Below the pieces are notes generated by a model. The model had not been told where the DNA came from. It worked only from the letters and a program-made list of their open reading frames with translations, and did no database searches. Shown here in pieces: positions 1-64,000 of a stretch of DNA of 64,000 nucleotides. Within the stretch, counting starts at the first letter, position 1. Each line of letters begins with the position of its first letter. Source of the DNA: Paraspadella gotoi (lineage: Eukaryota > Animalia > Chaetognatha); contig CM119265.1 of assembly GCA_051294375.1 (NCBI GenBank), positions 10,309,042 through 10,373,041 on the forward strand, written 5' to 3'. The position numbers and the translations under genes were made by a program.

Positions 1-223
1 CCTTTTCGATATGATGATCGATCTCATTCCTATGGAGCATCTGGAAGAATTCCACGAAAGATACGATCGTTGGTATGATGAAACACTGTTTAAACTAGAT
101 CGTGTCAAAGCCTTGAACCTGTCAGAGTCAAGTAAAGAACTTTTGTTACAGATTATGATGAATAAACGGAGGGAAGTGTTGAAGAAAATCATTCTCGATC
201 TGCGAGATAGAGCGGAGAAATAA
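1..223 (+). CDS. Array ORF C1, small helical orphan protein (5' end outside window)
   Basis: Frame is open from the window edge (..LFDMMIDLIPMEHLEEFHERY..) to TAA at 221-223. MIDLIPMEHLEEF resembles LLELVPVQFKEEF of the next ORF. Confidence 0.6.
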   Translation, partial: LFDMMIDLIPMEHLEEFHERYDRWYDETLFKLDRVKALNLSESSKELLLQIMMNKRREVLKKIILDLRDRAEK

Positions 224-264
224 ATATGGGAGTTAATTAAAAGAAACTCACATGTTGCAAATTT

Positions 265-321
265 ACTTACCTTTCAGTTTACTGATTTGTGTGCAAATTA
301 TTCAATATACTTACCTTTCAG
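265..321 (+). promoter_or_regulatory. Two copies of ACTTACCTTTCAG (anti-5'-splice-site motif fused to a 3' splice acceptor)
   Basis: Exact 13-mer at 265-277 and 309-321; the second ends 19 nt before the ATG at 341. The same or similar motif recurs before most ORFs of the array. Confidence 0.6.
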
Positions 322-340
322 CTTTGGTATATATTTCAAA

Positions 341-646
341 ATGCAAAGGGAACGCATTGAGATTGTCGGAGAACTTCATATGCGAATATTGCTGGAGCTC
401 GTTCCAGTCCAGTTTAAAGAAGAATTTGTGGTCGAATTTGGACCGTTGGAAGGAGCGTACAGAGAAGAAGCTCAACGACACAGCGGATCAGATGGCACAG
501 TACGCCCCACTGGGTCGCGTCCCCACAGTGTCATTGGAAAGTCTCGACACATTGAACGAGATGCCATCGAGGACATTTATGCAGTTATAAAGAGATTTCG
601 CTCGTCGTGCCCAACTACAGACCGAGTAGAAATAAACCTGTCGTGA
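341..646 (+). CDS. Array ORF C2, 101-aa orphan protein
   Basis: ATG at 341 in caaaATG context just downstream of a tttcag acceptor; MQRERIEIVGELHMRILLELVPVQFKEEF...; paralog-like to C1. Confidence 0.6.
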   Translation: MQRERIEIVGELHMRILLELVPVQFKEEFVVEFGPLEGAYREEAQRHSGSDGTVRPTGSRPHSVIGKSRHIERDAIEDIYAVIKRFRSSCPTTDRVEINLS

Positions 647-748
647 AAAGGAGATTAAAAAAATGAAAACATTGCTTCAAATCCTTATTAGATTGATTTT
701 CGGATTATTTGATTTCGACATTTATTTATTCTTGTTTATTCAGGAAAT

Positions 749-950
749 ATGACTTCATTTGACGGTTACATGTATGGCAAGTTTGGCATTTGCTACGATG
801 AAACTCATGGAGCGTCATTTTCAGATCCTGAGAGAGCAAGCGCGAACGATCCCAGATGTTGCTAAAAAGCAAGAAAATGGTTATTCGAATGCCTGTTCCA
901 GATAAAGGAAACAAAACTCAGTGCAAGGAGGCAGAGAAAACTCCAAATTG
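749..950 (+). pseudogene. Disrupted array ORF (X)
   Basis: ATG at 749 just after tttattcag; purine-rich coding-like composition but interrupted by a stop/frameshift; 3' end approximate. Confidence 0.35.
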
Positions 951-1035
951 ACAATTGCTCATTTATTATTATAGTTTTGCTTTCAGTTTGCAACTATTCG
1001 TTGAATAAATCTATTTTAAGAACTTGATTGGAAGT

Positions 1036-1368
1036 ATGTCAAACAGAATCGTCTGGTTGTGGGACGATTGGAGAAACCTGAAACGTCAGAAAGAAAGTGA
1101 AAATAGGAACAAGGAAATTATGGACGTAATTCTTCGAAGGCCGGAGGCTAATCTGTCTACAAACCTGATTGGGTAAGGGAGATTTTAGGTGAGAATAAAG
1201 GTCCGAGAGACGATGCCGAAAAAGCAATTGCCTCGCACGAGATTGGATGGAGACTGCAGAAATCCTGAGGAAAGAAAAGCCAAAAGAGCCAAGACCTTTG
1301 AAGCCATCAGTAAGATGATGCAGGAACGCATCGAGGAGCAGGAAAGCATCCTAAAAAACATTTCATGA
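1036..1368 (+). pseudogene. Array ORF A1 (family A), about 3 frameshifts
   Basis: Pieces in successive frames (MSNRIVWLWDDWRNLKRQKE / KPDWVRE..DDAEKAIA / ARDWMETAEILRKEKP / KTFEAISKMMQERIEEQESILKNIS*) align colinearly with A2 (EWEQLYKREKE / NPEWLKD..EAAQEDVRN / ARGWKKTASMLK / ETYNEINKLIDDYIKEREEEIRILS). Confidence 0.65.
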
Positions 1369-1468
1369 TTAAATAAATTTTCGTGAACTAATGCAAACAA
1401 ACTTCGGGAATATTGGTCAAATTGTTCAGATATATATTCTTATTTATTCACAGCTTTCTCAGATAATA

Positions 1469-1808
1469 ATGCAGAGCGGACTTCCGGCTTCATCAATCTA
1501 CTCCAGGGAGCATCTGGAACTTTGTGCATTACGAAAAGAAGACGGATGAGCTTGAAAGACGTCTCCCAGGTTCCGTTGAGAAATGCGTTGAACTATCGCA
1601 GAGTTATGCGTCAAAAATAAGGAACCTACGTGAAATCATTGCCAAGAGAAAGGCAAAGGACCCGGCGGCGAACGTGAAAGAGCTCGTCGAAAGATCCAGA
1701 CCTTCGAGAAGAATCTTGACTCTTGGGCGATGGAGGCGGATTTATCTCAGTCGAGGCTGTGTGTTCAGCCACGAAAGTTTGGAGTCTGTAAAGACAGAAT
1801 TCCTTTAA
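1469..1808 (+). pseudogene. Array ORF B1 (family B), frameshift near the 5' end
   Basis: ATG at 1469 after ttctcag. The main frame (ELERRLPGSVEKCVE...RRILTLGRWRRIYLSRGCVFSHESLE) is clearly homologous to B2 (ELNNEAPDCVERCFD...RRNILVERWKKIRLAQGRIFNRESVE). Confidence 0.65.
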
Positions 1809-1941
1809 AGGAAACAGTTGAATTTGTGGGATTTTCTGTAATGTGAATGAAAACTTTAGATTAATCAATTTATCGTCCTCAAACATGATTGTTTGGCTAA
1901 ATAAACATTTACCTTCACAGCTAATAATTACCTGGCTAAAG

Positions 1942-2286
1942 ATGTCCGATCCGGTGGGTGGAGCTCGTTATCTTCAGGAATGGGAGCAACTCTACAAGAG
2001 AGAGAAGGAAACAGGGAATAAACAGTCGGGAAGGAACCTGAATGTGAGGGAACAGGAAGCGAAAATCAGACGTAATCCGGAATGGCTGAAAGACAAACCT
2101 GAAGACTACAAATTGAAGTTGAAAGAAGCGGCTCAAGAAGACGTTCGCAACGCGCGAGGATGGAAGAAAACGGCCTCGATGCTAAAGATTCACCAAAAGG
2201 AAAAGATAGAGACTTACAATGAAATAAATAAATTAATTGATGATTATATCAAAGAAAGAGAGGAGGAAATTCGGATTCTGTCATAA
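1942..2286 (+). CDS. Array ORF A2 (family A), 114-aa charged helical protein
   Basis: ATG at 1942 downstream of catttaccttcacag (1906-1920); intact K/E/R-rich ORF; homologous to A1, A3, A4. Confidence 0.7.
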   Translation: MSDPVGGARYLQEWEQLYKREKETGNKQSGRNLNVREQEAKIRRNPEWLKDKPEDYKLKLKEAAQEDVRNARGWKKTASMLKIHQKEKIETYNEINKLIDDYIKEREEEIRILS

Positions 2287-2350
2287 ATATTTTAATTCTA
2301 TCTCACTTGCTTAATTATTCGTTCTTTACTTCAGTCATTTTCGGGATATA

Positions 2351-2671
2351 ATGCAAGGTCCCTGCGGATACCTGGCTCATTGTTACAAGGATTTTCGCGT
2401 CTTCGTCATAAGGCGAACTGAAGAGCTGAACAATGAAGCACCCGACTGTGTAGAGAGATGTTTCGATGTTATAAAGAATCATTCTCTGGAATTGAAACAA
2501 TTGCAGGAAGCTATTAAAGGACGAGAGGACGATGCAGGAGATCAATCACGAACGAATCAAGTTCCTGCAAGAAGAAATATTCTCGTCGAAAGATGGAAGA
2601 AGATCCGACTCGCCCAAGGACGCATCTTCAATCGAGAAAGTGTTGAGACACTGGTTGAGGAACTGCCATGA
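2351..2671 (+). CDS. Array ORF B2 (family B), 106 aa
   Basis: ATG after tttacttcag (2325-2334); carries the family-B motifs PDCVERCFD and RWKKIRLAQGRIF. Confidence 0.7.
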   Translation: MQGPCGYLAHCYKDFRVFVIRRTEELNNEAPDCVERCFDVIKNHSLELKQLQEAIKGREDDAGDQSRTNQVPARRNILVERWKKIRLAQGRIFNRESVETLVEELP

Positions 2672-2767
2672 AATAATAATTTAAACTTACCTTCAGAGAG
2701 GACCGATTCGTTTTCCTCGTTAATACCTGTTTAATTTGAATTCATTCAGCTCAGCTACTTACCTATA

Positions 2768-3121
2768 ATGGCTCAAGGAAAATCCATTGCTGAAATTCAA
2801 GAAGAGATCACGCGTGATTGGGAAAAAGCGAGGAATATTAACGACCAATATCTGAGAAACTCTATGGTCGAGAACATTGTGTTCCGGGAACATGAAATTC
2901 GAATTCGAAAGAAGAAAGAAGAAAGAGAGGAAAGGATGAAGATAAGCAAAGCCATTGAAGCCTCTGAATTGTACAAGGATATTAAAGAATTAGAGGATCG
3001 CCGAAAATTAGCAATGGATGCAAAGCGGAAGAGGCCAAACCTCAGCGACATCTACGATGAGATTGAGGACCGAGCGAGAAAGCTGCAGGACGAAGCAAAA
3101 GAACGATTAATGAAAATTTAA
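2768..3121 (+). CDS. Array ORF A3 (family A), 117 aa, coiled-coil-like
   Basis: Preceded by acttaccttcag (2685-2696) and acttacct (2757). Motifs RDW..., REHE and KRKRPNLSDIY match KDW..., RENA and KLKPENASIY in A4. Confidence 0.7.
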   Translation: MAQGKSIAEIQEEITRDWEKARNINDQYLRNSMVENIVFREHEIRIRKKKEEREERMKISKAIEASELYKDIKELEDRRKLAMDAKRKRPNLSDIYDEIEDRARKLQDEAKERLMKI

Positions 3122-3202
3122 AACTCTGCTCGAATTGGACACTCGTCAAGAATCAATTTAAATTATTATTTGATATTAATCCATTTGTCTTCAGATTACG
3201 AA

Positions 3203-3504
3203 ATGTCAGTCGATCATGAATTTAACAGACGAGAAATGCGACTTTATGCTAGCTATTTGATTCCAAGGTCCTTGGAGGGAGCTTTGGAAGATTTAAGAAA
3301 TTATGAAAAGGAGCTCATTCAAGAAGAAAGGGAGATCGAGAAGGGAATGGCTGGACAACCGACGAAAAGGAGCATAGAACTCCACAGAGGCAGAGCGGAA
3401 TACTTACGAGAGCACATGGGATGCTGAAAAAATGGCCGGACATCTTAGAGGAAGAGGGAAAAATATTCGCATGCAGAGATTACAGAATACCTTATTACTG
3501 TTAA
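3203..3504 (+). pseudogene. Array ORF B3 (family B), one frameshift near 3410-3427
   Basis: MSVDHEFNRREMRLYASYLIPRSLEGALED... then in a second frame LKKWPDILEEEGKIFACRDYRIPYYC* (stop 3502-3504), which supplies the family-B C-terminal W..I....G.IF motif. Confidence 0.65.
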
Positions 3505-3557
3505 TATTTTTATTCACTTACCTTTTTTAAATTCCAGTTCTCACTAGTTGCTTTGAA

Positions 3558-3821
3558 ATGTCAGAAGTGAGAAGGAATTTCAAGAAATATGCCAGGGAAA
3601 ACGCGTTATTCTGGTTGCCGACTAACCTTGAGGATGCGCTTGATGAAATCCAGAAAAGGGAAAATAACTTGGTCCAAAGGATTCAAGAGTACGGAATTCA
3701 CGGCGCGGACGAACGAGAATTTCAGACAATTGCACAACTTACCAGATGGGCGAAAATCCTGGAGGATCAGAGAGAGATTTTTTCATTGGGAACCAAAACT
3801 GTAATGAATTTGTATCTTTAA
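3558..3821 (+). CDS. Array ORF B4 (family B), 87 aa
   Basis: Preceded by acttacct (3516) and a ttccag acceptor (3537); motifs LPTNLEDALDE and RWAKILEDQREIFS. Confidence 0.7.
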   Translation: MSEVRRNFKKYARENALFWLPTNLEDALDEIQKRENNLVQRIQEYGIHGADEREFQTIAQLTRWAKILEDQREIFSLGTKTVMNLYL

Positions 3822-3889
3822 CTTACCCGTTCGCTTTTAAGCCGAAACAAATTGGCGTATTCAAATAATTTACTTACCTTCAGTGCAAA

Positions 3890-4213
3890 ATGGATTTTAA
3901 AGCCTTTAATAGAATTCGAGATCAACTAAACAAAGATTGGATTGAACTCGACAAGAAACCATGGGGCCAAGAAAAGACGAAATCCATCATCGACCTAACA
4001 ATAAGGGAAAACGCATTGTGGAGCCTGAGAGAAGAGGAAATCAGAAAGCAGACTCCACGGACAACGGCGGAAATCAGGAAAGAATTAAAGAAGTCGAACG
4101 ACACCATATGGCTGATCAGGGAGGCGTTCAAGTTAAAGCCCGAAAATGCAAGCATTTACCTCCGGTTCCTCGAAGCAGAAAAAGAAAAGACGAAGGGATT
4201 TGAAAACTCATGA
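3890..4213 (+). CDS. Array ORF A4 (family A), 107 aa
   Basis: acttaccttcag at 3872-3883 ends 6 nt before the ATG; intact ORF homologous to A2 and A3. Confidence 0.7.
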   Translation: MDFKAFNRIRDQLNKDWIELDKKPWGQEKTKSIIDLTIRENALWSLREEEIRKQTPRTTAEIRKELKKSNDTIWLIREAFKLKPENASIYLRFLEAEKEKTKGFENS

Positions 4214-4315
4214 TTGCTTTCTTGTATATTCATTTGGCCGGTGCAAAGCATTTATTGATCATTGGATTTAGCATTTCTTTGTCATTATTGTATTATTTGT
4301 TTTACTTACCAAAGC

Positions 4316-4666
4316 ATGTCCAAAGACATAGATTCCGATCATTGGATCCGTGGCCACAGTCAACTTACGTACGTCACGAAAATCCGGATGAAGCAAGAAG
4401 TCAGCCAAAGGATGCCGAACTCCGCGGAGGAGGCCTTTGAACAAGTCGGAATCAACTGGTCAGAGATGGCGAAAAGTGAAGTCGCTATCGAGGCCAAGAT
4501 AGCAGAAGATTCGCAAGCGGACATTGAAGCTGAAAGGAAAAGAATCAAATTCCTTGATGATGAAAATACAAACCTCATCCTTTGGGCAAAACTCAAGATG
4601 CAACGAGGGGATTTATTTGCTCAAAAGACTTTATGCGAGATTGCAGCGAAATCGCACGAGAATTGA
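4316..4666 (+). CDS. Array ORF B5 (family B), 116 aa
   Basis: tttacttaccaaag directly before the ATG at 4316; motifs MPNSAEEAFEQ and LWAKLKMQRGDLFA. Confidence 0.7.
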   Translation: MSKDIDSDHWIRGHSQLTYVTKIRMKQEVSQRMPNSAEEAFEQVGINWSEMAKSEVAIEAKIAEDSQADIEAERKRIKFLDDENTNLILWAKLKMQRGDLFAQKTLCEIAAKSHEN

Positions 4667-4921
4667 CATTTATTGTATATTGCTCATAATTCATTAACAT
4701 TGTTTCGTTGGGTCATTTCTCTGTTGAAGTTGTTGGTTAAATAATTAGTTATTCATTCTCAAACTTACCTTTCAACAGTGTGTCTTTCCAATAACAAGTT
4801 ACGATCGCGCTAAAAACATTTAATAAACTCGTAAACCTGATAAACTTTTCGAAATTCGAGAGTCGCGGCAAAGGAGACCAACTTGAAGCGCGTCAATTCC
4901 GAGGTGAAACACATTTACCTG

Positions 4922-4953
<32 letters not shown>

Positions 4954-4997
4954 ATTCATATGATAAACCATTTGAATAATATACTTACCTATACCAG

Positions 4998-6376
4998 ATG
5001 TTCAACTCCCGCGATATCATGTGGGGAAATGACGAACGCCTCAACCTTTCACTCGATGTCCCAGGGGAGGATTACGCTCCATCTTTCCGTCAACTCCCCT
5101 CCTCGACGCAGAAAACTGCGCGAATCCAGACGACGTCGCCGGTTTTAACCGAAGAGATCCGCTGAATCTCGGGACTCCGCCCAACCCCAATATCAACACC
5201 CCATCCCACACGACTATCCCACCTACCGTCAGCACGCCCCTTCCCTCTTTAATGGATCTTCCGGAGGTATTTAAATTGACTTTGTTTGGGATTATTGTTT
5301 ATTATTTATTTATACTCACCTGGTGACGTTTACAGTCAATTCTTCTTCAACGCCAACCGCTGAATTCGGCGCTCGAAGATTCCTCATCGAGCGACGGGAC
5401 CCTGGCCTACGAAATCCCGCCCACTCCCAAAACCCCGCCCACCTGCCGACGACTCTGTTCGGACCGCCAATCCGAAAACTCCGCCAATCCCGATGCGGAA
5501 CGGGAAAATCGACTCTGCCAAGTGCAACAACAATCTCAGCCTTCTCGCTTATAACAACGAGAAGATTCCCTTCATCATAGGAACGTCGGATGAATGGAAA
5601 TTCAGGCCAGACGTCCCACTCACCGGCAAGATCGGGAAGTGGATTAAAGCGTGTCGTCGTAACTGGCGTAGAGTCGCGAAAAAGAGAGAATCGATTTCGT
5701 GCCGCTTCGTTTTCGAGAATTCGGATTAATCGTTAATCCAGTGAAGAACAGGACGAGAGACTCCACTTCCCGCCCAATAACAATAAGAAGTCGGCCGCGA
5801 CCAAGCGAAACGTCGTCGTCAAGACTCCAACCTCATCAACTTCTTCATCGTCCGTCGTCGAAACGGCACCTTTGAAGGACCGCTGGCGTCGTCTTCGTTC
5901 ATCGACGCGCAGAGGAAACCACGTAGCGATGAAGTTCGTCGTCTTCTCGCTGAGAAGGAGGCACTGAAGCTCGAACGTGACAAGTATAGGGCTCGCGCGC
6001 CAAGTTCGAGGAGGATCTTGCGCAAGAAAGGAAGCTGCGCGAGAAAGAGCGGAATCGTTTCGAGGAGAAGTTGCAGAAACTCAGAGAAGATTTTGACAAG
6101 CGAACGGACCGCCTTACGGAAACTCACCTTCACGAGATTAAGAGCTGGCGGGAGGCTCTTTGTGCTCCGCGAAAATCGCCTAAGCCTCACTCACCGTCAA
6201 AGAACAAAGAGAAGCAGCGTGAGTCTCCCAAGATGCGTGTAAATAGTGAGCCTTTTAGAATCGCGGTCGCTCGTCCCCACTTACCCGATTTTGCCCCTCC
6301 TCCCCACCTCCAACACCTGACGAAGCCCCCCCGTCAGTCCCCACCCCCCCACAAAAAACATAAAGGTCATAAATAA
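4998..6376 (+). pseudogene. Larger orphan gene (Pro-rich N-terminus, coiled coil, basic/Pro-rich C-terminus) with several frameshifts and one probable intron (~5267-5337)
   Basis: atacttacctataccag|ATG at 4981-5000. GC-richer coding-like sequence in shifting frames (MFNSRDIMWGNDERL..; EVRRLLAEKEALKLERDKY..; EKLQKLREDFDKRTDRLTETHLHEIKSW..KKHKGHK*); an AT-rich gtattt...tttacag segment interrupts it. Confidence 0.45.
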
Positions 6377-7100
6377 TTCATTTACCTTATATACTTACCC
6401 TATTCCTTTTCATTATCTTCTCTTACGTCAGCCTAATTTGTATAATAGTTAATCAAATTCATTTCGACTGGCGTCAATAACAATTTCCTGTCATTTGTCC
6501 ATTCCCCACCCTTCCTTACTTACTACCCTGAATAAATATCTTGAATCCTCGATTACTCACGTCTAATGACAAGTTATTTCATTTAATAATTTAGTAACAC
6601 TTACCTGTCGTATACTAATTATTTAAACGTACCTACGGTTCTATATTATAATTATAACAATCTTGAATCAAAAATGTTCCATTAAAAAGTTATGATACTT
6701 ACTTGTGTCCCATGTTAGTAATATCGTTCAATGATACTTACCAAAGTGTAAATAATATTGCAGTGAAGAATTACTCACCTGTTCCCTTACTATGTAAAAT
6801 AAATTGGACAACGTAATAAAGATACAAGGTTATAATTTCTCAAGTGATGACGATAGTCGAGGAAAGATGCTAGATAATTCAAGTTTATTTACCCCTCACA
6901 AATGGGGGATAGAAAGATTCCTTTTTAAAGCTAAGATTCCCAAACTAAAACCGAATAAGTTCAAACAAGCCACAAAATTTGTGTGGAGATAAATAAATTC
7001 GATCGAGACTGCCAAGACGCGTTTCCATGTCCACTGAGTTGCTGAAAGACGGACGTTCCTGACTCGGTACCGGAAGGATCGACGGTGGGAGTGAATCGGC

Positions 7101-7330
7101 ATGGGATCCGCAGATGGACTCGCAGACGGGATCCGCAGATGGACTCGCAGACGGGACTCGCCGACAGGGATCCGCAGATGGATCTCGCAGACGGATCCGC
7201 AGATGGACTCGCAGACGGGACTCGCGGACGGGACTCGCGACGGGATCCGCAGATGGTGTTTGCAGATGGGATCTGCAGATGGGATCTACAGATGGGATCT
7301 ACAGATGGGACCGGAGACGGGATCCATCAA
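7101..7330. repeat. Minisatellite of 12-13-nt units (GGGATCCGCAGAT / GGACTCGCAGAC)
   Basis: Directly visible tandem units; they generate repetitive ORFs in all three plus frames. Confidence 0.9.
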
Positions 7331-8263
7331 CGGGTTCGCTTGCAGTCAGGATTGGGTTGGGAAATTGCAGCTGCAAAAGGGGGGGAGTATCGCAGCATCG
7401 CAGTATGGGAAATGCAGTGCCTTCTGGAACGGGGGGAGAGAGGAGAACGACGAACTTACCTGCAAGATGACGCAGTTTGAAATGACTTAGATGTGCCACT
7501 ATGTCTGCGCTTTCTTTAATTGGCAACCTTGACATATGAGTATTTACAATGTTCCCAAGGTGGGAGTGTAACAATAGGCGCTAGCATAGTGGTACGAGCG
7601 GAGCATGGGATGGAACCGATGATCATCTGTTTCCAAATAATTCCTTACTTTCGCCCTCTACCGTTCTTGGTTCCAGCTCATTCTCCGATGGAAGGCCGAA
7701 TCGTAAACTTCGAAATAATAATTTTCTATATTTCACAAAAATGTAAATATTTAATTAAATATTTATTATTACTATTATTTAAGAATTAATTAATAAATTA
7801 ATTCGTCCTTCCGTTCTAGGTTTGAACATTCCTTCTCATATTTTGGAATCCAACGAAAATGAACTCGTCTACTAAAATATACCGGATAGTTCTACATTAA
7901 GTGATTATATTTAGGTATTATTAGTTAAGAACTAGTTAATTTTACAGACTTCTTGTCCGAACGTTCGTCTCTACTTGATTGACTTCTAATGAGCGGGTTT
8001 CGAACGTAGATATACGAGAAAATCGTGAAAAAGTCAAAAAAAAAAAAACGCGAAATCAGTAAGGAAACAACCGAACTAGATGAGCGCGAAAAAAGAATTG
8101 AGGCTTTCGTATACCCGGATGAGGGAGGGAGCCGGCTTGGGATTTGCCGGCTCCCATTGGTCGAGGCCGGTTCACGTGACGGCTTCCCCTGGATTTTCTT
8201 TTTTTCATCTATCGATGTTATTTTGTTCGTTTTCTTACTTCTATAGTATGGTGATACGATCGT

Positions 8264-11200
8264 TTTATGAGGAAAACGCATATTATTTTTATTGTGAGCA
8301 ATATATTTCGGTTAACATCGCTAACCATGAGTTACTTTGCGAAGTAAATGCAAGAAAAAACAGACCACAAAAAAGTAAAAAAAATATTTTGGTTAAAAGA
8401 GAGAGAGAGAATAAGAGTGAAAAGAAATATGAGGTCAAAGTAAGGACAAAAGCTCAAGAGAAAGAAAGAGAAAGAACCCCCCCCATCTCAATAGTCTTTT
8501 AGTTTTTTGTAGAAGAGGATTCCATGCGTGTGTTTTTACATATTTAGAGAGGTCATCGTTGAGGCCTTTTTCCTCGGTTCTGTCCCTTGACGACGAATCT
8601 CCAGGCTCTCACGAATGTAACATAGGGCAACAATGCGAATTCAAGTTTTTTTCGGTTTTTGTTTGAAAAAGTTGCAAGGACCACAGGGTCTTCCCAGGCG
8701 ATTTCACACTTCGCAAGATTTTGCCATGTTTGCTGATCTCCCGGACATATTCTGGCTGTCGTGTGAAGATGCGGAGTTCTTCGATGTTGTGCTGTGCGCG
8801 GTTTTTATTGAGACGCTTGTTTTTCCAACGTAAGAAGAGGCGTTGTTGTTGGGTGGGGTTTGCGCAGTTACAAGAAGCTTATAAACCCCTTTTCTATCAA
8901 CCAAAGGTGGTTGTGTGTGTTGTTGGGTCACACAACAACAAATTGGCTAGTTGGGACCTGACTTAAAAAAAATGCGACAATCATGTTTTTTAAATGCATG
9001 TCTAAGTTTGTTACCAATAGATGGTATGTATGTTATGAGAAGCAGAAAGCTAGCGCTTTTTTCTAGGTTGTCCGTGTGTTGTGGTTGTGGTGGTTGAGAG
9101 GATGTTATCGATGGGTTGTGGATGTTATTTCGTGTATTTCTTTGCCAAGTGTTTGTGAGTTGGTTTGTGGTTTGGTGAGTTTGGTTGACGGACTGGGCAG
9201 AAATGACAGGATTGCTTTGGCGCAGCTCTGGTGGTGTTGTATTCAAGCGAGATCTGTTGTAATCTGTTCTCTTGGATAACCATTGTCTTCCCAGTTGTCA
9301 AGCAAGTTACAAAATTTCGTTTTCAAGGAAGAGATGGAGAGGAGCAAATTCGATTAAGCTCTGCAGAGAGCACCCTTAAATACCCTTTCCATAAACCAGG
9401 ATTTGTGCGCAAGAGGTGGGATTATAAAGTGAGACCAGTATTGGAACATTTTCGGGTAAACTGAAGTTGAAAGAGTCCATCTTCATTTCGAGAAAGAGAC
9501 AGTCTAAAAAAGCGAGTTTTTTTGTGTTCTTCCAGTTCAACAGTAAACTGGAACCCTGTGGTGAACTAAGTTTAGGCATTCCTTAGAAATTGGAGGTGGG
9601 CGTCATTCTGGTCATTTTGAGTTAAGATGCAAAAGTATCATCCATGTACGCAGTCAGGCCACCGCAGGTGTAGTAATGCCCCTTTCGTCTGCCTCTTGCT
9701 ACAGCTTTATTGACTGTGAAGGCCATCCCAAACTTGGGCGACTTCTACCATTAGACTGAGGACCCTATTGGGCCACTTTCCTCTGTAAGTATGGTGTCGG
9801 TCATCGTAGATGAACCCAGCACGAATGAAGGAAGGCAGAGTAGGCAGAAGGTCAATGTCTTCAGGAGAAAAGCTCTAGTGCGGGCGGCAAGGTTGGATCA
9901 TTTAATAAATGATTGTATAGTGTACCTCTATTGCCCTTCGGAAGTTGGAATCGAAGGAAATAAGGCATTTGCATCATAAGAAAGGAGAATTTCATTAGAA
10001 CTGACTTTTTCGTTTTAATTTTTGAAACAAACTCGACTGAATTTTTACAGAGTAAAGTTGACCTTTGAGGATGGGACGAATTAGTTTTTATAAGAAAAGA
10101 AGCCAGACCCTCCTGAGGGCAATCACGATGAGAAATTATGTTTCGTAGCAGGGAAACCGTTTGTTGGTTTATGGCTGCTTTTACCAGCGGGTAAGCAGAA
10201 GGTGGAGGACCGATCCAGAAGGGTATAATACGAACGAGTACTCTCAGGGGTTAACTTTTTTTCTTTTTTAAAGGTTAAGAGCTTTCGTTGGATTCGGCCT
10301 CTAAAGTTTTTGTATTGTCTTCAGTGTCTAGGGTGACATTTTGGAAGAGCGGAATAAGCCTTTTGCTTTAGGTCTTGTGGGTTAGAGGTGACTGAAACCA
10401 ACGCCTATTATCATGGGGGGTCACAGAGCGATCTTTTTCTTCTGAATCATTTTTCTCACATGTTGAAACCTTTTTGTTCATGAGATACGGTCAAGATTAG
10501 ATTGGTGGGCGCTGGGGTTATTAAGAGGAATTCGACGAAGGATCTTGGATAGCGTCGTGGCGAGTGCCTTTCCGGCCTCTATTGATAGCGACCTATGGTT
10601 GTGAAGTAGAAAAAGCAGGTTTTTTCTGTTGTCATGAATTATGTTTCATGAAGGGAATCATTTTTGGCACCATCAGCAAAACTTGGTCCTCTATTTCTTA
10701 AAACGGAGAGGGATGTGTTGGTGGAAGAGTGAGGATTCTTGAAGTTGAAGAACCGAGTCCTTTGTAGGTGGAATTTCACGAGGGAATTGGTGGTTTGTTG
10801 GGACCATATATAGAAGCTATTAAGATTTTTTTCCGAAAGTAAAAACTCGAATTTCGATTGTTAGTTTAAAGTTTTACTTTATTCTGAATTCACGTTCGCG
10901 ATGGTTTTTATATAGATATTTCATTTATTTGTAACAAATCTGGAGGAGAACACATTTTGGTATGTTAGTTTAATGTTCGTTAATTTTATTTTTAGGAGGA
11001 ACAGAATTCCTTTTATAGTTTTTTGACACAAATTGCTTTAGCATCTCATTTTGATATTTCGATGGATATACTTTTTAGCGCAGTGGAGTTTAATTGGACA
11101 TTTCGAGCGAAGAAATTTGGGTACAATAGAGGTGGAAAGGACATCTTTTGGAGAAAAATTAGTCGATTTTGTAGGCGAAGAAGCACAAGGTTTAGGTAGA

Positions 11201-11550
11201 TAAAAGGTTTTAGAGATTGATAGAGATATTTGTGAACTCCCTGCCCCATAAAGGGCACATATGTGGATTGGCTTGATGAGATCATCGTATAATGCGGTCA
11301 TGAGTACATATATTGGCTGATTAACATCGGTCTTTATGAGGAAAACGCATATTATTTATGTTATTTGAGCAATATATTTCGGTTAACATCAGCTTGAACC
11401 ATAGTTGCATTTGCGAAGTAAACTGCAAGAAAAACAGACACAAAAAGTAAAAAATATTTTGGTGTTAAAAGAGAGAGAGAGAATAAGAGTGAAAAGAAAT
11501 ATGAGGTCTCAAAGTTAAGGACAAAAGCTGCAAAGAGAAAGGAAAGAGAA
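8264..11550 (-). mobile_element. Penelope-like retroelement (RT + GIY-YIG endonuclease), heavily frameshifted, with ~210-bp direct terminal repeats (pLTRs)
   Basis: Minus-strand RT motifs EILLSYDANALFPSIP (~9945-9995) and YMDDTF (~9630-9650), linker YIPSIGNKLRHAFKKHDCRIFFKSGPN, GIY-YIG motif KGVYKL...YVGKT (8704-8931). Direct repeats at ~8264-8472 and ~11333-11550. Confidence 0.85.
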
Positions 11551-11639
11551 CATGGCAGCGATCTATCGACTAGCGCGAACAAAAGGCCAAAGAATTGGTG
11601 TTGATTCCCGTTGGGGGGCGAGGCGGACCGATATCAGAA

Positions 11640-11910
11640 TTAAAACATTTTTTTTTATTTTTTTAAATTTTTAGTAGCATTAGGTACATTGACGTCTTAA
11701 ACATATAAAAAAAATATTTTAGAACTAAAATTGATAAATCATCGTTAATTAAGCATTGTTTGAAGATGCATGGTTCATCGTTTTATTTCCAATTTTCCCA
11801 AATTATTCCAAATTTGACTTCAACCGCTTGTGTTCATGATGCTGAAAATTAAGGTAAACTAATATTTTTGTGGTAATAAATATGTTTTTGTTGAAGAATA
11901 AACGTCTATA
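11640..11910 (+). repeat. Dispersed repeat, second copy at ~50020-50290
   Basis: tttttagtagcat..ggt.cattgacgtcttaaacat.taaaaaa...ttttagaactaaaattga... is shared by the two sites. Confidence 0.75.
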
Positions 11911-11913
11911 CAA

Positions 11914-12041
11914 CTGAGAGAAGGAGCAGGGCGTTTACCTGGAGGTCTTTTTAGAAAATCAGGCAGTGTGTATGAGATGGGGAGAGAGAGTAAGGAGCAG
12001 GGCGTTAACCTGGAGGTCTTTTTAGAAAATCAGGCAGTGTG
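11914..12041. repeat. Two tandem copies of a ~50-bp unit
   Basis: aaggagcagggcgtt(t/a)acctggaggtctttttagaaaatcaggcagtgtg occurs twice. Confidence 0.8.
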
Positions 12042-12432
12042 CTGGATGGAACAATGTTTTTTTGGTGCCTTTATATATGTGTGTTTTAGTTATTTAGTGT
12101 TTTAGTTATTTAGTGTTTTAGTTATTATTTTCTGTACTATTATAAAGAAATATACATGATTCTATTTTTTTTAAAAATGCGACCCCAAGGGGCCGCAGGA
12201 TAAAAATGAATACATCAACTTGTAGCGGGGACACTTTCCCAGATATATCACCATAAATTTTTTTTTTAAAAATAAAGTTACTATGCGAAAAATTTGATTA
12301 CTTCCAAAATTGTTCCGAATTACCCCGCACTACCCTAAATAAAAGTAAATATAATGTAATTAATGATACTGTTCCCCAAACAATATAAGCAAAATATTTT
12401 TTGTACACCTTAATCATTAAGACGGAACATGG

Positions 12433-12980
12433 TAGGAGTTCTGTCATATAAATAATGTTAAAGCATCCCTGTGGGATAACGAAATTTAAAAAAAAATTAA
12501 GATTTTATGTATAGTTAATAACATAGAAGCATTTAAAGTTTATCGTATTACTATAAATCATAAAAATTTTATATTTCAAATTCAGAATTTTCAAAAACGG
12601 ATTCGGGTAGAGCTTGCAAAAATAAATAAAAAATATTATTACAAGAATTCTAAATTTTTATGTTTTATTGGTTAAAATTAGCAAAAACTTTAAAAATTAT
12701 GGTATGATGATGATGATTTTAAAGGGTTTTTCCTTTATTTGACCTACTTATCATCGAAATATTGAAAAACGCATTATACTTTGTGTAGACAACTTTTTGT
12801 GGGCTATCTGAATCCCTTCTTAAAAAATAAGATTTTTACAAAAAAATGTTTTCATTGCCTATGCATTTATAAATATTTAAATACTTCAATATTATACTAT
12901 GCCTCACTAGTTATAAAAGTGATAGTAAATATTGATTAAGTATATGATGGACAAATGAATTTTATATGACAGAACTTCTA
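12433..12980. mobile_element. MITE-like element with ~20-bp TIRs
   Basis: taggagttctgtcatataaa (12433) and tttatatgacagaacttcta (12961-12980) are inverted copies; AT-rich non-coding interior. Confidence 0.6.
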
Positions 12981-13109
12981 ATGATAAAAAGGGATCAAAT
13001 TTAACACGCCTTATTAATCATACTATCTCACATCTAAATATCCTTGTTTTTTCACTAAAATAAAATTTATGTTCCCCAGTGCTCCACTCTACTATATATT
13101 GCCATTTGC

Positions 13110-16100
13110 CTGAAATCCGTTAGCATGTAAGGAAGTTCGGCCATGAAATCGCGCTTCCGCTGAATCGCCACTTTCCCCTTTCTCGAGGCGGCTGAGACAA
13201 AGCGTTCGCCGGCGACGTCGTCGCATTGCCAAAACACCAAGTCGTTCTCTGTCAAATGTAGGAGTAAATACAAATATAAACAAATAAGCCGACTCACCAT
13301 CCTTTTCCCCTAATAATACACCGACCAGTGGCGGCGACGAGGTAAGCGCCTCTGATGAGGAGGTTGAGGACGTCGGAGCCGGCGTCCTGGTTAGCCGGAA
13401 CGACGAACTTGAGCAGAAGGGAGAAGTTGGTTCGGTGAGACGGGAAGATTACGTCGTCCACGTGCCACAGGAGGATGGTTTTGTCTTCCGAACTAAAAGA
13501 AACGACTTCCCTTTTGTTTTCTAAACATCGGATTAGACGACAATAAGCGACCTCACGGTCCTTACATGGCGTGAAATAAACAAAATAGCAATACCCAGAG
13601 AATATTCTGTGTTGATTGGAGGGATGGACGAGAAGGCAGTTGATGTGCCCCTTGTGGTGCTTGACTTCCACACTGCAGGTCATGCGGTCAGGGCGAAGTA
13701 AACGGATCGAACCGCGGAATCCAGCCGTCACGATCATCCAGGTTCGACGAGAAGTGCCTTGGAAAAAATAAAAACATTTAAATGCGAATTTCCTCAAACC
13801 AAACCCTGTCCCGCACCGGCGATTCGCAAATGCGTCCAGACGACCGTGTAGAAATCTTCCTCTAAGAGTTTGTACTTGAGGACGACTTTCCCGGCTTCGC
13901 AGTCGATCAGGCAGACGTAGTTGCCGCCGCAGGTCGCCAGATCGTAGCTCCCGGGACGAAATGCCGCCCGCCATATCTTCGTCTCCTAGTGACAGCGAAC
14001 AAAAACAAATAAACAAAATAGAATTAAAACTAAAGAACGCAAAAATTCCCGTCCGGTCCACCCGTGGTAAGAGACGTGGTACATTTAATTATCTAATTTA
14101 AACTTCATGTGTAACATTACTTTGCCTACAGTCCCGTGCAAAAAAAAACGCGCCACTTTATTACTTTAAATTGCAGATGCTCTATAAAAAGTTAAAAACA
14201 TTAAAAAAAAATTCAAATATTTTTAAATTTTATTACAATCGGTCAAATGGTTTAAGAGATGATTTTTTAAACTTGAGTGTTCTAAAACCAAACGGGAAAA
14301 TCAACTTATCTTCACGGATTTTTTTTAACTAAAAAAATTATAAAATCAAACAGATCATCATTATAATTGTTTAAAGATGTAAGATGAACAAAACTTTTAA
14401 AACTTTTTTTAATAAAAATATATCTTATAATAATAAGGTCCTATTCAAATATAAAAAATTTCAATTTCATAAAAAAAATAATTTTTAAAAAATTTAATCA
14501 TGCCATTAATAAGCACATAACTAAAAAAATAAGCAAGTTGGACTATTTGGAGTTGAAAAATAAAAAAAGTCAATAATTTTTTTATCAGGGTACAAAATCT
14601 GAAATCTTTATATCAGATAATTTAACCACAGTATTTAATAATTTTATATTACTCCTAATCCGTATAGAAATTTTAGAATTCAGGATCTTAAATTATTATT
14701 TAATGATCTGGGGCAATCAAGTTATCCAGCTATTCCTCCGTATGTCCAGTATAATTTTTTTTCATTATTAATCTACTTTAAATATGATAAAATATAAAGA
14801 AAACAAGTTTGAGCAAACAATGTCGGATCTGCCTACGATAATTAAGTGGTAATAAGCTAACTTGGTCAATAAGGCGTAGTAAAATTCCTAAATTTAACTT
14901 TAATTAAAATTCTAAAAGTAAGGAACGAACAACATTATACTAATGAACATTTATGTAATAAAAAAATTTATAATAAATTTTACAATTTACGCAGTAGGCC
15001 ATATAAAATTTCAAAACAGTTTTTTTTTAAATTTTTTTGCAGATTTGGATTCGTCATAAAAAGTAGATAAAAGGAAATATAACTCTTTTTGAAAAATTCC
15101 TTCATTAAGTGGGTCAAAGATTAGAAAAAGCTATATTTTAAGCTGAAAATCAACTTTTTATATATTAAATATAGTTTTTTTAATTTTTAACCCACTTAAT
15201 GAAAGATTTTTTAAAAATGATTTATATTTTCTTCTATCAACTTTTGACGAGGAATTCAAATCTGCAATCAAAATTAGGAAAAGCCTATTTTGAAATTTTT
15301 CGATTTTATAAGGATAGTACTATATATAACCTACTGCAAAAATTAAAAAACATAAAATTAATTTTTTTACCAAATTAATGTTTACTGATGGTATGTTGTT
15401 CATAATTAACATTTAGAATTTTTGTATGTAACTTTCACTACGCCTTATTGGTCAACTTGCATAATTTAATCAACTTGCATTATTTGGTCAACTGATATAA
15501 TTTGGTCAACTGACATAATTTGGTCAACTGACATAATTTGGTCAATTAACGTAATTTGGTAAACCGGCATAATTTGGTTAACTTGCAGAATTTGGTCAAC
15601 TGGCATATTTTAGCCAATTGGCATAATTTGGTCAATCAATCAATCAGAGAGAGCGAAACTTTAAAAAATTCAAATAAATGCGTCTTTTGGTTTTTTAATT
15701 TAAACTCTTTTCCACTCCTACGATTCCATCAAACTTTCATACTTTCCTACCCACACACAAAATTCCATTTCAATTTATCTATCCAATTTTTAATAAACAT
15801 AATAATAATTGGCGTTCAAATAGTGAAATAGATTTTTTGGTTTTTTCCATTTAAACCAATTTCCACTCGCACGATTCCATCGAAACTTCATATCCATCTC
15901 AATCACACAGTTTCCTACACACACAAAATTTCATACCAATCCATCCATCCAATCACGAGTAATTGGAGTTTTTTGCTAAAGGGGGATGGACAGACGGACG
16001 GACGTATATAATTTTTTTACATAATTTATCATAATTCGAGGTTCTGATATGATAATAATGATTAACCGACAATATTTTGGGGTGGGACCGACGGACCAAC

Positions 16101-19100
16101 AAAGTGAATTAAAGAGTCGGAATCTGCTGATAAGCAGATCCGACTAAAAAAAAAAAATTTAATTTACCAGATTTTTTTATATTCAACTCTGCAGTAGAAG
16201 AATACTTCATTTAAAAAAATCATTGCTCTTAAACCGATAACCCAATTTTAATAAAATTTATGCCAAACTTATCATCTTTTAATAAACTTTAAATCACTTT
16301 TAATTTTTTTTTTAAATTTAAGTAAATAAAGGTATTTTTAAAATCTGAAATAAAGTGGCGCGTTTTTGTTTTTTTTTTTGCACACGACTGTATTATTTTA
16401 AAAACAAATGATATCCAAGCAAGAAGAAAAGGAGAAACGACTTTCGACGACGTGCCTTGTCAGACTTTTGATCATTTGCGCTGTGGCATCTGACGAAGAA
16501 GACAGGATCGTAATCGGGCACAGGTGCCAGCATTTTCATCCCCAACTGGATGCTCTTGCCCTCGGAGCTGACGAAGACTTCGGGTTCGGAAGGCGGAAGA
16601 CGCGAAATCTCGTCCAGGTATTTTTTGATCAACTCGCGGGAGATTCGATCTGCGCGTTAAAACCAATCGTCAAAATTAGACGGCGCGCAGTGTTAGGCAC
16701 TTGTAAAGGCCCATATGAATACACTCAGACCTTTTCAAAACTTCTCTAACCTTTATTTAGATTTAACGTACTTTATTATACATAAAAAGTTTTTCAAAAA
16801 TTTCATAAGACCTGGGGGCTTTTTGGCCATTTCTAACTCACCCTGCAAAGTCGGAAACTCTGGAGGGTCCTTCGGGTCGGCGGCGCGACGTTTGACAAGA
16901 CGAAGGAGTTCCTCTACCAGATCAGAGGGAAATCCGTGCGGGAGGGACTCGTGCACGCGGGTCTCCACCTCTCGGGCATACAAACCGTGCACCTCTGTAA
17001 CGATCTACGAGAGGGCGACATTAACATTTGACAATATTGGAATAATTATTAATTACACGGATTTCAAATGGGAGTGAAATGAAAGGATCAATTACTGTGG
17101 CTAAATTATTTGTTATAGCAACTTCAGATTTTTCACCCTGGTAAAAAAATCGCTGACGTTTTTTATTTTTTAACTCCCAGTAGTCCAGCTTGCCTTAACT
17201 TTCTTAGTTATGTGCTCATCAATGGCATGGGTCGAATTTCAAAAAAGCAAATTTTTTGCATTTGAATAGGACCTTCCTGTTATAAGATACAGTAACTTTT
17301 TCTTTACTCGATAAACTGGAGGGAGCGGATATCTCCCAAACTAGGAGTTGTAATCAGCTCAGCTGTTAGTAATGGATGCAGGAAGGTTAGTTTGTGTCCC
17401 CATTGGACGGATTTTTAAAAATTCAAAAAAATTGCGCTCAGCACCCTAAAAAATTTTTTTACAATATTTGCTCTAGCGCAGTTATTAATGAAGCTTGCCC
17501 TATCATTTTTTGCTCATAAATACCCTAGACGAGACCTACATAATGATGTAATAAAATTTTGAATTAATTTTATTTTTTTGGTTTTAATAATTAATTTAGT
17601 CAAAATAATATTTAAAAGTATTCTGAAAATATCCAAGGTAATTGATTCCTTTTTTATACAAAATGATACATTGAACAAGAGCAGTTTTAATAAGTAAAAA
17701 ATAAAATTTTAAAAAATTATTTTAAATACCAAAAATATTTTTTCAATATTATAAAATATATTATAGTCTTAAAACTAATTAAAATATTTAAAAACTATAA
17801 AGGGTTTGAAAGCGGACATCATGCTGATTCCAAATCTGTTTTTGTTTTTAAATTTGATTTTTTTGTTCTTGTTTACAGTCTCATACATTTGTAAAAATTA
17901 AGAAAATCGTCTCTTTTTCAAAACCTTATAAAAAATGATTGGGTCCATGTATTGGAAAAAAAATTTAAAGTTAACTTTAAAAATGTAATATCTACTTGCT
18001 ATCAAAATTTTAAGTGAGAAGAATAAGATTTGCCAAAGATATCAAGGGAAGAAGTGTCATTATTTATATTTTTTAGAAAAAAAGATAAGATTTTTTTAAT
18101 AGCCAATTGAAGCATTCTCTCATGGCCCAAGCGGCTGAGGCAGAGGTTCTTCTCAGACGAGGGTTTAGTAAGGACTTAAATTTTCTGCAATATTGAGGAC
18201 AACCTTCACAACTTTTTGAGTTCACCTATCTTTTTCTTACTTTTCTTACCTTCTTATCTTGCACAACCAAAGTCAGAGTTCTATATGCAGAAATAATGAG
18301 TAGACCTTTCCATGCATTGAAAAGTTTTTAAATCAAAAAAAACGATATGGTAAAGGTACCCATACATCATATGAATTTTTTGAAATTTTTTTCAAAAGAT
18401 TTTTACAGTAAATGCTGCCAACTCTGAAAAAAAAAAAATAAAATACTAAAAAATTGACTTTTTGATAAATATCTTTTAAAGCTTTTATTGCTACAGGGTC
18501 GAAACCCAATCTATCTTGTAGTAGGGGAGGAGTTTACGTTTTCTTGAATCGAGGAACTTTTCATGGAGATTTTCGTTAAAATCTGACTACAAATAATGTC
18601 AACGCTCCTGGGAAAAATTCAGGTAAAAATAGATGTAAAAACACTCGATTCCGTCTGTGCATCTGAGGGCTCGCATTTTTTTTCTCTTGACAAATAACCA
18701 TCATTTTGACATCAAACTATCAGATTCAAATGGACTGTCTGCTGGAAAATATTTCGACGCAATTTTTATATATAAAATAAAGGGATTTTCAACTCAATAC
18801 AATGTCAACGCATTTAACATATTTGTAATTTTACAATAAACTTCAAATTCAGGAATCGATAGCCATATGTCTGAGGGCCTCAAAATTTTTTCTTTACATT
18901 TATATGTTTTTGATATGATACGATCATGGGAAAGTGAATTAGTCATTTTGGTGAAATTTTATTTAAAGTAAAAGAAAGAGAGCTAACGATCGAATTCTAA
19001 GAGTTTTCAACCGGGAGTCAGATTCGGGAAAATCTTCTTATGGGCGAAATCTTCCAAAGAAGGTGGATTTCCGAAGATTTGGTTAAATTTTCTATATTTT

Positions 19101-22100
19101 ATGGTAGGATTTTTTGAAACTTATATTAACAATATTGCCATCATTCTACCTTGGCGTATAGAATATATTAAAAAAACCTCTGGCTTTTGTTCGTCAGAGC
19201 TTGTCCTAAGTAGGGGTAGTCTGCACTTTTATTAAATCTTAAAAGCATAAGGATCGTCGCAATTGCATAAAGAGAGAGAGAGAGAGAGAAATCGTTTCGG
19301 ACGAATCACGAAGAGAGCGCGTTCAAAAACTTTTTGGGCAGTTAGGGGTTTTTACTTTTTCCTCAAATTAATCTTTAGTTTCTTTAATCTTTAGTGACGT
19401 CGAATCGTCTTACGGCGCCTCAAGAACGGTAGTGAAGGTTTCAGTAACTAGACAACTCAAATAAACAAATATTGACGACGCCGTAAGCAGCGCTCGTACG
19501 ACTATGCAGTGCAATACAACTATTCAGTAACGTTATGACTATTCTTTACAGAGAGAGAGAAGGAGACATGAAAAATATTTGTTTGTTTTTTTTGTTTTAG
19601 TCGAATCTGCTTATCAGCAGATCCCGACTCTATAATTCACTTTGTCGGTCCGTCGGTCCGCCCCCTCAATATTGTCGGCACTATACTTATTATCATGTCA
19701 GAACATCGAATTATGATAAATTATGCAAAAAATAGCCGTCCGTCCGTCCGTCCATCCTTAGCTAGCAAAAACCCCAATTACTCGTGATTGGATGGATGGA
19801 TTTGAATGGAATTTTGTGTGTGGGTAGGGAAGTGTGTGATTGAGGCTAGATATAAAGTATCGATGGAATCGTCCTAGTGGAAATGAGTTTAAATGGAAAA
19901 AACAAAAAATATAATTCACTATTTGAACACCAATTGCTCATGAGTGGATTGGGCGATTGACCTGGAATTTTGTATGTGAGTAGAAAAGTGTGTGATTGAA
20001 CAGGAATGGATGGAATCTTTTGAGTGGAAATGAGTTTAAATGGAAAAAAACAAAAAAACCTGTTTCGCATCAATCATTTGGTTTATCATTACATAAATCA
20101 TTTGGTTATCATCGCACAATTTATTGTTATAACGCATCAATATTTGGTTATCATCGCATCAATATTTGGTTATCATCGCGTCAATAATTGGTTATCATCG
20201 CATCAATAATCAATTCCTACTACATCAATAAATTACTATTACATCAATAATTCGTTAATCGCATCAATTATTCTTCCCGGATGTTTCATTAATTTTCTTT
20301 AATAGCTAGCTGGCTCGATCAATACTACTTTTAAGATTTTTAAAAAAAATTTTTATATAAAAAAGAAAAATTGACAAAAGTGATTAAATTATTAACAAGT
20401 TTGAGCAAACGATATTAGAAATGTACTATTTTTTATTTACTCTAAGAAAAGTGCATTCTGTGGCGGTATATCCACACCGCCTCACGTCCGCCAAATCCAT
20501 TGGCTCAGAGGGGGAACACACCATCCCAGGCGTAGTGTTCCATCCACAGTCCTAACGACTTCCCTCTGCGTTGGCAAAGCGAGACCGTCCTAGGGTAACC
20601 GCGCCAGTGACTGGAGGCGTCACTGAGGGTCGGAAGCCCCCAAAGCCAACAGTGAGATGCCCCATCCCAATGGGCATCACAGGCAACCCGGCTGTTGCCA
20701 TAATTCCCCTTTTCTTTTTAACGTAGTTCAAACGTATTAAATAAAAATAATTATTAAGGTAAGTAATTTTTTTTTTAAATTTAAAAGTTTTTAACCTATA
20801 GTCTTTTTTTTAAATTCTTTTAGCAAAACAAAGGAAATTATCTCTCTATTCAATTGAGCATAATTTTTTTTTAAATCTTTCACAAACATTGTTAAAAATA
20901 TCATTTTTTAAAAAGATTATCAAAAATAGCCTAAAACAATAGGTTTAAAAAAAATTAATTTGTTAAAAAATTATTTATAATGCGAGGTATGTAACATAGT
21001 CAATTTTTTCCGCTCTACAAGATAGATTGGGTTTCGTCCCTGTAGTAATAAATCTTTAAAAGATATTTATGAAAAAGTAAATTTTTTTACCTTTTTTTCA
21101 TTTTTTTCAGAGTTGGCCGCATTTACTGTAAGTTTTTTTTTGAAAACAAATGTTCAAAAAATTCATATGATATATGGGCACCTTTTACACAAACGTTTTT
21201 TGATTTAAAAACTTTTCATATATGGAAAGGTCTACTCTTTATGTCTGCATTAGAACGCTGACTTTGGTTGTGCAATGTTAGTAAGAAAAAGATAGGTGAA
21301 CTCAAAATGTTGTGAGGTTGTCCTCAATATTGCAAAATATTTAAGTCCTTACTAAATCCTAGTCTTTGAAGAACCTCTGCCTCAGCCGCTTGGGCCATGA
21401 GAGAATGCTTCAATTGCCTATTAAAAAAAATCTTATTCTTTTTTTCATAAAAAATATAAATAATGACACTTCTTTCCTTGATATCTTTGGCAAATCTTAT
21501 TCTTCTCACTTAAAATTTTGATAGCAAGTAGATATTACATTTTTAAAGTTAACTTTAAATTTTTTTTCCAATACATGGACCCAATCATTTTTTATAAGGT
21601 TTTGAAAAAGAGACGATTTTCTTAATTTTTACAAATGTATGAGACTGTAAAACAAGAACAAAAAATCAAATTTTAAAAACAAAAACAGATTTGGAATCAG
21701 CATGATGTCCGCTTTCAAACCCTTTATAGTTTTTAAATATTTTAATTAGTTTTAAGACTATAATATATTTTTATAATATTGAAAAAATATTTTTGGTATT
21801 TAAAATAATTTTTTAAAATTTTATTTTTTACTTATTAAAACTGCTCTTGTTCAATGTATCATTTTGTATAAAAAAGGAATCAATTACCTTGGATATTTTC
21901 AGAATACTTTTAAATATTATTTTGACTAAATTAATTATTAAAACCAAAAAAATAAAATTAATTCAAAAATTTTATTACATCATTATGTAGGTCTCGTCTA
22001 GGAGTATTTATGAGCAAAAAATGATAGGGCAAGCTTCATTAATAACTGCGCTAGAGCAAATATTGTAAAAAAATTTTTTAGGGTGCTGAGCGCAATTTTT

Positions 22101-23507
22101 TTGAATTTTTAAAAATCCGTCCAATGGGGACACAAACTAACCTTCCTGCATCCATTACTAACAGCTGAGCTGATTACAACTCCTAGTTTGGGAGATATCC
22201 GCTCCCTCCAGTTTATCGAGTAAAGAAAAAAGTTACTGTATATTTTTATGAAAAGAAATGAAATGTTTGAAAATTTCGGGTCATCTTACAAATATAGACA
22301 TTGGGGTATGTGTCTGAGCACAACCATAATGACAGCCATTTTAAAGGTTTTCTAGTTAAAACTTATAGAAAATAACAATTTTATCTTTTAAAAAAAATTG
22401 GAAAACAAGCCTGTTGCCTATCTAGTATTTAAACCTTGAAATATATTAATAAGAATTTTTTACATGCTCCCAAAACATTATACAAACTAATAAATGTAAA
22501 AGAAATTAAAATTTTTGTCTCAATTTTTTCACAATGAGTTTAAAATAGAACTATCAAATAAGACGGGAGAAATGTCGCAAAAAAAGCTGCTGGAAGGCAA
22601 ACGCACCAGTTGTTATGATGTAATGTATTAGCAATTTGATTATAAGAACATAAACGTCAGGGAATTATCTAACTAATGAAATGAACAAATATTAATCAGA
22701 TTCAGTAAGTTAAGAGTTATAACAATTGTTTTCATTTCACTCCCATTTGAAAATCGGTGTACTGCAATCGTTGGTCTCGAATTTATAGCTGGACGGATCA
22801 AACTTCTCCCCCACCCCCCGGCCTTCCGCACTGCCTTCCTACTCTTAAACCTGGAACAACATCTTCCTGAGCTTCTTGAGGCCCGACTTAAATGTCTCCG
22901 TCGACTCATCGTCGATGGTCGCCAACTTCTTGGCGAAAAAACAGGCGAGGAATCGGCTCTCCTCGTCTAGACGCGCGTTGCCACAGATTTTGAGAGACGT
23001 CAGAAATGGGAAGGACTTCAAAAAATCCATCTGGCGATAAATTTCAAAATAAAGAATGCCACTAACTCAATAGGGCGTGTTAAATTTTGCTCACTAACTA
23101 TTCGTTGATAACTTGACCTAGCTCAGCTTTGACTGTTATCTAAGCAATCAGCCTCTAACGTGAACCTTTTTGAAATGTACCAAGGATGTTACGAAAAAAA
23201 TGAAAGAGACCCTCGAATTCAAAAGAGAATAAGAATTCGAGAAGAGTCTCGGACGAACCGATTGAAGGTCGTTGTCGGAAACGTCGAGATGCTTGAGAGT
23301 CTCGAGTCGGGCGACTGAGGGTAAATCGTCGAGATCATTCTTGGAGACGTCGAGTGACTCCAGGCAAGTGAAGGACCCGAGATGCTCCAGCAAATCAGGG
23401 CGCTCCTTGATGAGACCCTCCGAAAAGTCGAGTCGCTGAACTTTCTCAAAGGAGACGCCTTTGACTAGAGAGTTCAAGAACTCTCTTGTAGAAGAGGAAG
23501 AAGACAT
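13110..23507 (-). CDS. LRWD1: Leucine-rich repeat and WD40 protein (LRWD1/ORCA-like), at least 8 exons, 3' end not in window
   Basis: LRR exons 23259-23507 (LESLDVSKNDLDDLPSVARLETLKHLDVSDNDL) and 22851-23030. Linker exons ~16840-17004 and ~16450-16650 (PVFFVRCHSANDQKSD, like human PLHFLQCHSKNNSPQD). WD40 exons in 13110-13985 (LATCGGNYVCLIDCEAGKVVLKYK, TAGFRGSIRLL, SEDKTILLW). GT-AG boundaries join in frame where I checked them. Confidence 0.85.
14129..16390. mobile_element. Tc1/mariner-type non-autonomous element (CAGTC termini, TA target duplication) carrying a nested HINE-like insertion
   Basis: ta|cagtcccgtgcaaaaaaaaacgcgccactttatt ... aataaagtggcgcgttttt..tgcacacgactg|ta. Confidence 0.75.
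14803..16146 (+). mobile_element. Helentron-associated non-autonomous element (HINE/DINE-1-like)
   Basis: 5' end acaagtttgagcaaac with sub-terminal gtcggatctgc (14822) inverted against gcagatccgac (~16134-16144); 3' hairpin agtcggaatctgc-tgataa-gcagatccgact then an A-run; (GGAC)n tract; internal 17-bp tandem repeat at ~15448-15640. Confidence 0.7.
19598..20270 (-). mobile_element. HINE-like element, reverse-orientation copy of the 14803-16146 family, with a ~21-bp tandem repeat (~20065-20270)
   Basis: tagtcgaatctgcttatcagcagatcccgact hairpin, (GTCC)n tract and body match the reverse complement of ~15650-16146. Confidence 0.7.
20499..20699. repeat. GC-rich structured ~200-bp interspersed repeat, copy 1
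   Basis: Closely similar to 43068-43268; contains several hairpins. Confidence 0.8.
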
Positions 23508-23724
23508 TTTATTGATTGAGGGTTGTGACTAAATGTGTGACTGCTAGAACTTTTTTTTTTCATTGATGATTATATCGAACTGTCTATTAAAGAATCTCAC
23601 AAATAAAAATCTCACCTAATAAAAATAGCTGGAATAAAATAGATGAATTGGATGATAGCTAGTGATCTAAAAAGGGCTCTAATAAAATTAGAATTTAAAT
23701 CTAAATTACATTTAGCGATACTTA

Positions 23725-24911
23725 CATGGTGACAATTTTACAAGCGCCGGTAGAAATACGCAGTCATTTGCAAACCAGTGGTTATTTCATTGATTTTAAA
23801 AATTAGTTGAGTAGAACATATTAAAGTCATTTATGTGTTCAAATTTTATATTGATCAGTTAAGATATGCCTTGGCAATGAGTGGAGAAAGTTGGCTTGTA
23901 AAATCGGGTTTCATTTTCCAACTCACTGTTTTTAAATTCTTTTTTTTTTTCAACTTTTAGCTCTTTTTTAAACAAAGTATTTATTAAGATATTAACAATA
24001 TTAATATCCTCAGAAAGCCCTTAAAAAATGAAGAGAATGATATACTTACAAAAGCTCTAACATAAAAATTAAGCTGCCCAGCCTTGGTTAAATTAAGAGA
24101 GTCAAAAGTTAATTATCTAAAATTTTAAATCTTTTTTTAAAATATATGACCTGATTAAACTATTATAACATAAAATATTATTATTTATATAAGTATTAAG
24201 TATCAAGAAAGAGCCTGAAATAAGGAGATCAAAATCTTAAATTTACCCTCCAGCTATTGATTTTTGGATAGATGTCTTGTTTTTGAGTATCCTAATTAAA
24301 TTAAAGCTGAGCCGGTTAAATTTTATACTAAGTGAAGATTGGGAGAAAGAATTTAGTAAATTACAAAAATGTAAATAATATTTCTCTCGGCCTAAAATTC
24401 CATTCTCGTTTACATTCCTACTTTGATAAACAAAGTAGTTCATATAAAAGTCATTGTTATTTTATTCTCGCGCTCATTATTATTATTGCATTTTCCCTTC
24501 GATGTTATACTGAAATAAACTCTCGTTCATTTTATTTGGTATCGAATACTTTCACTAAAAATTCCGTCCTCCACTACTACAGTATTTGCAAGTATGTCAT
24601 TCTCTTTAGATTTGAAAGGGCTTTCAGAAAATAATAATATTAATATTATTTTATTTTAAATTTTTTCAGAAAACTTACTAAAAGTAAAAAAAAAATTGAA
24701 TCTAAAAAAGTGAGTTAGAAAATGAAACCCGATTTTACAAGCCAACTTTTTCAACTCATTGCCAAGTCATATCTTAACTGATCAATATAAAATTTGAACA
24801 CATAAATGACTTTAATATGTTCTACTCAACTAATTTTTAAAATCAAAGAAATAACCACTGGTTTGCAAATGACAGCGTATTTCTACCGGCGCTTGTAAAA
24901 TTGTCACCATG
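23725..24911. mobile_element. MITE with ~200-bp TIRs and TA target duplication
   Basis: ta|catggtgacaattttacaagcgccggtagaaatacg... inverted against ...cgtatttctaccggcgcttgtaaaattgtcaccatg|ta. Confidence 0.85.
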
Positions 24912-25690
24912 TATTACTCTTATACTACACTATAATTTGAATGAATAAAAATAAAACTTAAAAAATAAAAAAATAAAAAATTCAAAAGAGGAAACCGTGC
25001 AATATTTTTAATGCAAATTTAACCCAGATATTAAGCAAAAACCAAATTTTGAAAAATGGTAAATTTAGCTATTAATCTTAATCTTAATCATTAAATATGG
25101 GTCGGTTCGTCAAAGATAATTATTAATACAGCCAAAACAAAAACCAGAATTGTCGAACAAAAACTTAACAAAAAAAAAATTAGAATCATGCACAATGTAT
25201 AAAATTATGGCGATAAACTAGCTTGGGAATAATTCACATATATAAATGGTGGTACATTGTAGCGCCAAAAAAAAATTCAATCTTCAAATTCTTTAACTAG
25301 TTTTATCAAAGTACGTTATATCTTAAAATCAGAAACCACCTTTTCGAAACAAAAATAACGAAAAAATAAATGAGTGGTAAATTTTTTTCAATAGTTGCCA
25401 TACAACGAAGAAAAAATGGTAATATTACAATGACTGGAATCAAATCGCAGTGACGCTGCAAAGTATTTTAAAGTAAAATTCAATATAATAAGAGAACAAT
25501 TCTGAATCGTAATAGAATAGTCACCTCCGAACAATATATATAGCTGCTCTTCGATTAGCTTCCGTTGAATTATCTAAACTTGGCAGGGACGCGCCCAACA
25601 AACGGAAATCCACGAATCCAGATGGAAAAAACAGAAGTTTGTCGACAGGAATTTCGAGTAGGAAAAAAGGAATTTCCTTGGTCAGTTTTG

Positions 25691-27237
25691 TCATTGTTCG
25701 AATTGAAGGCGGAATCCGATCCGGTCGCCCAATGAGTCGAGATTCTTGACTTCGACGTCCAAACCGAGATTCGCGGTGACGCCTTTGAAGAGAAGGAATT
25801 GAAGCCCCAGGCGAACCAGGCCGTGCTGATTAACCTTGGCCGAAATGCAGGCGTCTCTGCGTGAATGGGGAGAGAAAAAAAAAGTAAAAATTGTAATCAG
25901 CGGAAATGAGCCTCGAGAAAACAGAAATACGAAAGGAATAAACTTAACTGAAGTATTCAATATTTCCACGGGCCTCACTTTCACAAACCCTATGTCCCGC
26001 CCCCTTCCTCTTACTTGTGGAAGTTGTAGTGAGCGGCGAGGTCGTAGCTGAGATTTCGTTTGGTGTCGGCGTCGGCGTCCCAAGAGAAGCAGGCGCCGGT
26101 CTTTAAGTTTCGGCCCACTAGTTGGTAGACACTCCATGAAATCTTAGAAGCGTCACTGAGGAAGATGAATGCGTTAGGGTGTAACCGAAACGGGAAATGA
26201 TATATGGTCAAACACACATACACACAAATATACATGTATATTGTATAGCATTTTATAATGTAGATTTTCTATATAGATTCTATATAGATTTTCTACTTTT
26301 CCTCAGTCACTGTAAAAAACGAGTGTAGAGTCGCATCCATCATCCGGACGTCAACTCACACGTTAGCGTTGAGCATCCACTCGAAGGCGTTGACGCGCGA
26401 GTGGAGCATGAAGATGTCGGTGGCGCGATAGCCGAGGGATACGTTGCCGTCGGTCACTTGCCTCGTGGCCGAATCCACGACCGACTCCGCGCCGAAGATC
26501 CATCCGTTGCGAGCGAAGACGGCCGCAGCACGGAAGACGGGGTTGCTGAAGATGAGGGGGAGAACATGTTATACAAAGCTAAGAAGATGAATTTAAAAAA
26601 ACAAAGCAAAGTAATATTTTTATTTTAATAATGACCGGGGCCGGAGCAATTTTGAGCCTCTCACCTGAGAGGAACTGTAAAATCTGTGGTGAGTGAGAAG
26701 TGGATATTGGGGCGAAGGAGATGAAAGCCGGCGCCCAGGATGACGTCGCTCGGTTTCGTCGCCAAAGTCGAAGAAAAACAGGCCTGAAGATAAAATGGGG
26801 GGAAGAGGGAGTCAATGTCGTGGAACTTTCTCGTGAAAATTTTACCATTTTTATTATTTTTTAAAATGTACTAAGTCGGTAAAGTCTTTTGCGATTATAA
26901 AGACGAACGTAGACCTTTAGCGGACTTTATATCCACTCATCCATACCTGCGCTCCTTCGAGGGGCTCGACGTCGATCCCAAGCTTCAATATTCCATCGGT
27001 TCCCCAAATGTTCGACAACTTTAGTCCGCCTTTATGCGAAGTCCACGAGCTCTCGAGACCGGCCGTGGTCAAACCCGTTGTCACCTCCCTATTTCCGGTG
27101 ATCAACGTTTCGAGTCGGGCCGCCGATCGTGTCTTGGAGGACAAACCGACGGCGCCGGTGTCGCAAATTCCTTCTTCGACGGCCTCGCGCGCCGCGGCGC
27201 CCAAATCCGCGAAACTCGGAGGCGAAGACGGCGGCAT
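25691..27237 (-). CDS. VDAC: Voltage-dependent anion channel (mitochondrial porin), divergent, 5 exons
   Basis: N-terminal PPSFADLGAAARE (VDAC PPxYxDLGKxARD) and C-terminal SAKVNQHGLVRLG...KNLDSLGDRIGFRLQFE. Exons approximately 26947-27237, 26665-26783, 26362-26545, 26015-26156, 25691-25859. Confidence 0.85.
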
Positions 27238-27842
27238 CGTGGGCTGAGTTTTGTCTATATCTCGATCTTTACGAGTTTATTTTTCTTCGTGGTAATCCGA
27301 CATTTAAAGAGTCAAAAGTGAGCGCGGTCTCGAATAAGACCATGCGAGCGCGCCTCCCTTTCTCTCGCGCAGTGACTGAATGAGTAGAAGATGAAAAATA
27401 AAATAGAATGAATGGCTCCGTGAAAGTACAAACAAAATATTAAATAAATATATCGTAAAGCGACTAAGGTTTTTTAAGAATTTTCTTCTAAAAAATCGTC
27501 AGACCCTCATATATTATTTTCAATGAACCGTTCTTGAAAAATAGAAAACGATGATCAGAGAGTGCGCCGAGACTAATTTACGGTGTGACGATTAAAAAAA
27601 GGGAAAAACAGATTTTTGAGAGATAAAGATGACAGCGCGGTATCAAACCGAGTGGACAGGTTTTTTTTTTTGTTTCGTTTTTAAGTGGATAGAACGGGAA
27701 AAAGATGTGCGAGGTAGAGAAAGATGAAAAGACATACTTCCAGTTAATAAAGTACAAAAAGATCATTAGTAAAATCGTCTTGAAATTATGAGACAATTTC
27801 AAATTTTATGAGCAAAGAGAGGAGAGAGAGAGAGAGAGAGAT

Positions 27843-27884
<42 letters not shown>

Positions 27885-28854
27885 GGGAAAAAGCGATTCG
27901 CTCAAAACGAGAACACGTAGTTACAAATCGATTTAAGTTAATTTGCGTAGCGATTTTCTTTTTTTTTGTTTGGTTTTGTTTTCTCTGTGACTCGAGGACA
28001 ATACAATAAAATAACGTCACAAGAAATGACTAGTTTTGAAAAGCTAGTTCACTAACAGTCGAATTATATTCAGATTACACGACAAACGGTAAAGTATTTT
28101 TTCAAAAAATAAATTACAAAAATGACTCGGTAAAGCTGCTAAACTAAAATAATTCCATCATGTTAAATGGTTGTTAAAAGGTTGTACCATTTTCATAAAT
28201 ACGTATACAGAAATCCAATGTCGGACGAAGACCAACGAAAGCTTGAAAAATGAAACTGAAACTGAGAGCGTGATATAACTGACAGTCTGACAGGATTCAA
28301 AAAAAAAAAAAAAAAAAAATCAGGACTTCCTGGACTCGGCCGGCGTTGGAATTTCTGTAATCATACTTCCGTAAATCAAGACTGGAGAAACGCAAGAATG
28401 AATCAAAATACGACGAATCCGTTTTTAAGTTTGATGGCAACGCTTGTTATGTGTGAATAAAAGCATTCTCGAAGAATAATGGCACGCGGTCGTTCCAACT
28501 ATGTTTGTAATTAATGCCGATTTGATGTGGGAGTCAAGGACTCAAGGTGAAAAGGAGGAGATTGCTTGAGCTCGGACTCGCCTCGACTTCAAAACAAAAT
28601 ATCGAGATAGTCGAAAAGGGGGGAAGGGGAGAAGCAGGATCTACTTTTAACAGAAGATCATTAATTTATTTAGATTTAAGCTAAAGTAGCAGATATTTAG
28701 GGGAAAAAAGTTTGCCCCAACGTTGAGGCGGGGCCCTTGTCATTCATAACGTTGTTCTTCGTGTCCTTTATTGGCAGTCTTTTTTTAAAGTTTGCACATG
28801 AATATTTTTCCACCACTACTTTTCTTCCAACTATTCTCCATCCCACATTCCCTC

Positions 28855-31517
28855 TCACGACAACGTTTTACTTTTGATGAGATCGTTCGACGCCACCGAC
28901 GCAGCGGTGCCGCCAACGTCGCCCCCGCCGACGTTGGGGCCGATGAGGAATTTTTGAACGTCTGCCCGGACAGTTTGGCCGTTGACTCGGATGCGGCCGT
29001 CGACGAAGCTCTCCGGTCCTCCTTTGTCTACGTCCTCATCATCGTCCTCGATGACGTCGTCGTTGGGGCCATCGGTGCCGCGCGACGAACCGGCGTCGTC
29101 TTCCGCCTCGGTCGTCATTCCCTCCGTCTCTACGAAGTAGGCGTCTCCGTCTCCTTCGTCGAACGCCGTTTCGGACGGCGTCGTCGATGAAGGCGCCGCG
29201 GTGGAAACGAATTCGTCTCCCCTTGGTCCGACTAGCCCGGCGTTGAGCGCCGGCGACAAGGGAGGCATAAACGACAGCGTCGGCGGCATCAGCGTCGCAT
29301 GTTGCAGCGACTGCTGCTGCGAGCGCCGAGAAACCGCCGCCGAGGTTGTCGACGTCGTCGCTCCCGCCGAAGAATTTGGCAGCAAAAGCAGCCCGTTGGA
29401 GTCGACCATGCTAACGCTGTTGAAGGCGGCAACGGCAGCGGCAGCCGCGGCGGCGGCTTGAGCGGCGGTCGGAGGCGGCGCCTCGAAAAGCTTCTGCGCC
29501 TCCTCCGAGTCGGGTATCTCCATGCGATGGCGGCTGAGCACGTGACGCCGCAAATGCTCCTTCCGCTTGAACTTGTGCTGGCAAAACATGCAAGGGTGAC
29601 CCTGGACGTTGGTGTGCTGCTCTTTCTTATGGCGGGAGAGATGGTGGGGCTTGGAGAATTCGTGACTGCAGATCTCGCAGAAGAAGGGCGGGCCGGAGAG
29701 ACCGGGACCGCGTTTGCGCGGCGGTGTTTCCGACGCCGCCGTGGCATTCTCGGCGATTATTAGAGGATTGGGATCGCAGAGTTCCAGCGCCATCTGGTCG
29801 GCGCCGCCAGCGGAACCAGATTCACCGCCACCGCCGGTCTCACCGCGCGGAGGAAACGCGTTGGTCTCGATGTGATTCTCGTCTTGAAAAGTGAGATGAA
29901 CTTTTGATTTTGTCTTCGGTCGAATCGGGACGAGTTTGCTCGAGTTGGTTCTCTTGGGGTTTTCTCCGGTCACCGAATTACCGTCGCCACCACCACCGCC
30001 GACTTTGACTTCCAAAATGCGCGGAGTCCCGAAGGAGGCGTTGAGATCGACACCGGAATCATCAGCCGCGGAATGGGAGGAGGCGAGGTCGACGGTTCCA
30101 TCGCCGACCTCGGATTCCATCCTCATCATCTTCTCTTTCTGTTGGAGCAAGTGACCCACCGTCGCCCTCACCTTTCGCTTCTGAGACCCTACCAGTGGGC
30201 GTGGCGGGACGGCTCCCTCGTCCACTTCCGGTTTGTGAAGGGGCGGCGGCGGCGGCAATTCGTCCGCGCCGGACTTCGACACGAGATCTTTGAAGGAGAG
30301 AGCAGCGGCGCCGGCGTCTTCGTCGTCGGCCGTCGCGAACCCGTTGTTGTTGTTGTTGCCCTGAGCGGTTGAGGCGGCGGCGGGGGCCGCGGGGGAGTCC
30401 GACGGACCCGACACTATTGTGGGCACGAATTGAGAAAAGCTGAATTGCGGTTGATGCTGATGCAGGTGCGTCGTTTGACTTTGATGCTGAGGCGGCGGAA
30501 GAGGCGGTAAACCCTCGGAATGGCCTCGCTTTTTCTTCGCCCTGGTTACTTTAGGTGGTACGGGCGGTGGCGGCGCCACCGTTGCCGCCGTTGACGCCGA
30601 GATTTCTCCCATATGTTGCAAGCGAGGCAGGACGGCGCCACCGGGTAAAATCACGGCGCCCCCAGCGCCGAACGTGGCGCCGCCGACCGGAGCAGCATCG
30701 TTGATGGGCGGGGAACAAGAGTCCGGCGTGCTCGGGGCAGGGGGAGGACCCGGCGCCTGTTTCTCGACCAAGGCGTAAGGCTGCAGCGCGGGTAGGGAGG
30801 CGGCGGATGAAAAGAGCGGATGCGGAATGGCTGCGGCTGCGGCGGAGGTTAGGAGGTGAGGCACGAGGTTGGAGACTATAGAGGCGGGGATAGAAGGGAT
30901 CGAAGGGATCAGCAGACCGGACGGCGTCGATGATGGATGCGGCATCAGGAACGGCGACGAAGATACCGGCTCCGTCGCGTCGCCGGCGGCGCTTTCCGGA
31001 CGAGCAGCGTCGAAGGAAGGGGAAGGCGGGACGTCGGCGTCGACGTCGCTTGCGGCGACGGAAGGCGGGCGGGGGATTACGATCGGCGAGGCAGGGGCGT
31101 CGTCGTCAAAGTAGATTTCCTCGTCCTCGGTTCTGGAATTGAATGAATGAATGAATGAATTAATGAATGAATTGAAATAAAATTTCAATAAACGTTCTTC
31201 TCTGGAAATGATATGTCCTTGGAATAAGCGCATAATCCCCAATCCCCATAAAATTTATGGCCAGTGTCTTCGCCAAGCACCGGGTTTCAAATGACTCACT
31301 TGTTCCTGAGCTTGCCCTGCAAAAACTCGTCCTTGAGGGCGCGACGGCCAGCCCACTTGCGTCCGTGACCCGTTTCGACGATGACGAAGATGTTGGCGTC
31401 GGTGATGGTGGAGAGCTTCATCGCCGCCTCCAGCAGAACTCGCACGAAGAGAGACTCCATCTTTTGTCCTTGCTCGATAATGCTCAAGAGGCTGGCCGTT
31501 TGAAATGTCGCCGCCAT
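28855..31517 (-). CDS. C2H2 zinc-finger protein with low-complexity body and MADS-like N-terminal exon
   Basis: Exon 31300-31517 splices in frame (AA|gtgagt...ttccag|A) to the large exon starting at 31132. Two fingers: FFCEICSHEFSKPHHLSRHKKEQH and HPCMFCQHKFKRKEHLRRHVLSRH. The 3' end may continue through a donor near 28855. Confidence 0.8.
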
Positions 31518-32107
31518 TTTCGTAGAAAAAAAAGTTTTTTTGATTGGCGAAAACAATTTTTTTCTGATTTTCTTGGTATTTTTTGGCCGAGCGAACAAAT
31601 TTGCAAATTAAATTTTTTGTAGTCCAAGGTGAAAAGCGCGTAATAAATAAAAATAAATTAACTAAGGATTTCTACTTTTGATGACTAAGATGAGCGAATC
31701 TAGAGGTTTGGGAGGCGCTTGCTTGCACGAGCCATTGTCTTTATAAATTTTTTAAAAAATTTTGTCATGAAGACAAAACCGAGGTGTTCTCCGAAAGAAA
31801 GGCTGAAACGGGAACACGCTGCCCTGATAAAAAAAATTCAATATAGAAACACCATATTAATTAAAATATTATAGTAACAGAACCGAATAATATTGTCGCG
31901 GATAAATCGAAAAAATGACGAAGTAAACAAACGACTACCGAAGTAATCTAACGAGATCTCTCTGTGAACCTTACAGCCATAACTGTACAATAACTGAACA
32001 ACAAGTTTTTATTCTACACCGACATCCGACAGTCACATCGGCATACCGGATTCTCTCGCATGCCGACTTGGCATGCGATTTCGGAATACGGCTCATAGCG
32101 TCAATGC

Positions 32108-34087
32108 CTATGCTTCAACTTCAAAAGGTTTTCCGCAATTTTCGGCCATGTGCAGCATGGTGGCGCCGATATCACTCTTCACGTCAAAGTCGGGCGGAAG
32201 TTGCTCCAAAACTTCCCATCGCTCCTCTCGTCGGCCGAGACGACCTCGACATAACGGGCAGGTGCTGCGTCGCGTCGCCACCCAAGCGTCGATACAGGTT
32301 TCGCAAAAACTGTGGTAGCACGGGAGGACGACGACGGCCGGCGATTCCATGCAGATGCAGCAGATGTCGGTGGCATGATTGACATCGTCCTTGGAACCTT
32401 TGCAAAATGCGTCATCGGGGGAAGAGGCAGAAGAGGTCGAAGCCGAATCGTGAACATTTTCGGCACACGCAGCGCCATCTTCGCCTCTTTGACGTCCATC
32501 GCCGCCTTCTTCCGTCTCTCGCCCCGCAAAAACGACGCCGCTCAAATCGAATCTCGTCCCGCCCTCACGGCGGAAAAGACGCGGCGTCGCCGGAGTGTTG
32601 GGTGGCGACGGAGGACTCGGGCGATCGTAGGGGAGATCGCCGCGAAGAAATGACTTTGAGACTGGAAGACGAAGGGCGTCGAGGGTGAGCATCGATGCCG
32701 CGGGAGCCTCGTCTGTAGTTCGCGTTGATTCTGCTGACTCTCCTTGCGCAATGTCTCGATAAGGGTCTCTACTAGATTCAGAGGACAGCTCGTTAGAAGT
32801 AATAGTTTCCTTCACGGCCGAATCACCCGTTCCACATGGCCCTTCTCGAGCGCCATCTGGCATCGTAATCGGCTCGCCAATCAAAACCTCGGGTTTCTCT
32901 GATGCTCTCGTAGATTCCGAAGATTGCTCAGATACCGCCCCAGTATTATGAGGCATTCCTTCCGCAGTGTCGGCAGACGCTTCATCGGCTCTCCCTGTAC
33001 TTTCTGCGGAGTCTTCGACGTAGGCGCCGTTCGATTTGGCGCCATAATCTGCGGCGTCTCCATCCTCTTCATCGGGACCGCTCGTCGTCATGGTCTCCGA
33101 CTCATCTGTTCTGTCCGCTGTTCTTTTCACATCCGCGTTGGATTCGGACCGGCGGCGACTCTCTTTCCTTTTCTTGGGACTGGCCACGATCTCCACGTGT
33201 TCGAAGCCCATCTCATCCATGACCCCCGAGGAGACGGCCACGGGTTCGTCGTCATTTTCGTCGTCCTCGTCGTATTCGGTGGCGTAACTGATGTCCATGG
33301 CAATTTGGGAGAGGAACTGATCGTGAAGGAAAACGAATTGTGCGAGAGTAAGGCGACGCGCGGAGATTATTTCCCACGGATCTACGAAGGATTGGAACGA
33401 GGATAATCCGTAAATAAACAATTATTAAAAATTTACATTAAGAGTAAAGGATCGTATTGGCCGGACAACACATCCGCTATTATTTTTTTTAACTAGTAAC
33501 AATTGGAATGAAACCTGACGTTCCTCGCGTTCCTCACCTCCCGACTTCAAGACTCGACATATGATGACGACGTTCTTCCTCCACCTCCTCTCAACCAGCG
33601 AACCCGACACGGAGAAGATAATTCTCCGCCTTAGCGGCGAAGTGTAACGCTCCGTCATGAGGTTGAGGTGGTCGATGACGGCGGTGAGACGCGCCGGAGT
33701 CAGCGACGCCGTCCTGCGCAGCGTCACGGCGTTCAATCTGAATCGGTAGTCGAATAATAAACCGATATTTAGTTAGATTTTCAAGAGAAAAGGACCCTAT
33801 TTCAGATTAAATATATTGAATTGCATCGTTTTTCCTCACCTCATGTCCTCCAAGGCGGCTTTGACTTTGACCTCGACGCCGCTTTCGACACCGGCGACGG
33901 CAACGGCGCCGCCAACCCGGAGGCCGACGATGGCGCCCAAAGGTCCGGCGAGACATGCCCCGAGCGTGGCGCCGGCGAGCGAGGCGCCCAAGATGATTTT
34001 GTCCTCGGTCGTCGTCGAACCCGGTTCATCGGCGGCAGCGACGACGGAACCCTCGGGGTCGACATCCTCGTCGAAATGGCGAAACAT
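32108..34087 (-). CDS. RNF141: RING finger protein 141-like E3 ligase
   Basis: Exons 33840-34087, 33538-33737 and 32108-33381 join in frame. The N-domain (ASLTPARLTAVIDHLN..SARRLTLAQFVFL) and the C-terminal RING CCICMESPAVVVLPCYHSFCETCIDAW..CPLCR..EERW match RNF141 as I recall it. Confidence 0.8.
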
Positions 34088-34301
34088 AGCGGATTGTTTT
34101 TGGGCGTAAACTTGAAGAGGCAGTGCGAAGATAACAGCCGACGTCGTCCGATTATCATCGCAAGTTAAGCAGGGCGCCCTGCAAGACGAGCGCGTTAATC
34201 TCTTTCTTACATCGTCTGAAAGAAGGCAAGGGAAAGAAAAACAAATAAACTTTTAAGAACAGGAGTTATACGTCGAAAGAAAATCCAGTCGGATCGCAGC
34301 G

Positions 34302-34343
<42 letters not shown>

Positions 34344-35474
34344 AGTGGGGTTGAACTCCCGACTTGAAATTGAGGTTAAAACCGAGAGCGTTTGAATTGA
34401 AGAAACCAGGTAACTCCCCCTGATCATCGGAGGCGGAGAACCGTGAGAAGAACGGAAATTGTATTCGTAAGGCATAACAATTTAAAAGATTTTGTATATA
34501 TATTATTAGTTTGTCATAATCATTGTTCCAATCAGAGAAAGCAGGCGCGACTACTACAAATTCTCGAAATGATTCGAACAAAAAGAGCGAAGAAAAACTC
34601 TGATATTTCAATTTTTCAAAACTTCGTCGGCTCAACTGGCGAGATTCCATGGAAAAAGTTTCCTGTTTTGTGACTTTGTTTCGACGGGCGAATTTTTTTT
34701 TTTTTTTTTTTAAATTTCAAGGAATTCATTTCGCCCGAATTCCTCTCGCTCTCCGTGCGCTCTCTCTCGCTTCCCCCTACCGAAGGATCGGCTTTCAAAA
34801 TTTGTGCGGAGCGAGAAAGAGGGGGGGAGGAAGAGGGAAGAAAAAAATCGATAAGGTTTTTTTTTAATTCCCCCCTTCGCTAGTAGAGGCCAGCCAAATA
34901 TTAAATACGGTTGAAGAGAGGAATATCTCATGGTATTTATTGTTAAACGGAGCAAAAATGAAAAAAAAAAAAAAAATAGACGGGGATCGAGTCGAGGGTG
35001 GTCGGTGTGAATATCGCGCACGATTCATCCCCCTTCACGCACGCGTGACTCACTCTCTCTCGTTCTCTCCGAGGCGTACCATTGTGTGGCCGCTTCGGGG
35101 GTGGCACCAAACTGAAAGAGAGAGATAGAGAGAGAGAGAACGCAGAAAAAAAGGGCGGAGTAGGGGCGCCGATTGAGAGCACGAAGGGCGTAGCGCCGCC
35201 GCCATCGACGCCGGATGGGCGCACGATGGAATCGCGAAAAAGGGAAGGGGGGAAGACGACGGGGAGAGAGACGACGACGACGACGAACGCGACGACGACG
35301 AACGCGACGACGATCTCCGCGACGAAAGAGGAGGAAGAGAAGGAGATGGTGATGGCCAAGAGAAAGAGAGAAAGAGTAGTGGCACGAAAAGAGAAACGGG
35401 AATCTGAAAAACTGCCGCGTCGATTGTGACAGCAGCCGCGGCGGACGTCGAAGCTGCTGAGGGGCTATCTTCTT

Positions 35475-35516
<42 letters not shown>

Positions 35517-36950
35517 GCCAACCCAGTTAATATCAGCACGGAAGCGCCGGCCTCCCCCTCCCTATTTTTCCCCTCCTCCCTCGTAGGGAGACCCGAAAGA
35601 CACGAGAGGGAGAAGGGATGAAGACGAAATATATGAGAGAATCCGTTAGTCTCGATTCTCTCGCCCCGCGACACGCAAACCCCTCTATCTCTATCTCGCT
35701 CTCTTCTTTATGGTGTCAAAAGTAAATTTGATATTCGGTAAGAGAAAAAAAAAGCAGAGTGTAAGGTAAGTTAACAGAGGCGCGCAATGGGCGGGGCACG
35801 TACAGTGTGATTACCTACCCGCGCTCTCTTTCTCTCAAGTCGATCATGCACGCTGGCTCTATCCAAAAAAGAGACAGAGAGAAAGAGAGAGGGAAGAGGG
35901 TAGGTTCTGTTCTGCGATACGAGCCTCACCTTTCCGACGGCGAATCCAACCAGAGCTGATTGGGCACGTCGAACGCGCGCGAGCGCACGAACGGAAAGAG
36001 GTTCTTTGTTCGGCGGCGCCCCTCCCAGTAGCGACGCCATGATGGCGCCGCGAGGTCACTTTTAAAACGTGTATTTCGTTTATCGGAGAAATTTGAACGA
36101 AAAAAAAAATTGAGAGGAAAGCTCGGGGATTGAAACGAAATCTCGATCACTAAAATGATGAAGGTGCCTTCGTTAGACAAAAAAAATGCCCTCTGCCACT
36201 AGAGAGAAGAGAAGGACGGAAAGAAAAAGACTCGAAGAGTGTTTTGGACTCTCTCCAAACCAAAACCGAAGCCCAGCGCAAACTGGAAAAAGGTGCGAGA
36301 TGCGAATACTGAAAAATTCTCGCACCAAAGCGAGACACGGGGAGGTTTCGAGGGAACAGGAAGGGGTCAGCTTCCTCGGAGTGAGGGGAAAAGAGAGGAG
36401 TGAAAGAAGAGAAAGGAAAAGGAATATAAAGAAAGATATAGCCATTAGCCATGCTGCCAACCTATCCATAGTATCTACTCGGCGCCCAATTCTTTACATT
36501 CTGGCATAAAAATACTAAAAATAGACGAGGCGATTGTTGAATACTGACGACGGACAACGTTGACCTACTTTTTGAAAGACATTGTTCGCGACATTGTACT
36601 TAGATTCATACTTGAAAATAATTGTTTCGACAGAATAATTTTCCAGAAAAATTATACAAAGTAGTGAAAGAATACAGAGTTTAAGGCAGTAGCCAGGTTA
36701 ACGAATAGTCATAATTATTCCACGCAAAATTTGATCGACCTACGGATTTTCATGCCGGGGAAAAAGGGTTCGAAATCCTCTCGTCGACACCTTTTTTCTT
36801 TCTTGTGGCCAAAAAAGAAAAAAAAAAGAGGAAGGGGTTTTTTCGAGGCGACGACGGCGACCGAGAGGGAGACTTGCGTCGCGTAAAGCCTCTTAGGAGA
36901 AAACCGCAAACTGGATGATGATTCTCTAACAAAAATTTTGGAATTTCGCC

Positions 36951-36995
<45 letters not shown>

Positions 36996-38712
36996 AACCC
37001 CTGGAAAGAGAACCAAAGGATGTACCGGTTCGTCTTTTTTCTCCCTTTCGCGTCGTCCTCACGTCCCCGTCTCAAAAAATAAGCGAGGATAGTTTCCCCA
37101 AAATCCGGAAAGTGGCAAGAGAGGTTTCGGCCTTTGACGCCGGCCAAAAATAGAATGGAATAAATAGGAATAGGATGGAATATTAAAAACTGAACAAAGA
37201 CGAGTACCTCGCGGCTCTCCACCAAAAAAATATACGCGCGAATTCCGGTTTCGAAAAATGACTGACGGATGATTTAGAAGAGGGGGGGGGTGACGTGGGT
37301 CGGATTCGTGTTACTTTGACGGCACCAGGATGAAGGATTACCGCAAAAGGGGGGAATTAAGGTGGGGGGGGAGAAGAAGGATCTTAAAAAGTAAAACTCG
37401 AGGCAAACATTTAATATTGAAAAGACAGAGGCAGATAACTAAATGAACAGGATGATGAATTGATGATCTATATCGGAAAAATACAAGTTTCGAAATAGGT
37501 TACAGGGGTTACGAAAAAAAAGTAATCCCTATGCTGTTATAACCAACTATATACTACATGTATTTAGAGAGAACTTGACAGGAAGAGACTCGGTAAAAAT
37601 TCGTCCTTCGGTTCCCACATAAAGTCGAAAGAAATATAGTACAACTAATTGAGAATTACGATTATAATTAATTTCTAACGAATGAATATGAAGGAATTTA
37701 GTGAACAAACCAGTGGGGGTTATAACATTGTCGGACTGCGATGGGGACAAGCGATAATCGCAAGGAGGCCGAGAGGGGGGGGGAGAGAATGAACGAAGAG
37801 TTCATGCTCGTCGAAGGAACTCGGTTCGAGAGAGGGAAGGCGAAAGGGGGGCGGGGCGGCCTGACGGATCCGTCTTCTCGAATGGAATACGATTCAGGGG
37901 GGGGGAGACGGGGGGGGGAGGAGAGGAGAGAGCAAACGAATCTCGTAACCGCGAAGGGAAAAGAAGAGCGACGCGAGAGAGTGAATAGAGAGAGAAGGAA
38001 CGAGATTGGCCCTCGAATAATCGCGAGGGTTAAGAAGGAAGCGGGACGAATTCCTCTCCATTTATAATCGATCCAAAAAAAAAAAGAGAGAAAAAAAAAA
38101 GAATTCTTTCGCGGTTTTCAAAACGAACTGGCCCTCGAAAACTTGTTTACGAAAAGTTACGAAAAGAAAAATTTTCGACTAGCCTTTAAAAAAAATGAGC
38201 GCGGAGATATAGAAGGGGTGGAGAAGGGAGGGAGATGAGAAAACGGCCAACCCCCCAGAGCGAGGGCTTCCCCCTTTTCCCCGCGAGGCTTTCGTGTTCC
38301 TCACTTTATCCGCAGCCTGACTGATGCAGCACAAGTTGCTGCGGCCGCCGCTGCTGCTGACGCCGCTGCAGAGGGAGAATCCTTGACGACGCTGAGGGGG
38401 CGGCGGCGGCAGGAGCATGAGGATCAAATGGGGTGGAACTCCACCACGGTAAGAATTAAATGAATGAAATGATGTGAGCGAATCGAAAACTCATCTCGAG
38501 AATGAAATTATTATGTGAAACTTTTGTAAATTGAAAACTTTTTAAAAATTCTATGCCGATTATATGTCTAATTTGCAAAACGTTCAAAGGTATTTATAGA
38601 CTAGTCCACTAACTAATTTTTAAGAAAATCTTTGTCTCAAACCGTAGTGTCAGTGGAGTGGGGTAACTAAGGGAGACGAAAGCTTTACTTTCTACATGTC
38701 TAAGTGGCGTGG

Positions 38713-38766
<54 letters not shown>

Positions 38767-39226
38767 CAAAGAGAAGACCCAACGCCCAGGCCGAGAGCTA
38801 GTTTTTTGTCCGAGCCAGTGGTCACTGGTCAGCTGTGCGTGTGATTCGCACTCTGAATGTAAAAAAAATTCAACCTTATGAAAATAAATAGAACAAGAGA
38901 ATACGAATAAAGTTTGTTTAAAAAAAAAAAGGTGTTAGAAGATATCCAATTACAGCTAAACTCATCTCTTCATAGAAGAGGTCACCGAAGTTAAGACAAT
39001 ATGTCAACGAGTGACATAAACGGGATATGAGTAAAAAAAAAACAAAAACGTTTTTCCAAGTTTTGAATCCGAAGATGAAAAATGTGGGGGAATGAAGGAA
39101 GAATTGAGCCTGACTATGCTAGAGGTTTTTTTCTTTTTTGGGTGCACGCCCACTTTATATATAACAAAACAGATTATTATCACAGTCATTGTTTTTTTTT
39201 TGTTATTGAAACAGAGACGACAATTT

Positions 39227-42015
39227 CTACCAGGGCACGGCGTCTTTGTACTCTTCTTTGAGGCTAACTCGTTTTACAGTTTCGTATCCGAGGGCGACGA
39301 AGAACGAGAAAAACGAAGATTGAATTAATCTGCGAGAGAAAAAGGGAATCAATGAGAGAAATTGCGTCATGGGGGAAACAAGAACGGTAATTCAAATGCG
39401 TTGCGCCGCAGTGACTGCCTTATCATATGTATTTTTCGTGATATGACATATGACTGAATTGACATGACTTTTTTTTTTAAATAATTTTAGGATTTCCTGA
39501 AAGCGGCGCTAATTTGAGGATTTTCCCTTCTTAACAAATGAGCATCGAGCAACAAACTATATGAAAGTTATGAACATTTTTAATGTTAGTGGGACAGACC
39601 GACGGACAGACATACCGACAGACGGACCGAAAAGTGACTTATAGAATTGCTCCGCGAGTACTCGTGGCGCAACTAAAAACTAAAAGTCTTATTGAAGAAT
39701 TAAATGGTAAAGGAAAAAGTAATGGATTCATAAACTGACCTGGCCGAAAGACCCTTCGTCATCATCTTCCATCTTTCGCTCTCCCACAGTTTCAAAAAGG
39801 CTTCTTTCGTGGTGCAACTTCCCTCCACCTGATGAATTAATCGGCGTCTTCAAATGAATAAAAAGGTCCGAACAAAATTCTTGACCAGTTGCCTCAGTTA
39901 CCTGAACTCTGGCCCTGACGACGTCGATTGGATTGGTGAGTATGGCAGCGGACATTCCGGCCATAGGGGCCGAGATCGATTGGACAAGAAGTGCCGGAAC
40001 GATATCGGGCAACGCCTTCGACATCAGATCTGTCATTGTTCATAGCATCAAGTTTGAATTACTAACAAACATATCCCAATAATAACATAAGTGCTCACGT
40101 ACTGTATAAATATTAAATAAATAAATATAATATGTATTGGTAATTTAAATTTTTTTTGATTTGTGGTCCTTACTTTCCGACCACAAACCTTACTACAATT
40201 ATGTAGTATTATTAGAAGTAATAAAAAGCTCCTTTTTATTACATATAAAAATTTAAAGTAAATTTCATTTGAAAGCGTAAAGGACTTTAGAATTCAGGCC
40301 TTCCCAGATAAACTTTACATAATCATGATAATGGGAATCAAAAGGAACTGAACAAACCTGAGTACCAATGATAATAGCCCCACCAAAGAGCACTATGAGG
40401 CGCGTAGGTGCCCACGGAAATCCAGTAGCCTTTGTAGAATCCCGCGACGCCGTGCCGTCGATAGACTTCGGCCACGATCGTTTGGAAGACGCCGTATCTC
40501 GTTCTCAAGGCTTCCGGCGGAACTTCGATAACGTCGATTCTGTCGACGGACACAATTGGAAGAAATATTTAAAATAGTCGGGCGATAACGATGGTTAATA
40601 CTCATTGTCGACGCCCGAACAGTATGATTCGCCCTCTTTCACTTACACTTTGACGGCATAGCAACTACGATCCGAATATGATAACTTTTTTCTGCACAGC
40701 GTATTTTTAAAAGAATGACTAACTTTCTCCTCAGCTCAACAATGCCATCCTCTTAAATTATTTAAAGCCTCACTTGGTGAGTTTTTTCTTAGTGGGAACC
40801 TCTTTGCCACCGACGAGCATCATGTGTTGCGAGACGACATCGAAAGGCACGGTGATCATCTGGCCCACGATTGAGGCGCACATCCCGCCCACGAAGGCGC
40901 GAGACACCAAATGATGAATGTCTAATTGGGTGGCCATGAGGTGGCGAACGCCCTCGTAGGTGGACAAGTAGAAGATGCCGGAAAATACCTAAGATCCGGG
41001 ACAATAAGGGTTAGAGCGTGGGTTAGACTATTCCTGAGTCATAGGGAATTGAGAGAACCTGAAAGGAGTTGACCCAAAATCCCCGATAAAATCCTTGGAA
41101 TCCTTCTATCCGATGGATCTTTCGAATCGCGTCGAAGGTCCCGTTGTAGACGGCGCGTTGATCTTGAATCTGAGGAGCAGTTTATTTACTCGTAAGAAAG
41201 GTAACCTTTCGTTAGACAGGAAGACTCTCGTAAAAAAGGAAACCTCTCCTATATATCAAAAGCCTATAAAATTTGAATTATACTAAATCAGGGTTCACGA
41301 GCCGCCACTTTTTCGACTTTTGTTTGACAAATAATTGGTCCAATTCAAGAGCGTTTACAACCAACGGATGGTAACTCCCAATTAAATACAAATTGTGATA
41401 AGCACTTCGGTATTAACATATAAACTGAAGACCGACGGCGACTAAAGAAGAAGCGAAACTATGAAGGAAGGAAGATCTAACGGTCTGCCAGGACCAACTA
41501 CTGTAGAAACTAAAGATTCTCTTCAAAAAGAAAAAACCTTGGGGCCATTTTTATGCTTTCTCCGCAGCCTTTCTTCGACGCACCTGTATTCTCGTTTTTA
41601 TCAGCGTGAAGGGATATAGCATACACCGAATGGCGAAGCTGCAGGACGTGGACAACGGATAAAACTTGAGCTTGTCCAACATGTGCCAATCGACGAATTC
41701 GACGCGGTTTTTGACTTTTTGACCCGTTGAGCCGAAAGGCGCCACCCCAGGTATTGCGTTAGTCAGTGCCGTCGAAGGCGGTGAGAGTGGAGTTAACTCA
41801 AGCGCGGGAGCCAGAGTTAGCGACGTCAGTCCGAAGTTCCGCGAGGGAATAGGAGGGTGAGGTCCGCTTATCGAAGGACCGGGTTTGTCCAAAGTCGTTC
41901 GCGGCGTCGATCCGGCGTCGGCGAGGGACGGTGACGGAGGCGACGTTGAACCGTGGGTGGAGAGGGTGCGTCCATGGGCTAGGGGATCCTCTCTTGCTCG
42001 CCGGTTCGAGTCCAT
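39227..42015 (-). CDS. SLC25A44: Mitochondrial carrier SLC25A44-like, about 7 exons
   Basis: FVDWHMLDKLKFYPLS..RCMLYPFTLIKTRIQV, three carrier signature repeats (YPFTLIKTR, VPFDVVSQH, NPIDVVRAR), last exon LIQSSFFSFFVALGYETVKRVSLKEEYKDAVPW*. Confidence 0.9.
39590..39675 (+). mobile_element. 3' end of a HINE-like element
   Basis: (GAC-A/G/C)n tract followed by aaagtgacttataga, a hairpin (ttgctccgcgagtactcgtggcgcaa) and ctaaaaa; same architecture as 16085-16146. Confidence 0.55.
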
Positions 42016-43067
42016 CGTTCTTTGGACGATGCCCCCCTCGCCCGGATAGGGAAGAGAGAGAGAGGGAAGAGGGATAGACGGGGGAGAGCGCGTCACCACC
42101 GTCGAGAGGGCGAAGAGAAACGGCGGAATTGAATTGAAGGCTAGCTTTGACTGAAAAGATTTTTGATTGAAAAAAAAAATAAATAAATTTAAGACGGAAA
42201 GGCAATGATTAAACACAAATTTGGAAATTTAAGAGCGATAACTTCAAGGGTAAAACACATTGCGGAAGTATGTACACTTGTACAGTTTGAACATCCGACG
42301 ATATTGCGAAAAGTTCCCAATGGAAAAACCCGGAAGACGAGGTCATCATATCTGGATGAAAATTGCATTTGTTACCAGCAACAATTTTTGAGAAAGCCCA
42401 GAAAAATTCAATAGACGTATTATACTATAATAAATTATAGAAAAGTCACGCCGGGTATAATAGTCGGAATAGTCCACAATTTGACCTACTTATTTGGTTC
42501 AAGTTTAAGGCGGTAAAACACAATTACATTTACAAAGTCCAAATAATGCACTTGTTCTAATTGAGATCGTCATGAACCACAGTATAACTGTCGTTTTGTT
42601 CGAATCAAAGAACCCGAATTTAAATGCCCTTAAATTTATATCCAGAATAAGTAAGCTTTTAACTTTCTTCCCGCGCTTATACTCATAATAATAAAATTAA
42701 ATAAAATCGCGCTAAAGACAACACTTGATGATACCATTAAAATAGGTTTCTATTCAGGTAAAAAGCAAATTTAGTCAACCAGCGCCCACGCCAGAGCTCT
42801 CCAGAGATGCTTAGGGTGAAAAGAACAACGGTTTTTAATCAGTAACTTTACTACTAAAGACCTTGATACTTTTCACTACTTAACTTAGATATTCGTTAAC
42901 TTTATGTACAGGTCATATAGCCCATAATGAGTACGGCCTTTTCAAAGACAATATTACTACATATTACTACATTTACTGTAATGAAATTATTACAATCATA
43001 AAAAAAAAAATCTTATTGCGACTGTAAATTCACACAGCCTCACTCCCACCATCGATCAGCTAATACA

Positions 43068-43268
43068 ATTGGCTCAGAGTGGGAACACACTATCCCAGGC
43101 GTTACGTTCCATCCACAGTCCTAACGACTTCCCTCTGCGTTAACAAAGCGAGACCGTCCTCTGGTAACCGCGCCAGTGACTGGATGCGTCACTGAGGGTC
43201 GGAAGCCCTTAAAGGCAACAGTGAGATGCCCCATCCTAATGGGCATCACAGGCAAACCGGCTGTTGCA
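43068..43268. repeat. GC-rich structured ~200-bp interspersed repeat, copy 2
   Basis: Matches 20499-20699. Confidence 0.8.
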
Positions 43269-43712
43269 ATAATATATATCCAATAAACATTAAAAACGGT
43301 TCTGAAGTAAGAAACCCTGTTAAATAAACAGCGTAACAAGTTTTTTGTTTTGTTTTTGACAAGTTTTTCCCTAAATCCTGTAAAGTCCGGATAACCATCT
43401 ATAAGTATAACTCGGATGCTTTTGGTGGTCGGTCTGTTTCTTGCGATAATTCGGGATTCTGCGGTGGAAATGGTATTTGATTATTAGTATTTGATTATCA
43501 TTATTGTCTGTTTGAATATCTATAGGCTTTGATTAGTTTTATTAAGGTATCCATTTAAATATCAAGAAGATACCGAGTTGCCTAAGAAACAGGATTAGAA
43601 GCCTACTATGAAATTAAATTCAATAGTAGGGTAGCCAAACTCAGTAAGGTGGTTAAGAAATTTGTCTTATTTTTACATTCGCCGACCGGGATTTTGCGCT
43701 CGGTTATTTGTT

Positions 43713-43766
43713 TTTTGCTGATGAAGGCTGATGAAGTCTTACATTGAAGCCGAAACATGTCCGAAA
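43713..43766 (+). ncRNA. Minimal type I hammerhead ribozyme of the Penelope kind
   Basis: CTGATGA 43718-43724; stem II ggct/agcc; GAAA 43752-43755; palindromic stem III ACATGT; GTC cleavage triplet 43759-43761; stem I ttttg/cgaaa. An upstream LEAYY-coding relic resembles a Penelope endonuclease C-terminus. Confidence 0.65.
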
Positions 43767-45473
43767 TTTATGTTTCATTTTCTACCTCAAACATAAAAAT
43801 AACAATTAAAATAAATTTAAAACAATTATTATTATATTATATTAATTACAAATTACAAAGCACCGACCGTTGGTAGCTAAGGTTGGTTGCGGACGTCAAA
43901 TAGTAAAGTTACCCGAAATTTGAACTAAGCACCTGTTTAAACGACAGTTTATACATTATTTAAACAAGTTTGAGCAAACAATGTCGGATCTGCCTACGAT
44001 AATTAAGCGGTAATTAGCTAATTAGATGATAAATCACGATAATTCTTTCAATTTTTTATCTGAACTGATCATAACAGATCATACTCTACCAAACCAATGG
44101 CTGCTCCAATACATATAAATCGCTTGCAAGGGATTAAACTGAACTGTTACTATGGTACAAACAAACAAACAAAAAATTTGAATAGACAAAAAAATTTTAA
44201 TATTACTCTATAGTCTATACCCCATATATTAATTTTTTAATATTTATTTATAAATAGGAAAGGCTAAAATTTTTTTAAAGATTTTTTTATTTTTGAGATC
44301 ATAAGTGGGTGAAAAATAGAAAAAACTGTTAATAATCATCATCATATTTAAATAATTTTATTACTTTTTCTTAATTTTGACCAAAAAAACATGAGAATTT
44401 TTGAAAATTGTGGTTATATTTTTTATCTAACTTTTTATGCTCTAACAGAACCCATAAAAAAATTAAGACTGATTAAAAAAAATTTTAATCATTATATAGT
44501 AATATTGTAATTTTAATAGCAATAATAAAAGCATTAAAATCGAACTTTTTTAATAAGTTCTTTTTTACCTGAAAGTAGACTTCAAGACTAAAGCTTTGAA
44601 CCCCCACCCCTATTATTGCTATTGAATTTAAATTCATAGTAGATTTTTTTTTATGTTCAAGTTTAGATTTAGGATCCCTTGCTTGTTTTTTTCAACTATT
44701 TATTTAACAGAGAATAAATATTCTAACTCGACAATATCTTTAATTTTGTCTCGGTTAATAAATTTAAAAAATTAAAAGACTTATAAAAAAAAAAAGAAAA
44801 TCAACGGAGAAGCCGATGCATCGGTTGAAGCCAGGAGTCTGCAGAAAGTGCGCTTATTAAGTAAAGGGAGGAAAATTTTCATTATTTTCCTATGCGAGGA
44901 GGAAGAGTAAAGTAAAAGGAGACGCGAACACGGAAAGAGTGTGCTTTTACATACATGTTTCTATCAAAATTACGCAACATATAGACTACTCCATAGTATT
45001 TTCTTTGCTTTAATAGATGCTCAATACAATTTACAATCAATTGATACCAATAGTTGTCCTAGTTACAAACTATATGGTGGTCAATGCATTTTTTAAAAGA
45101 TTTTTTATTTTTCTCACGAAGCGAAATGAAAGAAAAAACATGCTAATTTATTTTTAACGCTTATAAAATGAAATTAAGAGGAGAAATTGATTTTAATATG
45201 TAATAAAATGTGAGAAAAATGATTCTCGTAAAGTAAACAAACTCTGGACCAAGAGGATGGCTTTAAAATTACATTTTTGTGACAATCAAAAAACACAAAT
45301 TGTTTTCAGAAAACGAAAATAGCAGAGGCGCTCTCGGTCAGGTTCGATCGCGCGATTCAAATAATCATAGCAATACGAAGGACGCATTAAAAGTTAAAAA
45401 AGTTATTAACCCTCTTTAACTGTCGGAGAGTACTAACAACAATAATTTTTTTTTAAAAAAAGAATACGAAACC

Positions 45474-48397
45474 ATGACCGTGGAAAGTACGACTGGTGAG
45501 TATTTTAAGCTAATTGCTCAATATATTTTTAATGCTGTGGTATACTAAAATTGTCAACATTTTAAGGTATTGTCAAAAAGCGCGGTCGTCCCAAGGGACC
45601 CGAGAAGCCGCCAAAGGAAAAGCGTCCGCGGGGTCGGCCTCCTGGGAGCGGGAGCGGAATCACAACACCAAAACCAAATCATGCACCCTTTGTCACGCTC
45701 GTCCAGTCCGCCGTCAAGGAACTCTACACCAAAAAAGGAGTCTCAAAAGTCGCCATTGTCAGACACATCATGGAGACGGAAGCGGTATGTTTAAATGCTT
45801 TTAAATACCACTGATCATTAGTAAAAATGAATACGAAATATGTGAATAAACTAGACATTAGATATTAAAATCTACCTCGTGGTATATTTATGATGATAAG
45901 CGCAGGGGTCCTGAAACCAGGTCGATCTGTGGACTGGGAGAAGTTTGGGTCTTTTCTCCGCCGAAGGCGAGTGGCCTTTTTGGGGGAGAGACCGGAGCTT
46001 CTCGATTCTGCTCATTCTGAATAACAACAACCACCGTTTTAACGATTCGAATTCTGTCGCCGGTTTTATTCGCTCAACTTATTTATTTTCTTTTCTTTCA
46101 GGAATGCACGGACAAAACTAAAGTTTCGAAGAGCGTTCGAACAGCGTTGAAGAGACTCGTGCAACAAAAGGTAAGAACTAGTAAGCGATTCCCGAAGACT
46201 TGACTTAAGTCTTGAGGGGGGAGTATAAGCTTTGTTTCCTTTACAGTTTACAAGTATGGTTTCTATGGTTTGGAGAGTGGTAAAGGGGAATTAAATTTAG
46301 GCGGTTACTAGACACATTTAAATCCGATTCTTTTTAAGATAGAAATCTCAGGAAAACGGCATTCTTTTCCTTTTTTTCCATTCTATCTGAATATATGACT
46401 TTTGTTTGACTTTTTAAAATTCTTGGCCCTTCCCAGGAGCGCCAAAGTGCCACGAGCATCAAAATTCACATATATTCGTAGATTTCTTGAACAAGTTCTA
46501 TTTAAATTTAATTTTCTAATATAATTAGTTCATTCCTGACTAGAATATTGCATTGCAAGTTAGTTAATATATTAAAAAATAGTTTTAGGTGCTTATTATG
46601 TTGAAAAACTTTTTACAAACTGGAAGTTATCAAAAACAGCAAAAAATTAGTTCTAAAGCTACGAACTACTTTTATAAATTCATTAGATATGTTACATGTT
46701 CTTTTTTATTATTTATTTCAAAAGTTTAATTTAAATATTCTATTTAGTTATTAGATATTGTTTAATTATGCAGACGTGCAAGCTTTTTTACCTTAACTTT
46801 GATGTTTAAAATGGCTGATGAACTTTCATTGTATTTTATGTCAGATACCCAAATCAATAATACCAATATATATTGTTATAATAGAGAAATATAATGTAAA
46901 GACATTACAAAAAAAAATTAAATGTAATTGTTGTTGTAAAAGACTTCATCTTTATTTCAAACTCAATTTAAAAACCACAAAAAAAAAAATATGCAAAGAC
47001 AAACAACGAAAAAAAAGAGTGAATAAACAAAAAGTCAATCTCTTGAACCTTTTACAACAACAATTACATTTAATTTTTTTTTGTAATCTTCACATTATAT
47101 TTCTCTATTATAACAATATATATTGGTATTATTGATTTGGGTATCTGACATAAAATACAATGAAAGTTCATCAGCTATTTTAAACATCAAAGTTAAGGTA
47201 AAAAGGCTTGTGCGTCTGCATAATTAAACAATATCTAATAATTAAATAAAATATTTAAATCATACTTTTAAAATAAATAATAAAAAAGAACATATAACAT
47301 ATCTAGCAAATTTATAAAATTAGTTTGTATCTTTAGAACTAATTTTTTGCTGTTTTTGGTAACTTCCGGTTTGTAAAAATAGTTTTCAAACATAATAAGC
47401 ACCTAAAACTATTTTTTTAATATATTAACTAACTTGCAATGCAATATTCTAGTCAGGAATGAACTAATTATATTAAAAAATTAAATTTAAATAGAACTTG
47501 TTCAAAAAATCTACGAATATTTGTGAATTTTGACGCTCGTGGCACTTTGGCGCTCCTGGGAAGGGCCAAGAATTTTAAAAAGTCATATATTTAGATAGAA
47601 CGGAAAAAAAGGAAAAGAATGCCGTTTTCCTGAGATTTCTATCTTAAAAAGAATCGGATTTAAATGTGTCTAGCGGTTACTTTTGTTTGTTTTTTTCTGT
47701 GATCTGTGGGTTAAGATGGGGAACGCCTTTTTTGAGCTTTTATAAGCAACCTAAAATCCTCAAATATGTACTTATTTCAAAATGGCTATAAAGTTTTTTT
47801 TTTAGATTTTTATCTTTGTACTTATCCATTAACTATTCATATCGATTTTATTTTTAGCACACTTAGTTACTTCTTTTTCTAGGTCCTCGCGGCTCCCAAA
47901 GGAACTATCGGCAAGTTTCGTCTCACGGACGATAAGGGAACTAAATCGGAAGAGGGCGTCAAAAAACGAGGGCGACCTGCGGGTACCGTCTCGAAGAAGG
48001 TGACGGAGAAATTGCAGGGCGAAAGGAGGAAGAAATCTCCCATTAAGAAGGTCAAGTTATCGTCGCCGAAAAAGGAGGCGTCGTCGCCAAAGAAGACGGC
48101 AGAGGCCAAGAAAGGAACCGGAAAGAGGGGAAGGCCCAAGAAAGGTACATTTTGTTGTTGGAAGAACGGAACGGGTAAGGGATCATTCTTTTTGTCATAG
48201 GGGGAGTTTAACAATGGGGAGTGCGCAAGGATTTCAATGTAACAAAGTAGATTGTTTTAATGAGATCGCAATTCTGCTACTCCTCAGATGAGAATGCGAA
48301 ATCAGCGGCAAAAAGGCCGCCAATGAAGACAACGCCACCGAAGACAACAGGAAAAGGGCGGGGAAGGCCAAAAGGAAGCACGAAACAAAAAAAATAA
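45474..48397 (+). CDS. Linker histone H1-type globular domain protein with five AT-hooks
   Basis: Exons 45474-45495, 45567-45784, 46102-46170, 47883-48144, 48288-48397 join in frame. H15-like core HAPFVTLVQSAVKELYTKKGVSKVAIVRHI..VRTALKRLVQQKVLAAPKGTIGKFRL; hooks KRGRPK, PRGRPP, KRGRPA, KRGRPK, GRGRPK; SPKK motifs. Confidence 0.85.
45885..46024 (+). ncRNA. SNORD94: Intronic box C/D RNA, SNORD94-like guide for U6 snRNA Cm62
   Basis: Box C ATGATGA 45890-45896, D' CTGA 45911-45914, box D CTGA 46017-46020. Guide GCGCAGGGGTC is complementary to U6 GGCCCCUGCGC (one G-U pair); the fifth-nucleotide rule points to C62 in human numbering. Confidence 0.8.
46309..47672. mobile_element. 1.36-kb near-perfect foldback element, hAT-like (8-bp target duplication)
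   Basis: gcggttac|tagacacattt...aaatgtgtcta|gcggttac; arms of ~650 bp meeting around 46960-47040. Confidence 0.9.
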
Positions 48398-48974
48398 AGC
48401 CTTTTCAGTGGCAATTTTTTTTAGCGTTTACTTTTCCTTTTTTAGAAATTCATCGATATTTATATATCAATTATATAGCGTTTTACACAATGTTTCTATT
48501 ATTCTTATTGAAATGTATTTTTCTTCAATTCATTGTTCTAAGTTTCATGTAGTTTTATTTTTCATTAGTATGTTCAATTTGTTCATTACGCATGATGAAA
48601 TAAATTATTAAAGTCATTACGAGTAATTACGTACATTACACAAGCCGACCTGTGCTAGCTAGCTTCCTAATATAGAAATTAACACGATCACAAGTTCGCA
48701 AGAAGAAATATCGTTCATTGAATGAGTTTTTAATTTAACGTCTGAATCACAGCTGAAACTAATAGGCTATGGAGAAAACGAATGTTTAGAACAACACAAA
48801 AAATAGAACAAAAAATTTGGTACTTCCACACAATTTTTTTCAGGCTGCAAAGAAATGAAAATATCACAAAAATTAAAGCAAAAGACTTTTGACTCTGAAT
48901 TGCGATGAAGGTAAAAACAAGATTAAAATTAGCTCCGAAATGCCGTTTACTATAAACTATAGAAGGCTTCGTAT

Positions 48975-50523
48975 TATAAAATGAGGTACCGCTTTTTTGT
49001 GACCAGAATCTGTCCCACCAAACTACCCGATCGAATTTTATGAAATTTTACACAGACAGTCCTAATGACCATATAAATGCAACTATCGAGGCAAATTTTG
49101 ATATTGAACACATGACAAGAGATACCGGGTCCTGGTGTTGGACATAAACTTTTACCAAACGTCCGTGTATAATCATTATCATTAATCATCATTTGTTATT
49201 TTGTAATTAACCTTTTTTCTTATACAGATCACGTAATATAATTATTGATCAGCCAGTGTCGGTGTTTATTATGATCTATTTTCTCAGTTCCTTACTCTAA
49301 GTATTTCAAATGATTAATTCATTTGGCCATCTCTCCCTTTTGCTGCAGATTGAGCATGATTTCATAAGAACTTTATTTGATCTCCAGTATCTACCAAACT
49401 TACCTAAACCGTATCAAGCTGAAACGAGGTGAGCTCTACAATAAATTCCGCTCATCAGTAATAGAATGCTCACCTGCCACGCGGGCGGCCCGGGTTCGTT
49501 TCCCGGCCGATGCACTAGTGATAAGCAGAATTTATTGTAGAGAGCTCACCTCATTTCAGCTTAATACAGTTTGAGTAAGTTTGGTGGATACTGGAGATCA
49601 AATAAAGTTATTTTAAATTGAGTTAGTTATTTTTTTTTTAAATTTGGCAATGCTAAAGGCCTTGCACCTCTTTCTGGTTCAAAAAAGTGTTATTATAGCT
49701 CTCAGAAAAAAAGGAAAGATGCGTAACATTAACATCGGGGCTGAAAAGAATTGCGTTAAAGATGTCGAAAAACATGTCACTGTCATACCTTAATTTGCTG
49801 TATAAGAGCATACCCAAACGAATGCAGGCAGTAGTCTATGCCAAAAAAGGATATACCAAATATTAAAAATATTTTACCAATGCTTTGCATACTTTTTATT
49901 GAATAAATGAATTATGTTATATACTTTTTTCCTAGATAGTACACAGACGAAATAAGTTTATTTCCATTCCACGTTTGGCAAAAGTTTATGTCCAACACTG
50001 GGGGGGCAAAAAAGGCTAAAAATATTTTTTTCATATTTTAATATTTTTTAGTAGCATCAGGTGCATTGACGTCTTAAACATGTAAAAAAACATTTTAGAA
50101 CTAAAATTGAAAAATTTTTAATAATTAAGCATTGTTTGAATATGCATGGTTCATAGTTTTACTTCTAATTTTCCCAAATTATTCCAAATTTGACTTGAAC
50201 AGCTGATGTTTATGAAGATGTTAATTAAGGTAAAATAACATTTTTGAGGTAATAAATACGTTTTGTGAAAGAGTAAACGTCTGTGTAACTGTTCAAAATA
50301 AAAATAATTGAAAAATTTGAAAAAAAATTCAACCATTTTTGGCCCCAATGGGTGACCCTCCCAGGAGGCCCATATCTCGGCTCAGGGGTCAAATATTGAA
50401 ATTCGCCTCGACAGTTCTATTTGTATTCACATAGGGATCGTTCATTCCAAATTTCAATAAATTTGATTCAGTAGTTTTCTCGGAATGTGTTCGGGTCACA
50501 AAAAAGGGGTATCTCATTTTATA
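48975..50523. mobile_element. Non-autonomous element with ~30-bp TIRs containing further nested inverted-repeat elements
   Basis: tataaaatgaggtaccgcttttttgtgacc inverted against ggtcacaaaaaaggggtatctcattttata; inner pair gtgttggacataaactttt (49135) and aaaagtttatgtccaacac (ending 49998). Confidence 0.6.
49455..49514 (+). pseudogene. 5'-truncated tRNA-Gly(GCC)
   Basis: tcagtaatagaatgctcacctGCCacgcgggcggcccgggttcgtttcccggccgatgca matches the D-loop-to-3'-end part of animal tRNA-Gly(GCC); the 5' acceptor strand is missing and the D and T loops are mutated. Confidence 0.8.
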
Positions 50524-50585
50524 TAGGTCCATTCCGTTGATGATATGAAGCCTTCTGTAATAAAACAAGTCCAACAATGCTCTCT

Positions 50586-52326
50586 TCAAAGTTTCGAATC
50601 GTTGCATAGTGTTTCAGACGCCCCAAGCTTAACGTCACCAAACACGCGACTGAAGACGTCGAAACGGTCGGCGACTACGAGCGAGGGAATCGGAGAGGCG
50701 TCGTCGGCGCCGCCGGGTTTGAGAACACCGGAGCCGAGGAGACCAACGAGTGCGAGACTCAAAGGTTTTGGGGCTTTCACGCGGGAATCTTCGTCCGTGA
50801 TCACGCGGTCAACCTAGGGTCATGAATTACTATTAATTCACGGGGCAAATAACCGACCGCAAAATCCCGATCGGCGAATGTAAAAATAAGACAATTCACG
50901 TACCAAAAACTAAAAGCCTTCGAATATTTTCCTTCACGCCCATACCTCTACTCTCCCAATCTTTCCGCTCTTGTTGACGTAAAAGGCGGCGACTCCTTCG
51001 AATCGCTTGGAGGTGGCGGCGGTGGACTTCCCTCGCCCCGACGGATTCCACTTTCCGAGATTGCCGAGATAACCGATGCCTTCGATCCGCCATCGCGCGC
51101 GGACAATGTTGTCCCCTTCGAAGCAGACGAGTTGGAGTAGCTGGTGGACGGCGAAAAAAGGGGATCAAAGCAAAGGCCGAACCGGAAACCACGCCCCTTC
51201 CCTTTCTTCCTCTCTCTGACCTGCATCTCCGTCCTGACGAAGCAGAAGCCCGAAATCTTCCGCAAAACCACGATCCTTAGTTCGAGGTTCTTGAGACCCA
51301 CAGAGATGGTCTCGCCGCCGTGCCATCGATTCACGTAGACGACGTTTTCGGCGAAGAGGGAGAAGTCGAGGTTGCGGTCGAAGATCTGCGGGAGTCCCTC
51401 GCGCAGACCGTGGTAAACCTCCAGTAGCTGATCCTTGCTGAATTTAAGGAAAGAAAATCAATGATCATTCGGTGAGAAAAAGCGTCCACAATATTAATAA
51501 AACGAAAGGTTAGCAACAAAACAATATCAGCAAAGAAATTAAATTGAAAAAAAAAAATTAGGGCAAAAAAACTCACGAAGGTCCTTCCGACTGATTTCTC
51601 ATCGGTTGAGAGTTGGACGAGGAACGAAAAACGTCGTCACCTTCCATTTCCGATAAATAGTAGGGGCATCTCGAGTGGCACCAATGGTCGCCCGTCGACG
51701 GCGAAGGCGACGCCGCTGACGTCAAAAAAGCAATCAACTCGCGATCGTCGGGCGAATTCACGGCGAAGTATTGGTCCAATAGTCGGTAGTAGTCGACACT
51801 GTCGCCCTCGATGATACTAGAGATGCAATGGACGTTATTTTCCGGATCGAGACGTTCGTGGTGTCGTCGATGCGGAAGGAGGTCGTCGGAAGACCAGGCT
51901 TTGGCCTTGACAGCAGAAAACACGGATTGGGGCACGGGGTCGCATAGCACGTAACGAAACGCGTCCTGTAAACGGCAGAAAATCAGGAGGGCGATTCTTG
52001 AAATGACGATATCCTTGGAGACGAACCTCGATGAGAGCGGCGAAATCGGCCACGTCCCTTTTAAATTGTCCCTCGTCGCGTCGCTTCCTGCCGTCGACGC
52101 CGCCGCGGTCGCGCTGGATTCGCACTAACTTGGAAGCGAGGAGAAAAGACGCCGCCTTTCGACGGTCGTCGGAGTCTGAAAAGGGAGGCGTTGGGAAGCG
52201 CGGAGAGCGATCGTCCATGGAGTCGGTCGTCCAGGATGAAAGAGGCGCCGACGACGAGAAGGTCGACGCCGGCGATCGGCGTCGAAGTCGGACGAAGACT
52301 CTGTTGAGACGCCGAACCGACGCCAT
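50586..52326 (-). CDS. C6orf136-like (DUF2358) protein, probable mitochondrial presequence, about 5 exons
   Basis: Spliced reading gives KDQLLEVYHGLREGLPQIFDRNLDFSLFAENVVYVN..VRARWRIEGI..FEGVAAFYVNKSGKIGRVEVDRVI, like the C6orf136 domain as I recall it; Arg/Ser-rich N-terminus. Confidence 0.7.
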
Positions 52327-52594
52327 GGTGAGGTAAGGAAGAGGAGCGACGAAAGTCATTGATTCATTTGGCCGAGTCGAATACTTAACCCGAATTTCAG
52401 CTACAAAAATAAACAAGGTGATGGTAAATGTATTCTCGAAAATTAGAAATTTTTAAGCATTGCCACAGGCAAAATTATATTATCACAGGAACGTTGCGAA
52501 AAAAAAAACATTCGCATTACGGAGTCGAGCAAAAAAAAAAAACGCTGTTCATTTGTCCATCTTACGTCATAGCACTAACATATTTAACACGAAT

Positions 52595-52848
52595 TTATCT
52601 TCGACACCTCGCCGCAGCGTAAGGAACGAGAGCCAGCGCCCCCAACGCTAAAGCCACCATCGGTCGAAACGCGATCCACCCGACGGCGATGACCAACAAA
52701 GACACGGAACCGGAAAAAACCAGCGCCAGAGAGACCGTCGTCATAGCAACGACGTCACGGAGTAGCGGAATCCCGGAAAAGAGGCGAATAACGAGATCTG
52801 ATATTGCCATCACGCCTGAGGGACAAAAACAGCTAACAGTCGAATATA

Positions 52849-52919
<71 letters not shown>

Positions 52920-54860
52920 TTGATCATATATGTTGTTTGTTCCAACGACTTACCCAAAAAAATTAAAAACCAGCCGCCGACTCTGAGCGCCCATTGCATT
53001 ACGAGGTTATCCTTTCGCTCGGCGGCGAAAATGTCTTGGGGCGATCGATCCCCGCGATAAATGAGGCCGATGGAATCTCCGTTGGAAGAAATGAATTCGG
53101 TGAGAGAAGAGGAGTCTTGCTTGGCTGTTTAGAGAAAATGGGAGGAGCGAGATTAAGAACTAACTGTAACTAAATCTCGATTACCTTTCGATTACCTTCT
53201 GATTCCCGTGTTCCCGGTATTTTGTTATCCACAATCAACATTTGTAGCAAAAATACTTGTGGTTCAATTCGAAAGAGTTCTACAATCTCATTTACATATT
53301 GTAGCAGTTTAGATTACTTCTCATACCTTTTGATTCGAATCTCTCGACGGTTTTATTTTACTATACATTATATACATCGACACTTTTTATAGTCTACATT
53401 TTTTTTCATTAATTCGGTTGGCTTTACTTTTTCCCATGATTTCATCTCCCCGCCACTAACTAACCCTTAAGTCTCACCATCCATAACTTACCCACGGCGC
53501 TGAGAAGCTCAGCATTAACGGGATCTCCGTCCCCGGCGACAGCGAAAGAGACGCGAAAATCTCCGACGGCGGGTCGAGCGTGGTCGCCGAAGTAGACGAA
53601 GTCCTTTAATTTGCTGGCGCCGATGGGGAAGAGGTGGGCGTGGAGTCGGGACAAGTCTAAAGGAGCGAACCAGTCCATTTTCGATCTCATCGACGGGGAA
53701 AGGAGGAAAGGACCGAGAAAAGCCTGGAGAGAGAAAATCGTGATAGAGATATTTAAAAAGAGAAATTTGAAAACGATAAAAATTCCAAGAAAATACAGAA
53801 ATATAGAAGAAGGAAAAAAAAAGCGATGAGCATTAGGATGGCCTCAACTCACACGATCAGCCTCGAACACAACGTTCTCAAGGGGAAAACGATCAGGATT
53901 ATTGTGCCCTGGCGTGGCGAAGCCGAGACTGTGCACCAGGTCAGTCCTCCACTCTTGGATGTAGTCGTACGATCGCTCGATCCTCGTCTCCCCATTCTCG
54001 TCCTGAAATTCCGTTCGTCGCTCGTGCTCGACCCATTGCAGCATCTCGACGACGCGCTTCAACTTTGCCGCATGGATCTCAACGCTAAAGTGGGGATCGC
54101 GGACCGGGACGGGCACGCTCAAACGCGCAGTCAAATGGACAAGGGATCCGTCGAGCGTAGAGGAAACTACGTTAGAAGAGACAGAAAATGACAAAGAATA
54201 TATTTCTGCGGGCACTGGGCAGGGCAAGGCTTTTATCTCAATATGAGTTGTTTACTAGGTCTTTCTTGCCAAAAATAAATAAAAATTAATAATTTTTTTT
54301 GGAGCACAATGATGAAGTTCAAATAAAATTAAGTCATCTCAATTAACAAGTTTGTTTCATCATTTAACTAGTAGTCAATACCAATGGCAAAAAAAAAGCT
54401 AAAAAGGCTAAAAAAGCATTGAGAAAAAAACCAAACTGACCCGAGATCCTTCCGTCGCGAGGTGAGGCTTTCAACGAGGTCACAGAATCCAGACCTTCCT
54501 TCAACGATTGAGCTCTCTTTACGCTTCGGCCTGTGATCGAATTAATATTATCTCGAGTTTAAACTTAAAAAAACTAACGTCATTGACTTTACCTTCGTTC
54601 CAGAAAGTTACCCCGACCCCGACGGAAAAGAGGAGAACGCCGACGATGACGAAGACCAGTTGACGACGAATGACGTCGCATATCGAAGGTTCTTGCCGAT
54701 ATCGATATTGCTGCTGCTGTTGAAACTGAGGGCGAAATCCCGGAGGAGGTGGAGCGTCGTCGGTTCGAGGATAGAAGTCATTTAAATCTGGATAAACTCG
54801 ATTGGAACCGGAAGGCGGAGGGGAGTTGGGGTAGCGATGACGAAAACCCGGTTCCTCCAT
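52595..54860 (-). CDS. TMEM43: Transmembrane protein 43 (LUMA)
   Basis: GVLLFSVGVGVTFWNEG, DGSLVHLT, KLKRVVEMLQWVE, GHNNP, PAVGDFRVSF, and C-terminal TM helices WALRVGGWFLIFLG..IAVGWIAFRP. Confidence 0.92.
52851..52916. repeat. (TAA)n microsatellite in a TMEM43 intron
   Basis: About 22 perfect TAA units. Confidence 0.95.
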
Positions 54861-55003
54861 TTCGAAATAGTTTTTTAGGCCCTCTTAAGCATAAATTGAA
54901 TTCTTAACGACTCATCTGAAAATTAAAAACAGAACGACTAACTCGTAATAGCTAGTAACAACATCCTCGTAATCGCCGAAAGAAGAGTATAGAAATCTTT
55001 CAA

Positions 55004-58000
55004 TCAAGCCGAATTCAAAACGGTTTCCATCATCCCCGTCATCCGCAGAAATCTCTTTTTCGCCTCCACCTCCCGTCGGACGTTTTGCTGCAGAGACGCC
55101 AAGGCTTTTGCCGAGCGGGGAAAGGTCTCTTCGTCGAGTTCGGCCGGCGGCGAGGAGTAGACCTCGAGGACGACGTCGAGGACGTCCAGCACGGTCGACT
55201 CGAAGTTGACAGAGGAAACGTTCTTGGAGAGGAAGGTGATTAACGCGGCGAGTTCGGAATCAGAACGACCGGCCACGGCCGCGCGGAGTCGCTCACGCCG
55301 CATCAGCTCCTCCATCACGGCCAGCGTCACCTCGGGAGTCTTGGAGCGGACGGATATGCTGAGGGCGGCGTCGAGAGCCTTGGAGTGCTGAAACTTTCGA
55401 AAGTAGACGTCGTAGGGGCGGAGCCTTTCTTTGACTCGACGACGAACGATTTGATCGGCGGCAGCGATGGAAGAGGAGGAAGTTTTCAGGCGGGAGGAAC
55501 GACGCGAGGATTTGGAGAATGAGGAGGCGAGGGTAGACTGAGATGGAGAAAATGGTATTTGATTATAATACGAAATAATTTGGAGGGAAACTGTCAGGAA
55601 AAAACTTTCATGAAGATTCATCATCGGACTTTTATTCATTTGAATATTTATTCTACCATCTTGGAAAATGAATCAGTCGCCAAATTTTAAAGTTAGTTAA
55701 TTGTGTATTAAAATTTAAATATAGAAAAAATGGGTATCAATATGTAGTGTGAACTCCCTTGCTCTTCACAACTTCATTTATTCTGTTTGGCATTGACTCA
55801 TAGAACGACTGCAGGTATTCCAAGGAGAGGTTATCCCAAACTTTTTTGATAAGTCGTTTCATGGCTTGCAGAGATGTTGGACGTTCGTTTCTCAGTCGAT
55901 TTTTCATCTCTGACCACACAATTTCGATCGGATTGAGATCCAGAGAGTTCCCAGGCCAGTCAGGTAGAAGTTTAACCCCATTTCGGTGATGCCACTTTTT
56001 TGTCTCCTTGGCTCGATGCGGAGGGGCGTTGTCTTCCATAAAAACTCCACCTCGGACGAATTCCTTTAACTTCGCTTCCTCCAGAATTTCTCTGTATTTG
56101 GCGCCATCAACGCGTCCCGAAATGAAGATTAACTTTGACTTGGCACGGGAAGAGATTGCACCGAACACCATGACCTTCGGTTGCTGCTTAACCGTCTGCA
56201 ATATGCAATTAGGATGCAATGCTTCGCCGACGCCGCTGCACACTTCGAAGATTCACTCTAAGCTGCTTAGATATGGAAGTATTCTTGATACCCGCTTTGT
56301 GCAATTCAATTATAGATGCACATTGATCACTTGTAAAATGCCAACGTTGAGGCATAATAAAAAATACAGTGTAAAATTAAAAAAATGAAGGAAAATAATT
56401 ATTAAAATCTGAAATACGCCAAAGAAAGCAAATTTTTTTCGATCTCCTTCTTTTCTTTCCTCTGCCCTGACGGCAATTTTAATCAATCTAACATAAACAG
56501 GCTCCATTTGATCGAAAATCGCCAAGCTTTCTGGAAATATATTTTTTTTCTTTCGATTATTTTAGGAAGGTGTTTAAAAATGATCGAGAAGTTTGGCGAC
56601 TTATTCATTTTCCAAGATGGTAATGACAAATAAAACATTTCACCACGTGTCTGTTCAGTGTTCATTTGTTATTCATTGATTGATATTTATTATTCAATGT
56701 CTTTCCTTTTCAGCTATCAAGAGTTATTAATGATTATAGAAGAGGCGTTGGGTTACTGATAGGTTATGTGGTTCTTGATCATTGTGTTTCTCTTCTGATC
56801 TATTACAGTGTAGATTCCAGGGTGCACTGTCAATGCACGGCCCCCCGTGATCAATCATTCCCTGGTTGGAGCGAGACTTTCTGCCACGCCTTGACTTTTA
56901 GTGACACTCCTTTGGTCACCCCACACTCATCATTACCCATTAGGGGGTACGCAGGATTCGCACCCTAACATTGGTGCATTGTCCTTTATCCACACTGAAT
57001 GGAGAACCCACTGTGTGTTGTCAATTTGCCACTCCTTTCTTTGGAGTGCTGTTTCACTGTCTCTCAGTTTGTCGAGACAATCCTGAGGTCCTGCAAATTC
57101 TAAACCACAAACATCCGTCAGCAGGGTGAAGTGAAAGTTTGGAATAAAAATTTAGCAGTTAAATAATAAAAACTATCATATTAGTGAATACTAATCTATA
57201 ATTATTTTTCTTTTTTTACGAATATAGTAACCCAGTCAGCTTAATTTGTATATAGTATAGACTATAGAACCAAATTCTTAAACTCGATCCCAAACCTTTT
57301 TTAATAATGTTTTTATATTTTTGGATAGAGAATGACTGGAATAATGTAAATCTTAAGTTACGTCTAAATTGGCCCATGGGTTTAGAAGAAATCGACCAAA
57401 AAATACCAAAATTCCTCTACCTTTTTTCAACATTTTCCCCTTTTAAGATTTTCGCCGATTCTGACTTCCTCTTACAAACTTTAATTCCGCAAGTTAATTT
57501 TTTTTCCTTAAACGAACAAAAAGAATCCATAACTTTCTATTATTTGATAATTTCTGGGTAAAAAAATATAATGAATTACATTAACATTGGGATATTATGA
57601 AAGTATAATGTCTTGTGAAGCCTGTGAGAGTTAAATAATTAAAAAATTCGCATATTTTATTATTGAAAAATGACAGTAAAGTGAAGAAGTTGAATGTCTT
57701 CCGGCTCATTTCAGTAAACATCCCTGTTCTCTAGCATAAAATAATGTTTACTTTTTGCTGGTGGAAAAGAAAGATAAATACTTAGGATGTGATGGGGTGA
57801 ATAATATTTTGTAGAATTCTGTAAGCATGCTTGTAATAGCAGTCAAACAAATATTTAAGTTAAATAAAAATTATATTTTCTTTATCCAAAAAAAGTTTGA
57901 CTCGAGTACAATTTAGCCTTTTTTCTTTCAGAATCACTAAAAAGAATTTAATTTTCATTTATTTTTATGGGTTTCATTAGTTTTAAAATTCATTATAATT

Positions 58001-59545
58001 TTGACTGAGTTTGACACTCACCCTGTAAAGAGGTTTCAGCAAAAATAATTCTAATATTGTAACTTGTATGTGCCCAATGATTATGGCTTCATTTTGGTAC
58101 TATTGCCATCCCTGTATCTTTGTTCCTTCAATGATATCAGGAAAAATCAGTTTTTTCTCTCAACCTTCCTTTTAATTTCTTATTAAATAAAAATTTCATG
58201 TTGTCAAACCAGACCAATGGACTTTACCACGTTGGTTTACTATGAGAGTTTGGTCAATAATGAAAAGAAAAAATTGGCAAGCTCCTGAGACAAGAGGCTT
58301 TCTAATATCTCATAATTCAAAGTAATATTTATAATGTTAACATACCCTAGCCCCGTTTACAATTTTTGAAAAGCAATTTCCCTTTCATTTCTATAGTAAA
58401 AACAAGGTTTGAAAATTCTCTGGAGATGACTAGTGCATTTCCCCTGGCTTGTTTATATATAATCCTTTATCAAATGCCATAAGACGAATTTGGCTATCTT
58501 AAGATATAACGCTATCGGAATCGTGTGTTTTTACAACTTTTTTACCCGAATTTCTGGCAATCTCGTTTGCAATTTGGGTAGTCAGATTTTAACGAAATCT
58601 CTATTAGAAAAATGTTAAATTTTTTTTAAAGCGAGATTCTCGTCTATCTTATGCATTGTTTTTCCATCTCACCCAATCCCTCCCCCGTATTATCACTCAC
58701 CTTTTCCACTTCCTCCCCTCCTTTAGCCTCGCCTCCTTTCCTCCTCTTAATCGAGACGAGTCCGTCGGCCATTCCGACCGCCAGGGCGGCATCGTCGGCG
58801 GCGACGTCAAGGGACAAAATCGGCGACGGAAAATCGATCGACGCCAAAGAAGCGAAACTCGATGAATCGTAGACCTGAAAAAAAGTTATTTTAAAAAGTA
58901 TTTCATTGCGATAAATCGGGGCTTTAAGCGAAAACAATTTGCCAGATTTTACCATTTCTTTTTATACTATCATCTGTTGTAAGGGCAGGGAAAGGTCAGA
59001 GCAGAGATATAAAAAGACTTCCTTCTTCCCTACGTCGTTTCATGAAAGACCCGAATTTCCCACTCACTTTAACGTGCTTGTCCAGTCCGCCGGAGAGAAT
59101 CCTCCTCCCGTCGGACGCCAGCGAAAGACACGTAATCGCTTTGTGATGGAATGAAAAGGTTTTGAGCGGACGGCCGCCGCTCAAAACGTCCCAGGCGGTG
59201 ATGCTGGTTCCGCCGGCCGTGAGAAAGATGGAACCAGAGGCGAGAAAGAGGACGGCGTCGACTGGTTGCCCGTGATCAACCGTCATCGCCGCCGCCATCG
59301 AACGTGAGTCGAAGAGGCGCGCCCGGTGGTCGTAAGATGCCGCGAGAAAGGAGGCGGGGTCGTGAGGTGCCGCAACGCCGCAGCGGACGTAATCCCCGAA
59401 GGCGTCGTCGAAGACTCGAACGATCGATTCGGAGGGCGTGTCGAGGAGGCAGACGCGGTTGTCGTCACCACCGGAAACGATGTGAAGGTTGTCGCCCAAA
59501 AATCGGGTCACGTGAACCGCGGCGTTGTGAGCGTCTTTAAATGTC
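55004..59545 (-). CDS. UTP15: U3 snoRNA-associated protein 15, 5' exons not found in window
   Basis: WD40 exon ~59069-59545 (DYVRCG..SYDHRARLFD..DHGQPVDAVLF..HHKAITCL..SGGLDKHVK), exon ~58700-58873 (PSPILSL..AVGMADG), C-terminal exon from 55004 (YDVYFRKFQHSKALD..VMEELMRR..AVAGR). Confidence 0.9.
55737..56243 (-). mobile_element. Tc1-family transposase C-terminal fragment in a UTP15 intron
   Basis: VMVFGAIS..FMEDNAPPH..WPGNSLDLNPIEIVW..ESMPNRINEVVKSKG, typical of the Tc1 DD34E catalytic region; N-terminal half absent. Confidence 0.85.
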
Positions 59546-60074
59546 CTTTTTGACGTGGAAAAAATTCGAACAATATATTAATGGAAAGAAAAAGCTGTTA
59601 TTTACTTATAGTTATAATTGTATTAAAACTTGCCCCAAAAAACTTTTTCACGACTGACAACGCTGAAAACGACTCTTCTAATCTTTTGGGTAACCAGATT
59701 ATAAAATCTTATTTGCAAAAAAAAATTATTTTTCGTTTAGCGGTACAAGCGGTTTTTAAAATTTTTTAGTTATCATCTCAGTCTCACCTATTAACTTTTA
59801 CTAAAATTTCGGTAAATTCGCTACAAAAGAGCTCAAAGCGTAAAACAGAAACAAAAATCTTAAAATACATATCGGTTTGAAAAAAAAATGTTTGTACATA
59901 CTGAGTTAAAAATAAAACAGACTAACGCTAAACCTCTCTAGAACAAAACCCCCTGAAGAACATCATTAAAAGATTTATTTAATTTCATTTTTGGGTTTAT
60001 TTTATTTCTTGCTCGATCTTCGGCAGGATTTAGCCGGCCGCTGCTCGGCATCAACCTCCCAAAAGCCATCTTGC

Positions 60075-61992
60075 TCAGGCCATCCTCGCATATTCCCTTT
60101 CAAAGAGTGACGATACCTTTTGGGCCAAAAAAACGGGGTCGTCAATCGTTACACACCACGCGAAAAACCAGGAACATGGCCCATAATTGATTCCACCATG
60201 GCGGCGTGGGCGAGGATTCCGGTTTGATCCACGGGAGGCAATCTTGTTCCTCCTCGAGACAACGCGCGTCGCATCTCCGGCAGGGACCCTTACAAAGTAT
60301 CCTCGGACCCATGCAACGCTGACTCTGACAGGGCGGCGAACGCCGGCCGACTGGCTCGATGGCGTAAAAAGTTGTGAAGTCCAAATCCCAGCCATTGTCC
60401 TTACATTTGGATCGATAGGGCGGTGGGCCGTAACGAGGCTTAGTCTGGCAACGGTCTTCGTCCTGTTCCGAGTGGCTGTCGTCGCAGGGGCAAGGGTTTT
60501 TCTGAATCTTGGGTCTGCACACCGCCTCTCTTTCGAAAGGTCCGAAGGGCCACTCCTTGTCCATTCGATCTGAGACGGAACAAGTATCGAACCCGCAACG
60601 ACTTTTCGGCTTCCCTTCTTCTTTGTCCAGCCGTTCGCGGAAGAGTTTAGAACAAGGACGTTTTTCGATATAAAAGTTCCACGGGTGATCGTCTTCTTGC
60701 ACCACTGGAATTCGAGGCGGACTCCTCCGTCTTTCCGCGTGCGCTAAGTTGAGTCGGACGTCCTCCGAATAATAACTTCTCATCGGCGGGAGAGATTGAT
60801 ATCTGATGGCCGGCCTTTCTGGGTTATTATCGAGAGTCTCGGGAGGTATTAGCCGAATCGATCCGTTGCTTTCCCTGTCTGGTCTTCCCAAGCTTCTTCG
60901 ACGCGGCGCGTGACTACCGAGATCGCTGAAGTCAGTCGCACCACCTCCATTGAAGCGAGTTCCGCTTCCATTAGTGTAATCAGCCCCCATTTCAGAACTT
61001 CCACCTTCCACGCCATGCCCGGCTTGACTGGTGACACTGGGTCCAATTCGACCGTCGATAACTCTGCCGCCAGAGTTTGATCCGTGGCCAGCCCCGCTGC
61101 CAATGCTGTGCCTGGGCCCGTTGCCTGAACCGTGCCCTGACCCATTCCCCGAACCGTGACCGATTGTGCCGCCTGATCCACGCCCGGTAGTGCCGGTCAA
61201 TCCCTGATCGATTGTGCCACCCGATCCATGAGCGATCGTGCCAACCGATCCGTGTGCGATCGTGCCACCCGATCCATGTGCGATCGTGCCACCCGATCCA
61301 TGTGCGATCGTGCCACCCGATCCATGTGCGATCGTGCCACCCGAACCATGTGCAATGGAGCCACCAGATCCATGCATGATTCTACCACCCGGTCCATGCA
61401 CGATAGTGCCACCCGGTCCATGCACGATAGTGCCACCCGATCCGTATGCGAATGTACCGCCCGATCCGCGTCCAGAGCCGCTGCCCGAACCGTGCCCGCC
61501 GGCCACAATATGCGCCGGCCCGCTTCCTCCACTTTCCCCGCCGTCCTGACTCAACGCCTCGTCCTCGTTTACAAAGTGCGTTTGTCGCAGATTTGGTGGT
61601 TTCGTTTCATTCTGACCCGAGTACCGAAATCTCGGATACGAATCCAGAGTGGAGGTGCTCGTCTGTTCGGTTTTCATCATGATCGGACTGAAGTAAAGAA
61701 AAAAATAATATTAAAAAGAAAAAGTTAACCCTTGTAGGAGAGTCTCACACGCTGACGAACTCACTCGCGTCTCTTCATCAGACCCGACGAAGACGCCACT
61801 CCGGGTTTTCTGAAGGGAAAAGAATCTGGAATCGCAGTCGTGTCTCTGTCTCACTAAAATGTAGAAGCGAATCTCTTGCGGATTTATCGAGGACTCTTGT
61901 TGACTATACCCCAAAGACTATTTCGAACTATCAAAATAAAATTAAAAGGCTAAACCAAAGACTCAATTCAAAGACTCGAAAGTTGTTGACGT

Positions 61993-62061
<69 letters not shown>

Positions 62062-63606
62062 GACCCAATAATAAGAAACCTTATGGGCGACTTTTTCGTC
62101 ATAGGCCTCGTAGGCGACGACGCGAGCTTCTTTGGCGGCGGATGAGTTACGACTTCCTCCGAGCCGCTGACGGCGCTCAATTCGTCCTGATCGATCTCCT
62201 CCACGGAATATTCCTCGTAGGTTTGGGGAGGCAGCTGCTTTTCGACGTCACGATCCTGCAACTTCCTGATCACTTTCGGCTTGGGATGAGGATGCGGCTG
62301 CGGATGCGGATGCGGCTGCGGCCTCGGCCGTTGCTTGACCTGCACTAGCCGCCTAGCCGGCCGTTCCCTCGCATAAGCTCTTCTCTTCTTCTCTCGCGTA
62401 GGCGTCTCGGAAATCGAATCCACGGAATAAGTCTCCGACTGCTCCTCGGAAAAGTCTTCCGTCACCGAACCACCCGAAGAAGACGACCTCGACGGGCAAC
62501 TAAGAGACAAAGAAAAAAAAAGAACGGGAAATCGTATCGCGCTTTTTGCATCACATCAAAGTAATCCATTTTATTATTGTGGTTCAATGATGAATTTAAC
62601 GAATTATTTTAAGCCCTTGTAATCTCACCCGCAGGTATAACCGGATTTCGTCTTCCGCGGCTCTTTCATGTGACCCCGGTGAGATTTATTCTTGCTCGGG
62701 GGTCTTTTCTTTTTTCGCGATTTTGTCCTCGCGTTGTAATTATAGTTGCAGAAATGTCTGGGATCAAACCTGGGCGCAGCCAAGCACTGGAGAGGCGCAG
62801 GTGGCGCAGGCCCCCACATAGGACTGTACCGCGGAGGTTGGGACCATTCGGGGCCCCGCCGTGCGGGGCATCGCACTGGCGGCGGACATGCAGGCTGACA
62901 GAGCTGTGGCGCGCAAGGCTGAGGCGCGCAGGCCACTGGAGCACAGGGCGCGGGAGCGCATGGAGCGGGCGCGCAGGCCTGAGGTACGCATGGCTGGGGT
63001 TGGCAGACTTTTGGCACGCAGCAACCCGCAGCTCGTCGCTTGATGCAATTACGCTCAATCATAGCCAAGTCTTCTCGCATCAAATAAAGATCCTGAGGAT
63101 TGATAAATTCAAAGGGGATTCAAGAAATCGCTATTGTGAATGAACCGAAAAATCCCGACAAATAAGGCGAACACCTTGTTCGTTTTAGAGCAGTTACGGA
63201 GATCCCAGTAGGCGTTGTTCTTGTTTAATCCCCACGGAGGCGAATGCACGCTGGGGTGAAAAGAAAAAAGCCGATGCACGCGTGATTCATATTAAGAATC
63301 TCGAAGGGAACAGAAGCCGAATAAAAGGCTCGAAGAAATCAACATCAGTTACTGTCATGAGAACCGAAAAACGCCGTCCTCGAAGATGTCGAACTTGCGG
63401 CCCAAATCGGATGGGTAGTCGCAGTTACATCCGGTCGGTCGCAGCTCGTAGTCAAACTCGGGACCCCCGTCGTACCGATTGCAGTTTTCCTAATCGACAT
63501 GGAAAACAGGGTTCAGGTTCACCAGTCACCTCCGGATTCTATCCGCAAAAAGGCCGCCACTCACTCTGAACCACTGGGCCCATTTCTGCATGCGGTCTCT
63601 CCTCAT
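60075..63606 (-). CDS. Multi-exon orphan gene: Cys/Pro-rich repeat segment, acidic/basic linker, (GSGGTIAH)n repeat, Cys-rich C-terminus
   Basis: GC-rich exons with GT-AG boundaries: MRRDRMQKWAQWFR / ENCNRYDGGPEFDYEL.. / ..PPWGLNKNNAYWDL.. / CCVPKVCQPQPCVPQACAPAPCAP.. / 512-aa ORF at 60142-61680. Exact ends uncertain; could be two genes. Confidence 0.6.
61210..61445 (-). repeat. 24-bp coding tandem repeat (about 10 units) encoding G(S/P)GGTI(A/V)H
   Basis: cgatcgtgccacccgatccatgtg units visible on the plus strand. Confidence 0.9.
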
Positions 63607-64000
63607 TCTGGGAAAACGGTGCAAGACAAATATATATATATTGTTTTAACGTCATTACAAGCACAGTAAGCGTGATTAGATTCGGTAAGTATTTCTTTAT
63701 GAGTTTATTTGTGCAAAAGCAAAATATTTTTTTTGCCAAATATTTTGACATGTATTTTCATATCATCATCAGTGGCAGACAAATATATTTTTTTTGAAAT
63801 CAGTAATAAAAGAGAGAGAGAGAGTGTAAGGACACATCAGTTTAAGTCAACTGATGTTTTTCACTGATGGTCGTAATTGTTAACAATTATCCAATCGAAT
63901 TCTAATACAATTGAAACATTCTTTGAAATATTTTCCACTTCATTGATAGGGAAGCCAGGTACTCTGGGAGTGAATAAACGGGACTGTGAGAGAGTCTTGA

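Follow-up and report, generated by a model that had tools for sequence, protein, structure and literature searches.

A packed array of small orphan genes with donor-complementary motifs in its spacers: a candidate trans-spliced accessory operon of a mobile element

Ur elements direct SL2 trans-splicing in nematode operons (PMC7668243, 10.1101/642082), and the intercistronic distances given for T. spiralis are 74–213 bp (PMC7668243). The operons of nematodes hold housekeeping genes and have short, AT-rich spacers that end in an acceptor, with the Ur motif (TAYYTT) ~50 nt from the AG. Lasda and colleagues reportedly described, in 2010, a stem-loop just 5' of the Ur motif. Among retroelements, the Retand elements of plants commonly have tandem arrays beside the 3' LTR and carry one or a few, mostly antisense, extra ORFs (PMC11963269). 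The Terminons (Penelope-like elements of bdelloid rotifers) and planarian Burro are giant retroelements with many accessory ORFs, some of them coiled-coil (PMC6431247). The CERV gene of Cer1, like those of complex retroviruses, is a spliced, non-enzymatic accessory gene within an LTR element (PMC10309623).

The locus described here opens a 64,000-nt window (the whole stretch of DNA that was analysed), with ~13 small, co-oriented genes tightly packed on the plus strand in positions 1–7500. The window edge truncates the first of them, leaving a 3' part (1..223) that weakly resembles the 101-codon ORF at 341..646 (score matched by 0/300 shuffles, 91 pairs tested), whose acceptor at 321 is fused to the motif discussed below. 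The ORF at 749..958 (end approximate) has an acceptor at 743 and the ORF at 1036..1368, which is weakly similar to that at 2768, has a weak one, both without the motif. Family A comprises 1469..1810, interrupted close to its start and matching ORF 2351 at E 2e-11, together with 2351..2671 (106 codons) and 4316..4666 (116 codons). Family B comprises 1942..2286 (114 codons) and 2768..3121 (117 codons), the latter resembled by 3890..4213 (107 codons), and family C 3203..3502 (end approximate) and 3558..3821 (87 codons). The preliminary description had sized these ORFs at ~90–120 codons, which stood for seven of the 11 listed (87–117 codons) but not for ORFs 749, 1036, 1469 and 3203, interrupted in the window at 38, 46, 26 and 74 codons. 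The large gene that follows on the same strand (4998..6376, ~430 codons by eye) is Pro/Ser-rich with charged helical and basic stretches and is broken into several frames. It is not intronless: a GT-AG intron at 5267..5335 is joined in RNA. The breaks in the four small ORFs and in the large gene are probably assembly indel errors. An AT-rich trailer (6377..7090, plus strand) holds a probable further small ORF, broken, from ~6792 (read by eye). As originally noted, the spacers between small ORFs are short and AT-rich (55–131 nt, GC 0.24–0.33), and like those of nematode SL2 operons they end in an acceptor; the spacer preceding the large gene measures 331 nt. A 30-nt A run on the plus strand (4922..4951) lies immediately 3' of a motif variant. 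Read on the minus strand, this stretch gives a pyrimidine tract and then acceptor and donor, lacking any exon between the two.

Judged by their sequence, the small ORFs are real, co-oriented genes under purifying selection, because a purine stands at −3 in 11/11 small-ORF starts (as against 48/80 other ATGs, in keeping with the original observation), because sequence comparison makes several of them mutual paralogues (families A, B and C), and because 12 of the 15 substitutions between the window and the RNA run are synonymous (neutral expectation 0.25, P 1e-5). The listed substitutions are synonymous in 7/8 cases in ORF 3558 and in 3/3 cases in ORF 4316. Pfam returned nothing at its cut-off for 17 array pieces (best E 0.014) and no match for seven further pieces, the ~6792 trailer ORF included. 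A search of 5.8 billion proteins with ORF 1942 and 5364–5726, the two queries used, found no homologue, and those pieces of the large gene that were searched gave neither a Pfam nor a homologue match. A family A profile had four matches among 1.84 billion representatives; the two inspected were long repeat proteins aligned over ~25 positions and were rejected. Family A was not found in viral and metagenome contigs, and the ESM Atlas yielded nothing for two array proteins. AlphaFold models of array proteins were poor (pLDDT 54 and 48), the all-helical prediction for ORF 1469 being of low confidence (pLDDT 54), and a viral fold search gave nothing below E 4.

The motif, ACTTACC, is the reverse complement of canonical 5' splice sites. 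All 16 exact copies reported earlier were recovered at identical positions on the plus strand of 1–7500 (265..7460), with none on the other strand (0 GGTAAGT); Markov models of orders 0–3 predict 0.2–1.2. The whole window contains 19. Thirteen copies fall in 1899 nt of non-coding sequence, against 0.18 ± 0.44 expected (0/1000 dinucleotide shuffles reach 13), and the 1407 spacer bases of 1–6376 hold 10 of the 12 exact copies there. The fusion of motif to acceptor was confirmed in four copies, which read ACTTACCT(T)TCAG. Furthermore, a YAG is the first AG within 22 nt after 9 of the 13 spacer or intron copies (background 0.24, P 6e-4); most motif copies sit just 7–11 nt from an AG, and overall the distance is mostly 7–21 nt. 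Of the acceptors proposed near each ATG, those before 1036 and 4316 are weak. A GTRAG donor is absent from 12/12 spacers, an absence not significant by itself. The motif is missing in 5/12 spacers and has copies outside spacers too: the cis-spliced intron and coding sequence carry it, as does the 3' trailer, where none of five copies (6377–6792) precedes a YAG. Host introns and spacers are mostly without it, and its frequency at the 5' acceptors of host genes did not reach significance (2/9 vs 33/573). When viral contigs were scanned for double motifs, 13 loci came up, but the strand-specific excess of the array had no counterpart at any of them.

Like the nematode Ur element, the motif is compatible with TAYYTT, and TACCTT occurs 8 times against 1.1 expected, mostly no more than 22 nt from the AG; the general TAYYTT pattern is unenriched in the array (14 vs 11.0). 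Unlike Ur, it is a full 7–10 nt complement of the donor consensus, lies much nearer the AG and has no regular stem-loop (z below −2 at 2/17 sites). Its absence from five spacers, the lack of a significant signal at host acceptors, its variable distance, and variants that match the general donor consensus and not one fixed donor also argue against a strict Ur-type role. The array departs from nematode operons in gene content as well, its genes being paralogous orphans that belong to a multi-copy unit, and no spliced leader was seen.

None of the runs listed as matching is registered as RNA; one (X1) was judged to be RNA because a neighbouring host gene has four introns spliced in it, and its assembled contigs were used. 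The array is absent from two other runs (X2 and X3). An unspliced 4230-nt X1 contig covers 1–3753 with 17 substitutions, extends ~460 nt past the window start and spans ten spacers, unbroken at ten acceptors; a contig is not proof of a single transcript, and for the small ORFs it may derive from genomic DNA. Plus-strand transcription, as had been predicted, is seen in the splicing of the large gene, whose intron is joined on that strand in X1 contigs. Coverage is low at 4681–4994, and one contig that begins at 4995, by the predicted acceptor 4997, opens with five letters that do not align. The common leader expected at the acceptors was not seen, none of the six loose ends shown (of 23) being at an acceptor. 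X1 also contains divergent, collinear copies of the array, one with 38 differences in 198 nt.

Downstream of the trailer, the plus strand carries a tandem repeat of a 13-nt unit (7103..7325, 17.5 copies), a G-rich purine stretch that is a candidate polypurine tract (7557..7566) and a candidate 3' LTR (7567..8263). The latter starts with TGTAACA, is multi-copy in the RNA run and is cut on its right side by a separate insertion. Summed X1 depth jumps from 52 in 7009–7592 to 392 in 7593–8176. Tandem repeat, purine tract, TGTAACA and depth jump, weak signals each, together suggest that 7567..8263 is a 3' LTR; purine-plus-TGT sites like 7557–7573 number eight in the window. The array probably forms the 3' portion of an LTR-type retroelement present in multiple copies. 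The divergent related copies in the same organism fit the selfish element proposed at the outset, but gag, pol, a primer site and a second LTR were not found within the window; the 5' portion would lie outside it, before position 1. Nor did we find Helitron or hammerhead ends (by pattern or eye), a hammerhead ribozyme match in 1–12500, or a tRNA. Rfam gave nothing for the window at gathering score, SL RNA included, and two chance-level matches (E 3.8 and 4.9). A nearby RT-like remnant is on the opposite strand and has its own direct repeats. Gaps of 73, 88 and 194 nt separate adjoining host genes that share one orientation, a spacing that is operon-like; candidate operons have been defined by gaps <250 bp (PMC12460157). 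For UTP15, the nearest relatives are at 53–64%, and metagenome contigs scanned with their alignment yielded no relative of the host.

The array shares with Retand elements extra ORFs and a tandem repeat adjoining a 3' LTR, here a candidate one, but its ORFs are ~13, short and in the sense of that candidate LTR, each with an acceptor, and gag-pol was not seen. As in the Terminons and Burro, many accessory ORFs would belong to an animal retroelement. The 3' hammerhead ribozyme, telomeric repeat, enzymatic accessory domains and co-oriented RT of Terminons were not found here, and separate short ORFs stand in place of the Burro polyprotein. The array has far more ORFs than Cer1 with its CERV gene, to which the searches run found no similarity, and an anti-donor motif is not described in the corresponding part of that source (PMC10309623). 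No element resembling the array was found described in the open-licence literature, judged by titles and abstract openings. From context, one might guess that the array proteins are accessory factors of the element, for example in anti-silencing or RNA handling.

We favour, with a probability of about 0.4, a mobile element with an operon-like array of accessory genes, which spliced-leader trans-splicing would separate into single messages while the motif guides the donor. A single promoter would lie upstream of the window, and one plus-strand RNA would be transcribed across the array and the intron-containing gene. This RNA would be split into single mRNAs by trans-splicing of a host spliced leader at the acceptor before each ATG, and ACTTACC is predicted to pair with the 5' splice site of the incoming leader, replacing U1. 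Where a spacer lacks the motif, trans-splicing would be the default for want of a donor. Genes, continuous coverage and spacing agree with the polycistron of the preliminary description; its spliced leader did not appear, and its U1-like guide is a prediction. The five ACTCACC variants argue against pairing with a single leader, as they would mispair with one GGUAAGU donor. The motif-free spacers, the copies in intron, coding sequence and trailer, the lack of a significant signal at host acceptors and the scarcity of poly(A) hexamers in the spacers also count against the favoured reading.

A close rival, possible although we would bet against it, is that the motif acts on the opposite strand as strong 5' splice sites while the array and its acceptor-per-gene processing stay unchanged. 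It is close because five of the spacers are motif-free, the Ur stem-loop is missing and the variation is donor-like. U1 would bind antisense read-through RNA and commit it to splicing, retention or destruction, and this may limit dsRNA- or piRNA-type silencing; the proximity of the motif to acceptors would reflect nothing more than the match of its complement to a branch site and pyrimidine tract. The variants in 1–7000 (5 ATTTACC, 5 ACTCACC) favour this rival, since the opposite strand then reads as the common donors GGTAAGT (15), GGTAAAT (5) and GGTGAGT (5), whereas variants that break the GT are unenriched (1 vs 1.9 expected; wobble-type variants altering the donor GT, 0 vs 0.67 expected, not significant). 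Also in its favour are an A at donor position −2 in 14/18 sites (P 0.001), the copies in intron, trailer and coding sequence, and the neighbouring host genes, which are mostly on the minus strand and transcribed toward the array. The coupling of motif and YAG is significant and counts against it. Furthermore, use of the motif as minus-strand donors, named in the preliminary description as the contrary case, was not observed: none of the six joints listed for 1–7000 was CT..AC, in a run that did reveal minus-strand introns of host genes; depth was low, and rare RNA would be missed. The antisense action would amount to a route of silencing evasion, and no such strategy was found described in the open-licence literature.

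A bolder form of the trans-splicing reading, which we hold doubtful, is an LTR retroelement with its own 13-gene accessory operon, in which U1-mimic guides capture 5' splice sites in trans, either from the host spliced leader or from the capped first exons of host pre-mRNAs. Such first exons are possible donors because the guides match the whole donor consensus, and their capture, if true, would be cap-snatching by the spliceosome.

More doubtful still is a retrovirus-style arrangement, in which one 5' leader exon of the element is cis-spliced to many alternative acceptors. The resulting subgenomic mRNAs would be nested and share an end in the 3' LTR, and splicing would be selected or suppressed by pairing of the motif with the major donor of the element itself. 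The candidate 3' LTR anatomy speaks for it, as do the few poly(A) signals (only 3/12 spacers have AATAAA or ATTAAA at most 40 nt from the stop), and the unbroken RNA over the spacers and the foreign letters at 4997 fit it equally well. There is also a precedent in the Cer1 CERV protein, made by cis-splicing (PMC10309623). However, about a dozen strong serial acceptors over 5 kb would require much skipping, host gene spacing is operon-like and the donor exon is absent from the window.

Least probable, and in our judgement unlikely, is that the array is immobile and belongs to the host, as a tandem cluster of lineage-specific genes that evolve fast and are expressed as an operon or from short promoters of their own. 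The motif would then be a branch-site signal of an unusual kind, and the LTR-like end an unrelated repeat. In favour of this, Pfam revealed no mobility gene in the array, the synonymous bias between run and window also fits host alleles, the intron carries an ACTCACC variant at branch distance (its A 17 nt upstream of the AG) and CTTAC and CTCAC fit the loose animal branch consensus. Against it, CTAAC, the best branch form, occurs 0 times in spacers against 1.8 expected (CTTAC 18 vs 2.3), most motif copies are only 7–11 nt from the AG, the array has expressed copies that are divergent and collinear, and the motif is mostly lacking from host introns and spacers.

Whichever reading of the motif is true, the array provides selected protein families without detectable relatives. 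If trans-splicing is true, a mobile element would express about a dozen genes as an operon, and its spacers, some of which contain a perfect donor complement and some of which do not, would form a natural series. Such a series would make a role reversal, in which the pre-mRNA and not U1 pairs with the leader splice site, directly testable, possibly outside nematodes.

The heptamer ACTTACC, the reverse complement of a canonical 5' splice site, is concentrated on the plus strand of the array of small orphan genes (1–7500). A recount there returned exactly the 16 positions of the preliminary description, compared with 0.2–1.2 expected and 3 copies in the other 56.5 kb of the window. The strand bias also held, with 0 copies on the opposite strand of 1–7500. 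The 1899 non-coding bases carry 13 copies (0.18 expected), a count reached by 0 of 1000 shuffles. Sites agreeing with the U1 5' end in 9 or more of 11 bases number 17 in 1–7500, 7 elsewhere on the plus strand and 7 on the entire minus strand. Among the 21 kinds of one-mismatch variants in 1–7000, two are in clear excess (ATTTACC, 5 versus 0.54 expected; ACTCACC, 5 versus 0.27), while variants changing the donor GT total 1 versus 1.9 expected. Read on the minus strand, the motif and its variants form an ordinary donor family, and the donor −2 position fits the consensus in 14 of 18 non-coding copies. At position 1907, the sequencing run X1 has the exact ACTTACC and the window the ATTTACC variant. 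At 4913–4951, 30 A's directly follow a motif variant; they would be the trace of an integrated poly(A) tail or else a minus-strand acceptor followed immediately by a donor.

Motif copies are coupled to splice acceptors. A YAG lies at most 22 nt downstream of 9 of the 13 spacer or intron copies (background 0.24, P = 6e-4) and of 0 of the 5 copies in the trailer, 3' of the large gene. Counting the three forms, 7 of the 12 AT-rich spacers between array genes hold the motif and 5 lack it. A stem-loop lies 5' of 2 of 17 copies. Near host genes, 2 of 9 5' acceptors chosen by eye have a motif within 100 nt versus 33 of 573 background windows (5.8%), which is not significant; both regions (52423 and 63684, minus strand) have it in sense orientation, at 29 and 83 nt upstream of the AG.

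The downstream ORFs each need their own 5' end, and every ATG has an acceptor-like AG, a pyrimidine tract and a good start context; a purine occupies −3 in all 11 small-ORF starts versus 48 of 80 other ATGs. None of the 12 spacers contains a GTRAG splice donor. Together, these features point to splicing. Spliced-leader (SL) trans-splicing would handle each acceptor on its own. This independent use, together with the operon-like spacing of host genes, somewhat tips the balance toward trans-splicing at the array acceptors over cis-splicing from one element exon to all of them, which we consider unlikely.

Under SL trans-splicing, the motif in the sense RNA would act as a guide at acceptors, pairing with the incoming leader's donor in place of U1. 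The Ur element of nematode SL2 operons was reportedly studied by Lasda et al. in 2010, as other papers cite that work. Motif-acceptor coupling and the Ur precedent, as excerpted from PMC7668243 and 10.1101/642082, favor such a guide, and we give the whole explanation, guide included, a probability of about 0.4. Its main rival holds that the motifs are antisense U1 sites. The patchy distribution of the motif, its copies inside an intron and coding sequence, and the donor-like spectrum of its variants favor antisense sites, and the acceptor coupling favors the guide. The absence of CTAAC makes a pure branch-site signal less likely.

Run X1 has the character of RNA from the same organism, since one of its contigs joins four CT..AC introns of a neighboring minus-strand gene (the three listed pieces show 0 differences); the run contains 0.73 of sampled words. 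A 4230-nt contig with 17 substitutions and 28 gap letters covers 1–3753 uninterrupted and extends ~460 nt beyond the window start, and a second spans 3734–4745; these contigs come from a single study, do not reveal strand, caps or levels, and their small-ORF coverage could include DNA. Minus-strand donor use, which the preliminary description had named as contrary evidence if exclusive, was not seen: the 6 joints in 1–7000 include 0 of CT..AC type and one plus-strand GT..AG intron (5267–5335). At the remaining five, the ends are non-canonical or the sequence between them is undetermined. These joints seem to derive from divergent contigs that align collinearly with several units, one of them carrying 38 differences over 198 nt; the run therefore contains related copies. 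Another contig starts at 4995, at the predicted large-gene acceptor (4997), with 5 non-aligning leading letters. The predicted common leader was not seen among the loose ends listed: of these 6, out of 23, 0 fell at an acceptor.

The expected small size applies to 7 of the 11 small ORFs listed (87–117 codons), the other 4 being interrupted in the window, as is the large gene (4998–6376). Most contigs that span the array and neighboring repeat have at least as many gap letters as substitutions (28 versus 17, 13 versus 3, 53 versus 6), and none occur in the host exons listed or in contig 3734–4745. This pattern suggests that most frame breaks stem from errors of an unpolished assembly and not from decay. 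In five ORFs open in the window, 12 of 15 substitutions relative to the RNA run are synonymous (neutral share 0.25, P = 1e-5; the 15 are among 40 listed of 146 in all), as are 8 of 10 in near-identical contigs alone. ORF ~1470 is clearly paralogous to ORF 2351 (E = 2e-11). Weaker paralogy involves ORF 4316 and the pairs 2768–3890, 3203–3558 and edge ORF–341 (in each case, none of 300 shuffles reached the score; 91 pairs were tested), and the likeness of 1942 and 2768 is a BLAST match only (E = 7e-5). This paralogy makes growth of the array by tandem duplication likely. Pfam, protein, contig and fold searches, with most ORFs compared to Pfam only, returned no homologue or fold of the array proteins.

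On the plus strand, the large gene is followed by the AT-rich trailer (6377–7090), which has further motifs and probably a broken ORF, then by a 13-nt tandem repeat (7103–7325) and by purine tracts ending in a G-rich one directly 5' of TGTAACA at 7567. A polypurine tract followed by a 3' LTR has this layout, here oriented as the ORFs. Retand elements, in excerpts of PMC11963269, commonly have tandem arrays adjoining the 3' LTR. Summed contig depth rises from 52 (7009–7592) to 392 (7593–8176), a rise that marks a multi-copy unit. The window holds 8 similar purine-tract/TG sites, and we put the odds that the 7567–8263 unit is an LTR near even. Its gag, pol and 5' LTR would sit upstream of position 1. 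That the array belongs to some kind of mobile element is considerably more probable. A deep RNA contig (depth 421) replaces the 247 nt at 7639–7887 with 22 other letters, which suggests that the candidate LTR has a second subfamily. By eye, 8129–8190 contains an 8-bp GC-rich hairpin, then CCAAT-like and CACGTG-like boxes, a possible promoter.

The window belongs to an intron-containing animal genome and, beyond the array, carries mostly minus-strand host genes, with Pfam matches to UTP15, TMEM43, RING, C2H2, LRR and WD40 domains; the nearest UTP15 relatives are 53–64% identical. An operon-like minus-strand run (50500–63700) comprises a Gly/His-repeat Cys-rich gene, UTP15, TMEM43 and a DUF2358 gene, spaced 73, 88 and 194 nt apart. 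A UTP15 intron contains a minus-strand Tc1/mariner-type DDE_3 transposase fragment (55737–56252, E = 2e-14). Adjoining the candidate LTR is a separate broken minus-strand retroelement remnant (~8260–11550), which by eye looks Penelope-like and shows RT-like (YMDD) and GIY-YIG-like motifs. Direct repeats (8264–8472 and 11333–11550, 89% identical) flank it, and 10 fragments gave no relevant Pfam match. Large fold-back elements, whose long inverted arms are 85–100% complementary, lie at 17297–22230 and 46308–47673, the latter apparently within an intron of a plus-strand Lys-rich gene that looks histone H1-like by eye.

The array would work like a nematode operon, but its motif fails two tested Ur features and is therefore not to be classed as a Ur element. 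It also resembles the giant multi-ORF retroelements in parts of a review (PMC6431247) and the spliced accessory gene of Cer1 (excerpts of PMC10309623), with membership in either a candidate only. Papers on chaetognath trans-splicing (PMC12460157; PMC2481426) and on SLIDR (PMC7986045) served for comparison, and the open-licence literature searched yielded no published description of this feature combination. The array is a real and unusual feature of the Paraspadella gotoi genome, a variant on known kinds.
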